In this document: one piece after another, positions 1 to 64,000 of the stretch
How positions within the stretch are numbered: the stretch's first letter is position 1
How the letters are laid out: the number at the start of each line of letters is the position of its first letter
NCBI GenBank assembly: GCA_031274555.1
Contig: JAISPZ010000066.1
Location: forward strand, 18,020 to 82,019
Origin: Bacteroidales bacterium
GTDB lineage: Bacteria > Bacteroidota > Bacteroidia > Bacteroidales > P3
Reading direction: 5' to 3'
DNA: 64,000 nucleotides
Made by a program: the position numbers and the translations under genes
Notes under the pieces: model-generated
Database searches by the model: none
Seen by the model: only the letters and a program-made list of their open reading frames with translations
What the model was told of the DNA's origin: nothing

Positions 1-87
1 TAATTGACATCTTTTGTCTGTCCAAAAATAAAAATCATCAATTGTTGTTGGATTCTTCTCTGTTGCTACTACTTTTCCTATTGCCAT
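1..87 (-). CDS. Partial CDS (first 29 codons; continues past window start); possible HerA/DUF87-type ATPase N-terminus
   Basis: Minus-strand ATG at 85-87, 3 nt after the stop (91-93) of the upstream 388-aa ORF. Translation MAIGKVVATEKNPTTIDDFYFWTDKRCQL stays open to position 1. The IGxV...F-x-F-W start resembles HerA/DUF87 N-terminal barrel domains. Too short for a firm call. Confidence 0.3.
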   Translation of the reverse strand, partial: MAIGKVVATEKNPTTIDDFYFWTDKRCQL

Positions 88-90
88 ATC

Positions 91-1257
91 TTAAAATAAA
101 TTTAGAAAATGCAAATCACTTATGTATTGGCTTTTAATATATTTTTCTGTAAGGTAAACCGGATATAGATGATTCGCCCAACGATTATCATTTCCATAAC
201 ACACAGGATTGCGCTCATTGATAATATTTGCAGTAATTGTATCTATTTCATCGGTTTCCAATCCGTGTTCACTTTCAGAGCCTGTCATTAGCATCTTTTC
301 CATTTTCAATACGCCTGAAAACGGTGTTTCCGTATATTTGGCATCACGGATACGAACATACCATACAGCAAATTTCACATCGCCAAACTGTTCGCCGGGT
401 TCGTACATAACAGCGGGCGTACGATGATACAACTTCAAATTAGCGATGACATAAGCGTTACTTTTATCGTTTTTATCCTTTAATAATTCGGGGTTAAATT
501 GTTTTGAAATACCTATAACCCAACGGTAATTATTTCGTATTTTTGAGATTTCTTTAAAATCGCAGGTTTTCATCGGCTTGTATTGCAAAGAGCCGTCCTT
601 TATTAAATAGGAACTGAAACTCAATAAATTTTTTGCTGTGAGTTGTGCAACGATTTTCTTCTCACACTCAACCATTTCATCCTGAATCTTTGCAATCCCC
701 TTGTTTTCAAAAGTTTCGCCATCCTGTAATCGTTTAGAATCGTATGGCAAGATTTTTGAAATCTTCAGACGATATTTAGACAAAGTGGAAGTTTGATTAA
801 TTTTATCTGCAAGTGAATTAAAAAACAATTCAGGCTTATATCCATCTGCATGGGCATAATCGGGCAAAGACAATACCAAATTGTGTTCAAGGGCTATTTT
901 GGAAAATTTAGATGGACTGACCCGTCGACAGCAACCAACACCAATTTGTCCAGCAATAATAGGGAATACTTTTTTTTGATATTCAATATCATCAATCTTG
1001 TACGTTCTACGAGAGCCGTCAAGAAAAAAAGCAAACAAAGGAATGTCTTTTTCAATCTGTTTGGCTCGCTTCGACAAGTCCCTCATATTCGGAGAATGGT
1101 CGGTTTCACCATATTCCTTCAAATTTATCTTATCGCCTACTTTATCTTCGTATGCAATAGAGGGTACTATCACTCCATCGTAACAGAATTTAAACGAAGT
1201 ATAGCATTTACCGTTCGTTTCTTTTTCGATGAATGATAATATTCTGTCTATTGCCAT
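91..1257 (-). CDS. Hypothetical protein, 388 aa; possibly NurA-like nuclease (functional call weak)
   Basis: Long ORF with no competing frame, followed 3 nt later by the next ORF. Contains FFLDGSRR and IKDGSLQY motifs reminiscent of the (I/V)DGS catalytic motif of NurA-family nucleases. Confidence refers to it being a real CDS. Confidence 0.6.
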   Translation of the reverse strand: MAIDRILSFIEKETNGKCYTSFKFCYDGVIVPSIAYEDKVGDKINLKEYGETDHSPNMRDLSKRAKQIEKDIPLFAFFLDGSRRTYKIDDIEYQKKVFPIIAGQIGVGCCRRVSPSKFSKIALEHNLVLSLPDYAHADGYKPELFFNSLADKINQTSTLSKYRLKISKILPYDSKRLQDGETFENKGIAKIQDEMVECEKKIVAQLTAKNLLSFSSYLIKDGSLQYKPMKTCDFKEISKIRNNYRWVIGISKQFNPELLKDKNDKSNAYVIANLKLYHRTPAVMYEPGEQFGDVKFAVWYVRIRDAKYTETPFSGVLKMEKMLMTGSESEHGLETDEIDTITANIINERNPVCYGNDNRWANHLYPVYLTEKYIKSQYISDLHFLNLF

Positions 1258-1445
1258 ACAAGTATTTATTCATCTTTAAAACTATAACAACAAAGTTTAA
1301 AAAATCAGTTTGCAAAGGTACAGCTTTTTTTCGTATTTATGCCAAAAAAATGTCAGCGCAAATAAACGAGATAATTAACAGCTTTCAACAGGAAGCTAAC
1401 AGGTTTTCCACAAGTTATTCTATTGGTAGAAATATTATTTTTATG

Positions 1446-1453
1446 TACTTTTG
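1446..1453 (+). promoter_or_regulatory. Bacteroidota -7 promoter box TACTTTTG upstream of dnaB
   Basis: Exact match to the TAnnTTTG consensus, 48 nt upstream of the dnaB ATG. Confidence 0.5.
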
Positions 1454-1500
1454 CCACGAACGGATTTTTAATAAATTTTTAAGCAATTTCCGCCAAGCAA

Positions 1501-3018
1501 ATGGAAACAGAAACAATTCGCAGAAATGCAATAAAAAATTCGCTGTCAGATAAGATATTTCTGGAACAGGGAAAACTTCCACCACAGGCTGTGGAAGTAG
1601 AACGGCTTATACTCGGAGCATTTATGATAGACGAAAACGCTCAAGTGGCAGTCGGAGATATTTTGCGTCCAGAGTTTTTTTACATTCCCGAACATCAGAC
1701 AATTTTCAAAGCAATATCAGAACTTATTGCAGACTCCCGCCCAATAGACCTTATAACTGTTTCGGAACATCTTAAAAAAAGTGGAGAACTTGAAGCTATT
1801 GGCGGTGTAGCATATATATCATCCCTGACAAACAGAATATCTTCTTCGGCACATATTGAATTTCACACAAAAATAGTTCAGGAAAAATATATTCAACGCG
1901 AACTTATAAAAACAGCTGCCGTAATAACTAAAGAAGCATTTTCCGAAACATCCGATGTCATAGAAACACTTGACCGTGCAGAACAGAAACTTCTTGATAT
2001 TGGCGATGCAAACTTCCATAATGAGTATCAGGATATTCATCTTCTTGTTGCGCAAGTGCGCCAAAATATCGAAGAAGTCAGCAAGTTGCAGGATTCCATG
2101 AGTGGTATTCCGTCAGGATTTACCGAGTTGGATAAAATCACAAACGGCTGGCAGAAAGGCAACCTTATAATAGTGGCAGCACGTCCCGCTATGGGTAAAA
2201 CAGCATTCGCTCTTTCGATGGCTCGAAATATGGCTGTCGATTTTAAACGTCCTGTCGCATTTTTTTCTCTTGAAATGACGGCAGTAGAGCTTGCCCAACG
2301 CCTCGTTTCGAGCGAATCGGAGATAAAGGGTGAACAGTTAAAACGTGGCGAACTTTCGGCAACGGAATGGGAAAGATTAATTGAAAAGTCTGCAATACTC
2401 GCGGACGCACCTCTCTACATAAACGACAGTTCGGCAATCACCATGTACGAACTCCGCGCCCAATGCAGACGTCTAAAGCAGAAGCATAAAATAGAGGCTG
2501 TATTTATCGACTATCTTCAACTCATGCAAGGCGGTTCAACATTTAAAGGTGGCACAAGGGAGCAGGAAATAAGTCAGATTTCACGTCAGTTAAAATCGCT
2601 TGCAAAGGAACTTTCAATACCCGTAATAGCACTCGCACAGTTGAGCCGTCAGGTGGAAACACGCGGTGGCGACAAGCAGCCACAGCTTTCCGACCTTCGT
2701 GAATCTGGTGCTATTGAGCAGGACGCGGATATTGTATCGTTTATATACCGTCCTGAATATTATGGGCTTAAAGAAGACGACAAAGGAAATTCCACGCTTG
2801 GAAAAGGCTACATAAAGGTGGCAAAGCATCGTAATGGTTCAACAGGAAATGTCGCTCTGCGATGGATAAATCATCTTGCACGTTTTGAAAATATAGAACA
2901 GGATACTTCGCCTAATTCGGAGCAGTGGTATATCCCTAACGACTCGCAAGGTCAAAGTCAAGGTCCTTCCATTGTTACAATACCCTCCAAAATGAATGAC
3001 GAACAAATTCCTTTTTAA
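1501..3018 (+). CDS. dnaB: Replicative DNA helicase DnaB
   Basis: 505 aa. Has the N-terminal DnaB domain (PPQAVEVERLILGAFM), Walker A ARPAMGKTAFAL, IDYLQLM and RESGAIEQDADIV motifs. Confidence 0.95.
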   Translation: METETIRRNAIKNSLSDKIFLEQGKLPPQAVEVERLILGAFMIDENAQVAVGDILRPEFFYIPEHQTIFKAISELIADSRPIDLITVSEHLKKSGELEAIGGVAYISSLTNRISSSAHIEFHTKIVQEKYIQRELIKTAAVITKEAFSETSDVIETLDRAEQKLLDIGDANFHNEYQDIHLLVAQVRQNIEEVSKLQDSMSGIPSGFTELDKITNGWQKGNLIIVAARPAMGKTAFALSMARNMAVDFKRPVAFFSLEMTAVELAQRLVSSESEIKGEQLKRGELSATEWERLIEKSAILADAPLYINDSSAITMYELRAQCRRLKQKHKIEAVFIDYLQLMQGGSTFKGGTREQEISQISRQLKSLAKELSIPVIALAQLSRQVETRGGDKQPQLSDLRESGAIEQDADIVSFIYRPEYYGLKEDDKGNSTLGKGYIKVAKHRNGSTGNVALRWINHLARFENIEQDTSPNSEQWYIPNDSQGQSQGPSIVTIPSKMNDEQIPF

Positions 3019-3051
3019 TCAATTTTCAACAAATTTTGTAACTTCGCAGGA

Positions 3052-3984
3052 ATGAAGCGTTTTTGTCTATTGACTACACTTGTGATTTCCCTGTCATTTT
3101 CCACTCATGCACAGGACACCATAGCTCCTGCGTATTTGCTGCCCGCACAGCATGACACTGCGAAATCCATAATACCTGATCCATACATTTTTGTTGATAG
3201 ATACAGCGTATCGGAGAGCAGGGACGACAGTCTTCTTATTTGGGAGATGTTTTCGGATTATTCGCATTTTTATGAACTCGAAAGTATAGTGGAACAATAT
3301 CTTTCGTTTGACGATAATACTATCCATTATTCACCGCGTTTCGATCCTCTAAAAAAGAAAGACACCACCTTGATTTATCTGTTGGACAGTGGCGAATATG
3401 TTCATCCGTCCCCAGGCCATATTACGTCCCGCTTCGGTCCTCGCCGCAGGAAGTACCACTATGGTACGGATATAAAACTTTATACCGGCGATACTGTTCG
3501 TTCGGCATTTGATGGTGTGGTACGAATTTCAAGATATAATCGAAGCTATGGTTACTTGATAATTGTGCGGCACTATAACGGACTCGAAACATATTATGCT
3601 CATTTGTCGAAACTTATCGCTGTGCCTGACCAAAAAGTGAAAGCTGGTGACGTACTCGGACTTGGAGGTAATACTGGACGAAGTTCTGGGGCGCATCTCC
3701 ATTGGGAGATACGCTATCTCGGCACACCGATAAATCCTGAAAAGATAGTTGATATTGCAAATGGGAAATTATTTTCCGACACTCTCTATCTTTGCAGAGC
3801 GTTATTTTCATATATAAAGGGTAGCGGAAGTGACGGCACAACTCGTTATCACAAGGTTAAAAACGGCGAAACTCTCTCGTCTATTGCTCGCCGATACGGT
3901 ACTTCAGTCTCAAATTTGCAACGTCTTAACCGCATGAGCCGCTCAACCACTATAAGGGTCGGCAGTTCGCTCAGAGTACGGTAG
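3052..3984 (+). CDS. M23 family metallopeptidase with C-terminal LysM domain
   Basis: Signal peptide. M23 motifs HYGTDI and GNTGRSSGAHLHWEIR. C-terminal LysM-like YHKVKNGETLSSIARRYGTSVSNLQRLN. Confidence 0.9.
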   Translation: MKRFCLLTTLVISLSFSTHAQDTIAPAYLLPAQHDTAKSIIPDPYIFVDRYSVSESRDDSLLIWEMFSDYSHFYELESIVEQYLSFDDNTIHYSPRFDPLKKKDTTLIYLLDSGEYVHPSPGHITSRFGPRRRKYHYGTDIKLYTGDTVRSAFDGVVRISRYNRSYGYLIIVRHYNGLETYYAHLSKLIAVPDQKVKAGDVLGLGGNTGRSSGAHLHWEIRYLGTPINPEKIVDIANGKLFSDTLYLCRALFSYIKGSGSDGTTRYHKVKNGETLSSIARRYGTSVSNLQRLNRMSRSTTIRVGSSLRVR

Positions 3985-4700
3985 CGTTGCCACCGAAACC
4001 CGCAGTGGGGCGCGTTAGGGATAGGAGCGGAAATCCTTTTGCCTGCGGTGGGTTTTGGGGTTGTTAGTGCGCGGGGGCGGGGGGACGGCGGGGGAATGGG
4101 TGGCGAGTGGGCGGTATGTCTGTTGATGAGATTGCGACAGGGCGCGGGGCGCAGGCGGACAGGCGGCGAGCAGGGACGTGGGGGCGCGGGGGCGGCGCGA
4201 GAGAGGTGTAGCACTCGTAATTCGTAACTGATAATTCGTAATTGGATAGGGCGTGGGGTGCGTGAGGGATAGAGCGAATATCCTTTTGCCTGCGGTGGGA
4301 TTGAGGATTGTCAGTGGGATAAAGGTGTTGGTGGATTTGGGGCAGGGTGTTGGTTTTTGCGAACCAACGGTGGGATTGAGGATTGTCAGTGGGATAAGGG
4401 TGTTGGTGGATTTGGGGCGGGGTGTTGGTTTTTGCGGACAGGCAAAAGATTATTGCTTCGCAATGAAGTCGCTCTCGCTCGGCATAGTCCGCGCAAGCGC
4501 GTCCTCTGCCCTCGCTTACTCGCGACTTTGCAGCGATAGCCCGACCCTGCTGCGGACAGACGGACGGCGGGCGTAGTCAAGATGTGGTGTAACAGGGCTG
4601 GCGGCTTCAATATTCCTTTTCTGTCCGCAACAGGGGCACGCCCAAATAAGAAACAGGGGCACGCTCAAATAAAACCTTGTCAGTTTTTCACTATCTTTGC
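3985..4700. repeat. Composite GC-rich intergenic repeat region
   Basis: Five parts. (1) A 5' fragment of the GC-rich element (gcgttagggataggagcggaaatcc, 4011-4051). (2) A G-rich tract at 4039-4214. (3) An AATTCGT-like patch near 4215-4245. (4) A 2 x 74-nt tandem unit at 4295-4436. (5) An 83-nt hairpin module at 4448-4530, shared with 19823-19905. Base composition contrasts sharply with the flanking AT-rich DNA. Confidence 0.8.
4692..4699 (+). promoter_or_regulatory. -7 promoter box TATCTTTG
   Basis: Exact TAnnTTTG match, 19 nt upstream of the ATG at 4718. Confidence 0.55.
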
Positions 4701-4717
4701 CTTTATACTGAAAAAAT

Positions 4718-5836
4718 ATGTCTGAAGTTTATTTTACTAATCTGCGCACTCACGCCGGACACAACTTGTTGCATAAGTTGGAGAAAATCGTGCTTAAAGC
4801 TGGCATTGAAAATATTGATTTCAAGAAGAAAATCATTGCTGTAAAAATTCATTTCGGCGAGGCGGGAAATCTCGCTTATCTACGTCCGAACTATGCTGCG
4901 GCTATTGTCAAGTTGTTGCAACGTTTTGGCGGAAAGCCGTTTTTAACCGATAGCAACACGCTTTATACGGGTTCGCGCTCTAATGCGGTGGATCATTTTA
5001 TGTGTGCCATGCAGAATGGATTTAATCCGCTCGCTGTGCCGTGTCCGGTAATTATTGCTGACGGGCTTAAAGGTACCGAATATCGTGAGATAAATATTGA
5101 CGGCGAACTTTGTAAAGCACCTAAAATCGGCTCTGCCATTGCCGATGCGGATATTGTGATAAGTATGAACCATTTCAAGGGACACGAACAGGCGGGTTTT
5201 GGCGGCTGTATCAAGAATTTGGGAATGGGTAGCGGCAGTGTCGGTGGCAAGATGGAGATGCATGGAAATTCGCAGCCGCAGGTGCAGAAAAATAATTGCA
5301 CAGGTTGTCGTGTATGTGTTAAAAATTGCAATTATGGGGCGATTACTCTTAGTGACGAAAGACGTGCTGTTATTAACTATTCGCTCTGCGTAGGGTGTGG
5401 ACAGTGTGTTGCACTTTGTCAGTATGACGGAGTAGTGCTTGGTTCAAGCGATACTACGGAAAATCTTTCGCGCAAAATTGCTGAATATACGAAAGCGGTA
5501 GTTTTTGACAAGCCCAATTTTCACATCAATTTTATTATGAATGTGTCGCCTGAATGTGATTGTTGGGGACATAACGATGCTGCGATAATTCCTGATTTGG
5601 GTATTGCCTGCTCATTCGATCCTGTCGCTCTTGATGCGTGCTGTGCCGATATTGTTAAGAATGCTCCTGTCCTGAAAAATACATTTCTTACTGATAAAAA
5701 TCCGAACGTCGAGAGTGGCATTGGGGAAGACAAATCGCACCTGCTACATCCAAACGCTCGCTTTGACGCGGGATTGGAACATGCCGAAAAAATCGGCGTA
5801 GGCACACGCAAATATCAACTGATAGAGGTAAAATAA
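4718..5836 (+). CDS. DUF362-like protein with 4Fe-4S dicluster domain
   Basis: 372 aa. Two ferredoxin-type motifs, CTGCRVCVKNC and CVGCGQCVALC, embedded in a DUF362-like scaffold. Confidence 0.75.
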   Translation: MSEVYFTNLRTHAGHNLLHKLEKIVLKAGIENIDFKKKIIAVKIHFGEAGNLAYLRPNYAAAIVKLLQRFGGKPFLTDSNTLYTGSRSNAVDHFMCAMQNGFNPLAVPCPVIIADGLKGTEYREINIDGELCKAPKIGSAIADADIVISMNHFKGHEQAGFGGCIKNLGMGSGSVGGKMEMHGNSQPQVQKNNCTGCRVCVKNCNYGAITLSDERRAVINYSLCVGCGQCVALCQYDGVVLGSSDTTENLSRKIAEYTKAVVFDKPNFHINFIMNVSPECDCWGHNDAAIIPDLGIACSFDPVALDACCADIVKNAPVLKNTFLTDKNPNVESGIGEDKSHLLHPNARFDAGLEHAEKIGVGTRKYQLIEVK

Positions 5837-5856
5837 TCGGTACGCACAAAACTATT

Positions 5857-6918
5857 ATGCAGAACGCCCACACACAAGTCAAAACAGACACAAACGTAAA
5901 GGTCGCAACAGTTATTCTCAATTGGAATGGTAAACATTTTTTAGAAAAATTTTTGCCTGTACTTTTATCTTGCAATACACAAGAACGTTCGGAAATTATT
6001 ATTGCCGATAACGCTTCTACCGACGAGTCTGTTTCTTTTCTCAAAAACAATTATCCAAATATTCGCATTATTGAAAACTCTTTTAACGAGGGCTTTGCGG
6101 GTGGGTATAACACTGCGTTAAAGCAAGTCGAAGCTGAATATTATATACTGCTAAATTCCGATATTGAAGTTACTCCTCATTGGATTGAGCCAATTATTGA
6201 AATGATGGATAACGATAAAAAAATTGCTGCTGTCCAACCAAAAATTCTCTCATATTACGAAAAAGAAAAGTTTGAATATGCTGGCGCAGCGGGCGGTTTC
6301 ATCGACTATCTGGGTTATCCCTTTTGCAGGGGCAGAATATTTGCAAACACTGAAAAAGACGAACATCAATACGACAATGTATGCGAAATTTTTTGGGCGA
6401 CAGGTGCTGCAATCTTTGTCAGAGCTGAAGTCTATCACTCGCTCGGCGGATTAGACAGAGATTTTTTTGCACATCAGGAAGAAATTGATTTTTGTTGGAG
6501 AGCAAAAAATAACGGATATAAAATAATGTACTGCCCCAACTCCACTATTTATCATATTGGCGGTGGCACCTTACCTAAAAGCTCCGCAAGAAAAACATAT
6601 CTTAATTTTAGAAATAATTTTGCCCTTTTGTATAAAAATTTACCAAAAAATAAATTTCTAAAAATATTTTTTTTACGTTTTCCACTTGATATTTTAGCTG
6701 CATTTTCTTTTCTTGCAAAAGGCAATTTGGCAGAATTTTTTGCCGTATTTAAGGCGTTTCGCGACTTTCTTAAAATGCGAAATAAAAACAAGAGTAATTG
6801 GAGTTTGCTTGTACGTAAAGACCATTTAGGACAGATATATTTTCGTTCTCTCGTCCTGAAACATTATCTTGGGCGAGTGGATAAATTCAGTCAATTGTCC
6901 ACAAAAAATTTTTCATAA
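5857..6918 (+). CDS. Family 2 glycosyltransferase
   Basis: 353 aa. N-terminal VATVILNWNG...ADNASTDES and LLNSD motifs typical of GT2 (rhamnosyltransferase-like) enzymes. Confidence 0.85.
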   Translation: MQNAHTQVKTDTNVKVATVILNWNGKHFLEKFLPVLLSCNTQERSEIIIADNASTDESVSFLKNNYPNIRIIENSFNEGFAGGYNTALKQVEAEYYILLNSDIEVTPHWIEPIIEMMDNDKKIAAVQPKILSYYEKEKFEYAGAAGGFIDYLGYPFCRGRIFANTEKDEHQYDNVCEIFWATGAAIFVRAEVYHSLGGLDRDFFAHQEEIDFCWRAKNNGYKIMYCPNSTIYHIGGGTLPKSSARKTYLNFRNNFALLYKNLPKNKFLKIFFLRFPLDILAAFSFLAKGNLAEFFAVFKAFRDFLKMRNKNKSNWSLLVRKDHLGQIYFRSLVLKHYLGRVDKFSQLSTKNFS

Positions 6919-6977
6919 ATCCACAGCACTTTTAAAAATCATATTGTAAAAACGGAAATTTGTTCGTTATTTATAGT

Positions 6978-8078
6978 ATGATTTACTCCATAGCCTTTAC
7001 ATTTTTGAAAAGTAAAAATATCTTTTCTAAAAACGAACTGCTCGCGAACATTCAGTCGCCAAAGCTACTATTCACGCTCTCTACGGATGATATGACTGAG
7101 CAGTTAAATCTTAATCCTAAAGTATCTCTTAATATTTTTTCGCAGCGAGATGACTGCTTAAAAAAAGCGCACGAACAGATTGACGAGGCAAGAAAAAGAG
7201 ATGTAAAAATTATTGACAGATATAGTGTCGGCTACCCCACTCTCTTAAAGGAAATTGCAGACGACCCTGTCGTGCTTTATGTGAAGGGTGAGTTAATTCT
7301 CGATAACAGGAAAATGCTAAGTATTGTCGGAACGCGCTGCGCAACGCATTATGGGATAGAACAGACTGCTAAAATCGTAAGTGGACTCGCTACTTCACAC
7401 ATTTGTATTGTGAGCGGACTCGCACTCGGAATAGATACGGAAGCTCATAAAAATGCTATAGACAACGGTCTTCCAACAATTGCCGTACTTGGGAATGGGC
7501 TTGATATGATTTATCCACCGACAAATAAAATTCTCGCTCAAAAAATTTTAGACAGTGGAGGTGCGATAATAAGTGAAATGCCTTTTAATACTCCGATGGG
7601 ACAATGGCTTTTTCCGAGAAGAAACAGGATTATTGCAGGCATGACACACGCAACATTAGTCGTTGAAGCGTCTGTCAGAGGTGGTGCACTTATTACTGCG
7701 GCACGTGCCAACGATTATAACAGGACTGTATTCGCCATTGCGGGTAGAAGTGACGCACCATTTTCTCAAGGGTGCAATGCGTTTATAAAAAACAATAAGG
7801 CTATGCTTATTGAAAATGCAGAGGATATTCTAAATTCTATGGGATGGGACATTTCTACTAAGAACTCAAAACAACATTCTGTCTATGCCTCAAATCTTCC
7901 CGAAAAAGAAATTGAAATACTCGAAATTATAGATGCAGAAAAGCCTTGTTCTCTCGATTTAATTTTTGAAAAAACAAATTTCGCCATTCCTGAAATTTTA
8001 TCCATCCTCACAAAGCTCGAAGTCGGTGGCTTCATAAAAGAAATTCCCGGCTGTATGTATGAGAGTGTCAGGCGTTGA
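6978..8078 (+). CDS. dprA: DNA-processing protein DprA (Smf)
   Basis: Rossmann-like DprA core (IVGTRCATHYG, VSGLALGIDTEAHKNAI, FPRRNRIIAG) plus a C-terminal wHTH-like tail. The ORF track starts at a TTG at 6960; the ATG at 6978 is preferred. Confidence 0.85.
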   Translation: MIYSIAFTFLKSKNIFSKNELLANIQSPKLLFTLSTDDMTEQLNLNPKVSLNIFSQRDDCLKKAHEQIDEARKRDVKIIDRYSVGYPTLLKEIADDPVVLYVKGELILDNRKMLSIVGTRCATHYGIEQTAKIVSGLATSHICIVSGLALGIDTEAHKNAIDNGLPTIAVLGNGLDMIYPPTNKILAQKILDSGGAIISEMPFNTPMGQWLFPRRNRIIAGMTHATLVVEASVRGGALITAARANDYNRTVFAIAGRSDAPFSQGCNAFIKNNKAMLIENAEDILNSMGWDISTKNSKQHSVYASNLPEKEIEILEIIDAEKPCSLDLIFEKTNFAIPEILSILTKLEVGGFIKEIPGCMYESVRR

Positions 8079-8170
8079 AAATGACTTTTATTAAAAAATA
8101 CGACATCTCTCTATAACATTAATATCTTTACTTACAGATTAACATCTGCACTGCATAAACTTTTTTAATT

Positions 8171-8458
8171 AGGATTTAGTGGATCGTAAAAAATTTAACG
8201 TAAATTCGCCTCAATTGTCTGACTGACATACAATATATTTTATGCTGTTTTGAAACGAGCATGGCACAGTTTATTGGCGAGTTCCATACGGTCTATTTAC
8301 AACAACTAATAAACGTATGAAACGAGCATGGCAACCGATGAAAACAAAGCTATCAAATATGGTAATGCCATTCATCACGATCAAGATTTGATATATTTTG
8401 ATTGACAAACCATAGTGTCTATTTTTACGATCCATTTCAACAAAAATCCCCTAAATCG
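8171..8458. repeat. Inverted-repeat-bounded segment between dprA and the CRISPR leader
   Basis: Perfect 13-bp inverted repeat tggatcgtaaaaa (8180-8192) / tttttacgatcca (8422-8434). Additional ggatttag / ctaaatc arms lie outside it. The segment encloses two copies of the GAAACGAGCATGGCA dispersed element. Confidence 0.5.
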
Positions 8459-8536
8459 CTGTATTTTATGGGTAAAGCGCAGTAATATTTTTTTTCATAT
8501 TTAATGGGTGGGAAAAACATACTTCATTATAGAAAT

Positions 8537-8567
8537 TTTGAAATATCCATTATTATTGGTAACTTCG
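8537..8567 (+). promoter_or_regulatory. Candidate pre-crRNA promoter (-33 TTTG, -7 TAACTTCG)
   Basis: TTTG at 8537-8540 and the near-consensus -7 box TAACTTCG at 8560-8567 are separated by 19 nt. The -7 box ends 20 nt upstream of the first repeat. The -7 box has one mismatch (C for T). Confidence 0.35.
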
Positions 8568-8587
8568 CACACCATTTGCGAAATGGG

Positions 8588-9711
8588 AGCTATAAGCTCA
8601 AAAAAATTTCTACTATTGTAGATATTATGGCAACGCGAGATAAAGAATGGAAAGCTATAAGCTCAAAAAAATTTCTACTATTGTAGATGCGAGCCTTGTA
8701 TTGGTATTTTCTTCCAGCTATAAGCTCAAAAAAATTTCTACTATTGTAGATTAAACCAACCAAAAAATCTACTCGTGAAAGCTATAAGCTCAAAAAAATT
8801 TCTACTATTGTAGATATTGTTAAATATGTTATAGTTGCTCGGAGCTATAAGCTCAAAAAAATTTCTACTATTGTAGATCCTTATACTATCGCGAGGTTTT
8901 TTGTTAAAGCTATAAGCTCAAAAAAATTTCTACTATTGTAGATCTGTCGGAGCAAACACAAGAACACGGAGCTATAAGCTCAAAAAAATTTCTACTATTG
9001 TAGATTCATACCCTGCACGGTGAACGACTTTACAGCTATAAGCTCAAAAAAATTTCTACTATTGTAGATGTATAAATCCCAAGAATTAGCGGAACACAGC
9101 TATAAGCTCAAAAAAATTTCTACTATTGTAGATTTTTTCTTTTATATCTTTGCAAATAATTAGCTATAAGCTCAAAAAAATTTCTACTATTGTAGATTCG
9201 GGAAGTACGAAGATAATAACAATCAGCTATAAGCTCAAAAAAATTTCTACTATTGTAGATAGCGTGTCGCATTATCGGCGATAAAGGATAGCTATAAGCT
9301 CAAAAAAATTTCTACTATTGTAGATAGAGCTTTGCCAAAAAGCAAACAAGAGAAGCTATAAGCTCAAAAAAATTTCTACTATTGTAGATCGAGCTTGTTA
9401 AGGTCACTATTTTCGAAGCTATAAGCTCAAAAAAATTTCTACTATTGTAGATATATCAGAATACCGCTTATGCACAATAGAGCTATAAGCTCAAAAAAAT
9501 TTCTACTATTGTAGATGAACGGTGCTTTTACCTGTTCGCCGCCGCAGCTATAAGCTCAAAAAAATTTCTACTATTGTAGATGTTCCAACAGTACGTTTGA
9601 TTTTGAATTAAGCTATAAGCTCAAAAAAATTTCTACTATTGTAGATCAGATGACACAAGCACAATTTAAGGACACAGCTATAAGCTCAAAAAAAATTCTA
9701 CTACCTTAAAT
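8588..9711 (+). CRISPR. Type V-A (Cas12a-type) CRISPR array: 17 identical 36-nt repeats, 1 degenerate terminal repeat, 17 spacers (26-29 nt)
   Basis: Repeat AGCTATAAGCTCAAAAAAATTTCTACTATTGTAGAT. Its 3' end AATTTCTACTATTGTAGAT is the canonical Cas12a crRNA 5' handle (stem TCTAC/GTAGA, loop TATT). Repeat starts: 8588, 8653, 8716, 8780, 8843, 8908, 8970, 9034, 9098, 9162, 9225, 9290, 9354, 9417, 9481, 9546, 9611, and the degenerate copy at 9676. All spacers are unique. The degenerate repeat at the 3' end implies the leader is upstream. Confidence 0.95.
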
Positions 9712-9754
9712 CCGCAAGCCGAAGGTCGCGAGTTCGAGCCTCGTTTACCGCTCA
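9712..9754 (+). pseudogene. tRNA 3' fragment (T-arm plus acceptor 3' strand); no 5' half
   Basis: T-stem gcgag (9728-9732), T-loop ttcgagc, T-stem ctcgt (9740-9744), then the 7-nt acceptor strand ttaccgc. The preceding gcc-gaa-ggt could be a short variable arm. cttaaat (9705-9711) could be read as a UAA anticodon loop (Leu-like), but it overlaps the degenerate CRISPR repeat. Confidence 0.5.
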
Positions 9755-9983
9755 ATAGAACAGATTGAAAATCAATCGAAACCTTACTCAATATTCTTTA
9801 TTTTATTGAGATTTCTTCATTCTTCTACCGACATTATTTCGGAATGTTTTTCGGGAAATAAAGTAAGCGACAGGGTAGCGAAAACTCTTAAAAATTCATA
9901 ATTATTCTAAAAAATTCATAATAATTCTTAACAGAATTGCGTTTTTGCGTTTTTGTTCGTTATTAGGTTAAAAGCAATCTAAT

Positions 9984-10952
9984 ATGCGAAACAAAATTTC
10001 AATATTAAAATCTAAGTTTCTACGCAGCGACATAAGAAATGTCGCTCTGTTTTTATTTTTATTTTTTCTCGTCAGAGGTTATTCTTTGCCATTTAGCAGT
10101 CCACTACTTGATGAGAAAAGCGACTATCTTGTTTCTCTATTACAAGATCCGACACACAAATTTTTTGTAAGCACTAACACTATCCAACAATGGGCATCAA
10201 TAGAGGGACATCCCGCGATATATTCACTACATGCGGAGTATCGTCCACTTCGTGCATTTGGAACTTCACTGCATATCAAACAATATACCGCAGGATTTGA
10301 ACGAGATTTCTCGTGGCAGGCATCCATCAATACATCCTTAAAAGCAAACAGGGAGTATGATATTTTTGCGAGCATAAATGCTGGCGGAAATTATAATTTT
10401 TACGATTTCGACATAAATATTCCTGTCGTTACAGAATACCCTGACTATGCAAACGCCGTGGCAAATAAAGGATATTCTACGTTTATCGGCGCAGGTACAG
10501 GATTCACTTTTCATAATAGACATTCGTCTTTAACATTTCATCTTAAAGGTTTTTATTTGATAAATTCAAAAAAGTTATGGAGAGTAAATTCTTTTATCAG
10601 ATATAAAATATGTCCACGAAAAACTATTGAAAATTCTTTCTATTTCAATAAAATGCCACTGCATTTTCTTTTCACTTTTTCGCAAGCATATAATCCTCTT
10701 TTCAAAAATAAATTCGAGTTTGAATATTCGGTAGAAACTCATTGGTATAGCGTGGGAGTTGCTTGTGGATATATGTCGGGAGTAAAAATCGTCACTCCGT
10801 CTTTAAGATGTAATTTTCATCTGCGCAGTAAAGGACTTTCTTTTGAGTATGTAATGAATTTTACTGCATGGACAAAAAAGCAACTTCCGGGAAAATTAAT
10901 TCATCAAACAGGCATATCATATTTAATTTCAAAAAGCAATGCAAAAAGATAA
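9984..10952 (+). CDS. PorP/SprF-like type IX secretion outer-membrane protein (tentative)
   Basis: 322 aa with an N-terminal hydrophobic segment. The segment QQWASIEGHPAIYSLHAEYRPL...GTSLHIKQYTAGFE resembles the conserved QW-x-G-x-x-G-x-P region of PorP/SprF. Beta-rich composition. Sits next to a type-B-CTD-like gene. Confidence 0.45.
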   Translation: MRNKISILKSKFLRSDIRNVALFLFLFFLVRGYSLPFSSPLLDEKSDYLVSLLQDPTHKFFVSTNTIQQWASIEGHPAIYSLHAEYRPLRAFGTSLHIKQYTAGFERDFSWQASINTSLKANREYDIFASINAGGNYNFYDFDINIPVVTEYPDYANAVANKGYSTFIGAGTGFTFHNRHSSLTFHLKGFYLINSKKLWRVNSFIRYKICPRKTIENSFYFNKMPLHFLFTFSQAYNPLFKNKFEFEYSVETHWYSVGVACGYMSGVKIVTPSLRCNFHLRSKGLSFEYVMNFTAWTKKQLPGKLIHQTGISYLISKSNAKR

Positions 10953-11646
10953 ACTTTTATTTTCATGTTGCGTGTTCATTTTGCTGAATGTGCAAGGATC
11001 ATCTGATAAATTTATGTCAGTGAAAACCGTTGAACAAGATTTTTCAACCTCACATCATTCTCCATTTTTATCATCGGACGGATTTTATCAAACGTTGCTG
11101 TTAAAGCGACCTTTGCTGCCTGACAGTATTTCGTGCAATGAGAGCCGTTTCTATTTACATGATTTTGCAAATATTTTCTTTGACACCTGCAAAGAAAAAC
11201 ATCAACAGGATATTTTTTTCGACAGTGCTGTTGCACATAAGACAGGGTATTATATTTATCGTTATCATTCGATTTATAAACAGGATAAAATTGCTGACAG
11301 TATTTTTGTTACTTTACCACTTTTAGCACCGCCTGTTATACCGCCACTTGAGCCACCATTTGTTGAGTCGCCTGACAACCAAATATCGCTTCCCGAAGTA
11401 GTAAATCTTGTCGTTGTCGATGAGAAAAATCTCACATATTTCAAGATATTTAATATTGACGAATTTGAAAAAGTGGAAGTACATCTTTTTTCGTCATCGG
11501 GTAAAAAGATTTTCTCTTCTCTTGATTACAACAATGGATTTGATATGAGAAATTGCAGAGAAGACACGTATTACTACACTATTCTTGCGAGCATTAATGG
11601 ACTTCGTAAAATAAAAAAAGGATTTGTTCAACTACATAAAAAATAA
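10939..11646 (+). CDS. Secreted protein with T9SS type-B (gliding-motility) C-terminal-domain-like tail (tentative)
   Basis: 235 aa with a signal-like N-terminus. The C-terminus (VEVHLFSSSGKKIFSSLDYNNGFDMRNCREDTYYYTILASINGLRKIKKGFVQLHKK) resembles type-B sorting domains. Overlaps the upstream gene by 14 nt. Confidence 0.4.
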   Translation: MQKDKLLFSCCVFILLNVQGSSDKFMSVKTVEQDFSTSHHSPFLSSDGFYQTLLLKRPLLPDSISCNESRFYLHDFANIFFDTCKEKHQQDIFFDSAVAHKTGYYIYRYHSIYKQDKIADSIFVTLPLLAPPVIPPLEPPFVESPDNQISLPEVVNLVVVDEKNLTYFKIFNIDEFEKVEVHLFSSSGKKIFSSLDYNNGFDMRNCREDTYYYTILASINGLRKIKKGFVQLHKK

Positions 11647-11650
11647 AAAT

Positions 11651-13789
11651 ATGAAACGAATTATTTTATTACTGTGCCTGCTTGTGGCATCTTTGAGCAA
11701 CGCTCAAAATTTTCTTTACCGCGCCGTGCTGCGCGATGACGACGGATTTATCAGACAGAATAAAACTGCTGATGTCGAATTTACTTTTTTTGAAAATGGG
11801 AGAAAAATTTATTCCGAAAAGCACAATGTTAAGTCTGACGCATTAGGTCATATTGCCGTTCCTGTTGGACAGGGAAAGGTTGTTCTTGGGAGTTTTGCAA
11901 ATATTCCATGGGATAAGGAATTGTCTCTCGAAGTGGTGATAGACAGGGTAAAAAATGAAAGCACCGAAATACTTAACGTACCAAAATCTTTTTTCTCTAA
12001 AAACGCGCAGTGGGCAGCGACAGCGGATAGTTCTGTATGGGCGGCGGTTGCGGATAGTTCTATGTGGGCTGCGACTGCCGAGAAAGCAAATTTTGCAGAA
12101 ATTTCAAAAAAACTTGAAAATAAAATTTTTACTGACACCATTAAGGGGGATAATATATTTTGGAGTTCGCAGAAAATTCTTGACACAATTTATGGCGAAA
12201 TACTAAAGAGAGAATTTGAGGACGCTCGTCTATATGATACGATTTTGACTCATACATTTTCTAAAAGATATAATGATCTGACAGGTACGCCAACTCTCGC
12301 AACGGTCGCCACAAGTGGAAACTACAACGACTTGTCTGATACACCTGCACTTGCAACGGTAGCCACAAGTGGGAACTACAACGACCTGTCCGATACACCT
12401 GCACTCTCAACAGTTGCCACAAGTGGAAACTACAACGACCTGTCCAATATACCTGTTTTTGCGACAGTCGCCACAAACGGAAACTACAACGACTTGTTCA
12501 ATATACCCGTTTTCGCAACAGTCGCCACAAGCGGAAGCTATAACGACCTTTCAGACAAACCGATAATTCCTGTTCTTCCAACACTCGCAGCAGTCGCCAC
12601 AACCGGCAATTATAGCGACCTGCTGAATAAACCGACACTTGAAAAAGTTGCCTACACAGGAAATTACAATGATCTACTCTATATACCAAATCTTGAAAAA
12701 ATACTTGCAAAAGTCGCTCATACAGGAAATTATAACGACCTGTCCAACACACCAAAATTTGCAAACGTAGCCACAACCGGAAACTATAACGATCTGTCAA
12801 ATAAGCCGACTATCCCTGTTCTTCCAACGCTCGCAGCAGTTGCCACAAGCGGAAGTTATAACGATTTATTAAACAAGCCCGCCCTCAAAACAGTAGCCAC
12901 AAGTGGCAGCTATAACGACCTGTTAAATAAGCCGACTATCCCTGTTCTTCCAACACTCGCAGCAGTCGCCACAAGCGGGAGCTATAACGATCTTTCCAAC
13001 ACACCAACGCTTGCGACAGTAGCCACGAGCGGAAGCTACAACAATCTTGTGGACAAGCCCACAATTCCAACAGTAAATAACGCTCGCTTGAATATTAAAC
13101 AAAACGGTACGCAGTTAAATTATTTTACGGCAAATCAAAATACAGACGTTACAGTTGATTTAAGTACTGTTCCATCAGGAACAGCAGGTGGCGACCTTGC
13201 TGGAACATACCCAAATCCGACAATTAAGAGTAGCGTAAATTTAGCAGGCAATCCCACCACAGGCAGCACCGTCACTTATGCAAACGCTACAAGTCCATAT
13301 TCGGCACAATATACGCTTATCCCAAACGCCAAATCAGTAGTGGATATTGTCAAAGGACAGGTCAAAGCTATGCTGAACACCATTTTTAAAAACGATATTG
13401 TCGTTCTCTGGACAGGCTCAATAACGCAATTGCCTCCATGCTGGGAAGTTACGAATAAGTTTGACGGCAGATTTCCTGTAGGCGTGGGGCACGACCCAAA
13501 CTACGCTACCACATCAATAGATTACTTGGTGGGCAGCACCGGCGGAGCAGCAAGAGTAACTTTGACGACAAACGAGATGCCTAAGCATAGTCACAGAATG
13601 CAAATGTATGACTACTATGCCGGAGGTAGTGGCAGGACTGCTCAATATACGAATGATATGGGAGGCAGCAGTTGGGGCGAACCAACATACTATCCTGAAG
13701 AAACAGGTGGTAGCCAGCCACACGAGAACCGTCCACCATTTTATGGAGTTTACTTTCTAAAATTCAATACTGCAAACTGCGGGTGGTAA
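11651..13789 (+). CDS. Signal-peptide-bearing phage-tail-fibre-like protein (13 tail-fibre repeats plus tail-collar domain)
   Basis: The ATG at 11651 gives MKRIILLLCLLVASLSNAQN (signal peptide). About 13 tandem 16-22-aa modules ATVATSGNYNDLSxxP span nt 12268-13080. The C-terminus matches the phage tail-collar pattern (PPCWEV...GGAARVTLTTNEMPKHSH...GGSQPHENRPPFYGVYFL). Confidence 0.8.
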   Translation: MKRIILLLCLLVASLSNAQNFLYRAVLRDDDGFIRQNKTADVEFTFFENGRKIYSEKHNVKSDALGHIAVPVGQGKVVLGSFANIPWDKELSLEVVIDRVKNESTEILNVPKSFFSKNAQWAATADSSVWAAVADSSMWAATAEKANFAEISKKLENKIFTDTIKGDNIFWSSQKILDTIYGEILKREFEDARLYDTILTHTFSKRYNDLTGTPTLATVATSGNYNDLSDTPALATVATSGNYNDLSDTPALSTVATSGNYNDLSNIPVFATVATNGNYNDLFNIPVFATVATSGSYNDLSDKPIIPVLPTLAAVATTGNYSDLLNKPTLEKVAYTGNYNDLLYIPNLEKILAKVAHTGNYNDLSNTPKFANVATTGNYNDLSNKPTIPVLPTLAAVATSGSYNDLLNKPALKTVATSGSYNDLLNKPTIPVLPTLAAVATSGSYNDLSNTPTLATVATSGSYNNLVDKPTIPTVNNARLNIKQNGTQLNYFTANQNTDVTVDLSTVPSGTAGGDLAGTYPNPTIKSSVNLAGNPTTGSTVTYANATSPYSAQYTLIPNAKSVVDIVKGQVKAMLNTIFKNDIVVLWTGSITQLPPCWEVTNKFDGRFPVGVGHDPNYATTSIDYLVGSTGGAARVTLTTNEMPKHSHRMQMYDYYAGGSGRTAQYTNDMGGSSWGEPTYYPEETGGSQPHENRPPFYGVYFLKFNTANCGW

Positions 13790-13804
13790 CTGCTTTGCTA
13801 TATT

Positions 13805-14539
13805 TTAAAAGGTGAGGGCAAGACCAACACCGCCAGAAGGAGTAATACCGAAGTCCAAATTGCAGGAACTTAGATTTTGTATTCCTCTGTTGTACGTATC
13901 AACAGCCTGGTGATATTTTTGGGAATGAAGACGGGCAAAAACTGTACCGGGGACTAAACAAACCATACCTAATCCTGTAAACATATATCCCGGTACAGAC
14001 AAAGCGTCATCATTTTTAGTAATATTAACCATCAAACAAGTAACCCCAATACCCGAAGCAGCAATGCCTGAAATAAGAAATCCCAATTTAAGCCTCCTGA
14101 ATTTTCTACCTGCCTTGTAATCGTCGTATGCAGCAGGATTAATTCGCAATCTTTCACGTATTTCGCGATCATTTAGGAATCTTCCTGTGGATGAATCGCT
14201 GATTTTTCCTTCTCTAACGACTAAAGCAACGTCATGTTGAATACCTGTCAGGTTTTCTACAGGCTGATTTGCATACGTGGCATTTTCTGTTGGTGCTGAA
14301 TATGAAAACACATCTTGCGTTCCGTTTTCATAGACAATCTTGAAAACATTAGATTTCGACACAATATATACAGGAGTGGTTGTACCCGGACGTAAATACT
14401 TAATTTCGTATATACCAATCTCGGTTACTTTGGCGTTCAGTTCGTCGCCACTAATAAGATAAATAACATCTTGCGCCATGCTACTGCCAACACACATACA
14501 AAAGGCAACGAGAGTCAATAAAAAATATTTCGTCTTCAT
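13805..14539 (-). CDS. Hypothetical secreted/membrane protein, paralog 1
   Basis: 244 aa. Signal peptide MKTKYFLLTLVAFCMCVGSSMAQD and two C-terminal hydrophobic helices. Roughly three quarters identical by eye to the adjacent 243-aa protein. Confidence 0.75.
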   Translation of the reverse strand: MKTKYFLLTLVAFCMCVGSSMAQDVIYLISGDELNAKVTEIGIYEIKYLRPGTTTPVYIVSKSNVFKIVYENGTQDVFSYSAPTENATYANQPVENLTGIQHDVALVVREGKISDSSTGRFLNDREIRERLRINPAAYDDYKAGRKFRRLKLGFLISGIAASGIGVTCLMVNITKNDDALSVPGYMFTGLGMVCLVPGTVFARLHSQKYHQAVDTYNRGIQNLSSCNLDFGITPSGGVGLALTF

Positions 14540-14721
14540 ATTCTTATAAATTGTTTTTCATTATGCCATACAGAACTCGCCAATAAATATTCGTCTTTGG
14601 ATGACAGCACTGTCATGCTCGCTCCATCGCAATATTATTCGGGTTGTCATTCTTTTTCAACCATCAAACCATATCCTGTTTGCAAACTGCGGGTGGTAGC
14701 TGCTTTGCTATAGCAAGCCTT

Positions 14722-15453
14722 TTAAAAGGTGAGGGCAAGACCAACACCGCCAGAAGGAGTAATACCGAAGCCTAAACTATAGGAGCTTAAATTTTGTATT
14801 CCTCTGTTGTACGTATCAACAGCTTGATAATATTTTTTTGGATGAAGACGAGCGAAAATTATACCGGGGACTAAACAACCTATACCCAATCCTGTAAAAG
14901 CATATCCGACTGGGGATGGCTCATTTAAGCTATAATCTATCATCAAACCGGTAATCCCAATGCCTGAAAGAGCAATACCCGAAATAAGAAACCCCCATTT
15001 AAGTCTTTTAAATTTTCTACCTGTCTCGTAAGCGCCGTATGCAGCAGGATTAATTCGCAGTCTTTCACGTATTTCGCGAACACTCAAGGGTCTTCCTGTG
15101 GATAAGTCGCTGATTTTTCCTCCCATAACGGCTAAAGCACCGTCATGTTGAATACCTGTCGGGTTTTCTATTGGCGACTGGTTTGCGTACGCCACATTGC
15201 TTGTTGATACAGAATGTGAAAACACATCTTGCGTTCCGTCTTCATAGACAATTTTGAAAACATCAGATCTCGGCACAGTATATGTCGGAGTGGTTGTACC
15301 CGGACGTAAATACTTAATTTCGTATATACCAATCTCGGTTACTTTGGCGTTTAGTTCGTCGCCATTACTAAAATAAATGATGTCTTGTGCCATGCTACTG
15401 CCGACACACATACAAAAGGCAACGAGAGTCAATAAAAAATGTTTTGTCTTCAT
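14722..15453 (-). CDS. Hypothetical secreted/membrane protein, paralog 2
   Basis: 243 aa. Same architecture and near-identical termini as 13805-14539. Part of a tandem segmental duplication. Confidence 0.75.
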   Translation of the reverse strand: MKTKHFLLTLVAFCMCVGSSMAQDIIYFSNGDELNAKVTEIGIYEIKYLRPGTTTPTYTVPRSDVFKIVYEDGTQDVFSHSVSTSNVAYANQSPIENPTGIQHDGALAVMGGKISDLSTGRPLSVREIRERLRINPAAYGAYETGRKFKRLKWGFLISGIALSGIGITGLMIDYSLNEPSPVGYAFTGLGIGCLVPGIIFARLHPKKYYQAVDTYNRGIQNLSSYSLGFGITPSGGVGLALTF

Positions 15454-15526
15454 ATTCTTATAAATTGTTTTTCACTATGTTATACAGAACTCGCCAATAA
15501 ATATTCGTCTTTGGGTGGTAACACTG

Positions 15527-16444
15527 TTATTCTTTTTCAACCGTCGAGCCACCTCCTGTTTGCAAATGCGAGATTGCCGGATTGCCACGATACTTGAATT
15601 TGCTCGCACCTGAAAGAGAAAGTGACAGACTTTGTGCAATAGTGAGTGTGCCTTTGCTTGCACCGGAAAAGTCACCGTTCATTACATCACTTAATATATC
15701 AAAAGACCCAAAGTTGGACGCGCCTGAAATATCTGCTTTGACAGAATGTATAAATCCTTTTCCTGTCCATTGAGCAGCGCCTGATAATTCTATTTCGGCT
15801 TTACCGGAAACTTGCCATGTCCCCGTGATTTTGGAAGCACCACTTGCGTCAATATCCATTTGGGATGCCGTTGCTGTTGCTTCGATTTTAGAAGCACCAC
15901 TCGCATCAATCTCTATTTGAGATGCTGTTGCCACTGCATTAATTTTAGAAGCACCACTCGCATCTAAGGATGCTTTGTTGGACACGTTAAAAGCAACGTC
16001 AATAAAGGATGCACCCGATGTTTCTATTTTTAGTTTCTCATTGCGCAATGTGTCCAGCACAATTATTTTCGCTGCACCTGACGCTTCAATTTCCTTTGGC
16101 ACAATGGCATAAACAACAATAACGCGCAGACATCCGTCGCATTTTACATTTGTATTATCACGCAATTTTACTGTTAATTCGCCCTCAGAAACAGAAACAT
16201 TCACGTATGGCATAACGTTTTCGGGAACTGTCACAATGACACTGTCGGCAATGCCTTTTTTTAATTCCGCATAAAAAGCGTTTGATATACGGATTTTATT
16301 AAATCCTTCCACTGCGAACGGTCGAGTTATGTCGTTTCCGTCAGGTTTCATAAGAATGAATTTTGCACAGCCGTTTGTACTTACTGAAACAATAGTTATC
16401 AGCGTAACGATACATATTTTTGATAAACGGTGAAGTATCTTCAT
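15527..16444 (-). CDS. DUF2807 / head GIN-domain (putative adhesin) protein
   Basis: 305 aa with a lipoprotein-like N-terminus. Repeated (D/E)ASGASKI(x) motifs are typical of the GIN/DUF2807 beta-helical family. Confidence 0.75.
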   Translation of the reverse strand: MKILHRLSKICIVTLITIVSVSTNGCAKFILMKPDGNDITRPFAVEGFNKIRISNAFYAELKKGIADSVIVTVPENVMPYVNVSVSEGELTVKLRDNTNVKCDGCLRVIVVYAIVPKEIEASGAAKIIVLDTLRNEKLKIETSGASFIDVAFNVSNKASLDASGASKINAVATASQIEIDASGASKIEATATASQMDIDASGASKITGTWQVSGKAEIELSGAAQWTGKGFIHSVKADISGASNFGSFDILSDVMNGDFSGASKGTLTIAQSLSLSLSGASKFKYRGNPAISHLQTGGGSTVEKE

Positions 16445-16560
16445 AGCATATAATTTGTTTTGTAGATATACGCGAATTTACGTATTATAATTCAATTTTC
16501 CGACAAAATAAGATGTTTCCTGTAAAGAATTAAGGATGGCAGGCAGCGGGACGGAAGCCG

Positions 16561-16728
16561 AAAGGGGATAATAAGGACACAAGCCATGCTGTTGGGGCGG
16601 GTTATCGACTGTGGACTGCGCAGGGGATAATGAGAGAGCAAGACATACTGTTGGGGTGGGGTTATCGACTGTGGAGTGCGCAGGGGATAATGAGAGAGCA
16701 AGCTATGCTGTTGGGTTATCGGCGAGGG
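16561..16728. repeat. 60-nt tandem repeat, about 2.8 copies
   Basis: Unit caggggataatgagagagcaag...ctgttggggtggggttatcgactgtggagtgcg recurs with period 60 (unit starts 16561, 16621, 16681). Confidence 0.8.
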
Positions 16729-16751
16729 GATGGTTGCCGTAATGTGCAAAA

Positions 16752-17234
16752 CTATCGCAAGCGGTCGCTTTCCCGGACAAGGGCTTCGTCTTTCCTTATG
16801 CGGCGCATTGCCATATTTATAAGGATGAGCGAAGCGAGGGGCATATAAAATACCCATTGGTAGGAAATTGGAATGTCTTTTGTTGATGGATCTACAAGTG
16901 AAGTCACTTGCTCTAAACCGAGGAAAAGCAACAGGATAAATGCCGTATTTAAAAAGAATGCTATCGTGCAAAGACGTAATTGTCGTCTGCGATTTTTGTA
17001 GGACAGCACCACACCTGCCAAAAGAAGAATGACAGCGGAAAGTACTATTGTGAAAGCTGCAAACCAAATTTTTGTAGCACTGAAATCCGAGAGCTCAGCA
17101 CCCTGAACAAAGCCGTTTATTTCAACAGGGATGTTTCCAAAGCGCAGTTGTATTGTTGCGAGTGGAAAAAAGTAGAGCAATGACAAAAACCCTACTGCTA
17201 TCAGTAAGAAAAGTGATTGTATTCTTTGTATCAT
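16752..17234 (-). CDS. DUF4293-like small membrane protein
   Basis: 160 aa with 4-5 predicted TM helices. The N-terminus MIQRIQSLFLLIAV is typical of this Bacteroidota family (recognised from memory). Confidence 0.65.
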   Translation of the reverse strand: MIQRIQSLFLLIAVGFLSLLYFFPLATIQLRFGNIPVEINGFVQGAELSDFSATKIWFAAFTIVLSAVILLLAGVVLSYKNRRRQLRLCTIAFFLNTAFILLLFLGLEQVTSLVDPSTKDIPISYQWVFYMPLASLILINMAMRRIRKDEALVRESDRLR

Positions 17235-17315
17235 AGTTTTATTGTTTTTATTATTTTTGTTCGTCTGCGTTTTTGAGAACTAAGAACTGAGAATGTAGAA
17301 TTACTCCATCCTTAA

Positions 17316-17459
17316 TTCTACATTCTCCATTCTGTTCTGCATTTTAGCGAATTGACAATTAACAATTGACAATTGACAATTATTTTCTACATTCTGTTCT
17401 GCGTTTTAGCGAATTGACAATTGACAATTGACAATTGACAATTATTTTCTACATTCCGA
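17316..17459. repeat. Composite repeat: 2 x about 65-nt unit containing (GACAATT)n and TTCTACA motifs
   Basis: The unit ttctacattctgttctgcRttttagcgaattgacaatt(gacaatt)n att occurs twice. It directly abuts the rho stop codon (17460-17462). It is preceded by the hairpin gagaatgtagaatt...aattctacattctc (about 17290-17328). Confidence 0.8.
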
Positions 17460-19253
17460 CTACCCCATTGATACCAAAAACTCTTCGTTCGACATCGTTG
17501 CTTCCATGCGTGAACGCAAAAACTCCATCGCTTCTACGGAGTTCATATCCGAAAGGTGGTTGCGTAAAATCCACGTACGGTTTTGAACCTCTTTGCCTAA
17601 CAGTAAATCGTCTCTTCGCGTGGACGAAGAAACAATATCTATGGCGGGGAAAATTCTCTTGTTTGAAATCTTTCTGTCGAGTTGAATTTCCATATTTCCT
17701 GTTCCCTTAAACTCCTCGAAAATAACTTCGTCCATACGTGAGTTAGTTTCTGTGAGAGCAGTGGCAACAATAGTAAGAGAGCCTCCGTTTTCAATATTAC
17801 GCGCAGCACCGAAAAAACGCTTCGGCTTTTGAAGTGCGTTCGCTTCAACACCACCCGAAAGTACTTTGCCAGACGCAGGACTTACGGTATTGTAGGCGCG
17901 TGCAAGACGTGTGATAGAGTCCAATACAATCATTACGTCATGACCACATTCTACAAGACGTTTTGCTTTTTCTAAAACGATATTTGCAATCTTAACGTGT
18001 CTGTCTGCAGGCTCGTCAAAGGTAGAAGCAACGACTTCTGCCTTTACACTGCGCTGCATATCGGTAACTTCTTCGGGACGTTCGTCAATCAAAAGTACGA
18101 TGATATAAACTTCCGGGTGATTTTTTGCAACGGCATTGGCAAGTTCTTTCAATAGAACCGTTTTACCGGTTTTAGGCGGAGCAACGATAAGACCACGTTG
18201 CCCTTTACCAATAGGCGAAAAGAGGTCCATAATGCGCATCGAAAGGGTATTATACCCATCGCCCACAAGAGAAAATTTTTCGTCAGGGAAAAGTGGCGTG
18301 AGATAATCAAACGCTACACGGTCCCGGATTTCTTCGGGTGTACGACCATTTATGGATGTCACTTTTCCAATAGGAAAATATTTTTCTCCATCTTTCGGGG
18401 GACGTACCGTGCACTCTACCGTGTCGCCTGTCTTAAGACCCATTGAGCGTATCAATTGAGGCGAAACATATACATCGTCAGGCGAACTTAAATAGTTGTA
18501 GTCCGAAGATCGAAGAAAGCCAAATCCGTCTGGCATTGTTTCGAGCACACCTTCGTAACGTACAAAGTCTTCAAAATCATATTTTGACTCATCAACTGTA
18601 ATTCTTTTCGCATGGATAGGAGCTTGCGCGGGCATTGCACCCATAGCCAAAGGAGTGGTTTCCATATCGTTGTTTTCCAACATTATGTCGTCACCCATAG
18701 TGATGTCAGGCTGCTCAACGTCAAAAAGATTATACTCTCTTTTCGGTTTCAATTTTTTGATGTCATTTTTTTGAATGCTTGGCAGTACTCGCTTCGCCTG
18801 CGCGTCTTGCAGTGTCGGCGAAGGTGTCAGTGTATGTGTTGGCATAGATGCTGGTGCATGTGTCGGTGTATGTGTCGGCATAGATGTCGGATGCTGTACT
18901 TCATGTTCTGCCGTTTGTGGCTTCGGTACTACAAAATGCTGACGCGGATGTGGCTTCGGAGCAGGTCTATGCTGCGGTGGTGCTGCCGTCTGTACGGCTG
19001 CCAAAGGTGCTGTTTCCAAAGGTGCGACCACCTCTGCTTTTTTAGGTCTGCCTCTTTTTTTAGATATTGCTGCTTCGGGATCATTCGGCATATCGGATGT
19101 AACTCCTGAAGCATAGTCGGCTGCCTGCTTTTCCAAAATGGCGTAAATTAATTTTTCACGTTCCATTTTTTCTGCTTTTTTGATATTGAATTTTTGTGCA
19201 ATACCATTAATTGCCACGCTGTCCATGGCTTCTAATTCTTGTTTGTTTAGCAT
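17460..19253 (-). CDS. rho: Transcription termination factor Rho with long N-terminal insertion
   Basis: 597 aa. Conserved core (Walker [34 protein letters not shown]) plus a roughly 180-aa Pro/Thr/His/Ala-rich insertion ([22 protein letters not shown]), as is typical of Bacteroidota Rho. Confidence 0.97.
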
Positions 19254-19304
19254 ATATTATTAATTGAATAAAAATTTATAAATCATTAGTTGCGGATGTC
19301 CGCT

Positions 19305-19810
19305 GGGGGGTTCGCTGCGGGGCAAGCCCCCGCTGTTGGGCTATTGCAGACATTGGCTGCTGTGGGGTTCGCTGCGGGGCAAGCCCCCGCTGTTGGGTCT
19401 ATTGCAGACGAGTGTCTGCTGTTGGTTCGCTGCGGGGCAAGCCCCCGCTGTTGGGTCTATTGCAGACGAGTGTCTGCTGTGGGGTTCGCTGTTGGTTCGC
19501 TGCGGTGGGCAAGCCCCCGCTGTTGGGTCTATTGCAGACGAGTGTCTGCTGTGGGGTTCGCTGTTGGTTCGCTGCGGGGCAAGCCCCCGCTGTTGGGTCT
19601 ATTGCAGACGAGCGTCTGCTGTGGGTTCGCTGTTGGTTCGTTGCGGGGCAAGCCCCCGCTGTTGGGTCTATTGCAGACATTGGTTGCGAGCATCTGCTGT
19701 TGGTTCACTGCGGGGCAAGTCCCCGCTGTTGGGTCTATTGCAGACGAGTGTCTGCTGTGGGTTCGCCATCAAACAAGCCCCCACTGTTGGGTTCTTACTG
19801 CCTGTCGTAC
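19305..19810. repeat. GC-rich tandem array, 7-8 units of 58-72 nt
   Basis: Unit ggttcgctgcggggcaagcccccgctgttgggtctattgcagacgagtgtctgctgt. The marker attgcagac recurs at 19343, 19401, 19459, 19531, 19601, 19669 and 19736. Each unit carries two hairpins (gcgggg..ccccgc and gcagac..gtctgc). Confidence 0.9.
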
Positions 19811-19814
19811 GGTT

Positions 19815-19990
19815 GCGTTAGGGATTATTGCTTCGCAATGAAGTCGCTCTCGTTCGGCATAGTCCGCGCAAGCGCGTCCTCTGTCCTCGCTTACTCGCGA
19901 CTTTGAACGGAAATCCTTTTTGCCGAGCTTGCGAGGCAAAAAGATTGGAGTGAAAGCCCGACCCCTGCGCTCCCATGCAGGGGGAACGCC
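19815..19990 (+). repeat. GC-rich structured dispersed element, copy with nested 83-nt insertion
   Basis: Bounded by GCGTT...AACGC. Shares gcgttagggatt, ggaaatccttttt...caaaaagattggagtgaaagcccgacccc and ggggaacgcc with copies at 49285-49398 and 21188-21348 (reverse complement). Contains the 83-nt module 19823-19905, which differs at 2 positions from 4448-4530. Confidence 0.7.
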
Positions 19991-20046
19991 ATAATTAATT
20001 GAGAATTGAGAATTAAGCCCCACCCCTAAATTCTACGCCCCAATTC

Positions 20047-20113
20047 CACATTCTACATTCTACATTCTACATTCTACACTCTACATTCTACACTCTACAC
20101 TCTACATTCTCTA
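20047..20113. repeat. (TTCTACA)n heptamer tract abutting the korB stop codon
   Basis: About 9 TTCTACA/CTCTACA units. The last unit supplies the minus-strand TAG stop of korB (20111-20113). Confidence 0.85.
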
Positions 20114-21136
20114 CACCATCCACGTATCCCCGCTATTGAGCAAGTCATCAACGCATTTTATCTGCGATTTGGCACGTGCTTCGGTCATCTGGCTTTCGAG
20201 TAAACTATTGTATGTCACGTTCGGAACTTGACGAATAATCCCTATCGCAACGGGAAAATCGGGTAATTTCAAGGTCGCCAACAAGTGGTGTATGCGAACA
20301 TCAGGCGTATGCACGTTGTGCACAAGGATATCATCTATCGTAACTCCATCAACACCAATCTCAACCACTTGTGGCCTGTTATCGACAATGCGGATACCTT
20401 TGTTACGGTTAGCTCCGAAAAGCATCGGCTTATCGTGTTCGAGGATAAGCTGTGCGTCATCTCTCGTTTCCTTACTCGTTATTGCCGCATGCGCTTTATC
20501 GTTGAATATCACGCAATTTGTAAGCACTTCGACAACGGAACATCCGTCATGTTTAACTGCCTGATAAAGCACGTCAGCCATAAATTTTGGGTTCGTATCA
20601 ACGACACGCGCAAAAAAAGTTCCCTGTGCACCGAGCACAAGTTCACCCGGGTTGAAAGGTGGCTCAATAGTTCCCATTGGGGATGTCTTTGTCACCGCGC
20701 CCATCGGGGATGTCGGGGAATACTGACCTTTGGTTAAACCATATATCTGATTATTAAATACTAACATATTTATATCCATATTGCGCCTAACAACATGGAT
20801 AAAATGATTTCCGCCGATAGCCATAGCATCGCCGTCGCCGGTATTAACCCATACGCTAAGCGCAGGATTTGCAATTTTCATACCCGTAGCAATCGGATTG
20901 GCACGCCCATGAATACTGTGAAAACCAAAAGTATTCACATAGTACGGAAAACGCGATGAGCAACCTATACCGCTGACCATCACGTAACTTTCTTTCTTAT
21001 ATCCCAAGCGCGGAAGCACATTACTCACAGCTGAAAGCACCGAGTAATCACCGCATCCGGGACACCATTTTACCATCTGATCGCTTATAAAATCCTGCCT
21101 CGTCAGAGGCTCTTGCGATCTTTCTACATATACCAT
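20111..21136 (-). CDS. korB: 2-oxoacid:ferredoxin oxidoreductase beta subunit (KorB-type)
   Basis: TPP-binding beta-subunit motifs WCPGCGDYSVL and GDGD. The ATG at 21136 is preferred because the GTG extension to 21208 runs into a dispersed repeat copy. Confidence 0.9.
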   Translation of the reverse strand: MVYVERSQEPLTRQDFISDQMVKWCPGCGDYSVLSAVSNVLPRLGYKKESYVMVSGIGCSSRFPYYVNTFGFHSIHGRANPIATGMKIANPALSVWVNTGDGDAMAIGGNHFIHVVRRNMDINMLVFNNQIYGLTKGQYSPTSPMGAVTKTSPMGTIEPPFNPGELVLGAQGTFFARVVDTNPKFMADVLYQAVKHDGCSVVEVLTNCVIFNDKAHAAITSKETRDDAQLILEHDKPMLFGANRNKGIRIVDNRPQVVEIGVDGVTIDDILVHNVHTPDVRIHHLLATLKLPDFPVAIGIIRQVPNVTYNSLLESQMTEARAKSQIKCVDDLLNSGDTWMV

Positions 21137-21187
21137 AATACCATAATTTACAGTGTTATTGCGGACGTTGTTTGCAGTAACATTTTG

Positions 21188-21348
21188 GGCGTTCCCCGCT
21201 CGTTGCACTCGCGGGTCGGGCTTTCGCTTTTACTCCTCGCTCGCAACAAAAGCACTGAAACAGTCCGAATTAGTGAGTAATGTCTGCACTTCGACCTAAA
21301 AAAAACATTAGTCCGCTCGCTGTGGGGTAACCGCTCAATCCCTAACGC
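21188..21348 (-). repeat. GC-rich structured dispersed element (reverse orientation)
   Basis: The reverse complement reads gcgttagggattgagcgg...ggagtaaaagcgaaagcccgaccc...ggggaacgcc. Lies between korA and korB. Confidence 0.6.
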
Positions 21349-21553
21349 GCCCCAAATTCCTGTACTAACTCCCTCTCGGTGAACGGCTGACCATGTGTAC
21401 AGTCACAGCCCACCATCCAACGCGCCCCAACACCTTATTTTAGTAGCAGTGGTGCGTACCACCACTTGTTTATTTCATTTTCACTATGTAACAGGACGTA
21501 GAACTACGAGTGCGTAAGCAAAATTCTACATTCTAAATTCTACATTCTAAATT

Positions 21554-23659
21554 CTAACGCTCCCCAAATTCCTGTACTAACTCCCTCTCGGTGAACGGCT
21601 GACCATGCGTACGGTTATAACCCTCCATCTGAATATGTTGAAACTTTGTACGCAGATAGTTAATAAACTGTCCATCGTTAAGTTCACAAACTAAAACTTT
21701 TTTATGTCCTTTGAGCACCTCTTCGGCGTTGTTGGGAAGAGGCATAATATAATTGAAGTGTACGTGAGCTATACTCTTGCCCTGTTGCTGTGCACACTCT
21801 GCTGCCGTACGCACTGTGCCCTCTGTCCCACCCCAACTTACTACAAGCAAATCGGCATTTTTGTCACCCATTACCTCTAAAAGAGGAATATTTTCAGCAA
21901 CTTTTTCCACCTTTTTGCGCCTCAGCGAAGTCATTAATTCGTGATTTGCAGGGTCAGTCGAAACATTTCCCTTTATATTTTCCTTTTCCAACCCACCTAT
22001 GCGATGTCGCACCCCTTCCGTTCCGGGGATTGCCCATCCGCGAACAAAATTCTCATTTCTTTCGTATGGCTTGTAATCGCTATTGGCAGGCACTATCGGT
22101 GGAGTAATCTTTGGCAAATCACTCACTTTCGGAATTCTAAAAAGTTGTGAGCCGTTGCCGATAGAGCCGTCTGTAAGCAGTATGACAGGTGTCATGTATT
22201 CAAGTGCAATCTTAGCTGCCTCGTACGCAAAGTAAAAACAGTTCGCGGGCGAGGATGCTGCTATAACAACTAAAGGTGCTTCGCCGTTACGTCCGTAGAG
22301 TGCCTGATTTAAGTCGCTCTGTTCGCTCTTTGTAGGCATACCTGTTGATGGACCGCTACGTTGAACATCGACAACAACGAGAGGAAGTTCTGCCATCACA
22401 GCAAGACCGAGTGCTTCGGACTTTAGCGAAAGACCGGGTCCAGATGTTGATGTACATGCAAGCGCACCTACGTATGAAGCACCGATTGCAGAACATATAC
22501 CCGCTATCTCGTCTTCTGCCTGAAACGCTTTTGCTCCAAGCGATTTATGTTTAGTGATTTCTATCAATATGTCAGTCGCAGGAGTGATAGGATACGAGCC
22601 GAGAAAAAGTTCTAATCCCGCTCTTTCCGCAGCAGCGAGTAAACCCCACGCTGTGGCTACATTACCTGTAATATTACGGTATTTACCCTTTTCCATTTTC
22701 GCTTTCGGAACACTTATCCTGCTCTCTACTATTTCAGCAGTTTCGGCATAGTCATATCCTGCACGAAAAATCTTTCTGTTGATTTCTATAAGGGCGGGTT
22801 TCTTTTTAAATTTTTCGCCGATAAGGTGCTCTACAACTTCGGTCGGACGATCGAAGATATAGTAAATCATACCAAGGGCGAACATATTACGCGTTTTCTC
22901 AATCGTTTTTTTATCTAATGTGGCGGAAGCAGGGGCTTCTGTAGTGGCGACTGTGGCGGTAGAAGTTTCGGCAGTAGTGGCTGTAATGTCAAAATCTTTT
23001 GTCGCGGCAGTTGTAGCAGTTGCAGCAGTCGCGGCAGTCGCGGCAGTTGCGGCAGTTGTAGCAGTTGTAGCAGTCGCGGCAGTTGTAGCAGTTGTAGCAG
23101 TTGTAGCAGTTGCAGCAGTTGTAGCAGTCGCAGCAGTCGCAGCAGTCGCGGCAGTTGTAGCAGTCGCGGTGGCAGGTTCTGTCGTGACTGCCACTGTTGA
23201 AAGTGCCACTTCTACAAGTGTTGAAATCGGCGCAGCAGCAACGTTATAGCCCAACAAACTTTCATCACTCAAAGGATTTGATGTATATCCTGCCTTTTTC
23301 AATCCTTCATCAGTAAAGGCACTTGAATCTATAATTATAGTTGCGCCCCTTTTTGTCGTCTTTAGATTTGCTTTAAGAGACGCAGGGTTCATTGCAACAA
23401 GGACATCGTATTCGTCGCCCGAAGTACTGATATTTTTCTTGCCAAGATGAATTTGAAACCCTGAAACGCCAGCTATGGTGTTTCGTGGTGCACGAATTTC
23501 GGCGGGATAATCGGGAAACGTTGCAATATCATTCCCTTCGAGAGCAACAGAATCAGAGAAGATTGTACCTGCAAGCTGCATCCCGTCGCCAGAGTCACCG
23601 GCAAATTTAACAACTACATCGTCCTTCTCTATCGAAGGGCAGATTTGTTTTGATAACAT
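21554..23659 (-). CDS. korA: 2-oxoacid:ferredoxin oxidoreductase alpha subunit (KorA-type) with about 96-aa Thr/Ala-rich insertion
   Basis: 701 aa. N-terminal gamma-like domain (KFAGDSGDGMQLAG) fused to an alpha domain (GSYPITPATD, CTSTSGPGLSLK). The low-complexity (T/A)n block is encoded by nt 22916-23203. Confidence 0.9.
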   Translation of the reverse strand: MLSKQICPSIEKDDVVVKFAGDSGDGMQLAGTIFSDSVALEGNDIATFPDYPAEIRAPRNTIAGVSGFQIHLGKKNISTSGDEYDVLVAMNPASLKANLKTTKRGATIIIDSSAFTDEGLKKAGYTSNPLSDESLLGYNVAAAPISTLVEVALSTVAVTTEPATATATTAATAATAATATTAATATTATTATTAATATTATTAATAATAATAATATTAATKDFDITATTAETSTATVATTEAPASATLDKKTIEKTRNMFALGMIYYIFDRPTEVVEHLIGEKFKKKPALIEINRKIFRAGYDYAETAEIVESRISVPKAKMEKGKYRNITGNVATAWGLLAAAERAGLELFLGSYPITPATDILIEITKHKSLGAKAFQAEDEIAGICSAIGASYVGALACTSTSGPGLSLKSEALGLAVMAELPLVVVDVQRSGPSTGMPTKSEQSDLNQALYGRNGEAPLVVIAASSPANCFYFAYEAAKIALEYMTPVILLTDGSIGNGSQLFRIPKVSDLPKITPPIVPANSDYKPYERNENFVRGWAIPGTEGVRHRIGGLEKENIKGNVSTDPANHELMTSLRRKKVEKVAENIPLLEVMGDKNADLLVVSWGGTEGTVRTAAECAQQQGKSIAHVHFNYIMPLPNNAEEVLKGHKKVLVCELNDGQFINYLRTKFQHIQMEGYNRTHGQPFTERELVQEFGER

Positions 23660-23800
23660 ATACTGAGTGAAAATGTGTGATAAAGATATGGAAAAATCAA
23701 AGAAGACAGGAAAAAACGTTTTAATTTTTTGCAGTACAAAGAGGTCGGTTTTACGTCCCGACCTCTTTTTGTTCGTTGCTCGGGATTTACCGCGACCCCC

Positions 23801-23968
23801 TTATGCTGCACTTATTGCACCTGTTGGACATACGGTCACGCAAGTGCCACAATCGGTGCATTTGTCCGGGTCAATAACATAGATATCGCCTTCCGAAATT
23901 GCTCCAACAGGACATTCATCAATGCAAGTTCCACAAGCAATGCAGTCTTCTGAGATTTTATGAGCCAT
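23801..23968 (-). CDS. 2x[4Fe-4S] ferredoxin, 55 aa (not in supplied ORF track)
   Basis: Hand translation: MAHKISEDCIACGTCIDECPVGAISEGDIYVIDPDKCTDCGTCVTVCPTGAISAA. Two CxxCxxCxxxCP motifs. Lies 141 nt upstream of korA on the same strand. Confidence 0.85.
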   Translation of the reverse strand: MAHKISEDCIACGTCIDECPVGAISEGDIYVIDPDKCTDCGTCVTVCPTGAISAA

Positions 23969-24051
23969 AATAATAGTATTATTTTAGTTTGTATTGCTGC
24001 AAAGTTACAATTTTTTTGGATATTTGCATATAAATTTTCAAAATCCAAATT

Positions 24052-24525
24052 ATGATTAATGACAAATACTTTATGCGCGAGGCACTTCAACAGGCAATTA
24101 TTGCCTTTGAAAAAGATGAAGTTCCTGTTGGGGCTGTTATTGTGTGGAATAGCGGCGAGGCTTGTAGCGACAGCGGGGCTTACGGTGGCGGTCAGATTAT
24201 TGCCCGAGCCTACAACATGACAGAGCAACTGAAAGATGCCACTGCTCACGCTGAAATGCTTGCATTCACAGCTTCAACAAACGCTATTGGGGGCAAATAT
24301 TTAGACGAATGTACAATTTACGTTACTCTTGAGCCTTGCATAATGTGCGCAGGTGCTTCATTTTGGACACAAATCGGACGTATTGTTTACGGTGCTTCCG
24401 ACCCAAAACGTGGGTTTTTACAGGCTTCATCAAACATTCTTCACCCAAAAACAACCATCACAGGTGGTGTACTCGCTGACGAATGTTCCGCACTGCTCAA
24501 ACAATTTTTTGAGAAAAAACGCTAA
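24052..24525 (+). CDS. tadA: tRNA adenosine(34) deaminase TadA
   Basis: 157 aa. CDA-fold zinc motifs HAEMLA and PCIMCAGA. Size and N-terminus (YFMREALQQA) are typical of TadA. Confidence 0.9.
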   Translation: MINDKYFMREALQQAIIAFEKDEVPVGAVIVWNSGEACSDSGAYGGGQIIARAYNMTEQLKDATAHAEMLAFTASTNAIGGKYLDECTIYVTLEPCIMCAGASFWTQIGRIVYGASDPKRGFLQASSNILHPKTTITGGVLADECSALLKQFFEKKR

Positions 24526-24769
24526 TTCCGCCAAATTTGTTCATTAATTAGAAATAATCAACTCTTTTATTGACAAATCAACAGCGTTAATTTTGTTTTT
24601 CTCTGTACTTAATCGTAACTTTACCTCTCATGGCAAACATTTCGACCACCGAACGGTTGCCAGGATACAGTAAAAATAAGTATGAAACGAGCATGACAGA
24701 TGTCGCCATCCAAAGACAACTATTTATGTGCGAGTTCCATACGACCTATTAAAAACAATTTATAAACGT

Positions 24770-25255
24770 ATGAAAAAGACAATTGAAATCCCATACGAAG
24801 AACTTTCTTCAGAAAAAGAACTTTCTATCGAAGAGCAGAACTTGTTGGCGATGGCGGAAGAAGCAACTAAAAATTCCTATTCGCCATATTCAAAATTCCA
24901 TGTAGGAGCAGCACTTCTTCTGGAAAACGGTGAAATCATCACAGGTAACAATCAAGAGAATGCGGCGTATCCCACAGGGCTTTGTGCCGAAAGAGTTGCA
25001 TTTTTTTATTCAGGTGCAAAATACCCTAACGTTCCGATAAAGACAGTTGCTATCACTGCATATTCCGAAGAAATACCCGTAAGTTCACCTGTTCCACCAT
25101 GTGGCGATTGCCGTCAAGCGATGATAGAATACGAGGAGCGTTACGGAAAAAAAATCCGCGTTATAATGCGCGGTGCAACAGGCAAAGTCATCATCTTCGA
25201 CAAAATCGCCGACCTGTTGCCATTTCACTTCGACAACTCCGACTTAGGGATGTAG
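24770..25255 (+). CDS. cdd: Cytidine deaminase
   Basis: Motifs CAERVAFF and PCGDCRQ. The ATG at 24770 is preferred because the GTG extension from 24728 overlaps a dispersed repeat copy. Confidence 0.9.
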   Translation: MKKTIEIPYEELSSEKELSIEEQNLLAMAEEATKNSYSPYSKFHVGAALLLENGEIITGNNQENAAYPTGLCAERVAFFYSGAKYPNVPIKTVAITAYSEEIPVSSPVPPCGDCRQAMIEYEERYGKKIRVIMRGATGKVIIFDKIADLLPFHFDNSDLGM

Positions 25256-25341
25256 ATATAAAAAATCCTTTCATTTAAAGAATTTTACTGCATTTCCCAT
25301 AATTTTTTTCATTCGCTTGTGTGTAATTCGAGAATTTCATG

Positions 25342-25349
25342 TATCTTTG
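25342..25349 (+). promoter_or_regulatory. -7 promoter box TATCTTTG upstream of tRNA-Ser
   Basis: Exact TAnnTTTG match ending 4 nt before the first tRNA base. Confidence 0.55.
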
Positions 25350-25353
25350 CAGC

Positions 25354-25441
25354 GGAAAGTTGGCAGAGTGGTCGATTGCGGCGGTCTTGAAAACCGTTGA
25401 TGTGAAAGCATCCGGGGGTTCGAATCCCTCACTTTCCGCCA
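25354..25441 (+). tRNA. tRNA-Ser (anticodon UGA), class II, CCA encoded
   Basis: Hand fold: acceptor GGAAAGT/ACTTTCC, anticodon stem GCGGT/ACCGT with loop CTTGAAA, 16-nt variable arm, T-arm GGGGG-TTCGAAT-CCCTC, discriminator G plus CCA. Total 88 nt. Confidence 0.93.
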
Positions 25442-25609
25442 AAACCTCGAAACCTCCTGTAAAATCAAGCGTCACAGAAGATTTGCTAAAAAAAACGGCA
25501 AAGCAACGGCACAGCAGAAATATTTGCTGTGAGCCAATAGAAGCAAGGGTTTCAGAAAATTTCAGCCGGCAAAATAACCGGCAAAATAAATTGCGTTTCT
25601 CGGAAATCT

Positions 25610-26941
25610 CTACTTAAAGAATATCTTGAACAAGTCGTTGCCTATCACGAACACCATAAGTGCTATCAGCAGGAACATTCCAACTTTCTGTGCAGACTCT
25701 AAAAATTTATCACTTGGCTTACGGCGTGTAATCATTTCTGTCACCGTGAAAAGAACGTGTCCGCCGTCCAACCCCGGAATGGGAAGAATATTCATAAAGG
25801 CAAGAATGAGAGAGAGCATGCCTGTGATACGCCAAAAACGCACCCAAACCCACTGACTGCCATAGATTGTTGCAATACCGATAGGTCCCTGCAATGACTC
25901 TGTCGCTTTCTCTTTGCCTGAAAAAATCTTTCCAAGACCGCGTGCGTTCGCGATAATTAAATCAAAAGCATCTCGTGTACCATAACCTATCGAATTCCAA
26001 AGATTATAGTTCTTTAATACGTATGGATTTTTGACAATAATACCTATGTAGCCGTTAGAATCTACTGCAATTTTTGCAGTCATAATGCTGTTGTTTTCAC
26101 CGTTTTGACGTATCCACTCCGCCTGTATGCTATCGTTCGCACTATTCAGCACGTGTTCTCTAAATTCTCCGAAAGTTAATCCGGTCATGCCATCAACACT
26201 TATGATGCTGTCGCCATTTCGCAAACCAGCTGCGGTAGCGGACATTTCAGGAACAGTAGTATCAACTATTGGTGAGTAATTAAGCGCATCAATAAATTTA
26301 ATATTCGTCTTCTTTTTCGCAAATTCACGATACAACGTGTCGGAAATGACAATTTTCTGCTCAATGCCGTCGCGCAGCACTGTAATAGTGCCACCCATCA
26401 TCAGCCGTAGCGACTGAACGTCTGCAAAACGCTCAACAGTCGAGCCATTGATAGCAATTATTTTATCGCCATTCTGCAACCCCGCTTCACGCGCCATTGG
26501 CGAAGCGTAAATGCCCGTACGATTAACTTCCGACATCGACAAATACGATTTTTCCTGCGTAAGCAAGAGTGCTGCAAATATAGCGATACCCAAAACGAGA
26601 TTCATCACAACGCCGGCAATCACAACTATAAAACGTTGCCATGCGGGTTTGCTGCGATATTCGTCTTTTTGCGCAGGTTTTGCCATCGCTTCCTTGTCGA
26701 GAGATTCGTCGATCATTCCTGCTATTTTGCAGTAGCCACCCAGTGGAAGCCATCCTATGCCGTATTCTGTTTTGCCAATTTTGAAACTGAGCAATTTCAC
26801 ACCCCACGCATCAAAAAATAAATAAAATTTGTCCACCCTTATGCCGAACATCCGTGCAGCAAGGTAATGACCAAGTTCGTGAATAAATACAAGCACTGAT
26901 AAGCCAAGTATCAGTTGCAATGCCATCGTGAGTCCATTCAT
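25610..26941 (-). CDS. rseP: RIP site-2 metalloprotease RseP
   Basis: 443 aa. HELGHYLAAR zinc motif, PDZ-like central region, and C-terminal NILPIPGLDGGH motif. Confidence 0.93.
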   Translation of the reverse strand: MNGLTMALQLILGLSVLVFIHELGHYLAARMFGIRVDKFYLFFDAWGVKLLSFKIGKTEYGIGWLPLGGYCKIAGMIDESLDKEAMAKPAQKDEYRSKPAWQRFIVVIAGVVMNLVLGIAIFAALLLTQEKSYLSMSEVNRTGIYASPMAREAGLQNGDKIIAINGSTVERFADVQSLRLMMGGTITVLRDGIEQKIVISDTLYREFAKKKTNIKFIDALNYSPIVDTTVPEMSATAAGLRNGDSIISVDGMTGLTFGEFREHVLNSANDSIQAEWIRQNGENNSIMTAKIAVDSNGYIGIIVKNPYVLKNYNLWNSIGYGTRDAFDLIIANARGLGKIFSGKEKATESLQGPIGIATIYGSQWVWVRFWRITGMLSLILAFMNILPIPGLDGGHVLFTVTEMITRRKPSDKFLESAQKVGMFLLIALMVFVIGNDLFKIFFK

Positions 26942-27047
26942 AGTTTTTTTGTTTTATAGAGTGGTTTTGTGGGATAATTCTAAGGTGTTCCCACTCTCGG
27001 GTCGGACTTTTTAGGGCAGATGACTCTTGCGGGAAAACCAAATTGTG

Positions 27048-27055
27048 CAAAGATA
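27048..27055 (-). promoter_or_regulatory. -7 box TATCTTTG (minus strand) upstream of rseP
   Basis: Forward sequence caaagata. Lies about 105 nt upstream of the rseP ATG. Confidence 0.4.
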
Positions 27056-27130
27056 CAACTTTAATGGTTAGCAATTAACCATTTTTTTTGAAAACTTTCG
27101 GTACAAACATTACGGCTCGCAAAAAATAAC

Positions 27131-27138
27131 TATCTTTG
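27131..27138 (+). promoter_or_regulatory. -7 promoter box TATCTTTG upstream of lysS
   Basis: Exact consensus match, 19 nt upstream of the ATG at 27157. Argues against the TTG start at 27136. Confidence 0.55.
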
Positions 27139-27156
27139 CGCACTAAAAAGTTAAAT

Positions 27157-28701
27157 ATGGAACAACCAACAAATTCGACCGCAAACGTTCATCAGCCCTC
27201 GCTTAACGACCAGGAGCAGTTTCGCCGCGAGGCACTCACCGAACTGCGTTCACTTGGCATTGAGCCTTACCCCGCCCCAACGTACGAGGTCAATGTTACG
27301 GCAAAAGAAATTAAGGAAAAATTTCCGTCAGATAACACTCTTTTTCAGCAAGTAAGCATTGCAGGACGCATTATGTCAAGGCGTGTTATGGGAGCTGCTT
27401 CATTTGCAGAACTGCAAGACAGCACCGGACGTATTCAACTCTATATCAAGCGTGATGAGATTTGCCCCGACGAGGACAAAACGCTCTACAATCGCGTATT
27501 CAAAAAACTTACCGATATTGGTGACATTGTGGGCGTTACAGGTTTTATCTTTGTCACGCAAATGGGCGAAATAAGCATACATGTAAAAGGGTTTACGTTT
27601 CTTTCAAAAGCCTTGCGTCCACTGCCCATAGTGAAAGAAAAGGATGGGCAGACGTTTGATGCTTTTGCCGACCCCGAACAGCGTTACCGCCAAAGGTATG
27701 TTGATTTGATTGTTAATCCTGACGTGCGTGAAATATTTGTAAGACGTACCGCTCTTGTAAACACAATGCGCTCATTTTTGTCAGAGAAAGGTTATCTCGA
27801 AGTTGAGACTCCCATTCTTCAACCTCTCTATGGTGGCGCGGCGGCACGTCCGTTTAAGACACACCACAACACATTAGACCAAACGCTCTATCTACGCATT
27901 GCAAATGAACTTTATCTCAAACGTCTTATAGTAGGTGGCTACGATGGCGTATTTGAATTTTCAAAAGACTTTCGCAATGAGGGAATGGACAGATTTCATA
28001 ATCCCGAATTTACACAAATGGAACTCTACGTTGCGTACAAGGATTATGAGTGGATGATGAATATGGTGGAAGAAATGGTTGAGAGAGTTGCACTCGCACT
28101 TCACGGCACAACGCAGGTGCAAGTGGGGGAAAATGTTATTGACTTCAAGCGTCCGTGGAAACGTTTCACAATGTTTGAGGCTATTGAGCATTTTACAGGA
28201 ATAGATATTAGCACGATGGACGAAAATGAACTCAGGCAGGTTGCTCTGCGGCTTGGTGTTGGGGTGGATAAGAGTATGGGCAAAGGTAAGTTGATTGATG
28301 AGATTTTCGGGGATACGTGTGAGGCAAAACTCATTCAGCCAACGTTTATTTATAACTATCCGATAGAGATGTCGCCTCTCACCAAAAAGCACCGCAGTAT
28401 TGAGGGTCTGACCGAACGTTTTGAGGCTATATGTAATGGCAAGGAACTCTGCAATGCTTATTCCGAACTTAATGATCCTATTGACCAGCGCGAGCGTTTT
28501 ATGGCGCAGTTGGAGCTTGGTAAGCGTGGGGACGAGGAGTCTATGGTTTTAGATGAGGACTTTTTACGTTCGCTCGAATTTGGAATGCCACCAACAGCTG
28601 GTCTTGGAATTGGCATAGACCGCCTGACGATGATGATGACAGGTGCTCATTCTATTCAGGATGTCTTATTTTTTCCACAAATGAAAAGCGAGGTTAGGTG
28701 A
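27157..28701 (+). CDS. lysS: Lysine--tRNA ligase (class II)
   Basis: OB-fold N-terminal domain. Class II motifs ([23 protein letters not shown]). Confidence 0.95.
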
Positions 28702-29009
28702 TGATGCAGTTTCTTGAACAAAATCACTTTATTGGGATTTTTATAGCTCTTTGTACTTTTCTTCTGATTGGAATTTTTCATCCGATTGTTGTTAAGGCAG
28801 AATATCATCTGGGCGTGAAATCATGGTGGATATTTTTACTGTGTGGCATTTGTGGAACAGCACTCTCTATTTACTTTGAAAATATTATTGTATCAATCTG
28901 TTTCGGAGTTTTTGGCGCGAGTTCATTCTGGAGTATCCTCGAAATTTTCCAACAAAGAAGACGTGTTGAAAAGGGATGGTTTCCGAAAAATCCTAAGCGT
29001 AATAAGTAG
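28698..29009 (+). CDS. Small membrane protein (3 TM helices), function unknown
   Basis: 103 aa, hydrophobic. Its start overlaps the lysS stop (GTGATGATG), suggesting translational coupling. Confidence 0.55.
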
Positions 29010-29082
29010 TGCATTTACTGCTTTTGCAACGACAGAGCAGCTAAACTAATTGTGAATGAGCTACTTATAAAAATCCAAAATA

Positions 29083-30438
29083 TCAATTGACGATATTGGG
29101 TGAAAGTTCACTTCTTCTCTTTCGGTGATCTTTCGGTAAAATCCAATGCAACAGACAGGCGCAAAGACCACCTGTATTTATACCTGAAGCGAAGATATCA
29201 GGGAGTGCGCTAATGGCTGTAGGATAAAGTTCTACGCCAAGACCGAGAGCGAAACTGACAGCCATAATCATCATTTTGCGGGTAGAGATACCGTCAGAAA
29301 ACATCATCTCAAAACCGCTTATAGCAATAGTTCCGAACAGGAGCAGTGAAATCCCGCCGAGTACAGATTGCGGAATACATATAAAAAGTGCTGTTACGGC
29401 AGGAAAAAATCCTATCAAAATAAACATCAATGCAGTTAAATATCCTGCCTTTACGCTTTTAACTCCACTTAAAAAAATCATGCCATTTATCTGCGCATAA
29501 GGCGTAGTCGGAAGTACACAAAACAAAGAGGATAGTGCGCTATTTATGCCCATTGCACGCAGTCCACCCGAAATACGCTCAGTAGCTTCTTTGCTTTGTG
29601 GGTTAATATCATAAATCCTGCAAAGGTCACTCAAAACGCCCATATTAAGCAGCATATAAAAAAGCATAAGAATAGCTGCACTTGTAAAAAGCCCAACATT
29701 AAATCCAAATGGCTGATACTTCATTATTTCAGGCAGTACAATAACTCTGTCGGCGGGCATATAGTCGGGAAGGATACCCATAAAATAAGCCATTACAATA
29801 CCCACAACAAAAGCCCACAATGTTGCTCCACTCACAAGCCATTTAATACGTGAAAACTGACATACAAGCATTACAATTATTACGGTTAATGCTACAGCGA
29901 GATTTTGGTGCATTGCAATTGTTGCGCCCTTTGGTGATGTATCAAGTTGAGATACAACATTTTCGCCACCTGCCGAAGCAATCATAAAAACTTTGAGCAG
30001 ACATAATCCTAATAACGCAAGTATAATCCCTAATACAAAAGGTGGAAAAAAACGCTTTATGTATTTAATAAAAAAACTGCATACAACGACTACGAGCGAA
30101 GCCGCCAAGAGAGAGCCGAAAACCGTTCCAAGTGTTTCTGCGACAGGCAATCCCTGATAAATCATTTTCTGCCCAAAGGCAATAATCATCGAAATAAACG
30201 TAACATTAATTCCCTCTATCACAATAAGACCTACGCCAATTCCTCCTACCCTGCGACATTGCAGAAATGTTCCCACACCTGCCAGAAGCAATGACATAGA
30301 TACAAGAAATGTAGCGTCTTGCGGTGGCAAACCAAGTGAATTGGCGATAATCACAGGAGGTGCAATGATAGTCGCAATAGACGCTGCCACCAATTGCGAT
30401 GCCATAATAAACGAAGTCAAAAAATTTTGTTTTTGCAT
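29083..30438 (-). CDS. Nucleobase:cation symporter-2 (xanthine/uracil permease family) transporter
   Basis: About 450 aa with 12 or more hydrophobic helices and an NCS2-like layout. The ATG at 30438 is preferred because the TTG at 30450 lies inside the -7 promoter box. Confidence 0.75.
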   Translation of the reverse strand: MQKQNFLTSFIMASQLVAASIATIIAPPVIIANSLGLPPQDATFLVSMSLLLAGVGTFLQCRRVGGIGVGLIVIEGINVTFISMIIAFGQKMIYQGLPVAETLGTVFGSLLAASLVVVVCSFFIKYIKRFFPPFVLGIILALLGLCLLKVFMIASAGGENVVSQLDTSPKGATIAMHQNLAVALTVIIVMLVCQFSRIKWLVSGATLWAFVVGIVMAYFMGILPDYMPADRVIVLPEIMKYQPFGFNVGLFTSAAILMLFYMLLNMGVLSDLCRIYDINPQSKEATERISGGLRAMGINSALSSLFCVLPTTPYAQINGMIFLSGVKSVKAGYLTALMFILIGFFPAVTALFICIPQSVLGGISLLLFGTIAISGFEMMFSDGISTRKMMIMAVSFALGLGVELYPTAISALPDIFASGINTGGLCACLLHWILPKDHRKRRSELSPNIVN

Positions 30439-30447
30439 AAGTAGGCG

Positions 30448-30455
30448 CAAAGATA
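30448..30455 (-). promoter_or_regulatory. -7 box TATCTTTG (minus strand) upstream of the permease
   Basis: Forward sequence caaagata. Only about 10 nt from the ATG at 30438, implying a very short leader. Confidence 0.5.
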
Positions 30456-30621
30456 CGATTAAGCCGAGTAAAATGCAAAATGTGGCAAACTACACTAACA
30501 TTAAAACTGCGACAAAGTGACGTGGCTGGCTCGGGTAAACGGATGGACGGGACCTCTGTTGGTGAGGTCCCCGACAGAACGGTGGTTGCGAGAGAGCTGT
30601 GCGGGCATCCGTAATTGAAGT

Positions 30622-31533
30622 CTAATGGCGGCTTAAAGGATGAAACCTATCTATCGTTTCTTTCAAATACCTTCTGTCAAGATGGGTATATATTTCGGTA
30701 GTAGTGATAGACTCATGTCCCAGCATATCCTGTACCGCACGCAAATCCGCACCACCCTCTATCAGGTGCGTTGCAAAACTGTGGCGGAACGTATGCGGGC
30801 TAACTGTTTTTTGAATACCTGCCTTTTCGACTAAATCCTTGATAATTATAAACACCATAACACGTGAAAGTGCTGCGCCGCGCCTGTTTAGAAAGACAAT
30901 ATCCTCGTTACCTTTTTTAATGGCGATATGTACACGATCATACTGCAAGTAGTCATCAACTTGCTTTATGGCAGAATTACCTACCGGCACAAGGCGTTCT
31001 TTGTCACCCTTGCCAATAATGCGCACAAAGCCGTCGTTAAAATGCAGCATGGATATTTTCAGCGACACCACTTCCGACACGCGCAGTCCACACGCATACA
31101 TTGTTTCGAGTATTGCACGATTGCGCCTGCCCTCAGGCGTACTCATATCAATCACATCAAGCATTGCTTCAACTTCCCCATAAGTGAGAACGTCAGGCAG
31201 ATGCCGTTTTGTTTTGGGAGCTTCCAATAATTCGACAGGCGAAGCATATATAATTTTTTCAAGCACGAGAAACTTAAAAAAACTTTTTATGCCAGAAAGA
31301 ATTCGTGCCTGTGAAGTTGCAGCAAGCCCTGTATCAAGTAAGGACTTTAGAAACGCTTCAACATCTTTCGTAGAAACTTGGCTAATGGACATACCTGCAG
31401 TGTCCGAAATACCTGTATTTCCAAGAAACGAAAGCAGCATATTCACATCGTGAATATACGCCTCCACGCTCTTTGGCGACAAGTGTTTTTCCAATTGCAG
31501 ATAAGCTTTGTAACCATTTAATAAAGATAACAT
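30622..31533 (-). CDS. xerD: Tyrosine site-specific recombinase, XerD-like
   Basis: 303 aa. N-terminal SAM-like domain and catalytic motifs ACGLRVSE, HTFRHSFATHL, LGHESITTTEIYTH. Confidence 0.85.
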   Translation of the reverse strand: MLSLLNGYKAYLQLEKHLSPKSVEAYIHDVNMLLSFLGNTGISDTAGMSISQVSTKDVEAFLKSLLDTGLAATSQARILSGIKSFFKFLVLEKIIYASPVELLEAPKTKRHLPDVLTYGEVEAMLDVIDMSTPEGRRNRAILETMYACGLRVSEVVSLKISMLHFNDGFVRIIGKGDKERLVPVGNSAIKQVDDYLQYDRVHIAIKKGNEDIVFLNRRGAALSRVMVFIIIKDLVEKAGIQKTVSPHTFRHSFATHLIEGGADLRAVQDMLGHESITTTEIYTHLDRRYLKETIDRFHPLSRH

Positions 31534-31754
31534 CCGGGTAATAATATAATGACATCAGTCCTGAAAAGGACTTAATGCGGTATGAAACGAACATGATAAA
31601 CGTTGCCACCCAAAGACAAATGTTTATCTACTAATTCTATAATATCAATAAATTGTGAATAGAAATGCCTTGCCTTAACAAAGATAACTATTTTCCCTTT
31701 ATAAGAAAAACAATTGAGTAAAAAGATTGAAACAGAACGCAGTTCACGCTTTGA

Positions 31755-33152
31755 TTAATATCCTAAAATCTTCAGCATAGATTTATGACTTTGCTCTTTG
31801 GCGAAAAGTTTTGTGAAATATTCGCCGTTCTCGTCCCTATCAATAATTATATGCTTGGGAGCAGGAGTAAGGCAGTGTTGCACACCGCCGTAGCCGCCGA
31901 GCGACTCCTGATACGCGCCTGTGTGAAAAAAACCTATATACATCGGCTCATCTATATTACACAACTGCGGCAAAAAAACAGCGTTTGAATGAATTTCGGC
32001 ATTATAATAATCTTGACTGTCGCACGTAAGACCACCGAGAAAAACACGCTTATACTCCTTGTCCCAATGATTTACAGCCATCAAAACGTAACGTTGATTG
32101 ATACCCCAAATATCAGGCAAAGTAGTCATAAAAGAACTGTCAATCATATACCACGCCTCACGGTCATTCTGCTGTTTCTGGTTGATAATAGAAAACAAAG
32201 TTGCTCCACTTTCCCCAACCGTAAACGACCCAAATTCTGTAAAAATATTAGGTTCTTCTATTTTATGTTGGTTACAAGTATTCTTAATTTGAGCAACTAT
32301 CTCTTCTGCCATATACTCGTAGTCATAGTCGAAAGAGAGAGAATTTTGAATTGGAAACCCGCCACCTATATTGATAGCATTAAGCGTGGGACATATTTTT
32401 TTTAATTCACAATAGACATTTACACTTTTAAGCAATTCGTTCCAATAGTATGCAGTATCCCTTATTCCTGTGTTGATAAAGAAGTGAAGCATCTTTAATT
32501 CAAACTTCTTGTTTTTAGCTATTTTTTGATTATAGAAGTCGATTATATCATTATATCTAATACCAAGTCGAGAAGTATAGAACTCAAAGCGCGGTTCTTC
32601 TTCGGAAGCGATACGAATACCTATTTGTAACGGCTTCTGGATAACTTCGTCGAGCATATCTATTTCACCTTTATTATCGAGCACAGATATTATATTTGTG
32701 TAACCTTGATTATTATGCATATCGGCAATATTTTCCACATATTGCGGACGTTTGAAGCCATTGCAGATAATATAATTTTCTTTATCCATAAGCCCCTGTT
32801 CGTCAAGAGCCATTATAAGGTTCATATCAAAAGCCGATGAAGTTTCTATATGTACATCGTTTTTCAAAACTTCTTCCATAACAAAAGAAAAATGTGAACT
32901 TTTTGTACAATAGCAATAATGATACTCACCGCTGTAATCAACCTTTGCCATTGCCACATTAAAAAGGCGTTTCGCACGCTGTATTTGAGAAGTTATCTTT
33001 GGCAGATAAGTTACTTTTAGAGGCGTTCCGTACTGCTTTATAATATCCATCAAAGGCACTTCATGAAAGTAAAGCTCGTTATCTTCAACCTTAAATGCAC
33101 TTTGTGGAAATTCAAAAGTTTGCTCAATCAAATCTATATACTTATTCTTCAT
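31755..33152 (-). CDS. Fold-III PLP-dependent decarboxylase (short arginine-decarboxylase-like)
   Basis: 465 aa. The N-terminal region resembles SpeA-type enzymes (GTPLKVTYLPKI..., YCTKSSHF). GGGFP and a C-terminal GAYQESLGG-like motif are present. Confidence 0.7.
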   Translation of the reverse strand: MKNKYIDLIEQTFEFPQSAFKVEDNELYFHEVPLMDIIKQYGTPLKVTYLPKITSQIQRAKRLFNVAMAKVDYSGEYHYCYCTKSSHFSFVMEEVLKNDVHIETSSAFDMNLIMALDEQGLMDKENYIICNGFKRPQYVENIADMHNNQGYTNIISVLDNKGEIDMLDEVIQKPLQIGIRIASEEEPRFEFYTSRLGIRYNDIIDFYNQKIAKNKKFELKMLHFFINTGIRDTAYYWNELLKSVNVYCELKKICPTLNAINIGGGFPIQNSLSFDYDYEYMAEEIVAQIKNTCNQHKIEEPNIFTEFGSFTVGESGATLFSIINQKQQNDREAWYMIDSSFMTTLPDIWGINQRYVLMAVNHWDKEYKRVFLGGLTCDSQDYYNAEIHSNAVFLPQLCNIDEPMYIGFFHTGAYQESLGGYGGVQHCLTPAPKHIIIDRDENGEYFTKLFAKEQSHKSMLKILGY

Positions 33153-33290
33153 TTTTCTAATATAATTAAGTTAAATTAACATTTTTTAAACAATCCGACT
33201 AACTCGGATTTGAAAATTGACCGCAAAATTGACCGCAAATATAAGAATAAAAACGCAAACTTTGTTCGACAGGCAATACTTATATATTCG

Positions 33291-33298
33291 TAATTTTG
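33291..33298 (+). promoter_or_regulatory. -7 promoter box TAATTTTG upstream of folB
   Basis: Exact consensus match, 27 nt upstream of the ATG at 33325. Confidence 0.5.
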
Positions 33299-33324
33299 CG
33301 ATAGACACAAAATCGTACAATATT

Positions 33325-33675
33325 ATGACTACTATCAAACTTGAAAAAATGAAATTTTATGCTTTCCACGGATGTTTTAAGGAAGAAAATATTATTGGAA
33401 ACCACTTTGAAGTGGATTTGCAAATCGAAGCCGACACTTCTGTCGCAGAGAAGACCGACAATGTTGAGGACACTGTAAACTACGCACTGCTTTATGAAGT
33501 TGTGAAAAAAGAAATGGCTGTCACGTCAAAAACGATTGAGCAAGTCGCATCTCGTATTCTCACGGGCACTAAGACAATGTTTCCACAAATAATACAGGCG
33601 ACCGTAAGGGTAAGCAAACTAAACCCCGCTGTCGGCGGAGAAGTTGAACGTGCGAGCGTAACAGTCACAAGTTAG
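33325..33675 (+). CDS. folB: Dihydroneopterin aldolase
   Basis: 116 aa from the ATG at 33325. FYAFHGCFKEENIIGNHFEVDL matches the FolB signature. Confidence 0.85.
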   Translation: MTTIKLEKMKFYAFHGCFKEENIIGNHFEVDLQIEADTSVAEKTDNVEDTVNYALLYEVVKKEMAVTSKTIEQVASRILTGTKTMFPQIIQATVRVSKLNPAVGGEVERASVTVTS

Positions 33676-33682
33676 CACAAAC

Positions 33683-33721
33683 AAAAAACGGCGACCCAAA
33701 TAGAAAGGGTCACCGCCTTTT
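33683..33721. terminator. Bidirectional intrinsic terminator between folB and the 1147-aa gene
   Basis: aaaaaa-CGGCGACCC-aaatagaaa-GGGTCaCCGCC-tttt. An imperfect GC-rich hairpin flanked by an A-tract and a T-tract. Confidence 0.6.
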
Positions 33722-33834
33722 GTGAACTTGATATATTTTCAATTTCGAAAGAAATCTTATGCAAATTTACGTGAAATTTTTGAATTATTTACAAAATTAT
33801 TCACAAAATTATGCACAAATAAATAATAATTCAC

Positions 33835-36800
33835 CTAATTTACAACAATTCGGCAGGCGCGAGTACCAACTTTTATAACATACCCGCCTCTGCGTAAACC
33901 CGACAAACTAACGTCTGCACCGGTTCCTACAGCAGCCTTGACAAGACGACCCGACAGGTCATAAATCAAAATCTTGTCCCCTGTCGCAGCACCAACTATT
34001 GTAAAAACACGTCCCTCTAAGACAGGATTGGGATAAACACTTATGCCAGAAAATACATTATTGGATGGTTCAATTGCAACATCCAACAGAGGAGTTGAAC
34101 CAAACAGGCAGGAAATTTCCGAATAACTGCCCACAGGTCCAAAATCCGTAAACTCACCGGTAGCAGGATTTATCTCAAAAAGTTTCCCCCTTTCGGCACT
34201 CACCCAAAATAGCCTGTTAGACTGATAGTCAAATGTCATTGACTGAAAAAGACTTGCAATATAAATACCGGAATGAGAGACAGGTGTCACATTTCCTGTT
34301 CTCTTGTCTATGGCGCAAAAATAACCGTTATCGCTCATGCCATACATATTTCCCAAAGTATCAACTGCAATACACGACATTGAATACAGTAACGACTTTT
34401 GGAGCATATCACCATTATCAAGATTTATTTCCATAAGTAGTGGTGACTGATAATCATTATCATACATTACGCCATACATCACATTTTCCGTAAAATCATA
34501 AGTCATATCCGCAGGAATAATACTAATCTCAACTTTGCTTATTTCATTCCAGCTCTTATCCAATTTCACAAAATTCATCGGGGCGTGACTGCCAGCTTTA
34601 TCCATAGTGTAAGTATAGATATTCTCTGATGTGACTGCTCCTGCAACAATAACGCCTGTATTATCATCTTGATAATCACTTTCGGCTACTACGGAAATAT
34701 CAGCGTCATTAACGTTAAAACGTACTGCGCCGTAACCCGAAGATATGCCGTCCCAAAGACGATAACCATGCAAAGTAATATCAGGACGATAGAAATAACC
34801 GCGACTTGCCGTATCGTTAGAAAGATTTTCATCACCTGCCAATTGGGTAAATACCTTAATACTGTAAGTCTCACGGTATGCACCCATATTACAGGTCTTC
34901 CCAAATGTATAATTTACGGAAAGACCGGGAAGAATAGTGTCGGGGCAATACTCCTGACGATTGGAACTTACCACTCCTGTACTAAAACTGTAAAACACAT
35001 TCAAGCCACGCACTGTGTCGCAGCCATAGTTTTTAATTTCTACGCTAACAACAGAACTGCCACTTCCGCCTTTTACAGGTGTTATGATACGTCTGATACC
35101 AACATCTTTGTTTGGGGGATTCACGCACGACACTGTTCCATGCCAACCCGGTGAAGGTGCTGCACTCTGTTTGATAAACAGAAACGTGAGTGCGCCGTCA
35201 GCAGACGAAGATGTAACTGTAACATTAGCCATTGAGTCCGAAAACGCAGTAATACGCCTGCTTTCCAACACTTCTGCACCATCATAAACAATAAGAGAAT
35301 CGCCCTCAATAGGGTACGAATTAAATAGATAAAATGGCGTAAGGTTTATCATATCAAAATTTACGCTGACCCGCTTGCCCGCCTGTGCGGGATAAAAAGT
35401 GATTTGCTGCGTTTCAATAGTATAACCTATCTCATAATCATTCTCAACGCCGTCATCGTAAAAATCGACACCGCAAGTAACGACAGACGGAAAAAGCCCC
35501 ATAATAGCTTTATTTACGCGATTTTGCACCATAAGTGTTACGCTGTCATTGGACGTATTATTATCCCCGCTCATGGCAGAAAAAACAGTGAGAGCGTATA
35601 AATCTTCCGCCACAAAATTGCCAGGCGCAGTAAAAGTATATTCTTTTTCCTCAAGACTGTTTAGCGTATCCGACATCACCTCGCTCGCAATCAAAATACC
35701 GTTTATCGTGAAATAAAGAGGAATATCCCACAGTTTTTCTGTTCCCAAATTTTGCACCCTGACACTCACCTCACTCATTCCCAAGTCAATATTTACCGAT
35801 TGAGGCGCAGTAATTTCCACTACTTTAACATCAATCACATCGCCCTCATGAACAGTTACATCATCAAGCACAACACTCGCACCAATGTTTGTGATACCCT
35901 CAAAAGCTATGTAGTAAGTACTGCTTTTTTCGGGTAGAGCAAGCACCATTTTTTCCCATTCGTGGACAGGTGTCATAGTTGTATAAATCAGATGCCACTC
36001 CCCACCCGGCGAAGTTTTGTAATGTACTTTAAGCGTATCCATATTTCCCGGTCCCCATAATTTGGTAGCATGATAAAACTCTAATATTGGTGCTGCCAAC
36101 GAAGATAAGTCAAGCATGGGACTGATAAGTTTTGTTCTATGGCGAAAAACAGCATTGAGCGGCACATACCAATCTGAATAACAGGCATTAAAATTTCCAC
36201 TGTGTGCGTGAGGAATTAACCGACTTTCTATGGTAAGCGAGCCGTCCACAAAATACCACGGCAACTTAATTGTATCTCTTGCAATTGTACTGTCAAGATG
36301 ATAAACCTCTTTCCAAAAATGACGGACAGTAGCTGTGTCTTCAAATCCCTCAAAGAAAGGAAATGATTTTATAGTGTCGCTGCCCAAGCTCCGTGCTATT
36401 GCAATTATAGTGTCGTTGGTGCGGTCTTCGTCAGTTGTAAGACCTGTAAACGCCTTGATGTCGTAAGTTCCTGCTGCCGAAAAATCTATTGTACTGTTAA
36501 ACGTATATATCGCTTCGCTCTGTGCGGGGATTGGTCCCTGCATAGTTTCCGTTACGACTGCGCCTCCGTCCACAACACAGGAAACAGGAATATCAGAAAT
36601 CGACTGTGTGCCGAAGTTTCTTACACGCAACTGCACTCTTTCCTCACCTAAGTTTACATTTATCTTCGGACTTACTATTTCTGTAATACCCACATCATTA
36701 TCCTTTAAGGAATAGACGGTTATATCATCTATCCACCAATCGTGAGCATATCCTGTAGAACCTTTTTCATAAAGAAATACAACGTAAATATTTTGACCGG

Positions 36801-37278
36801 AAAAAGCACTTATATCAAGAACAACATTTTCCCAAGGATCGTAATTATCCAAAGGATTATCGTCTGCAACGTAGGATTGTGGACCCCAGACTTTTGTATA
36901 GTTTGACGAAGATTTGATTGAAGAAGTATCCGTATAAATTCGTACGGAAGACAAGCCATGCGACACCGGTATCTGGACGAATGACCAAAAAGAGAGCTTA
37001 ATAGCTGTCGCTGACGGTAATGCTATTTGCGGACTGATGTAAAATCCTTTGTTTATATCCCAACTGAAACCTCCATGTTTTGCACTGTGAGTGCCTGTTT
37101 TGACTTTGGTGGTGTCAATAATCCACTGACTTCCGGGATAATTGTCGTAGTCGTCTTCGACAAATGTCCAGCCTGTTCCTCCTGTTTCAAATCCCTCGGA
37201 AAAAAGAATAGTTTGTTGTGCGCGGAGTGGGGAGGCTACAAACAATAAAGCCATCCCAAAGAAAAATAATCGTTTCAT
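33835..37278 (-). CDS. Large T9SS-secreted surface protein (choice-of-anchor-J-like N-terminus, type-A C-terminal sorting domain)
   Basis: 1147 aa with a signal peptide. LFSEGFETGGTGWTFVEDDYD start. C-terminal VYPNPV...IYDLSGRLV...GGYVIKV, typical of Por secretion tails. Confidence 0.85.
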   Translation of the reverse strand: MKRLFFFGMALLFVASPLRAQQTILFSEGFETGGTGWTFVEDDYDNYPGSQWIIDTTKVKTGTHSAKHGGFSWDINKGFYISPQIALPSATAIKLSFWSFVQIPVSHGLSSVRIYTDTSSIKSSSNYTKVWGPQSYVADDNPLDNYDPWENVVLDISAFSGQNIYVVFLYEKGSTGYAHDWWIDDITVYSLKDNDVGITEIVSPKINVNLGEERVQLRVRNFGTQSISDIPVSCVVDGGAVVTETMQGPIPAQSEAIYTFNSTIDFSAAGTYDIKAFTGLTTDEDRTNDTIIAIARSLGSDTIKSFPFFEGFEDTATVRHFWKEVYHLDSTIARDTIKLPWYFVDGSLTIESRLIPHAHSGNFNACYSDWYVPLNAVFRHRTKLISPMLDLSSLAAPILEFYHATKLWGPGNMDTLKVHYKTSPGGEWHLIYTTMTPVHEWEKMVLALPEKSSTYYIAFEGITNIGASVVLDDVTVHEGDVIDVKVVEITAPQSVNIDLGMSEVSVRVQNLGTEKLWDIPLYFTINGILIASEVMSDTLNSLEEKEYTFTAPGNFVAEDLYALTVFSAMSGDNNTSNDSVTLMVQNRVNKAIMGLFPSVVTCGVDFYDDGVENDYEIGYTIETQQITFYPAQAGKRVSVNFDMINLTPFYLFNSYPIEGDSLIVYDGAEVLESRRITAFSDSMANVTVTSSSADGALTFLFIKQSAAPSPGWHGTVSCVNPPNKDVGIRRIITPVKGGSGSSVVSVEIKNYGCDTVRGLNVFYSFSTGVVSSNRQEYCPDTILPGLSVNYTFGKTCNMGAYRETYSIKVFTQLAGDENLSNDTASRGYFYRPDITLHGYRLWDGISSGYGAVRFNVNDADISVVAESDYQDDNTGVIVAGAVTSENIYTYTMDKAGSHAPMNFVKLDKSWNEISKVEISIIPADMTYDFTENVMYGVMYDNDYQSPLLMEINLDNGDMLQKSLLYSMSCIAVDTLGNMYGMSDNGYFCAIDKRTGNVTPVSHSGIYIASLFQSMTFDYQSNRLFWVSAERGKLFEINPATGEFTDFGPVGSYSEISCLFGSTPLLDVAIEPSNNVFSGISVYPNPVLEGRVFTIVGAATGDKILIYDLSGRLVKAAVGTGADVSLSGLRRGGYVIKVGTRACRIVVN

Positions 37279-37290
37279 ATAATTGTAATT

Positions 37291-37345
37291 TGATTGGTCA
37301 CATAAAAATTGGTTACATAAAAATTGGTTACATAAAAACTTGTCA
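37291..37345. repeat. 15-nt direct repeat (cataaaaattggtta), about 3.5 copies, upstream of the 1147-aa gene
   Basis: Units start at 37301, 37316 and 37331, with a partial unit before. Begins 13 nt upstream of the start codon at 37278. Confidence 0.7.
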
Positions 37346-37392
37346 ATAAACAGTTATCGCACTTGTCCTATTTTGTAAAATATAAATTGTTA

Positions 37393-37426
37393 TAAAAAAT
37401 GTGCCGCCCTGAAAACAAAGCGGCAC
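37393..37426 (-). terminator. Intrinsic terminator downstream of the 1611-aa gene
   Basis: Perfect 7-bp stem GTGCCGC/GCGGCAC with a 12-nt loop. On the minus strand it is followed by ATTTTTTAT. Lies 25 nt after the stop. Confidence 0.65.
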
Positions 37427-37451
37427 ATTTATCAAAAACTTTTCTGAAAGT

Positions 37452-40400
37452 TTATTTCAGTAGTTTAAAGGCTGTCTGACCAACCTTAATCACATAAACG
37501 CCTCTCGGCTCGTTAAAGCGGATAGCCATTTCGGGAGCGTTCATTTTAGCATTGTAAAGCACACGACCGATTGTGTTAGTAACCATAACCATATCACCAG
37601 TATTAGCACCAGAGATATAGAGTATATCATTGTTGATATACGCCTTAACCTGATTCTTGGACACAGTCGCAGAAATACCTACCCCTTCGGTATAGTTTAC
37701 TTCAAGGCGAACAACGACAGGCTCAGAAAGGCCGCCGTTAGTAATTACCAAAGAGTCGTTATACACATTGCGTACAGTTTGGTTAAACTCTACGTTAATA
37801 ACAACTGTTTGCCCACCTGATAACTCGGCAGGAGTAATCGTTGTTTTAGCGCAGGTAAAGCCGTTTCCACCACCGAGAGCAACAGTCGCATCGCTTAGCA
37901 AAACACCTGTAACTTCGACAGGAATAGTGATTGGAACTTCGGTTGTATCAATGTGGATATTGGTATTAACGTCCAAATAAGGTTTGATAGGTGTTACCCG
38001 GAGATTCTTAATCAGAGCTGGGTCATTATCAGAATAGTAATAATCCCACACCGTTGTACCCAAAAAACGAACTTGTGTCGCATTAGCATTATTGATCTTT
38101 ATAGCATAATGATAAAGTGTGTACGACAATTCATTGATAACAGTATCTATCGAAATCCAGTCATTTCCATCTTCTGTAATCTGCAAGATAAATCCTGTTC
38201 TATCATAAGGAGCTTGATGATCTAATGTAACACTGTCCACGCCTGATAACTTTACAGGAGAAGTTAAAACTCCATTTGGTCTCCCATTTGGTAGATACGG
38301 TTGGAAATTTGCCATATCAGGATTTCTCGTATTGCAAGCCAAACCGATGAAACCATCCTGATAATTAACGTGCTGCAAATCCCAGCCTCTTTTTATAATA
38401 GCACTATCAATCATCGCTTGTCCTATCGAAGAAAAATTACTGAAATCTTCTTCAATAATATCGGAGTATGTATAGCCATGTAAAGCATAACTTCCCGAAA
38501 GACCAAGTCCTGTAACTTGCAGCGTTGCATCAACAGGAATACCCGAAGTAAATGTGGCAGTTATGGTCTGCTTGACACTGTTGCCGACAACGACAAAACT
38601 ATTCACATCAAGAGAAATCTGACCATTAGCATTGAGCAAAGTACATTTAAGAGTGTTTCCGTCAAAATTTTCTGCAAACACTTTCACAGTAAGTTGCGCT
38701 GTTTCGCCCTCAAAAGTATAAACTATTTCGTCTGTATAAGGATCTTCTGTTTCGCTTAAAAGTGAGAACTTTGGAATACCCTTACCATTAGGGGTAATAT
38801 AAACGTCATCAATGAAAAGAGGATTATAGTCAAGCGGAAGATTTTTAAATTCCACATATTTGCCTGTTTCACTGTTAATCACAACTTCACTATAAATATA
38901 ATTACTGGGAACGGTTTCAATATCAATTGTATCAGTATAAACAGGAGTGTTATCCAAAGTGTCATATACATTAATCACATATTTTACTGCACCATAATAG
39001 TTTTTGTAATAGAACGATACAATACCCACGCCACCCGACTTGGGTATGGATAATAACCGACTGCTGCTGCTGGCAGCTATACTTGCTGCCGCACCGCTAC
39101 GTCCACCCCATTCGCTTCCACCCGTGCAAAACCATCCCTTAAAGTCGTAAGTCCAGTCTGTCATGTTAGAAACATAAGTGTTAAAATCCTGCGAAATATA
39201 ATCTTGTAAGGAAATACCCACAATATTGATATTCTGGGTAGATATTTCTGAACTTGAAAGTGTTATAACCGCTTCGCAGTATGGATCTTCTGCTACAGCA
39301 GGATCAAACGAAACAGGAATATCGTAAGTTACATCATTAAGAGCAGCAGCAGTAATTGTCTGTACAGTAGAAGAAAAATCTGCTCCACTTACCGCCACAT
39401 TTACATCACCTGTAAGACCATGCCCTTTGATTTGCAATATTTTTTCTTGTGGCGCACCTGTCAAAGCCTCAAAAACAGACGGAACCGATACTATTCTCAT
39501 TGACGGAATTAAGCTATCGCTATTCACAATACTTATATCGTCCAATTGACAAGACATATTTTTACCTGTAACAAATCTCACATACTCGGCAGTAGCATCA
39601 CCAATAACCAAATTTATTTCTTCAAAAAGACCATTTCCTGCAAGTTTGCTACTATCTTTTGTAATCCAAGTTTCTCCATCTACAGAAGTTTGCAGAAAAA
39701 TATATCCTGCAAGAGAACTCGATGCATAAAGTTTCACATCTCCAACACCATTTGCTAACGGAGGTGTTGTAAGTGAACCGGGGGGGTCAAGTGTCAAAAA
39801 TGCTACACTCCCTGGCTTCTGTGTCATCCAGTCATTACGGGTTCCATTTATAACTGCCCAACCATCATTAGTTGTAGTGTTTGAGTTGCTAATCAAAGAT
39901 CCTGGCCATTCTTCGTCAAAATCAATAAAGACGTTGTCTTGAAGAATAAGAGCAGAAACAATTACCTGATAATCTGCTGAAATATCGCCACTCGAAACAA
40001 CAATTGTGTCACTTGTATTAGCAGTTGTCGTAATTGTTAAAGGAAGAACGAAATCTAAATCGTTAATATCTGCAATATTAATCACTGTGTCGGTCTTACC
40101 GTTAATTTTAAACTCGTTGCCCGATTTTAACGAAACAGTAGGATTAGCTGTAAAACCATGTCCTCTTAACGTAAGGGTTACTTGAGCGGGAACTCCCGAA
40201 GTAACTCCATACTTTGTGCTTCCACTCGCATTAACAGTTGCCATCAAATCTCCATAAGTTGTAATAGTGATACTGTCAATAAAAGCATTGCCATAATCTC
40301 CATCTACACGCCTTATTTTCACCCATTTGGCTGTTTGGCTCTGCACTACAACGATACGCTCAACGTAAGGCTGCTGTTTCTCAATACTCAAAGATTTTGC

Positions 40401-42287
40401 TTCTGCCCATGTGATACCGTCTTCGGAAGTATCAATTACCAAAGTCACTGATGTCCAACCTGACTCAACATAGAAACGAACATCACCAACGCCATTACTG
40501 AACGGACAGGAGGTGACTGCTCCGCCCAACGCGCCATTCATATTAACAGCAGCACCTGTTGCACCCATTTTATTGTATATATCCCGCTGTCCGCCTTCGA
40601 TTTTCCATCCATTAGAAGTATAACTTGCTTTCACGGCACTACCCGAACCTGCCCAATCAGTATCAAAATCTTCGGTAGCTTCCGTTACTTCTTCATATAC
40701 CATAACGGAAATAACCTTTGCGATAGAAAGACCGCCACCCGAAAGGGTAAGATTATTTATCATAAAGTTTTTATCTTCCACTTTGGGAGTATATGTAACA
40801 TCTAAATTATAAGTGCCTGTTGCATTTGCTTGCGGTATCGGTGTCGTTGCTACAAATTGAGTGCTGTCAAAAGCTACTGATACATCGCCACTGATACCTG
40901 TAAAGTTAAGGGGCACTTGAAAGCTATGCGACGGTGTGCCAGAATAACTCGTAACCACATCTTCGGCTAAAACATCTGCAAGTCCTATTCCCATTGGGGT
41001 AATCCGGAAATTGTCAATGTAAAGTTGCTTATTACCCTCTGAAACATATACTTTTACGTATTTGGCATTAACGCTATCTACCTTAACAACAAATTCTTGA
41101 TAGTCATCGGTAGAAGCTGCTACCGTCCCTACTATTGTCCAATTTTCCCTATCGTCAGAAACATACACCGTAAACCCTGAATAATCATAACCGCGGTTGC
41201 GATACATAAATGAAATCATGCCGACACCGCCGAATTTTTTTGGGGAAATCAATGTTTGAGATACACTTGCTGAACTCTCTCCCTCAAAAGGTTCATTGGC
41301 AGAAATACCTCCGTCTGTGAATTGCCATCCGTTATAATAAAAAGATCCATATGGGAAATAGTTTGTTTCATCAAAAGTTTCCCCAACGTTATCGGTAATT
41401 CCTATGCCACTAATTGGAAAATATAATTCAGGATAGCCTGCACCACTTAATTTAATATGTTCGTTATTATTGTATTTCGTAGGATTAAAGACAACATTGA
41501 TAGTAGCTGTGTCTGTGGCATTTGCATTAAAATCAAAAGTTGCTTCTGTTGCAGAAAATGCAGTACCAGCTACGGAAACATCTAACGTTCCAAGCGTATG
41601 GTCATTATATAGCAACATGGCTGCAATGTTACTGACAGGCGTACCTACATTAGTTTCTAAATCAGACCACGCTTTTAATTCTCCGTTATCCTTATAAACA
41701 GGAAGAATATCGAATTTTGGATTTTCTACAGCAGTTTTGCCGTAGTCTGTTACAGAAAACTCGTCCAAATAAAAAGCTCTGTCCTTATAATCAGCCATAT
41801 AATCCACCCAAAGGCGAACATATTTTGCATTTACGTCATTAATAGTGCGTGAATACATTTGATACGGGTCACTCTCTAAGTAACCACCTGTTTTTGCATT
41901 CATCGGGACACTGTCCACCGAAACCCAATCATTGCCGTCCGCAGAAGTCTGTACCATTATCTTAAAATCTATTGCATACTGTCCAAACCAAGGAACAACT
42001 TTATAGAAGAAAGATACCCACCCCACACCTCCTGTTTTTTCGGGAGTTTGGATATACGCACCTTCGCCAAATGTCGTGGAATACCAATAAGAATACGCAG
42101 CGTGCGTACCATAATAGACGGGACTTGTGACAACATTCATGTTTACATACGTCCAGCCGTCAACGGTATCAACAACTGAGCTACGATTAGTGTTAAAAGC
42201 AGAACTAAAATGCTGTTGCAGCACCTCTGCTTGCGCGACTGTTACAGACAGTAACAGTGCTAAAATAACTAAGTAAAGTTTTTTCAT
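37452..42287 (-). CDS. Giant T9SS-secreted surface protein (repeated beta-sandwich modules, type-A C-terminal sorting domain)
   Basis: 1611 aa with a signal peptide. Recurrent about 150-aa modules contain GGVG(M/W/I)(I/V)SF(M/F/Y)Y and ...AKYV(K/R/E)(V/L/F) motifs. C-terminal ...GDMVMVTNTIGRVLY...GVYVIKVG. Confidence 0.85.
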   Translation of the reverse strand: MKKLYLVILALLLSVTVAQAEVLQQHFSSAFNTNRSSVVDTVDGWTYVNMNVVTSPVYYGTHAAYSYWYSTTFGEGAYIQTPEKTGGVGWVSFFYKVVPWFGQYAIDFKIMVQTSADGNDWVSVDSVPMNAKTGGYLESDPYQMYSRTINDVNAKYVRLWVDYMADYKDRAFYLDEFSVTDYGKTAVENPKFDILPVYKDNGELKAWSDLETNVGTPVSNIAAMLLYNDHTLGTLDVSVAGTAFSATEATFDFNANATDTATINVVFNPTKYNNNEHIKLSGAGYPELYFPISGIGITDNVGETFDETNYFPYGSFYYNGWQFTDGGISANEPFEGESSASVSQTLISPKKFGGVGMISFMYRNRGYDYSGFTVYVSDDRENWTIVGTVAASTDDYQEFVVKVDSVNAKYVKVYVSEGNKQLYIDNFRITPMGIGLADVLAEDVVTSYSGTPSHSFQVPLNFTGISGDVSVAFDSTQFVATTPIPQANATGTYNLDVTYTPKVEDKNFMINNLTLSGGGLSIAKVISVMVYEEVTEATEDFDTDWAGSGSAVKASYTSNGWKIEGGQRDIYNKMGATGAAVNMNGALGGAVTSCPFSNGVGDVRFYVESGWTSVTLVIDTSEDGITWAEAKSLSIEKQQPYVERIVVVQSQTAKWVKIRRVDGDYGNAFIDSITITTYGDLMATVNASGSTKYGVTSGVPAQVTLTLRGHGFTANPTVSLKSGNEFKINGKTDTVINIADINDLDFVLPLTITTTANTSDTIVVSSGDISADYQVIVSALILQDNVFIDFDEEWPGSLISNSNTTTNDGWAVINGTRNDWMTQKPGSVAFLTLDPPGSLTTPPLANGVGDVKLYASSSLAGYIFLQTSVDGETWITKDSSKLAGNGLFEEINLVIGDATAEYVRFVTGKNMSCQLDDISIVNSDSLIPSMRIVSVPSVFEALTGAPQEKILQIKGHGLTGDVNVAVSGADFSSTVQTITAAALNDVTYDIPVSFDPAVAEDPYCEAVITLSSSEISTQNINIVGISLQDYISQDFNTYVSNMTDWTYDFKGWFCTGGSEWGGRSGAAASIAASSSSRLLSIPKSGGVGIVSFYYKNYYGAVKYVINVYDTLDNTPVYTDTIDIETVPSNYIYSEVVINSETGKYVEFKNLPLDYNPLFIDDVYITPNGKGIPKFSLLSETEDPYTDEIVYTFEGETAQLTVKVFAENFDGNTLKCTLLNANGQISLDVNSFVVVGNSVKQTITATFTSGIPVDATLQVTGLGLSGSYALHGYTYSDIIEEDFSNFSSIGQAMIDSAIIKRGWDLQHVNYQDGFIGLACNTRNPDMANFQPYLPNGRPNGVLTSPVKLSGVDSVTLDHQAPYDRTGFILQITEDGNDWISIDTVINELSYTLYHYAIKINNANATQVRFLGTTVWDYYYSDNDPALIKNLRVTPIKPYLDVNTNIHIDTTEVPITIPVEVTGVLLSDATVALGGGNGFTCAKTTITPAELSGGQTVVINVEFNQTVRNVYNDSLVITNGGLSEPVVVRLEVNYTEGVGISATVSKNQVKAYINNDILYISGANTGDMVMVTNTIGRVLYNAKMNAPEMAIRFNEPRGVYVIKVGQTAFKLLK

Positions 42288-42539
42288 AAGTTTATAAATT
42301 TGTTTTTAATAAGTTGTACAAAACTCGCCAACAGACATTTAATCTAAATTTCAAATATTTGCCATACGCGTTTCATAAGACTTGTTTTTGGTTTATATTA
42401 ATTTTAGTGTAATAGCAAAGATGTACGACTTCGCGTTGAAGTCGCAAATAGCTTGGGTATCCATAAATAATTTTGAAATTGTGGGGACCGTGAAGAAATT
42501 TTCGGGAAACTCTGGAAATGGGAAGTGGAACTATGGAAG

Positions 42540-42582
<43 letters not shown>

Positions 42583-42811
42583 AACCATGCGGGTTTCAGA
42601 AGACTGACATCCACAAGCACCTGCCATAAGCGGGCTTGCGGTTAATGTCGGAAACTCAAAGGATAGGTTGTAGTACGGCATTAGTGTATTTTCAATTCGC
42701 GAAGTTACAAATAATTAACGAAATTTTAGCATGGCGCGAACTTTCAACTCACGAATTTACGCAAAATTTTTCAATTTACGCACAAGCGAGACAAAAATGC
42801 GCTGACTTTGT

Positions 42812-42956
42812 CAGGGCAAACGCATTTAAAATATTTCACGCATATAATATTCTGATAATCAAATATAGGCTTTTGCTATTTTTGCAAAAATTGACAACAT
42901 TCGGTTTTACAAAACACTGTATGTCTGTCAGATAATTTTATAATGCGTTTGCCCTG
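42812..42956. repeat. 145-bp unit bounded by 21-nt inverted repeats (cagggcaaacgcattWWaaat)
   Basis: cagggcaaacgcatttaaaat (42812-42832) and attttataatgcgtttgccctg (42935-42956) are reverse complements apart from a swapped central AT/TA pair. The same motif recurs at 56414-56433 and 58441-58458. Confidence 0.7.
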
Positions 42957-42989
42957 TGGAACACCCTACGAATTTCGTTTCTTTTATCG

Positions 42990-42997
42990 TACCTTTG
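42990..42997 (+). promoter_or_regulatory. -7 promoter box TACCTTTG upstream of mgsA
   Basis: Exact TAnnTTTG match, 23 nt upstream of the ATG at 43020. Confidence 0.55.
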
Positions 42998-43019
42998 TAA
43001 TGTATTAAATTTTGACGAT

Positions 43020-43478
43020 ATGCAAGTGAAAAGAATTGGACTCGTAGCCCACGATGGGCAAAAAAAGAACCTTAGAGAATGGGTGGAATGGAACAGAGAA
43101 ATCCTTGTTAAATACGACCTTGTTTGCACCGGTACGACAGGCAAAATCATAAAGGAAGCACTTTCAAAATGTGTAGAAAAAAATTATTTTGACAATCATT
43201 TTACGATACTGAAATCAGGACCGCTCGGTGGCGACCAGCAACTTGGCGCAATGATAGTCAATGGCGATATTCAGATGCTTATTTTCTTTTGGGACCCTAT
43301 GGAATCGCAGCCTCATGATGTGGATGTGAAAGCACTTTTGAGAATAACAACGATGTATAACGTCCCTGCGGCGTGCAACCGCGCCACCGCTGATTTTCTT
43401 ATTTCATCCCCACTGTTGGACGAGGAGTATGAGTGCACTCAGCAAGATTTTTCGTCATATACAAACAGAAAGATATAA
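43020..43478 (+). CDS. mgsA: Methylglyoxal synthase
   Basis: 152 aa. VAHDGQKK, CTGTTG, SGPLGGDQQLGA, FFWDP...PHDVDVKALLR. Confidence 0.93.
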   Translation: MQVKRIGLVAHDGQKKNLREWVEWNREILVKYDLVCTGTTGKIIKEALSKCVEKNYFDNHFTILKSGPLGGDQQLGAMIVNGDIQMLIFFWDPMESQPHDVDVKALLRITTMYNVPAACNRATADFLISSPLLDEEYECTQQDFSSYTNRKI

Positions 43479-43582
43479 TGAAAATCCCGCAGCTCGCCCG
43501 CCAGACAGCCATCTCATATACAAACAGAAAGATATAGCGTGAACTAATGAAAATCCCGCAGCTCGCCCGCCAGACAGCCATC
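43455..43582 (+). repeat. 59-bp tandem duplication spanning the mgsA stop and the flippase start
   Basis: 43455-43513 is repeated at 43514-43582 with a 10-nt insertion (gcgtgaacta). Each copy contains tcatatacaaacagaaagatata plus atgaaaatcccgcagctcgcccgccagacagccatc. Confidence 0.9.
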
Positions 43583-44947
43583 TACGGCATCCCATCAATT
43601 GTGGGACGACTGCTTAATTTTCTGCTTGTCCCGCTCTACACCTACGTCTTTCTCCCTCAAGAATATGGTATAGTCACCGAACTTTACGCCTACACAGCCT
43701 TTCTGCTCGTAGTTCTTACCTACGGCATGGAAACGACTTTTTTCCGCTTTATGCAGAAAGCCGATACTAACAGGGTATATAGCACCGGTGTATGGAGTTT
43801 GCTCGGCACGTCCCTATTATTTCTGACAGCGATATTGTTGCTTAGAAAGCCGATAGCTTCGTTTCTAAGCTATCCACACGCAGACGAATTTATAATATGG
43901 TTCGCCCTTATTCTTTTTGCGGACGTGATGGCATCGCTACCGTTTTGTCTGTTAAGACAGGAGAACAGGGCAGGACGATTTGCGTTACTGCGCACAATAA
44001 ACATATCTATCAATATCGGGCTTAACCTGCTGTTTATCCTTGTGTTGCCGATAAAGCCCGATGTCAAATATATTTTCCTATCCAACCTTATAGCGAGTGG
44101 CGTAACGCTGCTGCTTATGACACCCGAACTAAGGCGACTGAAATTCATTTTTGACAAGCGTCTTTGGCGTGACATGATGATTTACACCTTGCCTGTAATG
44201 GTTTGGGGGCTGGCTGGCATTATAGACAGCACGTTCGACAAGGTACTTTTTCGTTGGCTTATCCCCGACGAACAAAGTGCCATGCATCAACTTGGAGTTT
44301 ACGGTGCGTGCGCCAAACTTGCCGTAATTATGAACTTATGCGTACAGGCATTTCGCTACGCGGCAGAGCCATATTTCTTTAAGAAATCGCAAGAAAAGGA
44401 CGCAAAGCAAACGTACGCCCGCGTAATGGATTATTTTGTGATGATTTGCTGTCTAATCTTTCTCGGCTGTTCGCTCTTTCTGAATGAGTTAATGATGCTT
44501 GTTGGTCGTTCATATCGCGAGGGAGCATACGTAGTGCCGGTACTTCTAATGGCAAACCTCTTTCTCGGCATTTTTTATAACCTTTCGATATGGTACAAAG
44601 TCACAGATAAAACCCGCGTAGGCGCGATAATAGCCATTGTCGGCTCGGCACTTTCCATCGGGCTAAACGTACTGCTTATCCCCATTTTCGGCTATTACGG
44701 CGCGGCATGGGCAGCACTCGCCTGTTATATGACAATCACGATAATCTCATATTTGACAGGTCAAAAGCACTACCCTGTAAAATATCCACTTGGAAGAATA
44801 TTCTTCTTTCTGGGACTCGCAGTGGCACTATACACTGTCAAAACCCTGCTACCAATAGAAAGCATATTGCTCTCGTCCGCACTTTTTGCGATTTACGCAG
44901 GCGTAGTCATATGGAAAATTTTCAGGAACTGTCTCGTCCTGAAATAG
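43547..44947 (+). CDS. Polysaccharide/oligosaccharide flippase (MOP/Wzx-type)
   Basis: 466 aa, about 12-14 TM helices, N-terminal QTAIYGIPSIVGRLLNFLLVPLYT, typical of this family. Confidence 0.8.
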   Translation: MKIPQLARQTAIYGIPSIVGRLLNFLLVPLYTYVFLPQEYGIVTELYAYTAFLLVVLTYGMETTFFRFMQKADTNRVYSTGVWSLLGTSLLFLTAILLLRKPIASFLSYPHADEFIIWFALILFADVMASLPFCLLRQENRAGRFALLRTINISINIGLNLLFILVLPIKPDVKYIFLSNLIASGVTLLLMTPELRRLKFIFDKRLWRDMMIYTLPVMVWGLAGIIDSTFDKVLFRWLIPDEQSAMHQLGVYGACAKLAVIMNLCVQAFRYAAEPYFFKKSQEKDAKQTYARVMDYFVMICCLIFLGCSLFLNELMMLVGRSYREGAYVVPVLLMANLFLGIFYNLSIWYKVTDKTRVGAIIAIVGSALSIGLNVLLIPIFGYYGAAWAALACYMTITIISYLTGQKHYPVKYPLGRIFFFLGLAVALYTVKTLLPIESILLSSALFAIYAGVVIWKIFRNCLVLK

Positions 44948-45003
44948 GTTTACACAAAAGGTATAAAGAATGAATACAAAAAATCGACCTATTTGTGAGT
45001 TAA

Positions 45004-45367
45004 ATTCGGTGAAAAAAGCGTTAATCCCACCATCTTCTTTCAGCGATTTAGAGAAGCATAAAATCATTAGGAGTTTCTCTCAAGCGATGTGAGCAAAGCG
45101 GCCATTTGGCTGAAGTACACAGGTATCACAAATATCCAAATTTAATAAAGAATTATGTTCCGTTAGAGCCAAACAAATTATGGGTAAGTAACATAACTTA
45201 TTGGCAAATAAAGAGTGGATATGTTTACATCAATTTTGTAACTGATGCCTGTTCTCATAAAATCGTAGGTTTTCATGTTTAGAGAGCGTAGAAACAATCA
45301 TGGCTCTAAAACAAGCCCTGTCTGACAAAAAAAGCATATATAACGACCTTATCCATCATTCTAATCG
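45004..45367 (+). pseudogene. IS3-family transposase (orfB / DDE integrase core) remnant
   Basis: Hand translation gives ...YVPLEPNKLWVSNITYWQIKSGYVYINFVTDACSHKIVGFHV*, then a +1 shift to ESVETIMALKQALSDKKSIYNDLIHHSNR (the IS3 rve-domain pattern PNxxWxxDITY...D..SRKIVG...HSDRG). It has an in-frame stop and a frameshift, and is truncated by the heptamer array. No N-terminal HTH or orfA is present. Confidence 0.7.
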
Positions 45368-45677
45368 AATTCGTAATTCGTAATTGATTGTTGGTGTCCG
45401 TTTAATTCGTAATTCGTAATTCGTAATTCGTAATTCGTAATTGATTGTTGGTGTCTGTTTAATTCGTAATTCGTAATTCGTAATTCGTAATTCGTAATTC
45501 GTAATTCGTAATTCGTAATTCGTAATTCGTAATTCGTAATTGATTGTTGGTGTCCGTTTAATTCGTAATTCGTAATTCGTAATTGATTGTTGGTGTCCGT
45601 TTAATTCGTAATTCGTAATTCGTAATTGATTGTTGATGTCCGTTTAATTCGTAATTCGTAATTCGTAATTCGTAATT
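45365..45677. repeat. Higher-order (AATTCGT)n heptamer array
   Basis: Six heptamer runs (2, 5, 11, 3, 3 and 4 copies) separated by five copies of the conserved spacer aattgattgttggtgtccgttt. Ends 6 nt from the stop of the ABC-2 permease gene. Confidence 0.95.
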
Positions 45678-45683
45678 GACACT

Positions 45684-46778
45684 CTACTTGCTTTTTCTGT
45701 AGCTTAGGACAGCCCAGAAGTTGAAGACCGCAGCGAAGCCGATGAGGGCAAAAAGTTCGGGAAGCATTTCGAGCATGGAACTCCCTTTTAGATAGATAGC
45801 ACGCATAACGTCCATAAAATATTTTAACGGGTCAAAGGCAGCAATATATTGCGCCCATTGAGGCATACTCTTTACAGGAGTGAACAGACCGCACATGATG
45901 ATAAATATCATGATAAAGAAAAATATCATGAACATAGCCTGCTGTATGGTATTTGTGTAATTTGATATAATAAGCCCAAGTCCCGATACAACAAAAGTAT
46001 AAACAACAGCAAACATATAAATAGTGAGCAAACTTCCACGCGGATAAATATCATAAATTAAAAATCCAAGCACTATGCCGATTGTGAGAACAAAAATACC
46101 GATTATCCAATATGGAATAAGTTTTGCGAGAATAAATTTTATCCTGTTTACAGGAGTAACATTAATTTGTTCAATAGTGCCTGCTTCCTTCTCCCCCACT
46201 ATGTTCAACGCAGGCAGAAAGCCCGCAAGCATAGTCAAAAGAATAACCATAAGAGCGGGCACCATAAATTTTTTGTAGTCAAGATTGGGATTAAAGCGGA
46301 GTTGCATAGCTGGTGGGGAGATAAGTGCTTCGCTTGAAGACGGACTCATTTCTGCTGCATAGTCGTCTATAATTCCTTTCAGATAAGACGAGCCGAGAGT
46401 GGCATTCATGCTGTTTACAGCATTTGCCGAAATCATCACTTTTGTCGTCCCCTCCTTATAAAATGTCTTCTCGAAATTTCGTGGAAAAATAAGCATAATA
46501 TCGGCTTTGTCACTCTCAATTTCTTTTAATGCTTCTTTTTCCGAGTGAACAATTGAGCCAAGAATAAAATAGCCAGAAGCAGTGATTTTTCTCACAAGAC
46601 GAGAAGTAAATTCCGTGTTGTCGTTATCAACTATCGTCAGGCGAACCTCTTTTACTTCTTGCGTTGCAGCCCACGGCAGGATAAGCAGTATAAACACAGG
46701 AAAAATAAAAATCAGCTTCGGCAAAAATGAATTGCGAAAAGTCTGTTTAAATTCTTTTTCTAATAAAAATTTCAGCAT
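45684..46778 (-). CDS. ABC-2 type transporter permease
   Basis: 364 aa. One N-terminal TM helix, a large extracytoplasmic loop, and a C-terminal 5-TM bundle, as in the YbhS/YbhR family. Confidence 0.85.
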   Translation of the reverse strand: MLKFLLEKEFKQTFRNSFLPKLIFIFPVFILLILPWAATQEVKEVRLTIVDNDNTEFTSRLVRKITASGYFILGSIVHSEKEALKEIESDKADIMLIFPRNFEKTFYKEGTTKVMISANAVNSMNATLGSSYLKGIIDDYAAEMSPSSSEALISPPAMQLRFNPNLDYKKFMVPALMVILLTMLAGFLPALNIVGEKEAGTIEQINVTPVNRIKFILAKLIPYWIIGIFVLTIGIVLGFLIYDIYPRGSLLTIYMFAVVYTFVVSGLGLIISNYTNTIQQAMFMIFFFIMIFIIMCGLFTPVKSMPQWAQYIAAFDPLKYFMDVMRAIYLKGSSMLEMLPELFALIGFAAVFNFWAVLSYRKSK

Positions 46779-46827
46779 ATCGTAAAATTTTGCTCACAGT
46801 TTTTCGGCTGCAAAGCAATTACATCTA

Positions 46828-48012
46828 TCATAATCTCACTTTAAATCTTTTCAAACTTGCAAAAATAAATGCAATCGCCATTGAGGTAAGGATAACAAAT
46901 TCTTTCCACACATAAAGCCCCGACACTCCCTGTATCATAAGTTTTTTTGCAGCAGCAATAAACCATCTTGCGGGAATAATGCACGAAAACCATTGCAAAA
47001 ATTCCGGCATACTTTCAATTGGAAAAACCATACCTGACAGTATCATTGTCGGCATCAGAAACCCCATCCCCGAAATTAAAATTGCTGCGACTTGTGTGTT
47101 CGCAAAAGAAGAAACGGCAACTCCCATCGAAAGACAAACAACAATATAGAGTAGCGACATAAAAATAAGCCACAGCGGATTTGAGGGCATCGGAACACCT
47201 ATTATCAGAACAGATATTGCCATAATTGTCACAACATTTATCACGGACAGCACAAAATACGGAACAAGTTTTGCAAAGATTATGGACATCGGATTTGTTG
47301 GCGATACAAGGAGTTGTTCCATCGTGCCTGTCTCTTTTTCGCGCACAATTGCAACGGAAGTCATCATCGCACAGATAAGCATTAAAATCATCCCCATAAT
47401 TCCCGGAACAAAATTGTAGGAACTCTCCATTTGTGGATTGTATAGCATTTTTGTTTCGGAAGAAATAATTGAACGAATGGGCGTGGATGACGGTGTTTCT
47501 TCAAGCGGTGAGGTTGTTGAAGCGGACACGGGTGATGACGTTTCTGCAAGTGGTGACGTTGATGTGACGGACGACAATGACGGCGTTACCGCGAACTGTG
47601 CCGCTGATGATATTATCTGAAGAATATAATACGAAGCACTCACTGCCTGATTTGGCTCTGTCGCATCCGTTATAATCTGCATATCAAAACCTGAAATACT
47701 TTTAGACGGACTGAACAGTATCACAAGGTGTGCTTCGCTATTTTCAAAAGACGGAGTTATTTCTTTTTCTGAATGAATTTTTGAAAGGATAAAATCTTTA
47801 TTTGCACTTATTTGTTCGGTGATTTTCTGTGTTGTGGAATTTTGTACATAATCAAGAACTGCAACTTTTACGTTACGCACTTCGTTTGTTACTGCAAATC
47901 CGAAAAGAAAAATTTGAATTATCGGCATTAAAAAAAGGATCATCATCGTGCGCGGGTCGCGCAGAATATGAAAAAATTCTTTTCTTACAAATGTTCCAAA
48001 TGATGATTTCAC
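46828..48012 (-). CDS. ABC-2 type transporter permease (with Ser/Thr/Pro-rich loop insertion)
   Basis: 394 aa with the same architecture. The extracytoplasmic loop carries the low-complexity SLSSVTSTSPLAETSSPVSASTTSPLEETPSSTP (about nt 47480-47600). Confidence 0.85.
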   Translation of the reverse strand: MKSSFGTFVRKEFFHILRDPRTMMILFLMPIIQIFLFGFAVTNEVRNVKVAVLDYVQNSTTQKITEQISANKDFILSKIHSEKEITPSFENSEAHLVILFSPSKSISGFDMQIITDATEPNQAVSASYYILQIISSAAQFAVTPSLSSVTSTSPLAETSSPVSASTTSPLEETPSSTPIRSIISSETKMLYNPQMESSYNFVPGIMGMILMLICAMMTSVAIVREKETGTMEQLLVSPTNPMSIIFAKLVPYFVLSVINVVTIMAISVLIIGVPMPSNPLWLIFMSLLYIVVCLSMGVAVSSFANTQVAAILISGMGFLMPTMILSGMVFPIESMPEFLQWFSCIIPARWFIAAAKKLMIQGVSGLYVWKEFVILTSMAIAFIFASLKRFKVRL

Positions 48013-48051
48013 CTGCTTATAAGTTTATTATTTAGTACGGAACTCACGTTA

Positions 48052-48948
48052 TTATTGGAAGTCCACCTCACCGTACATGCCCTGTTTGATAAATCCGCTG
48101 TCGTTCCTCACCGCAATCTTTACAGGATATACAAGATTGCTTCGCTCATCTCTTGTCTGTACGGTCTTTGGAGTAAACTCTGCCTTATCCGAAATCCATG
48201 ATACGGTACCGCTGTTAATACGACTTTTATTTTCACCCATATCGGAATATACTTTAACTTTCTGTCCCACTTTTAAATCTGTTATCTGGCTGCCCACAAG
48301 ATAAGCACGAATGTACATTGCAGAAAGATTTGCGACTTTAAAAAGTGGCTTTCCTGCTGCGGCAAGCTCCCCTCTTTCTGCGTATTTTCCAAGCACAGTT
48401 CCTGAAACAGGACTTCTGATAATGCTCTTGCGGATAAGGTCTTCCACCTGAGCTATCTGGGCTATCAGACCCTCTGCTTCGCCTGAAATACTGCTATTCG
48501 TGTTTGTAAGCTGCTCTGTTAATGCGCTGATTTGTTTTTTCAGGGCAGAGACGGAAGCGTTTATATCGTCAAGCTGTTTCCGATTTGCAACTTTGTTTGC
48601 TACGAGGGTTTCAAAACGGTTCTGTTCTTTTTTTAACGTTTTTAATTGTTCGTTCATCGCTGCAATTTGCGATGGAACATCAATCGTTCTGCTTTTTACA
48701 GCAGAAAGTGCCGCCTGCAATTGAGTTTTTTTCAAGTACAATTGCACTGTGTCAATCATTCCGACTACGCTGTCGGCGAAAACATTCGTGCCCTCGTCTA
48801 TATCGAAAAACATTATTTCGCCGTTTGCCTGCGATGACACAATTATCTCTGTCGCTTCAAAAACTCCCGAAGCGTCGTGAGCATTGTTTGAACTTTTACA
48901 GGAAAAAGCTATCAAGACAAATAATAATAAGTACGTTTTTTGTTTCAT
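48052..48948 (-). CDS. HlyD-family periplasmic adaptor (membrane fusion protein)
   Basis: 298 aa. Lipoprotein-like N-terminus, long coiled-coil segment, and beta-barrel C-terminus. Confidence 0.85.
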   Translation of the reverse strand: MKQKTYLLLFVLIAFSCKSSNNAHDASGVFEATEIIVSSQANGEIMFFDIDEGTNVFADSVVGMIDTVQLYLKKTQLQAALSAVKSRTIDVPSQIAAMNEQLKTLKKEQNRFETLVANKVANRKQLDDINASVSALKKQISALTEQLTNTNSSISGEAEGLIAQIAQVEDLIRKSIIRSPVSGTVLGKYAERGELAAAGKPLFKVANLSAMYIRAYLVGSQITDLKVGQKVKVYSDMGENKSRINSGTVSWISDKAEFTPKTVQTRDERSNLVYPVKIAVRNDSGFIKQGMYGEVDFQ

Positions 48949-49284
48949 ATCTCTAAATTCTAAGTTCTACATTCATTTCCCTCGCTCATGCCCGACGTTT
49001 CTTCGGCTTCGGGTTTCTCTCACTCTGTTCGTTTGTACACCTTTTGGTTTCGTGGAAAATTAAGTTTAAAATTTCGCAATGCGAAGAAGCAGCCCACCAT
49101 CTATTAATCTACCTCTCTAAGTTGGCATGAACTACTCCATACTCCTTTTCAGCGATGGTTTACTTCAATTGCTAAATTTTAAATCTTGAATTTTCCGTAC
49201 CCCTGCCTGACGTTTTTTCGGCCTCGGGTTTCTCTCACTCTGTTCGTTATATCCTACGTTTTACATTCTATTTTGCGCTTTGCT

Positions 49285-49398
49285 GCGTTAGGGATTGAGC
49301 GGAAATCCTTTTTTGCGGCGGGGACACGTGGGGTGGGCAAAAAAGATTGGAGTGAAAGCCCGACCCCGCTCCGAGCCTGCGAGGGGCGGGGGAACGCC
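49285..49398 (+). repeat. GC-rich structured dispersed element, compact 114-nt copy
   Basis: gcgttagggattgagcggaaatccttttttgc...gcaaaaaagattggagtgaaagcccgaccccgctc...gaggggcgggggaacgcc. Closing stem GCGTT/AACGC around two internal hairpins. Confidence 0.7.
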
Positions 49399-49433
49399 CA
49401 ATTCTAAATTCTAAATTCTACATTCTACATTTT

Positions 49434-50777
49434 TCACAGCCCTAATTCTACTCGTAACTCGTACATCGCGAGGAGCATTTGCATTGAGTGAACTGCTTTC
49501 GTTTGACGCGCCATGTTGAGTTCAAACAGGTCGGACAAATAGTCGCTCATTGAGAGTGTGCCGTTTGCCTTTTTAATGGATGACATTTTTACTAATTCTT
49601 CTCTCATCGCGATAATTTTATCGTCCTCTGCTAGAAGTCCTTGCAACTTTTTTATTTCCGCATTTATGCCTATAGCTTTTTGATTTAAGTTAAAGCGAAA
49701 TGTGGCTTCTTGAATATTTATAAAGTCTTTGGCTGTATTGATTATTTTCTTTTCGTCGCCGTAGGTATATAACCCGCCGAAATTCCACGACAACTGCGCT
49801 CCTCCTATGAAGTATGGGGCAAATCCTGCCTTGAACATATTTAGTCCAGGGTTGGCGTACGCTCCCTGCGCGAAAAGTCCGAGCTGGGGCATACCCTTTA
49901 CTAATAACTTTTTTTTCTGCGTTTCTAATTTATTTTTTTGTGCCTGAAAAAGATTTATTTCGGGACGACTTACCGCCCTGTCAGGGGAAAATTCGAGTGG
50001 TTTCGGTACTGTGGATATATTTTCCCAAGAAACACGCCCGCCGAGAAAAAACGAGAGCATGAGCGCCTGGGCTTCAAGTCCACTTATTATTTCGTGCTCT
50101 GTCTGTGCCGCCTTTTTCTGCTCTACCTCTACACGCAGAGCATCTGACGGGTTTGCAAGACCGCTGTTTTCCAAACTTAAAACTCTGTCATACTGACGTT
50201 GCAATTCCTCACTGTATAATTTATTTTGTTCAAGGCGTTCTTTTAAAAGAAGAATACCGAAATAAACTTGATTTATTTGGCTGTAAAGGGCGTAAAGTCC
50301 CACTTCCGTACTTTGTGCATCAACTTTTGCCTGTGCTTTTATATCTTCTCTTTCATAGATGAGCGCACCACCGTCCCACAACGGCTGCACTAATTCTATC
50401 GCTGCACGATACTGGTCTTTGTCGGGAAAATTAATGTCATCCATTCCCATAGAGGCTAACAGGTCTAATACATTTTGGGAAAATGCTGTGACATCGGTCT
50501 GCCATGAGGCTTTCGCAGAAAGTGAGAGCTGGGGAAGAAAATGACGACCCGCCCCCGCACTTTTGTATTTTGAGGAACGTGATATAACTTCAAATTGCTT
50601 CACAAGGGGATAATTTTCCCGTGCTTTCGCATAGCAATATTCGAGGGTCAGGTTTTGCGTGAGCTGTGCATTTGGCGCATTTGGTGCATTTGATGCACTT
50701 GACACATTGGGCGATTGGGCTTCTGCAATCTGTGCGACCGTCACAAAAACAATAATTAAAAATATCTTAGTTTTCAT
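49434..50777 (-). CDS. TolC-family outer-membrane efflux protein
   Basis: 447 aa with a signal peptide. Two-repeat alpha/beta TolC layout. First gene of the TolC-HlyD-ABC-2 operon. Confidence 0.85.
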   Translation of the reverse strand: MKTKIFLIIVFVTVAQIAEAQSPNVSSASNAPNAPNAQLTQNLTLEYCYAKARENYPLVKQFEVISRSSKYKSAGAGRHFLPQLSLSAKASWQTDVTAFSQNVLDLLASMGMDDINFPDKDQYRAAIELVQPLWDGGALIYEREDIKAQAKVDAQSTEVGLYALYSQINQVYFGILLLKERLEQNKLYSEELQRQYDRVLSLENSGLANPSDALRVEVEQKKAAQTEHEIISGLEAQALMLSFFLGGRVSWENISTVPKPLEFSPDRAVSRPEINLFQAQKNKLETQKKKLLVKGMPQLGLFAQGAYANPGLNMFKAGFAPYFIGGAQLSWNFGGLYTYGDEKKIINTAKDFINIQEATFRFNLNQKAIGINAEIKKLQGLLAEDDKIIAMREELVKMSSIKKANGTLSMSDYLSDLFELNMARQTKAVHSMQMLLAMYELRVELGL

Positions 50778-50788
50778 ACTACTTACGT

Positions 50789-53700
50789 TTATCCGAATAT
50801 CTCTCGCAATTCCTTGTTACTCAACTTCCCAATCCACTTTTCACCGTTGGCAACTGTCATTTCTGCGAGATGTTTTTTCTTTTGTATCATATCATCTATC
50901 CGTTCTTCAAACGTATTTTTGCAGATCATACGATGTACCATAACATTTTTCTTTTGCCCAATGCGGTAGGCGCGGTCTGTCGCCTGGCTTTCGACAGCGG
51001 GATTCCACCACAAATCATAGTGAATGACGTGCGAAGCAGCGGTCAAATTCAGCCCTGTACCACCCGCCTTGAGCGAAAGGATAAAGATTTTGTCTGCGCG
51101 ACCGTTCTGAAACCTGCTCACCATCTCCTCTCGCTGTTTTACACTGCAACCACCGTGATAAAACATCGGTTCTTCACCAAAACGTTCAGCTATAAAACGT
51201 TGTAACAGCCCACCCATTTCTGTGAACTGCGTAAAAATCAACACTTTCTCGCCACTTTCGTTAATACTGTCAAGTAATTCAAGAAGTAATTCTGTTTTCC
51301 CTGAAAGGGATGCTTCAAACTGTCCATCTTTCAAAAATTGCGTGGGATGGTTGCATATTTGTTTCAACGCAAGTATCATCTGCAACACTAAACCCTGCCG
51401 CTTAAACAATGTTTGACTGTCAGAACCCGCACAACCTTCAATTTGCTCCATCGCCTTTTCCATCGTTTTCTGATACAAAGCCACTTGCTGCTTGCCAAGA
51501 GATGCAAATTGAATTTGTTCAATCTTATCGGGTAAATCGGAAATAACAGTTTTGTCCGACTTCATACGCCGCATCATAAAAGGGGCGGTAATTTTCCGAA
51601 ACTTCAAAGCAATATGCTCATCATTGGATATTTGAATTGGCTCTGCGTAACTTTCTTTAAACGTCTTAATATTGCCCAGATAGCCTTTATTGGTGTAATC
51701 CATAATTGACCAAAATTCGGTCAAGCGGTTTTCTACAGGCGTACCGCTCATCGCAATACGAATATTTGCAGGAACACTTTTTACAGCTTTCGACTGCGCA
51801 GTGGTGTGGTTCTTGATATTTTGTGCTTCGTCGATAACCATCACCTGCCATTTTTGCTTTTTTAGTACTTCAAAGTCGCTTCTAAGTACACCGTACGTGG
51901 TGAGTAAAATATCTGCATCAAACTGTTTTAAGTCGCGCGTAGCACCGTGAAAGATATGCGTAGAGAGCGACGGCGCAAATTTCTCGATTTCCGCTTTCCA
52001 ATTTATTAATAATCCTGTCGGAACAACTACCAATGCCTTGTGCTTTTTATCTATAGCATTTTCTTCTTTAAGTTTTAACAGAATGGAAATTACCTGTAAC
52101 GTCTTGCCCAGACCCATATCGTCAGCAATAACACTTCCAAAGCCGATACGACTATTTCTATACATCCACGAGAAACCACGTTGCTGGTATGGACGAAGTT
52201 CCACATTCAAGCCTTTCGGCAACGGAATATCTTCTTCGGAAGTCAGTTCACGAATTAAATCCCGTACCTCATTCGTCAGTGCAACAGGTGCTCCATCGTA
52301 TTCTTCAGCCAACGCCGTCTGCAGTAATTGATAGGAATTAAGCAATTTACCACCTGTAATGGCTTTGTTCAACTTTTCTATGTCAGTATCACTTACGTAA
52401 ATATAATTCTCCTTGAATTTGAACAGTCTCGAAGCATTTTTCATCAACTTCTGAAAGTCTGCAAGTGAAATCACCTTGTTGCCAAGTGCTATCTGCCACT
52501 CGAATGACAATAAATCGTCCAAGCGTAAAAATCCCTGACTGTCGGATGATTTTTTTAGTTTCACAGATACTTTCGGACGTAACAGTTCCTGTAAGGATTT
52601 GGGCAACAGAATTTTGATGTCCAGCAATCTAATTGCGGGAAGTACCTCCATAAGGAAAGAGGCAAACTCTTTATTACTGAAACGAACAGATGTATTTCCC
52701 AAAAGGTTGATATACGTGTCCAAGCCTTTTATAAACGGTGTCAGCAACGACACGCTCTGCAATATTTTAAAACGTTGTTTCTCGTATTTTTTTTGTTCCC
52801 AAATATCTTTTAAGGGGACAGGTGGCTGATTAGCACTTTCTACGCTAATCTGAACTTCAAACTGCCCGTCCTGATTGTCTTGCTTGCCTTGCTTGTCTTG
52901 CTTGTCTTGCTTGTCTTGCCTGTCTGAAGGCTCCGAAACTATGATTACAGGCTTATATAATTCTGTGGTCAGATAATATCTGTCTAACCACACCTTTATA
53001 CCACCACTCAACGCATTTTCACCAACACCTGCAAAATCGTATGATATGCCTTTGAAAAATAACTTTTCAAACAGGTCGTCATTTTTAGATAATTTGGACA
53101 GATGTGCGATTATATTACTGATAAACAACGATAAAATTTCTGTCGCCAAATTGTCGGACACTATTTTTGACAGTTTTTCAACTACTGTTTTCACGTGTTG
53201 ATCCATGCTTGCAGGCAGCCAGCGAATGATGAAACGTTTGTTTTCCAACTGAACAATCTGCGGAATAACCATGCCGTTTGCCAATAAATGAAGTGAAGCA
53301 AACAAAATTTTGTGAAGTGCAGCCACACTTGCATCCATGTCGAGCAAATAGTCTGGGTTTAATGCAAAGAGCGCGGGTATCAACTCATCCAAAGTATATT
53401 CTTCGTTAATGGACAGACGATTGTCTTTATGCAATGTCAAAGAAAGTGTAGATCTGTTCGTTAGAAATTGTTTATCCGTCAGAGGATAAATCGTATCAAG
53501 GTTCAGTTTATTAGATAAAATACTCGAACATTCCTGAGCAATTCTACGCATTTTAGAAGCATATTTTTCGCGAAAATTGCCCGAAGGATAAAAAGGTGGT
53601 GCATCGGGTAAAAGTTGTACTAACGCGTCAAAGACATTTTTCAATTGCGAGAAATCAACTTTTTGATAAGCAGTGTCTTCCGAGTAAGAAATATTTCTTG

Positions 53701-54271
53701 GGGGCTTTATCAGGCTTTCTAACGTGGGGATTTCCGTTTTATTTTGGTCAGCAAGAAAAATATTTCGTTTTTTTAATTCTTCTATTAAGTGAACATTATG
53801 AATATCAAAGACAAAAAACGGATTATTGTCAATTTCGCGGCTCAACATATAAATAACCGCAGCCAAATGTTTGCATGGAACAGCCCAGTCAGGGCACGAG
53901 CATTTCATTTCAAAATCCGTCCATCTCTGGGGAAACACTTTCAGCCCTAATGATTCGGAAATATTAAGAATGGCAGGATCTAATTCGCGATTTAACAATT
54001 TGGAAATAAGCGCAGGATGTTCAATAATTTTATCCAGCAAACTTTCCTTTGAGCTTTCAGAAAAAGTGGGCACAACAATCGTTACGGTGTATGGAGTCAG
54101 ACGGCTTCCAGCGACTTTCGCCACAATTTTATTATCTCTTATCTTTACACTTTTGACACGACCGCCTCGCGCGTACGAAGCCCCTCGCGGCAAACGATTA
54201 TCGTAATCCACACTTCTTAACGAACCTAACCAACGTTCGCCCCACCATGTTTTTCCAAACTTTTCTGCCAT
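50789..54271 (-). CDS. SNF2-family helicase with N-terminal SWIM zinc finger
   Basis: SWIM motif CSCPDWAVPCKHLAAV. Helicase motifs DDMGLGKT, DEAQNIKN, LKAGGTGLNLT, QATDRAYRIGQ. The ATG at 54271 (MAEKFGKTWWGERW) is preferred over the TTG at 54295. Confidence 0.9.
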   Translation of the reverse strand: MAEKFGKTWWGERWLGSLRSVDYDNRLPRGASYARGGRVKSVKIRDNKIVAKVAGSRLTPYTVTIVVPTFSESSKESLLDKIIEHPALISKLLNRELDPAILNISESLGLKVFPQRWTDFEMKCSCPDWAVPCKHLAAVIYMLSREIDNNPFFVFDIHNVHLIEELKKRNIFLADQNKTEIPTLESLIKPPRNISYSEDTAYQKVDFSQLKNVFDALVQLLPDAPPFYPSGNFREKYASKMRRIAQECSSILSNKLNLDTIYPLTDKQFLTNRSTLSLTLHKDNRLSINEEYTLDELIPALFALNPDYLLDMDASVAALHKILFASLHLLANGMVIPQIVQLENKRFIIRWLPASMDQHVKTVVEKLSKIVSDNLATEILSLFISNIIAHLSKLSKNDDLFEKLFFKGISYDFAGVGENALSGGIKVWLDRYYLTTELYKPVIIVSEPSDRQDKQDKQDKQGKQDNQDGQFEVQISVESANQPPVPLKDIWEQKKYEKQRFKILQSVSLLTPFIKGLDTYINLLGNTSVRFSNKEFASFLMEVLPAIRLLDIKILLPKSLQELLRPKVSVKLKKSSDSQGFLRLDDLLSFEWQIALGNKVISLADFQKLMKNASRLFKFKENYIYVSDTDIEKLNKAITGGKLLNSYQLLQTALAEEYDGAPVALTNEVRDLIRELTSEEDIPLPKGLNVELRPYQQRGFSWMYRNSRIGFGSVIADDMGLGKTLQVISILLKLKEENAIDKKHKALVVVPTGLLINWKAEIEKFAPSLSTHIFHGATRDLKQFDADILLTTYGVLRSDFEVLKKQKWQVMVIDEAQNIKNHTTAQSKAVKSVPANIRIAMSGTPVENRLTEFWSIMDYTNKGYLGNIKTFKESYAEPIQISNDEHIALKFRKITAPFMMRRMKSDKTVISDLPDKIEQIQFASLGKQQVALYQKTMEKAMEQIEGCAGSDSQTLFKRQGLVLQMILALKQICNHPTQFLKDGQFEASLSGKTELLLELLDSINESGEKVLIFTQFTEMGGLLQRFIAERFGEEPMFYHGGCSVKQREEMVSRFQNGRADKIFILSLKAGGTGLNLTAASHVIHYDLWWNPAVESQATDRAYRIGQKKNVMVHRMICKNTFEERIDDMIQKKKHLAEMTVANGEKWIGKLSNKELREIFG

Positions 54272-54323
54272 AATACTACTTTGAATGAGGTGCAAATTTA
54301 CATTAAAACTTTCAATTTACACA

Positions 54324-54520
54324 TAAACTCTATAAGAACTTATAAACTTTTTAGCTTATCGAATAAACTCTATAGCTTTTGACTTACGAATAAACTCTAT
54401 AGCTTTTAGCTTATCGAATAAGCTCTATAAGAACTTATAATCTTCTTGACTTACGAATAAACTCTATAGCTTTTGACTTACGAATAAACTCTATAATAAC
54501 TTATAAACTTCTTGACTTCT
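54324..54520. repeat. Tandem 27/39-nt repeats (6 units) upstream of the SNF2 gene
   Basis: Units aaactctata(agaacttata..)gcttttgacttacgaat alternate between long and short forms. Confidence 0.85.
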
Positions 54521-54587
54521 GCGTTGGAGTGCAGGGGTAGAGTTTTTGCCTGTCTGCAAAATATGTTATTTTGAAAATGCAGCGGAA

Positions 54588-55589
54588 TTAAAACTGCGAC
54601 AGAAAGCGTCTGTCGTTTTCGGAAAAGAGGCGCAAATCTTTTACGCCATATTTGAGATTGGCTTGGCGTTCGACACCCATGCCGAAAGCGAAACCGCTGT
54701 ATATCGTGCTGTCTATGTTACAGTTTTCGAGCACAGCAGGATCAACCATGCCACATCCAAGAATTTCTACCCAACCTGTATGTTTGCAAAACGGACAGCC
54801 CTTGCCACCGCACAGCGAACATTCTATATCCATTTCGGCAGACGGTTCTGTAAAGGGGAAATAAGACGGACGAAGTCGGATTTTTGTTTCGCTTCCGAAC
54901 ATCTCTTTTGCGAAATAAAGGAGTGTCTGGCGCAGGTCTGCAAACGAAACATTCTTGTCTATATAAAGTCCCTCAACCTGATGAAAAAAGCAGTGCGCAC
55001 GCGCAGATATTGCTTCGTTGCGATATACTCTACCCGGAAAGATTGCACGAATTGGCGGTTTTTGTTTTTCCATCGTGCGGATTTGTACTGATGAGGTGTG
55101 GGTGCGCAGGGCAATGTCCCCTTCTACAAAAAAAGTGTCCTGCATATCGCGGGCAGGATGATCTGGCGGGAAGTTCAGTGCGGAGAAATTATGCCAATCA
55201 TCTTCAATTTCGGGACCTTCTGCGACAATAAATCCTATACGTGAAAAAATATCTATTATTTCATCGCGCACCTGCCATATTGGATGACGATGTCCCTGCT
55301 CAAAGCCTGTGGGACGAAAAAGATCATCAAATTCTTTTACGTCTGTATTCTGCGTTTCAAATTTTGCCCGTGCATTTTCTATCGTTTCTGATACAGCTTG
55401 TTTCAGCGTATTTAATGACTGTCCTGCTGCACGTTTTTCTTCTGTCGGAACTTGCTTAAACTGTTCAAACAGGTCGCCAAGAATTCCTTTTTTACCGAGA
55501 AGACGGATGCGATAACTTTCCACTTCTTCGGGCGAGGAAAATGAAATGCTTTTTGCCTCTTGCAGTAATGTTTCTATTTTTTGTAACAT
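54588..55589 (-). CDS. pheS: Phenylalanine--tRNA ligase alpha subunit
   Basis: 333 aa. HPARDMQDTF, FPFTEPSAEMD, GFAFGMGVER. Confidence 0.95.
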   Translation of the reverse strand: MLQKIETLLQEAKSISFSSPEEVESYRIRLLGKKGILGDLFEQFKQVPTEEKRAAGQSLNTLKQAVSETIENARAKFETQNTDVKEFDDLFRPTGFEQGHRHPIWQVRDEIIDIFSRIGFIVAEGPEIEDDWHNFSALNFPPDHPARDMQDTFFVEGDIALRTHTSSVQIRTMEKQKPPIRAIFPGRVYRNEAISARAHCFFHQVEGLYIDKNVSFADLRQTLLYFAKEMFGSETKIRLRPSYFPFTEPSAEMDIECSLCGGKGCPFCKHTGWVEILGCGMVDPAVLENCNIDSTIYSGFAFGMGVERQANLKYGVKDLRLFSENDRRFLSQF

Positions 55590-55655
55590 AAAATCTGTGC
55601 TTTTATCCTGTCGCCTGTTGCTTTTATCTTGTCGCCTGTAATAATTGTAACAGGG

Positions 55656-56315
55656 CTATTTTTCGATTTCAATGCTCATGAAAACATTTTTTAGCGGGCG
55701 ACTGTTGCCGTCGGTCTGTGTTTCGGCGATTTTGTCTATCACATCAAGTCCCTCTACAACTTCGCCAAAAACGGTATATTGTCCATCGAGAAATGGCGTT
55801 CCGCCGATAGTTTCGTATGCTTTTTTCGATTCGGGTGTAAACTTAAATCCATACTGTGGACTTTCCATCATGGCAATTTCTTCGGGTAAAACTTTTTTGC
55901 CCTGAACTATATAGAATTGGCAGGCTGACGAGCGTTTTTCATGATTAACGTTATCGCCCATACGTGCTGCGGCAAGCGCACCTTTTTTGTGATAAAATTT
56001 CGGATTAAATTCTGCGGGTATGGTGTAGTCTAAACCGCCTGCACCAAGGCGTTGTCCGTCCGCAGCATTGCGAGAATTAGGGTCGCCACCCTGAACCATA
56101 AAATCTTTTATCACTCGATGAAAGAGCAATTCGCTATAAAAACTGTCCTGTACAAGTTTTAAGAAGTTGTCGCGATGTTGTGGCGTTTCATCGTAGAGTT
56201 TTATTTTCATATCACCCATCGAGGTGTGAATAATAACCATTGGTGTTTTGCTCTGTGAGGAGTTCATACAGGAAAAAGAGATTAAAGTGAGTACTGTTAA
56301 AAGGATTTTTTTCAT
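55656..56315 (-). CDS. Cyclophilin-type peptidyl-prolyl cis-trans isomerase (lipoprotein)
   Basis: FHRVIKDFMVQGGDP and TVFGEVVEGLDVIDKI. The ATG at 56315 gives the lipoprotein signal MKKILLTVLTLISFSC. The TTG at 56378 lies in the promoter box. Confidence 0.9.
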   Translation of the reverse strand: MKKILLTVLTLISFSCMNSSQSKTPMVIIHTSMGDMKIKLYDETPQHRDNFLKLVQDSFYSELLFHRVIKDFMVQGGDPNSRNAADGQRLGAGGLDYTIPAEFNPKFYHKKGALAAARMGDNVNHEKRSSACQFYIVQGKKVLPEEIAMMESPQYGFKFTPESKKAYETIGGTPFLDGQYTVFGEVVEGLDVIDKIAETQTDGNSRPLKNVFMSIEIEK

Positions 56316-56375
56316 ATTATCTGTTTTTTTCGACTTAGTTAGGTTTTTCGGCTTTTCTGTTTTTCGGTTGAACTG

Positions 56376-56383
56376 CAAAGATA
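56376..56383 (-). promoter_or_regulatory. -7 box TATCTTTG (minus strand) upstream of the PPIase
   Basis: Forward sequence caaagata. About 60 nt upstream of the ATG at 56315. Confidence 0.5.
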
Positions 56384-56497
56384 AGCGTTTTTGGGCATAA
56401 TCGGATTACCTTTCAGGGCAAACGCATTAAATTCGCAGGTCATGCCGAAATACATCTACTATATGGCGAATATCAATCAACAAAGCAGAAAGATAGG

Positions 56498-58246
56498 TTA
56501 ATAAAATTCCTGTCCTGTCAAAAATTGTTTGCCAGCCTCTGTAATCACATATTTTTGATTGGAAGCTGTTGGTTTGTCGGGATTGGTTTTCCTAATAAGA
56601 CCAACTGTTTCCAAAGGTTTGAGGTAATTCTGTCGAAATTTCCCCTTATCTCTATAATCAAAAACATCTATTAAATCATCTATCGAAAGAGGTGTGCCTA
56701 AAACAAATAAAATCACAAGTAAATATTGAAGCCTTTTGTTTGGCAACTTGGTGCCTTTTTCGGCTGGACTTGGTGCCAAGTTAGTCAGTTTTTCATTTTG
56801 ATTTAGCCGCTCGTCATTACTATTAAGTTTATTTTCAATAGTATAGTAATTTTCGGGATTGGTCCCTTTTTTACCCAAACTTAGTCGCAACTTAGTGCCA
56901 TTTTTCATCCAACTTGATGTCAAACAGGAAATCTGTTCTTCCCAATTCATAGTATGAAGTTGTCCGTCTATCTCAATATTTTTCAGTGATTCCGACAGTT
57001 TCGGTCTCCATTTTTCGTCTAATTCCAACCACTTAAACCATTCATTGGTAAAGTCTGCCATTGTGTGCCGTACCAATGGAATGACGGTTCGGAACAGAAG
57101 CGCATCAATAAAAATCGGCGTTGCATTTTCGACATAAAACGGCAGATATTTTTTCGTGTTCCTGATACCAGACCCAATTTCGTCCGCCCAACCCAGAGCG
57201 GTAAAAAAACGACGAAGATTTGGATTTTTGGGGTGCGGATTGAAATTCTCCAAATCCATTACGCCGTTAAACCACGGATTGTTCGGGTTCAGTGTTCTGA
57301 CTGCATCTTCCTCAATAATCAATTCGGTTGCAGTACCATCGGTATATTCACGGTGGCAAATAATATTGCTAATTACCTCACGAAAAATCTTATCACGCAA
57401 GTCTATACGCTGGTCGCCTTCCATAAAGAATTTGTCAGGCAAATGCCTGTTTATAAATTCTTTTAGTTGCAAATAAGTATCTATTAAATTGGTGCGTAAA
57501 GTCAAACGGTCGTCCCATCGGTCTTTGTTTCTGATGCGCACCATTGCTTCCACTTTGTAAGCAGGAAGCAGGTTTTGAATAGTCAGGTCTTTGCCAAAAA
57601 GCAGTGCGGCTGCCAAAGTAAAACCCTCTTTGTTTTGTTCGTAATCGTTCCAATACAGTACCGCATCGCGAAGCATCTGCATATTATCAACCGTTAGCCA
57701 CGGGTGATCGTTACGGTTACTTCGGATTAAGTTTCGTGCTTTGTCGAACAGCGATCCGTCCAAGTCCGACATTTTCAGCCCTGGATAGATATGCGTTTCG
57801 GTATAAATCATTCCTTTTTTCAGGAAAAGTCCTCTAATCTTATGCTGATTATTCGTAACATCAATATCTGTTTCGTATTCGCGGATATACACTCTGCTCG
57901 AATGGTCGTGTACTTGTGAACTTGCAGGCACTTGTATGGATACAATAATTTTGCCCTGATACTCAACAGCCGTTGGGTTAAGATACATCACAGGGTTGAT
58001 GTTTTCAATGGAATTAAGCGCAGTGGCAATATTTTTAAGAAATTGCGTTTTGAGTTCGGGTGCAATGCCTGATATTGTGCCATCGTCATCCACACCCAAA
58101 AGAATAATGCCACCATTCGTGTTGGCGAAACTTACAACTGTTTCGTACAACGATTGAGGCACTTTTTCTTTCGCTTTCTTAAATTCAATGGAAACGCCTT
58201 CGCCCTGATTGATAATTTTTTCTATATCGGATATTGTCATATACAT
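56498..58246 (-). CDS. AlbA_2 (Schlafen-like) domain protein with HATPase_c_4-like middle and C-terminal wHTH
   Basis: 582 aa. N-terminus GEGVSIEFKKAKEKVP...VVSFANTNGGIILLGVDDDG is the AlbA_2 signature. This family is usually annotated as putative DNA-binding / RecG-like ATP-binding protein. Confidence 0.8.
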   Translation of the reverse strand: MYMTISDIEKIINQGEGVSIEFKKAKEKVPQSLYETVVSFANTNGGIILLGVDDDGTISGIAPELKTQFLKNIATALNSIENINPVMYLNPTAVEYQGKIIVSIQVPASSQVHDHSSRVYIREYETDIDVTNNQHKIRGLFLKKGMIYTETHIYPGLKMSDLDGSLFDKARNLIRSNRNDHPWLTVDNMQMLRDAVLYWNDYEQNKEGFTLAAALLFGKDLTIQNLLPAYKVEAMVRIRNKDRWDDRLTLRTNLIDTYLQLKEFINRHLPDKFFMEGDQRIDLRDKIFREVISNIICHREYTDGTATELIIEEDAVRTLNPNNPWFNGVMDLENFNPHPKNPNLRRFFTALGWADEIGSGIRNTKKYLPFYVENATPIFIDALLFRTVIPLVRHTMADFTNEWFKWLELDEKWRPKLSESLKNIEIDGQLHTMNWEEQISCLTSSWMKNGTKLRLSLGKKGTNPENYYTIENKLNSNDERLNQNEKLTNLAPSPAEKGTKLPNKRLQYLLVILFVLGTPLSIDDLIDVFDYRDKGKFRQNYLKPLETVGLIRKTNPDKPTASNQKYVITEAGKQFLTGQEFY

Positions 58247-58481
58247 TATTGTTTATGTAGTTTAAAATCAATCTGTAACGATAATTATTTTGCAGGAGAA
58301 ATTGACACAGTGATATCTAATGACCATAGTTAGCGTATCGAAATAATAACTCACTTATTTACAGATGTCTATAAACTAAATTTTGCCAAATCACAAAATA
58401 TTTCAATATATAATTCGCTGATTATATTTCTTGTATGTTTTATAATGCGCTTGCCCTGTATTAATTCACCATTTACAATTA

Positions 58482-59666
58482 TCACTCGCTTATCTTCCAA
58501 TAGCCATTTTTGTCAGCCCCTTTGCGGGAAAGAATACCGAGTGATTTAAGTTTTTTCATATTGTTTTCAGTTGCAGTTGTAGATATGTTGAGCAGTTGTG
58601 CAATTTCTACGATTGTAATAGTTGAATTTAATCGAATAATATCTATTATTTTTGATTGGTTTACACCCAACTTTACACCCAACTTTACACCCAACTTTTT
58701 ATCATTTACACCTGTGTTTACACCGTCTTTTACACTGTCTTTTACACCGTCTTTTACACTGTCTTTTATGTTCGGTTTCTTATCATTTACGTCTGTGTTT
58801 ACACTGTCTTTTACACCCAACTTATTTGTATTCGCAAGGGACATTCCTGCATATTTGACATGTAAAAATCGATTTTTCAACACATTGTTTTCTCCAAGAA
58901 GTAAATTGTCAAAGAAGCAATTAAGATATTCTAATGTTGGCTCTATTCCGTCTGCTTGGTCGCGAAAGTTTGCCCTGACAAGCGCATTGCGGAAATACCA
59001 AGAATGTTCGGCAAACATATCATTTTTCACATCGTATCCGAATGAACGAAGGTATTTTATTGTAAATACTGCTGTTGTCCGCGTATTTCCCTCACCAAAA
59101 GCGTGAATTTGCCATATTCCCGAAATAAATTTTGCAATATGCCTGATTGTTTCTGTTTTTGACAATCCTTTGTAGTTAAACGCTTTTTCTTGCGCAAAAT
59201 CGTAATCAAGTGCCTCTCTTAATTCGTATGCGGGAGAATACAAAACCGTTTTGCCGTCGAGCACCCATTCTGATTTGGTTATATTGTAATCGCGGATTTT
59301 CCCTGCAATTTTCGGTGCAACATCGGAAAATAATCTTCTGTGAATAAAGATTAAATGCACGGGACTAAAAGTAAATGTTTTTTCCGACAAAATAGCGGTT
59401 ATATTTGCAGAAACCCTGTCGGCTTCTTCTGTTCTATCATCCGTATCTGTTTGTCGTGCGGTTTGCGTTTTGTAATAAGCATCAATTCTCTTTTTTACCT
59501 CATCAATGGTAATGTCGCCTTCGATATTTTGCTTTGCCTGTTCAATAAGATAAGTAGAGGGTTTCAGCCCATCGACTTGCTGCAAGCCGATAGCCGTTTG
59601 CCAGATACCTGCTTTTTCTATTTTGTTTGGTTCGCCCTGACGGATATATTCTTCAAAGTCGCTCAT
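58482..59666 (-). CDS. Fic/DOC family protein with C-terminal wHTH
   Basis: 394 aa. Fic motif HAFGEGNTRTT (HxFx[DE]GNxRxx). The low-complexity linker KDSVKDGVKDSVKDGVNTGVNDKKLGVKLGVKLGV precedes an HTH-like tail. Confidence 0.88.
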   Translation of the reverse strand: MSDFEEYIRQGEPNKIEKAGIWQTAIGLQQVDGLKPSTYLIEQAKQNIEGDITIDEVKKRIDAYYKTQTARQTDTDDRTEEADRVSANITAILSEKTFTFSPVHLIFIHRRLFSDVAPKIAGKIRDYNITKSEWVLDGKTVLYSPAYELREALDYDFAQEKAFNYKGLSKTETIRHIAKFISGIWQIHAFGEGNTRTTAVFTIKYLRSFGYDVKNDMFAEHSWYFRNALVRANFRDQADGIEPTLEYLNCFFDNLLLGENNVLKNRFLHVKYAGMSLANTNKLGVKDSVNTDVNDKKPNIKDSVKDGVKDSVKDGVNTGVNDKKLGVKLGVKLGVNQSKIIDIIRLNSTITIVEIAQLLNISTTATENNMKKLKSLGILSRKGADKNGYWKISE

Positions 59667-59687
59667 ATCTTTTGATTCTTAGGTTCT

Positions 59688-59695
59688 CAAATTTA
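59688..59695 (-). promoter_or_regulatory. -7 box TAAATTTG (minus strand) upstream of fic
   Basis: Forward sequence caaattta. 22 nt upstream of the fic ATG (59666). Confidence 0.5.
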
Positions 59696-59699
59696 CGCA

Positions 59700-60452
59700 C
59701 TCCCGCATTTAATCTTCTTTTTATTTACTTCTAAGCCTCTCTTAAATCTCTCTTAAATCTCTCTTAATCCTCTCTTAAATTTCTCTTAAAATTTCAGTGA
59801 TTTACAAATAATTACAATAAATTCTCTCTTAATTCTCTCTTAATTCTCTCTTATTCCTCTCTTATTCCTCTCTTATTCCTCTCTTAAATTTCTCTTAAAA
59901 TTTTAGTGATTTACAAATAATTACAATAAATCCTCTCTTAAATCTCTCTTAATCCTCTCTTAAAATCTCTCTTAATCCTCTCTTAAATTTTTTCTACCTT
60001 ACTTCTACCTTACTTCTATTTTACTTCTAAGTTTCTTCTAAAATTTTATTGATTTACACATAATTACAAATAATTTACTTCTATTTTACTTCTAACTTAC
60101 TTCTATTTTACTTCTAACTTACTTCTATTTTACTTCTAACTTACTTCTATTTTACTTCTAACTTACTTCTATTTTACTTCTATTTTACTTCTAAGTTGTT
60201 TCTAAAATTTTATTGATTTACACATGATTACAAATAATTTACTTCTAACTTACTTCTATTTTACTTCTAACTTACTTCTATTTTACTTCTAACTTACTTC
60301 TATTTTACTTCTAAGTTGTTTCTAAAATTTTATTGATTTACACATGATTACAAATAATTTACTTCTAACTTACTTCTATTTTACTTCTATTTTACTTCTA
60401 ACTTACTTCTATTTTACTTCTATTTTACTTCTATTTTACTTCTATTTTACTT
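59700..60452. repeat. 750-bp higher-order repeat: two families of 11-nt tandem units punctuated by conserved about 45-nt units
   Basis: Left half: (cctctcttaaat-like)n runs separated by 2 copies of tttctcttaaaatttYagtgatttacaaataattacaataaat. Right half: (tacttctattt / tacttctaact)n runs separated by 3 copies of aagttRtttctaaaattttattgatttacacaTRattacaaataattt. The array runs directly into the stop codon of the 555-aa gene. Confidence 0.95.
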
Positions 60453-62120
60453 CTATTTTACTTCTAAATCGCCCAATATCCACTCTGGATCTCTATCAGT
60501 TCCTACATTAACAATTCGGTCACTTTGACTAAGTTTAGAAATCAAATTTTTAATCCTATTCTTCTTTTGGTCAATACTCATCCAAGCGGGCAACATATCC
60601 CACAACAGTTTATCAATGTCCTTTCTGCTCAAACTACCATGTTCTTGGATGGATTTCAATATCCAATCAAAATATTGCCGCTTTTCAAAAGCAGTATTCT
60701 TTGAATATTCCGCCTTTTTATCTGTCGCTTGTGCTATCGCCTTGCATACAAAATAGTTTGGTTTCCGTCCTTCTATCAGTTTTTCTTTTCGCAGCATATC
60801 CGCAGAAGTGTCAAGAATAGGTTCTTTCTTCTGAACCTTATCTAATAAAATCACTTTGGAAAGCGATAGGTCGCGCCGTTCAATCAACAATTTAGGATAA
60901 TTCTCATCTATCGTCTGTCCGTACATATACATTATAACTTCGTGTGGGTCAGATAAAATATAGTCTGGCAAAGGAAAAAAACGATTGCGTTGCGATACAT
61001 ACAAACTATGAATTCCATAGCCCAAATGGTCAATCATACCTAAATTAGACATAGCATTTACAAGCCATGGATTTCGGTAACGATTGGGCGTTTTTTCCCC
61101 AAAAGAATACTCTTCTGGTGTCCCTTCAAAGAAATTTCCTGCATTGGTAAAAATTAATTTGTCGATCTTTTCCGTCAAAATAATCCGCGAGCGCAACGAA
61201 TAATCTTGATGTGCAATACAGTTATGAATAGCTTCCAGAATACTTTTCGTATCGTACTTATTAACCGTAGTGGCAAGCAGTTCATGGTCGGGATAAAATC
61301 GGATTTGAACATTTCGTACTCGTTGCATTACCTGTGTCGTAGTCAGCAGAAAAGGTACAGTGAAATGTTCGTATGCTTTTTCCTCAGTATCTAATTTCCA
61401 CGTAATTTCGGCAATAGCAGGCGATAAATAGTGTACTGATTCAGGCTTCCCTAAAAGCAAAAGAGCAGTGTTTGTTATTTTTTGATTGATAGTTATCCTC
61501 GCTTTGTCTAAAAAGGTCGAATCATCCCAAGTATCTATCTGACCGAAATAAGGTACATTGGGATTTTTCTCTTTAAACTTTTCACGAGCAACTTTCAGTG
61601 CTTGTGGTTCTAAATCAACTACGCTCGCTTTTTCGACAACTTTTGCACTCCAATCTTCCTGCGAGTTATAAATAATCCGCATCCAATCGGGATATTTCAA
61701 TAAATCGGTTTTGTTGCTACCTACACGAACAAACGGCTTCTTTTGGAAATTAGTCGGCTCACTTTTTGCAGCGGGAATACGCACAAGGACAATGTGTTTA
61801 TCCTCGTAATCAAACTCAAATATCTCAAAATTAATTTTTGGGTCAAGATAAATTCTCAGCCATAACTCCAAATCTTGATTACCATGTTTAGCGTTAGCAA
61901 AACTAAATGTCGTGCCTTTGATGGCATGAGTTCTGTCCTCTACCCCCCAAACCAAATAGCCGAACGGTTTATTTGCCAAAGTTGCACCATTACTCATGGC
62001 ACTGATGTATTGACCTATCTGCTCATGGTCAATGCCGTTTGATTTAAATTCCAACCATTGTTGCTCTCTCGGTTGAGAACATAAATCGTGTAATAAATTT
62101 ATTAAATCTGTGTTGGTCAT
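60453..62120 (-). CDS. AlbA_2 (Schlafen-like) domain protein, second paralog-class member
   Basis: 555 aa. N-terminus REQQWLEFKSNG...ISAMSNGATLANKPFGYLVWGVEDRT (AlbA_2 pattern). HATPase_c_4-like middle (AIHNCIAHQDY). wHTH-like C-terminus. Confidence 0.8.
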   Translation of the reverse strand: MTNTDLINLLHDLCSQPREQQWLEFKSNGIDHEQIGQYISAMSNGATLANKPFGYLVWGVEDRTHAIKGTTFSFANAKHGNQDLELWLRIYLDPKINFEIFEFDYEDKHIVLVRIPAAKSEPTNFQKKPFVRVGSNKTDLLKYPDWMRIIYNSQEDWSAKVVEKASVVDLEPQALKVAREKFKEKNPNVPYFGQIDTWDDSTFLDKARITINQKITNTALLLLGKPESVHYLSPAIAEITWKLDTEEKAYEHFTVPFLLTTTQVMQRVRNVQIRFYPDHELLATTVNKYDTKSILEAIHNCIAHQDYSLRSRIILTEKIDKLIFTNAGNFFEGTPEEYSFGEKTPNRYRNPWLVNAMSNLGMIDHLGYGIHSLYVSQRNRFFPLPDYILSDPHEVIMYMYGQTIDENYPKLLIERRDLSLSKVILLDKVQKKEPILDTSADMLRKEKLIEGRKPNYFVCKAIAQATDKKAEYSKNTAFEKRQYFDWILKSIQEHGSLSRKDIDKLLWDMLPAWMSIDQKKNRIKNLISKLSQSDRIVNVGTDRDPEWILGDLEVK

Positions 62121-62303
62121 ATTATGTTATATTATTTATCTTTTTAAAAGCGTTCTTGCACAAGTTATTTTTTTCGATTAAACTTCTATTAGGCTCCACT
62201 ATTGGACTCCTCGTTTCAATTCCTATACATCATCATAGTTACATCATACACAATATCACATTTAGCAACGAAATAAACACTACGCTAAATTGGGCTATAT
62301 CCG

Positions 62304-62564
62304 TTACCGCAACGCATCTGCCATTGCCTGTAATTTGTCAGCATCTTTTTTATCAAACAAAAACTCATCCCAATGTCCGTATCTGCAATGATAACCGAAA
62401 ATATACTTTAATCCTGATTTCAATCTCCGCCAAAAACCATGTTCCGTAAGATGAATACATAGATACAATTCCTTATGATCTTCATCGTAATAAACGAATA
62501 TTTGATGTTCATGGCTATGGCATCTACAAATCAATAATTCTGTTTCTTTAAGTTCCTGTTTCAT
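62304..62564 (-). CDS. Small Cys/His-rich hypothetical protein (86 aa)
   Basis: ORF begins 10 nt after the upstream gene's stop. Contains CRCHSHEH, CIH and HCRYGH clusters that suggest metal binding. No family recognised. Confidence 0.55.
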   Translation of the reverse strand: MKQELKETELLICRCHSHEHQIFVYYDEDHKELYLCIHLTEHGFWRRLKSGLKYIFGYHCRYGHWDEFLFDKKDADKLQAMADALR

Positions 62565-62574
62565 ATTTTTTATT

Positions 62575-63621
62575 TTAGTTTTCTTCTTTATAGTATATTT
62601 TATAAAATTTGCGACCGTTTTCGTCAGTGCCTTGCTCTATTAACTCCCGATTGCCGTGTATATAAATATGGAAGTTCTTATCCAATTTAATGACACTCTT
62701 GAATACACGTGCTTGTTTCTTTACCGCACTATCAGAAATTGTGAAATTATCGGCAATTTCCAATTCATGTTCTTGCACGTATGCAGATTTGTATTCGGTG
62801 AAACTTTTTATCACGTCAGGTTGTTCAATTACTTCGTTGGCAAATTCTTCCAAATTGAAATTATCTTTTTCTTTAAAGAATTTTACCGATTTATTCAAAA
62901 GGTCAATCTGGTCTGCTTTGGAAACGTTTTCAAACTGTTGAGGCAATTCGTTTTTGACAAAATCCTTACAAAGGGATAGTACATTCTGCGTATTATAATA
63001 TTCATCCTTACGCTGACGAACGTGCAGAAAATCATCTATCCAATATTGAGCCTCAACGCCCTTATTGGTATTATCAACCACAGCAACAACATATCCTTTT
63101 TCTCGCTCCATATTAAATATCAAACAACCTTTGTCTAATTTATTGATATTAATTCCTTTTTCGCTCTCAATTTCGAAACCATCCCCTGATGGAAAAACTT
63201 TTAGAAAAGTATCCTTATTTTCCGACTTAAATAATCCAACAGCATCCACTGTTTCACCGTCAATAATGCAATCTTTAAAATAGACAGTATAAAACTCTCC
63301 CCCTTTGATTTTGGGATGGGTGCTTTGCTCGTATAAATGTTTGGCAAGATTTACAGATTGTTCCAAAAGAAAATTTGGATTATCAAAAATCTTATTTACG
63401 CAAGCAAATACTTCATTCATATTTATATCAATGTCGTGATAGAAATTGAAATATTCGTTGGATTTTAAAAATGGGGACACGAAATAATAGACTAACGTAC
63501 TCTTATCTATTTTGTTTATTTTCAAACCGTTTTTTGCGGGTTTGAAAAAATCATTATTTATTTTGTTTCCAACAATATGAATTGCAATATTCTCTATTGC
63601 TGAATTTTCACAGTATATCAT
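62575..63621 (-). CDS. Nucleoid-associated protein (NdpA/YejK, NA37-like)
   Basis: 348 aa. The N-terminus IENIAIHIVGNK and the central YWIDDFLHV resemble the NA37 family layout. Its start overlaps the upstream ORF's stop by 4 nt (ATGA). Confidence 0.65.
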   Translation of the reverse strand: MIYCENSAIENIAIHIVGNKINNDFFKPAKNGLKINKIDKSTLVYYFVSPFLKSNEYFNFYHDIDINMNEVFACVNKIFDNPNFLLEQSVNLAKHLYEQSTHPKIKGGEFYTVYFKDCIIDGETVDAVGLFKSENKDTFLKVFPSGDGFEIESEKGININKLDKGCLIFNMEREKGYVVAVVDNTNKGVEAQYWIDDFLHVRQRKDEYYNTQNVLSLCKDFVKNELPQQFENVSKADQIDLLNKSVKFFKEKDNFNLEEFANEVIEQPDVIKSFTEYKSAYVQEHELEIADNFTISDSAVKKQARVFKSVIKLDKNFHIYIHGNRELIEQGTDENGRKFYKIYYKEEN

Positions 63622-63956
63622 TTAACTTTTTTTATTAAAAGGTAGAAAATTTTGATAAAATATATAACATTATATAAAAACCAAATTGAAAGAAAGACAA
63701 ATAAAGCAATTAATATATTTTGAGTTACTTCAGAAAAACAGAATGAATTTACAAAAGAATTTTGTACCCATTTAAAGTTAAAAAAAACCAAAAAATATGA
63801 ATATATTGATAAAACTACAGAAAGAATGACTACGCCTTTATTGAAAGAGATGAACCGTTCAAACAATGTCTTTCTACTTTTCATCCACTTAATAGTTTCG
63901 CTTCCCCCTTGTAAAATAATACCTAAAAATGTAAGTAGAAAACCAAACATACACAT
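63618..63956 (-). CDS. Small multi-pass membrane protein; reading frame remains open to the window end
   Basis: 112 aa from the ATG at 63956, with 3 hydrophobic helices. The same frame has no stop up to position 63998 (SVWSDFIKEVPAIG precedes the Met), so the true start may lie outside the window. Confidence 0.55.
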   Translation of the reverse strand: MCMFGFLLTFLGIILQGGSETIKWMKSRKTLFERFISFNKGVVILSVVLSIYSYFLVFFNFKWVQNSFVNSFCFSEVTQNILIALFVFLSIWFLYNVIYFIKIFYLLIKKVK

Positions 63957-64000
63957 ACCTATAGCGGGAACTTCTTTTATAAAGTCACTCCATACTGATA

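Follow-up and report, generated by a model that had tools for sequence, protein, structure and literature searches.

The window, by which we mean the whole 64-kb stretch of DNA that was analysed and to which all coordinates refer, carries a CRISPR array between the housekeeping gene dprA and a gene of no assigned family. Between dprA and the array lie a short piece of junction DNA, the 3′ end of a cas2 gene and an A+T-rich leader; at the far end of the array a degenerate repeat is followed by part of a tRNA gene (Table 1).

Table 1. Features of the locus in the order in which they lie in the window
Feature	Position	Strand	Description
dprA	6960–8078	+	Pfam DNA_processg_A (4.3e-72) and DprA_WH; housekeeping gene outside the CRISPR module
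Junction DNA	8079–8333		255 bp, from the end of dprA (stop at 8078) to the cas2 stub; source unassigned
cas2 3′ stub	8334–8405	+	Last 23 codons (TDENKAIKYGNAIHHDQDLIYFD) and TGA stop; about 68 codons missing at the 5′ end
Leader	8406–8587	+	182 nt, A+T-rich, ends ...AAATGGG before repeat 1
CRISPR array	8588–9675	+	17 identical 36-nt V-A repeats and 17 unique spacers; crRNA sense is the + strand
Degenerate terminal (18th) repeat	9676–9711	+	31/36 identical; 3′ stem destroyed
3′ part of tRNA-Gly(CCC), anticodon loop to 3′ end	9715–9753	+	No 5′ half; follows closely on the terminal repeat
Gene downstream of the array	9984–10952	+	322 aa; no Pfam, NCBIfam or PADLOC family

A Cas12a-type array of 17 spacers

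We confirmed that this is a real 17-spacer CRISPR array of the Cas12a type (V-A). The repeat, AGCTATAAGCTCAAAAAAATTTCTACTATTGTAGAT, is present in 17 copies without a single mismatch, at 8588, 8653 and onwards to the last copy at 9611–9646. The spacers between them are all distinct, measure 26–29 nt and vary widely in composition (GC 0.14 to 0.62), giving a period of 62–65 nt. When folded, the 3′ end of the repeat forms the stem-loop UCUAC-UAUU-GUAGA, ((((( .... ))))), which is the Cas12a crRNA handle, and the consensus repeat also forms a small hairpin at its 5′ end, AGCU-AUA-AGCU. The locus thus has what defines a V-A array: a repeat of about 36 nt whose 3′ 19–20 nt read AAUUUCUACU-N3-5-GUAGAU and contain a 5-bp stem-loop, and regularly spaced unique spacers in the range of roughly 26–32 nt. 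The initial annotation had described 17 perfect 36-nt repeats ending in a Cas12a handle and 17 unique spacers of 26–29 nt, and had typed the array as V-A without neighbouring cas genes. Our recount of repeats and spacers and the fold of the repeat agree with the description, and the fold of the handle and the domain scans reported below agree with the typing.

The orientation of the array follows from the handle, ...UCUACUAUUGUAGAU, which lies 5′ of each spacer, from the position of cas2 and the leader upstream, and from the degenerate repeat at the far end. This terminal repeat cannot form the Cas12a handle because its 3′ stem has been lost. Within the 64-kb window we found neither the reverse complement of the repeat nor a second array built from it.

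Among GTDB species-representative genomes the 22-mer AAAAATTTCTACTATTGTAGAT was found at 39 loci. A Cas2 ORF lies next to the array in 19 of the 39, and Cas12a was confirmed by Pfam in two, L033 and L004. The 5′ half of the repeat is the same in none of the 39 handle-sharing loci, L015 coming closest with 32/36 positions. Since the window's own repeat was not returned from this collection, we judge its genome to lie outside the GTDB representatives. The exact repeat was also absent from IMG/VR and from JGI metagenome contigs, the latter having been searched with a degenerate pattern as well. A comparison of the spacers with phages and plasmids, proposed in the initial annotation, was carried out and gave no credible protospacer, that is, no match above chance (E ≥ 2), and the 22-nt prefixes of spacers 1, 2, 3, 4, 7 and 11 were absent from IMG/VR.

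The cas2 remnant, the leader and the junction with dprA

The 39 V-A loci yielded 962 ORFs of 60 aa or more, all of which were compared with the window by tblastn. Outside the array only one place was matched repeatedly, 8334–8402 (+). It was matched by the C-termini of Cas2 proteins from a Paludibacter MAG (L028; E 1.2e-7, 17/22 aa, 77% identity), a Muribaculaceae MAG (L004; E 1.3e-4) and a Rikenellaceae MAG (L033; E 6.8e-4). Once corrected for 962 queries, the value for L028 becomes about 1e-4. All three ORFs lie directly upstream of V-A arrays. Those of L004 and L033 are Cas2 by Pfam PF09827 (CRISPR_Cas2; 8.5e-12 and 3.5e-11 respectively), and that of L028 was recovered by a V-A Cas2 HMM at 1.1e-21.

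A profile of 19 V-A Cas2 proteins gave its top match in a six-frame scan of the 64 kb at the same place, 8337–8399, where it aligns with positions 79–99 of 99 only. The translation of the stub ends ...KAIKYGNAIHHDQDLIYFD*, and its stop codon aligns with the Cas2 stops. The stub and the array are on one strand, with 182 nt between the stub and repeat 1. Nucleotide identity between the stub and cas2 of distant taxa is 75–78% (78% over 59 nt to the cas2 3′ end of L004, blastn), and this similarity ends abruptly at about 8334, which fits a breakpoint and not gradual decay. At the level of sequence, these alignments show a DNA breakpoint inside cas2, at about codon 68 of approximately 91. The initial annotation had stated that there is no cas2 here; this holds for an intact gene, but the stub had been overlooked. 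We also considered a full-length, decayed cas2 in 8133–8405 and ruled it out, as no frame upstream of 8337 gives a match to the Cas2 profile.

The cas2 stop lies 182 nt from repeat 1 here; in L033 the two are 202 nt apart and in L004 192 nt, and GG or GGG before repeat 1 ends many V-A leaders. No exact copy of the Bacteroidota −7 box TAnnTTTG occurs in the leader. A promoter scan gave sigma-70-type matches that were not above shuffle expectation, under a model that is not applicable to Bacteroidota.

On the other side of the breakpoint, the Cas2 profile matched the 255 bp of junction DNA in no frame, and blastn against the 39 V-A loci gave no match. The junction contains a perfect 16-nt direct repeat, TGAAACGAGCATGGCA, at 8251–8266 and 8318–8333, the second copy of which ends directly before the first base with homology to cas2. 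The stub is also bracketed by a perfect 13-nt inverted repeat (8180–8192 and 8422–8434). Both the direct and the inverted repeat are improbable by chance in 700 bp. So odd a duplication exactly at the junction, in a contig that comes from a MAG, might point to an artefact of assembly or binning, or to strain heterogeneity, such that cas-bearing and cas-less strains were joined inside cas2 and the real locus is intact. We regard this as very unlikely. A 16-nt repeat is shorter than the k-mers usually used in assembly, the contig is long (119 kb) with flanks made up of coherent chromosomal genes, and there is an independent scar at the far end of the array.

The scans of the remainder of the window uncovered no intact cas gene among 48 ORFs, a scope that takes in 8.5 kb upstream and 54 kb downstream of the array. 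The 962 ORFs likewise revealed no trace of cas12a, cas4 or cas1 in any of the six frames by tblastn. RuvC_1, REC1, NUC and Cpf1 domains occur in no ORF of the window, so that the adjacent cas12a of a complete system is missing, and upstream of the leader, the place of cas4-cas1-cas2, only the last 23 cas2 codons are left. One Cas12a match in the tblastn search (E 0.043) was spurious and lay inside an HlyD-family gene. Three large ORFs were considered as hidden Cas12a proteins and rejected: that of 1611 aa is a surface protein with F5/8 type C domains, that of 1147 aa is T9SS-sorted with CARDB and MAM domains, and that of 1168 aa is an SNF2 helicase.

What the Pfam, NCBIfam and PADLOC scans of the 48 ORFs did identify were housekeeping genes, T9SS and surface genes and a few defence-like genes. 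The housekeeping set comprises DnaB, an M23 peptidase, a DUF362 Fe-S protein, a GT2 glycosyltransferase, DprA, Rho, a 2-oxoacid:ferredoxin oxidoreductase, LysRS, PheRS, a XerC/D-like recombinase and FolB; the window also holds T9SS-sorted surface proteins, an ABC/HlyD/TolC efflux set and the SNF2 helicase. The window is ordinary chromosome. Of the two flanking genes named in the initial annotation, dprA was correctly assigned, as its Pfam match attests (Table 1), whereas no profile supports the reading of the downstream gene as PorP/SprF-like: it matched neither that family nor any other (Pfam at E ≤ 0.1, NCBIfam at E ≤ 1). DprA is 100% identical to NCBI MDR1973934.1, encoded on a contig of 119,412 bp in an uncultured Bacteroidales MAG. 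The next DprA is only 65% identical, and the lineage is poorly sampled; this nearest DprA is encoded on a 3.2-kb contig with a glycosyltransferase gene, dprA and a convergent semialdehyde-dehydrogenase gene, which carries no CRISPR and is uninformative as to synteny. A CHU_C T9SS sorting domain is encoded by the gene after the one at 9984–10952. Two tandem 20-nt units at 9886–9925, TCTTAAAAATTCATAATTAT and TCTAAAAAATTCATAATAAT, precede the start codon at 9984 by about 60 nt and may be regulatory.

The tRNA-Gly(CCC) fragment beyond the array

The 39 nt at 9715–9753 are 97.4% identical to an intact tRNA-Gly(ccc) of Bacteroides finegoldii; truncated at the 5′ side, the piece scores only 13.2 bits with Rfam. 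An assignment of the fragment (9712–9760) to tRNA-Leu or tRNA-Ser was ruled out, as it is tRNA-Gly(CCC). The tRNA-Ser at 25354 in the window is unrelated to the fragment. Like the cas2 stub, the tRNA-Gly piece had been overlooked in the initial annotation.

The exact 26-mer TCGCGAGTTCGAGCCTCGTTTACCGC was found in 11 IMG/VR contigs, to which the tRNA piece is 92% identical (12/12 rows). In at least 6 of the 11 contigs, a tRNA 3′ piece of about 50 nt stands at the extreme end of the locus as retrieved. A shared A+T-rich stretch (TAATTATAAAC...TTTTAAAG), which is taken to be phage DNA, precedes the tRNA piece in 9 of the 11, and there the piece runs from the anticodon stem to the 3′ end. Loci that continue past the tRNA (e.g. 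L043 and L047) then have the hairpin that also follows the intact tRNA-Gly of B. finegoldii. Judged from sequence, the viral-contig arrangement is in all probability the attR configuration of elements that integrate into tRNA-Gly(CCC), and 9715–9753 looks like an attR-type scar. Because the fragment is on the + strand and has no 5′ half, the integrated element would have lain to its left, which places the array on the element side. More generally, the tRNA-Gly(CCC) gene of Bacteroidales looks like a recurrent site of prophage integration (L041–L051 from IMG/VR, and L052 at 5966–6039).

The 64-kb window contains neither an intact tRNA-Gly nor the 5′ half of one, and the fragment occurs in it only once. 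There is no attL, and no integrase gene adjoins the scar. The suggestion of an island draws on a single att-like scar; the sole integrase-family gene of the window, with XerC/D-like domains, lies 21 kb away at 30622–31533. A genomic island or prophage integrated at a tRNA gene would have the intact tRNA at one end, with a tyrosine integrase gene beside it, and at the other end a second copy, in direct orientation, of the 3′ part of the tRNA; what we find here is the 3′ fragment only. This fragment fits a remnant left after deletion and is in itself no demonstration of an island.

Probable deletion of the cas genes and the fate of the array

The Rikenellaceae locus L033 (CAYJIL010000044.1) shows the canonical order: cas12a (1215 aa), cas4, cas1, cas2, leader and array. 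The locus described here resembles it in its 36-nt repeat ending in AAUUUCUACUAUUGUAGAU, in spacers under 30 nt, in the small hairpin at the 5′ end of the repeat (AGCUAUAAGCU here, GUCUAUAAGAC in L033), in having cas2, a leader of about 200 nt and the array on one strand, and in the motif KYGNAIH(R/H)D at the C-terminus of Cas2. Unlike L033, the window lacks cas12a, cas4 and cas1, as well as about 68 codons at the start of cas2. Nothing of the module upstream of the breakpoint is left at this locus, where DNA from the dprA side is joined to the last 23 cas2 codons, while the leader and the 17-spacer array are intact.

A truncated cas2 that is still fused to a leader of intact length argues that the cas operon was removed from a complete locus. 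We therefore think it likely that the locus is the stump of a canonical V-A module, cas12a-cas4-cas1-cas2-leader-array, whose cas genes were deleted. On this reading the locus is an unremarkable leftover of a standard system, and does not stand for a system of a new kind. As the distal end of the array abuts the attR-type 3′ tRNA fragment, we propose, with moderate confidence, that an element which used the tRNA-Gly(CCC) gene as its integration site brought the module in. A later deletion would have taken the attL/tRNA side through cas12a to the middle of cas2.

Cas1–Cas2, together with Cas4, insert new spacers at the leader end of an array. With these adaptation genes lost, the array can no longer acquire spacers. 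Cas12a is the sole effector of a V-A system and alone cuts the pre-crRNA upstream of the repeat stem-loop. From this established biology of Cas12a, we would expect that, unless a compatible Cas12a is encoded elsewhere, the transcript of the array is neither processed nor used.

The array could, however, be used in trans, if a rearrangement (an inversion or translocation with its breakpoint in cas2) moved cas12a away or if there is a second compatible V-A locus. It would then act as an interference-only memory bank, with no growth from the adaptation genes of its own leader. The 17 identical repeats, the leader of normal length and the intact handle speak for such use, and Cas12a needs only a crRNA. 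Against it, the adaptation gene that belonged to the array is plainly truncated beside it, and the window holds neither an intact cas gene on either side nor a second array with this repeat. We find use in trans rather improbable. The more particular idea that the array is alive as a fixed memory of 17 spacers, read by a Cas12a-family effector elsewhere in the genome (a cas12a that has moved, or another locus of V-A or Cas12a2-like type that has the handle in common), also seems to us unlikely.

The initial annotation had offered three explanations for the missing genes, namely that they are encoded at a distance, that they were deleted, or that something not yet recognized uses the array. The cas2 stub supports deletion and largely answers the question, and the finding is a further instance of a known phenomenon; an unrecognized user is without support, the neighbours being surface/T9SS and housekeeping genes. 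It had also been argued that perfect repeats speak against long decay. This is reasonable: the 612 nt of repeat contain no substitution and the 23 stub codons are free of stops and frameshifts, which suggests that the loss is not ancient and that the relic has not yet eroded. Given so few positions the argument is nevertheless weak and its power low.

L004 (Muribaculaceae MAG JAVWYO010000130.1) is likewise a V-A locus of Bacteroidales in the course of losing its genes, and the 3′ end of its cas2 closely resembles the stub. In L004 cas12a and cas2 remain, but cas4 and the 5′ portion of cas1 have gone, whereas the window has lost everything upstream of about codon 68 of cas2; such erosion therefore recurs in Bacteroidales. 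The truncated cas1 of L004 (596–1252, − strand) encodes 218 aa that cover positions 131–281 of the Cas1 profile.

In complete genomes, 23% of CRISPRs are separated by over 20 kb from the nearest cas cluster (distant) and 12% occur where the genome has no such cluster (orphan), and most distant arrays match a cas subtype that is present in trans (Bernheim et al., 2020; PMC7145637). The array described here is likewise typable with no cas cluster nearby, but with 17–18 repeats it is longer than the averages of 8 (orphan) and 13 (distant) reported there (PMC7145637), and the scar of the lost operon is still visible. Measured against the 20-kb limit, the array has 54 kb of cas-free DNA downstream, and 8.5 kb were read upstream. 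Shmakov et al. reportedly compiled a catalogue of isolated CRISPR arrays in CRISPR J in 2020.

Degeneration of CRISPR-Cas loci and orphan arrays left after cas loss are documented (PMC8616872). One example is given by the orphan I-F (CRISPR4) arrays of E. coli, where the whole set of I-F cas genes has disappeared (Almendros et al., 2016, via PMC8616872). The E. coli arrays, like the one studied here, outlive the deletion of their cognate cas genes; they differ from it in being of another type, short and equipped with anti-cas spacers, none of which is detectable here in a comparison of low power. This precedent (PMC8616872) and the defence-like genes at 50–62 kb of the window could be taken to favour a non-canonical role, with the array serving an unrecognized effector, acting as a regulatory RNA, or blocking re-acquisition of V-A genes as an 'anti-cas' array. 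We give very little credence to such a role. The spacers match the 64-kb window and the cas genes of the 39 V-A loci only by chance 12–18-mers, a comparison of low power as it draws on cas genes other than the cognate ones of this array, and the neighbouring genes encode surface/T9SS proteins without nuclease or RNA-binding domains.

As a relic left by deletion, the locus offers a clean, datable snapshot of how CRISPR-Cas of class 2 can die: cas2 is broken, the leader and array are untouched, and an att-like tRNA scar marks the far end. It calls for no new mechanism unless a trans-acting effector is found. It is also a caution for automated calls of 'orphan arrays', in which cas pseudogene stubs should be checked for, and it adds to the hints that V-A modules are carried by elements which target tRNA genes.

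Elsewhere in the window, an intergenic region of about 700 bp (3985–4700) is G-rich, with a GC content of 0.60 (window mean 0.40) and a GC skew of +0.53. It contains direct repeats: a 72-nt unit at 4293–4364 and 4368–4439 (96%), a 45-nt pair at 4025–4069 and 4272–4316, and a 21-nt pair at 4629–4672; it has no match in Rfam at E ≤ 1. A Flavo-1 sRNA (Rfam RF01705, 45.8 bits) lies at 49277–49369 (+) between the TolC-like and the HlyD/ABC efflux genes. The defence-like cluster extends over 50789–62120 on the − strand and includes an SNF2/SWIM/DUF3670 helicase with ZorD/DpdE-like PADLOC matches. Two Schlafen AlbA_2-type proteins of the cluster (56498–58246 and 60453–62120) are both weak matches to a pAgo model, and a Fic/DOC-HTH protein in the cluster matches the candidate system PDC-S72 at 1.6e-134.

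Follow-up and report, generated by a model that had tools for sequence, protein, structure and literature searches.

Our results suggest that a 744-bp array of 11-nt repeats lying between fic and an AlbA_2/HATPase_c_4 gene in the window (the whole 64,000-nt stretch of Bacteroidales DNA that was analyzed) represents, in expanded form, a cis element owned by the upstream gene and not by fic. In the initial annotation the array figured as something local to the region upstream of fic; the comparison of homologs placed it instead with the AlbA_2/HATPase_c_4 genes, as a feature of their 3' ends. The repeats might be cognate docking sites for the winged-helix tail of the protein encoded by the upstream gene, placed so as to act in cis on fic, a reading to which we give about an even chance.

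The upstream gene (60453..62120, minus strand) encodes a 555-aa stand-alone Schlafen-ATPase-HTH protein (Pfam SLFN_AlbA_2 and HATPase_c_4) and is located in a defense island. Downstream of the array, fic (58482..59666, minus strand) encodes a Fic domain with a C-terminal HTH, and its product matches the PADLOC candidate defense family PDC-S72 (E = 1.6e-134). An NA37 gene was found at 62575-63621. The identities first proposed for these three genes were all borne out by Pfam. A genome of the same genus contained a Fic homolog and gave no match to AlbA_2 or NA37.

Our own parse of the minus strand placed the array at 59723-60466, and not at 59700-60452 as the initial annotation had it. In other respects that description held: a repeat array of about 750 bp is real (Tandem Repeats Finder [TRF] reports 11-nt arrays at 59737-59988 and 59992-60467, with higher-order periods of 109, 164, and 120 nt), it is divided into two sub-arrays, and its five punctuation units are split two and three between them. 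These units, given as 45 nt, are more aptly taken as 43 nt, each consisting of an 11-mer fused to a conserved 32-nt core. By the counts of the short-contig assembly, the array contains 53 eleven-nt units; the parse resolves into 47 free-standing 11-nt units (one of them 12 nt), the five 43-nt units, and a terminal 11-mer. Read along the minus strand, the TAGAAGTAA(AA/GT) sub-array comes first (sub-array 2, 59986..60466), with 32 free-standing 11-nt units that are mostly TAGAAGTAA(AA/GT) and three 43-nt units (60325-60367, 60205-60247, and 60041-60083). It is followed by the TAAGAGAG(GAT) sub-array (sub-array 1, 59734..59985), with 15 free-standing units of the form TAAGAGAG(GAT/ATT/GAA/AAT) and two 43-nt units (59898-59940 and 59789-59831), and then by a terminal TAGAAGTAAAT unit on the same strand (59723..59733), directly upstream of the fic promoter region. 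The lengths between the 43-nt units (77, 121, 100, and 66 nt) are all 11-nt repeat sequence and not the unique spacers of a CRISPR array, a candidate that we discarded; a genuine CRISPR-like array is present elsewhere in the window, at 8588-9647.

The five cores (60325..60356, 60205-60236, 60041-60072, 59898-59929, and 59789-59820, minus strand) each have at most one mismatch to the degenerate consensus TTGTAATnATnTGTAAATCAnTrAAATTTTA. At one edge, as had been noticed, the array runs into the stop-codon context of the AlbA_2 gene: unit 1 (60456-60466) codes for LEVK, the final residues of the protein, and unit 2 supplies the TAG (60453-60455) that serves as the stop codon. The other edge does lie near the fic -7 box, with the terminal unit 27 nt before it. 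In our parse, the closest pair of modules is almost identical, which indicates a recent duplication, and the longest exact repeated stretch, found by inspection, is ~105 nt. When the organism's own 2.76-Mb genome was searched for the punctuation units as first delimited (45 nt), the core, and the 11-mers, the units and core were found only at the array locus; a 19-nt match on contig C37 is a single stray copy. In metagenome contigs, the core has no exact match.

Short direct repeats at the stop codon are associated with this gene family as a whole. Among 27 homologs from 27 Bacteroidales genomes, direct repeats of 8 to 12 nt begin at the stop codon in 18 loci, compared with none of 28 controls, which were other long ORFs from these loci scored at the 3' end (the criterion being some 7-mer present at least three times in the 120 nt around the stop), and repeated 7-mers are enriched in the homologs relative to the control ORFs (Mann-Whitney p = 2.6e-8). 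At most homolog loci, no more than 15 nt separate the stop from the first copy, and the units are spaced 10 to 12 bp apart. The regions upstream of the homologs are without comparable repeats, and because no unit copy lies 5' of the genes, the end of a mobile cassette or a target-site duplication was rejected. The array in the window has the same build, with same-strand 11-nt units that run head to tail, start inside the stop codon, and are shared with homologs; compared with the runs behind homologs it is expanded about ten-fold, and one homolog (L136) carries an array of 490 nt.

The units themselves are conserved across distant members. The TAGAAGTAA unit is present at the stop of L108 and L110 (80% and 65% identical, respectively) and of L099 and L100 (42% identical), while eight copies of CTTAAGAGAGAA, which is the TAAGAGAG unit type, are found behind the stop of L127 (44% identical overall). 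In 6 of 16 metagenome contigs with three tandem TAGAAGTAArw units, the units coincide exactly with the stop of a gene of this kind. The 32-nt core aligns with the spacer that follows L108 and L110, the closest homologs, in single copy, and also with the fic-proximal segment (A3); inverted copies of the unit across a spacer of ~45 nt, an arrangement reminiscent of operators, occur at L108, L110, L127, L125, L144, and L146. Repeats at the stop were also found in Clostridia (L144, L146, and L145, the last with four copies of ATTGGTTCAAG), at an archaeal locus (L142), and on three alphaproteobacterial plasmids, where three copies of TAAGAAAG/TACGAAAG occupy the 61-nt gap before a helicase gene. 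Paralogs within one genome bear different units, some of them G+C-rich; the unit of the paralog on contig C14 is TTAGATAAATAA.

The genes downstream of the homologs are defense effectors, and the same module is found inside restriction-modification (R-M) operons of many genomes. Because the same unit follows the gene in both type III R-M and Fic contexts, it goes with the Schlafen gene rather than with its partner, and a recognition site of the partner R-M enzyme was discarded on this ground. A stop-codon or Shine-Dalgarno-like role was also discarded, as many units have neither stop codons nor purine runs. A 41-copy AGAAGTAAAAT array (L098) proved to be unrelated, lying in ORF-free and probably eukaryotic DNA. 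The trait is specific to a subfamily, since repeats at the gene end were not enriched in a broad Firmicutes sample of HATPase_c_4 genes (p = 0.39), in which a claim for all HATPase_c_4 genes failed.

The array might instead be a neutral, hypermutable satellite, one of many slippage arrays whose units and number are functionless. The genome lends itself to such a reading: tandem repeats make up 3.75% of it (1718 TRF rows, 393 heptamer arrays), the window has other higher-order arrays with punctuation, and the near-identity of two modules points to a recent duplication. Repeats also follow the stop in 15% of 1279 control ORFs of this repeat-rich genome, so within this genome the enrichment is modest (6/14, p = 0.011). 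Neutral drift, however, leaves four observations unexplained: the presence of the same units in the same position behind genes of other genomes that are only 42 to 44% identical, the contrast between homologs and their neighboring ORFs, the retention of three TAAGAAAG-like copies on alphaproteobacterial plasmids of high G+C content, and the conservation of the core in L108 and L110. We consider a wholly neutral array unlikely; neutrality may be the cause of the size of the expansion, and that size may itself have no function.

In an AlphaFold2 model, the last 170 aa of the Schlafen protein form two helix-helix-helix-hairpin units (pLDDT 77), and Foldseek searches with this C-terminal model gave weak matches that were uniformly winged-helix (MarR family, ScpB, and TubR), plus PDB 3lmm. 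The C terminus is predicted to comprise two winged-helix units, an assignment that rests on the fold model because Pfam gave nothing significant for the C-terminal 167 aa. At the level of sequence comparison, the type of repeat unit tracks the last winged-helix domain and not the Schlafen-ATPase body. With unit classes assigned by eye, a shared class was predicted by identity in the last winged helix with an AUC of 0.79, versus 0.645 for the N-terminal 390 aa; among pairs other than close kin, the values were 0.73 and 0.52, respectively. For example, the window protein shares 75% identity with L113 across the N-terminal part and 31% across the winged helix, and the units of the two differ; with L127 it shares 41% and 56%, respectively, and the units are related. 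The coupling could stem from physical linkage alone, since the units and the winged-helix sequence are adjacent on the DNA. The repeat units vary, yet QKxNKIKNLL, the helix likeliest to read DNA, shows strong conservation; this helix could thus read only a shared TTAG/TAAG-like core, or specificity may come from elsewhere.

Our inference is that the protein docks on these units through its own C-terminal winged-helix domains. Genes of the subfamily (Schlatpase-HTH, COG2865-type) typically end in 2 to 10 head-to-tail repeats of 8 to 12 bp, about one helical turn, in a run that begins at or inside the stop codon and is often followed by an A/T-rich spacer of 45 to 100 bp and one more copy before the next gene, usually a harmful or effector gene of the defense operon (HsdR, type III Res, helicase, or Fic). 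Sites on one face of the DNA would allow several protein molecules to line up beside their own gene, and the bound protein might set the expression of the downstream gene, be held at the site, or both. In the window, the module of units plus the promoter-like 32-nt core has undergone five duplications and its runs of units have grown longer, probably by slippage and by unequal recombination, as tandem repeats are amplified throughout this genome. Another kind of module, TAAGAGAG, characteristic of a related winged-helix lineage, has been joined on. The suggestion in the initial annotation of an iterated protein-binding platform is favored by the comparative evidence, with the AlbA_2 protein as the likely binder.

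It is also conceivable, if unlikely, that the repeats tether the protein to its own locus by capturing it in cis on its coding DNA. The winged-helix tail would leave the ribosome last and the sites begin at the stop codon, so each new molecule might be captured as it is made. Bound molecules would polymerize head to tail on the one-turn repeats into an inactive, DNA-templated Schlafen nuclease filament, for which the inactive filaments reported for Schlafen-Argonaute, templated by guide RNA, offer an analog (preprint 10.64898/2026.05.29.728809). Such a filament would, in addition, act as a gate on the downstream effector gene, with the size of the stored pool set by the length of the array, and the protein would be released and activated when the DNA of the locus is lost or damaged or when phage DNA competes.

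A perfect TAnnTTTG box, the -7 promoter consensus of Bacteroidetes, is present as TAAATTTG at 59688..59695 (minus strand), 21 nt before the fic ATG at 59666; as judged from the sequence only, this fic-proximal site has no TTTG at -33, the element that the Bacteroidetes housekeeping consensus places ~19 nt upstream of the -7 box. In the five cores, TTTG is followed after 18 nt by TAAAATTT, which matches the -7 box at 6 of 8 positions, with a different spacing in L110, and the core (TTTG plus the A/T-rich TAAAATTTT) is promoter-like in sequence. Counting against the docking-site reading, a perfect -7 box occurs in only 5 of 19 gaps to the next gene. A scan for sigma-70 promoters and terminators found fewer promoter-like sites than in shuffled sequences and no terminator in the array.

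Acting at the RNA level, the repeats might form an unstructured, mostly purine-rich intercistronic platform, bound by the Schlafen-type protein or the ribosome, that sets downstream translation or stability. At several loci the repeats fill an operon gap of 51 to 61 nt and end 7 to 20 nt before the next start codon, and for the majority of Bacteroidales and alphaproteobacterial cases the sense-strand units are purine-rich. RNase activity is a property of Schlafen domains (PMC13462974; preprint 10.64898/2026.05.29.728809), the plasmid homologs appear in RefSeq as "RNA-binding domain-containing protein," and RNA of the array folds no better than shuffled sequence (z = +0.5 and +1.8). These z scores, together with an Rfam scan of 58000-62500 that gave no match at E <= 1, led us to reject a structured-RNA family. 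We regard the unstructured platform as quite unlikely, too: the inverted copies in six loci are more in keeping with duplex DNA sites, a good many units (TTAGTCGCG, ATTGGTTCAAG, TTTCACCAAT) are not rich in purines, L092 has repeats though no same-strand gene follows, and unit type follows the winged-helix domain. Moreover, with a -7 box downstream of the array, much of the fic mRNA may exclude the repeats.

Strong intrinsic curvature had also been proposed, and curvature is predicted for the array itself. In a wedge model, whose result is qualitative only, the ratio of end-to-end distance to contour length was 0.78 (minimum, 0.59-0.67), compared with 0.95 +/- 0.04 for the genome background (1st percentile, 0.79); in the same model, the 3' flanks of the family were on average more curved than controls (p = 8e-5). 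Phased A-tracts, with a period of 11 nt that is close to one helical turn, could curve the segment upstream of the fic promoter and act via RNA polymerase or nucleoid proteins such as NA37, without a sequence-specific binder. About half of the homologous modules are predicted to be straight (ratio above 0.95), however, and paralogs and Clostridia have units that are G+C-rich or lack A-tracts, so curvature is not a conserved property of the family. Nor does curvature need particular units to be kept across distant homologs, and we think it very unlikely that structure explains the array.

An origin-like or iteron region was another early proposal, which the surroundings of the array do not bear out. 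Tandem 11-bp repeats beside the gene of a DNA-binding protein do recall R1 parC, F sopC, and P1 incA. The cumulative GC skew, however, is straight (monotonic) through the site, only four scattered DnaA boxes with one mismatch each lie within 16 kb, none of them in the array and without forming a cluster, and Pfam identified no Rep or Par genes among the seven neighboring ORFs. The 119-kb contig carries ordinary chromosomal genes, and the same module sits in the R-M operons of many genomes. Short-read assemblies can miscount arrays of this kind; here, large k-mers could span the longest exact repeat of ~105 nt, and like arrays are present in homologs that were assembled independently (L127, L136, and L119). 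Overall, a replication origin or partition site, or an assembly artifact, appears extremely improbable.

We found no paper that describes the stop-codon repeat module. Among prokaryotic Schlafen architectures, the stand-alone Schlafen-ATPase-HTH form is one of the commonest, and such proteins ride in R-M and other defense operons; a stop-codon repeat that covaries with the last winged helix offers a candidate ligand for every member of the subfamily. For the window protein, the candidate ligand duplexes are (TAGAAGTAAAA)n and (TAAGAGAGGAT)n, and the 53-unit array is a ready-made, high-valency substrate for binding work. Docking, if true, would explain odd intergenic repeat blocks that current annotation ignores.

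The upstream gene is identical in architecture to stand-alone Schlatpase-HTH (SLFN_AlbA_2 [PF04326], a GHKL ATPase [PF13749], and a C-terminal HTH; COG2865; 3lmm). Its setting, a defense island here and R-M operons in relatives, agrees with that reported for Schlatpase-HTH, for which the DNA target of the HTH and repeats at the gene end are unreported and the mechanism of activation is stated to be unknown (PMC13462974; preprint 10.64898/2026.05.29.728809). R-M controller (C) proteins are likewise DNA-binding proteins of R-M operons with sites before the restriction gene, and both roadblock and promoter control have been documented for C-protein R-M systems (e.g., PMC6237814). C proteins are, however, small HTH dimers that act on inverted C-boxes upstream of their own gene, whereas the window protein has ~550 aa and the direct repeats lie downstream of its gene. 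Curved promoter-upstream DNA shares with the array its A4 tracts phased at 11 nt, with a predicted curvature ~4 SD above background, but the curvature is not common to homologous modules.

Arrays beside the gene of their binding protein are well known from P1 incA, F sopC, and the 11-bp repeats of R1 parC. Like these iteron and centromere arrays (incA after repA, sopC after sopB), the array consists of direct repeats of one helical turn or a multiple of it, lies next to the gene of a DNA-binding protein, winged-helix or other, and on its downstream side as is often the case, and is lineage-specific and variable in copy number. It differs from them in having no Rep or Par partner and no origin signature, in its chromosomal defense context, in the nuclease-ATPase nature of the protein, and in the overlap of the repeats with the stop codon. 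Intergenic VNTRs, minisatellites, and contingency loci resemble the array in their higher-order amplification, in the drift of copy number within modules, and in an intergenic position beside a promoter; unlike in ordinary VNTRs, both the sequence of the unit and its position are conserved across phyla together with one gene family.

The tandem-repeat block at 59723 to 60466 of the window runs in the same direction as the two minus-strand genes that flank it, an upstream SLFN_AlbA_2 and HATPase_c_4 gene (60453 to 62120; hereafter the AlbA_2 gene) and a downstream Fic and HTH gene (fic; 58482 to 59666), both assigned by Pfam. Read from 60466 to 59723, it resolves into 53 units, namely 47 free-standing 11-nt units (one of them 12 nt), five 43-nt units and one terminal 11-mer. 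From the upstream-gene end, the order is nine copies of TAGAAGTAA(AA/GT), a 43-nt unit, seven units, a 43-nt unit, eleven units and a 43-nt unit; the fic side continues with five units grading into the second type, four copies of TAAGAGAG(GAT/ATT), a 43-nt unit, six units, a 43-nt unit, five units and one TAGAAGTAAAT. Each 43-nt unit joins an ordinary 11-mer to a 32-nt core, for which the form common to both sub-arrays is TTGTAATnATnTGTAAATCAnTrAAATTTTA. Unit 1 translates as the C-terminal LEVK of the AlbA_2 protein, and the TAG of unit 2 is its stop codon; TAAATTTG, which fits the -7 promoter consensus of Bacteroidetes without a mismatch, lies 27 nt past the last unit and 21 nt 5' of the fic ATG. 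Parsing bore out the regular array with punctuation units described in the initial annotation, with slightly shifted limits, and the search for the repeat units that it proposed, run over the 2.76-Mb assembly of the same genome, found units and core only in the array.

The position of the array is a recurrent feature of this protein family. Exact searching found 16 metagenome contigs with three tandem TAGAAGTAArw units, and in six of these the stop codon of a 550-aa homologue of the AlbA_2 gene marks the exact start of the run. Identity to the AlbA_2 protein is 80% at locus L108 and 65% at L110, and only 42% at L099, L100, L111 and L112, where the gene lies between type III restriction mod and res. 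We inspected the 3' ends of every homologue found by protein search of 401 Bacteroidales genomes; nearly all carry 2 to 10 head-to-tail repeats of 8 to 12 nt, starting at the stop codon or a few codons earlier, with a unit that varies with lineage: AAGATAAAGA in L113 to L116, TTAGATAAAC in L120 and L123, TTTAGACATAC and TTTAGACGAAAA in L118, L119, L129 and L133, TTAGTCAATTA in L130, TTAGTCGCGTT in L134, AAAGACAGA in a 490-nt array in L136, and eight copies of CTTAAGAGAGAA in L127, the last also forming the other of the two sub-arrays in the window. A 7-mer present at least three times within 120 nt was found at 18 of 27 family loci versus none of 28 long control ORFs taken from these loci; for repeat coverage the Mann-Whitney p value was 2.6e-8, which overstates independence because the family loci are kin to one another. 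On the 5' sides of the homologues, nothing like the 3' repeats was found. Beyond Bacteroidales, the trait is seen in Clostridia (four copies of ATTGGTTCAAG in L145; direct plus inverted copies in L144 and L146), in an archaeal homologue (L142), and on three high-G+C alphaproteobacterial plasmids, where the homologue belongs to a methylase-helicase operon and the 61 nt separating it from the helicase gene are taken up by three copies of TAAGAAAG/TACGAAAG. A sample of 28 Firmicutes HATPase_c_4 genes showed no repeat excess (p = 0.39); the trait spans more than Bacteroidales but not the whole HATPase_c_4 superfamily.

In most homologues, the repeats form a module with a proximal cluster at the stop codon and one or two further copies 65 to 110 nt on, near where the next gene starts; six loci have the distal copy in inverted orientation. 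The next gene usually encodes HsdR, type III Res, a helicase, a methylase or TOTE primase, and Fic in L125 and the window. The A/T-rich spacer of L108 and L110, the two closest homologues, can be aligned to the five 32-nt cores of the window, with TTGTA...TGTA.ATCA...ATTTT as invariant columns; a further alignment relates the cores to the promoter segment next to fic, the one copy in which the -7 box is perfect. These alignments indicate that the array is an ordinary module of units, spacer and unit amplified about five times, with lengthened unit runs, and the 744-bp expansion is probably an extreme, possibly neutral, enlargement of it. Behind a 41%-identical homologue in L136 (genome G032), about 53 units of AAAGACAGA/AAAGTCAGA/AAAGATAGA extend 0 to 490 nt past the stop codon, so large expansions are not unique to the window's genome.

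A candidate reader of the repeats is the C-terminal part of the protein itself. AlphaFold2 modeling of the last 170 residues (32-sequence alignment, pLDDT 77) predicted two winged-helix-like units; Foldseek matches of the model were weak (E about 0.03 to 0.1), and nearly all were winged-helix DNA binders (MarR family, ScpB, TubR). Foldseek also returned PDB 3lmm, a 555-aa structural-genomics protein that probably belongs to the Schlafen-ATPase-HTH family. The protein family is mosaic. The window protein and its L113 homologue are 75% identical over the N-terminal 390 aa versus 31% in the last winged-helix domain, and their units differ; with L127, which has related units, the corresponding values are 41% and 56%. 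Over 351 pairs, with unit classes assigned by eye, a shared class was predicted with an AUC of 0.79 by identity of the last winged-helix domain versus 0.645 by N-terminal identity (0.73 versus 0.52 when close kin were excluded). Since the repeats adjoin the part of the gene coding for the winged helix, and the classes were drawn by eye, such coupling is expected from function and from simple linkage alike. Linkage leaves unaccounted for the constancy of an 11-nt noncoding unit between genes whose proteins are only 42% identical. Beyond the repeat array of L119, about 170 to 380 nt past the stop codon, lies residual sequence from another family member, derived from the part that codes for its C-terminal winged helix; this suggests gene replacement via recombination within the conserved 3' part.

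The window's genome (G000; 2.76 Mb in 157 contigs, 40% G+C, 78% complete) has an unusually large set of 17 to 18 HATPase_c_4 (COG2865-type) genes. Judged by eye, 8 of 14 evaluable genes have a tandem array at the stop codon, each with its own unit; an exact 7-mer count gave 6 of 14 versus 15% of 1279 control ORFs (Fisher p = 0.011), the background of repeats at control-ORF ends being high. Some units are G+C-rich (AAGCGGGCA, TTGGGCAATAG and TCGCGACA), and a paralog on contig C14 that is 51% identical to the AlbA_2 protein ends with a different unit, TTAGATAAATAA, in three copies. On contig C109, a neighboring HATPase_c_4 pair (genes containing 261 to 518 and 6209 to 6466) has a common AAGCGGGCA array and sequence beyond it; ahead of this array, the second gene has four copies of AATCACGCA, a composite of two unit types that parallels the window's two sub-arrays. 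Behind a HATPase_c_4 gene on C133 lies a 63-nt higher-order array (1774 to 2120) with three TCGCGA-type units per copy, and one on C78 ends, after 15985, with ten copies of ATGAAGCAGTAA overlapping the stop codon. The association of the two gene types recurs on C61, where an AlbA_2 gene has, within 3 kb, a Fic paralog that shares 69% identity with the Fic protein of the window.

Tandem repeats in general are exceptionally abundant in this genome: TRF gave 1718 rows covering 3.75% of bases, 393 heptamer arrays among them, and G-rich 11-nt repeats form many of the contig ends. Within the window, the fic linker before the HTH (58660 to 58814) is encoded by in-frame 12-nt repeats (AAAGACAGTGTA / AAGTTGGGTGTA), which have GTGTAAA in common with the 32-nt core; the Fic homolog of a same-genus relative, a termite-gut Bacteroidales MAG (L003 and L012 are one locus), has 57 copies of a 12-nt unit (L012, 4857 to 5541), and 12- or 21-nt repeats occupy the linker position in further Fic homologs (L014, L024, L056, L059, L060 and L108). 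Upstream from the AlbA_2 gene, CTATTAGACTCCA is repeated 1.9 times (62186 to 62210) directly past an 86-aa Cys/His ORF and includes TTAGAC on the opposite strand. A CRISPR-like array at 8588 to 9647 (period about 64 nt, about 15 to 16 repeats) has a 36-nt repeat ending in AATTTCTACTATTGTAGAT, which we take to resemble type V-A (Cas12a) repeats.

Several other roles were considered for the array. The intrinsic curvature expected in the initial annotation is indeed predicted: a dinucleotide wedge model, qualitative only, puts the end-to-end/contour ratio at 0.78, falling to near 0.6 at its lowest, versus a genome background of 0.95 ± 0.04. Since half of the homologous modules are predicted to be straight and some units are G+C-rich, curvature is a by-product of A-rich units and not the conserved property. 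The option of a replication origin, also raised there, fell away, as the cumulative GC skew shows no turn at the site and a DnaA-box cluster is absent. A structured RNA was rejected on the lack of an Rfam match for the array region and on folding no better than that of shuffles; it is possible that the transcript forms an unstructured RNA platform. CRISPR was rejected because the 43-nt units are separated by further repeats, insertion scars because no unit copy lies on the 5' side of the genes, and restriction-modification recognition sites because the unit follows the Schlafen gene rather than the partner system.

The interpretation in the initial annotation is partly supported: among the roles first proposed, the protein-binding platform is favored, with the neighboring AlbA_2 protein as its likely binder, whereas curvature is predicted but secondary and an origin is not supported. 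The one-turn repeats would be cognate sites of the protein's winged-helix tail, placed so that the protein may assemble beside its own gene and ahead of the effector gene; in the window, the module would owe its amplification to a genome that generally tends to enlarge its tandem repeats, and a second module type would have been added to it. We give this reading, of docking sites in an amplified composite module, about an even chance; binding, an effect on fic and any meaning of copy number are what we infer.

The Fic protein matches the PADLOC candidate defense family PDC-S72 (E = 1.6e-134). Nearby, Pfam assigned another AlbA_2 protein, whose C-terminal domain is Fic-like (56498 to 58246), and an NA37 nucleoid protein gene (62575 to 63621). 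The AlbA_2 gene itself codes for a stand-alone Schlafen-ATPase-HTH protein. A recent preprint names the Schlafen-GHKL pair "Schlatpase" and describes most such proteins as small and more than 90% as having an HTH (10.64898/2026.05.29.728809, 2026); stand-alone Schlafen-ATPase-HTH proteins are tightly tied to restriction-modification, BREX and CRISPR loci, and their activation mechanism is given as unknown (PMC13462974, 2026). Neither mentions gene-end repeats, and our literature search found no paper describing a repeat module at the end of Schlafen-ATPase-HTH genes. The array is a directly testable candidate ligand for a widespread family of defense proteins. It is iteron-like or operator-like, as are known repeat arrays, whereas its position and its partner family are previously undescribed.
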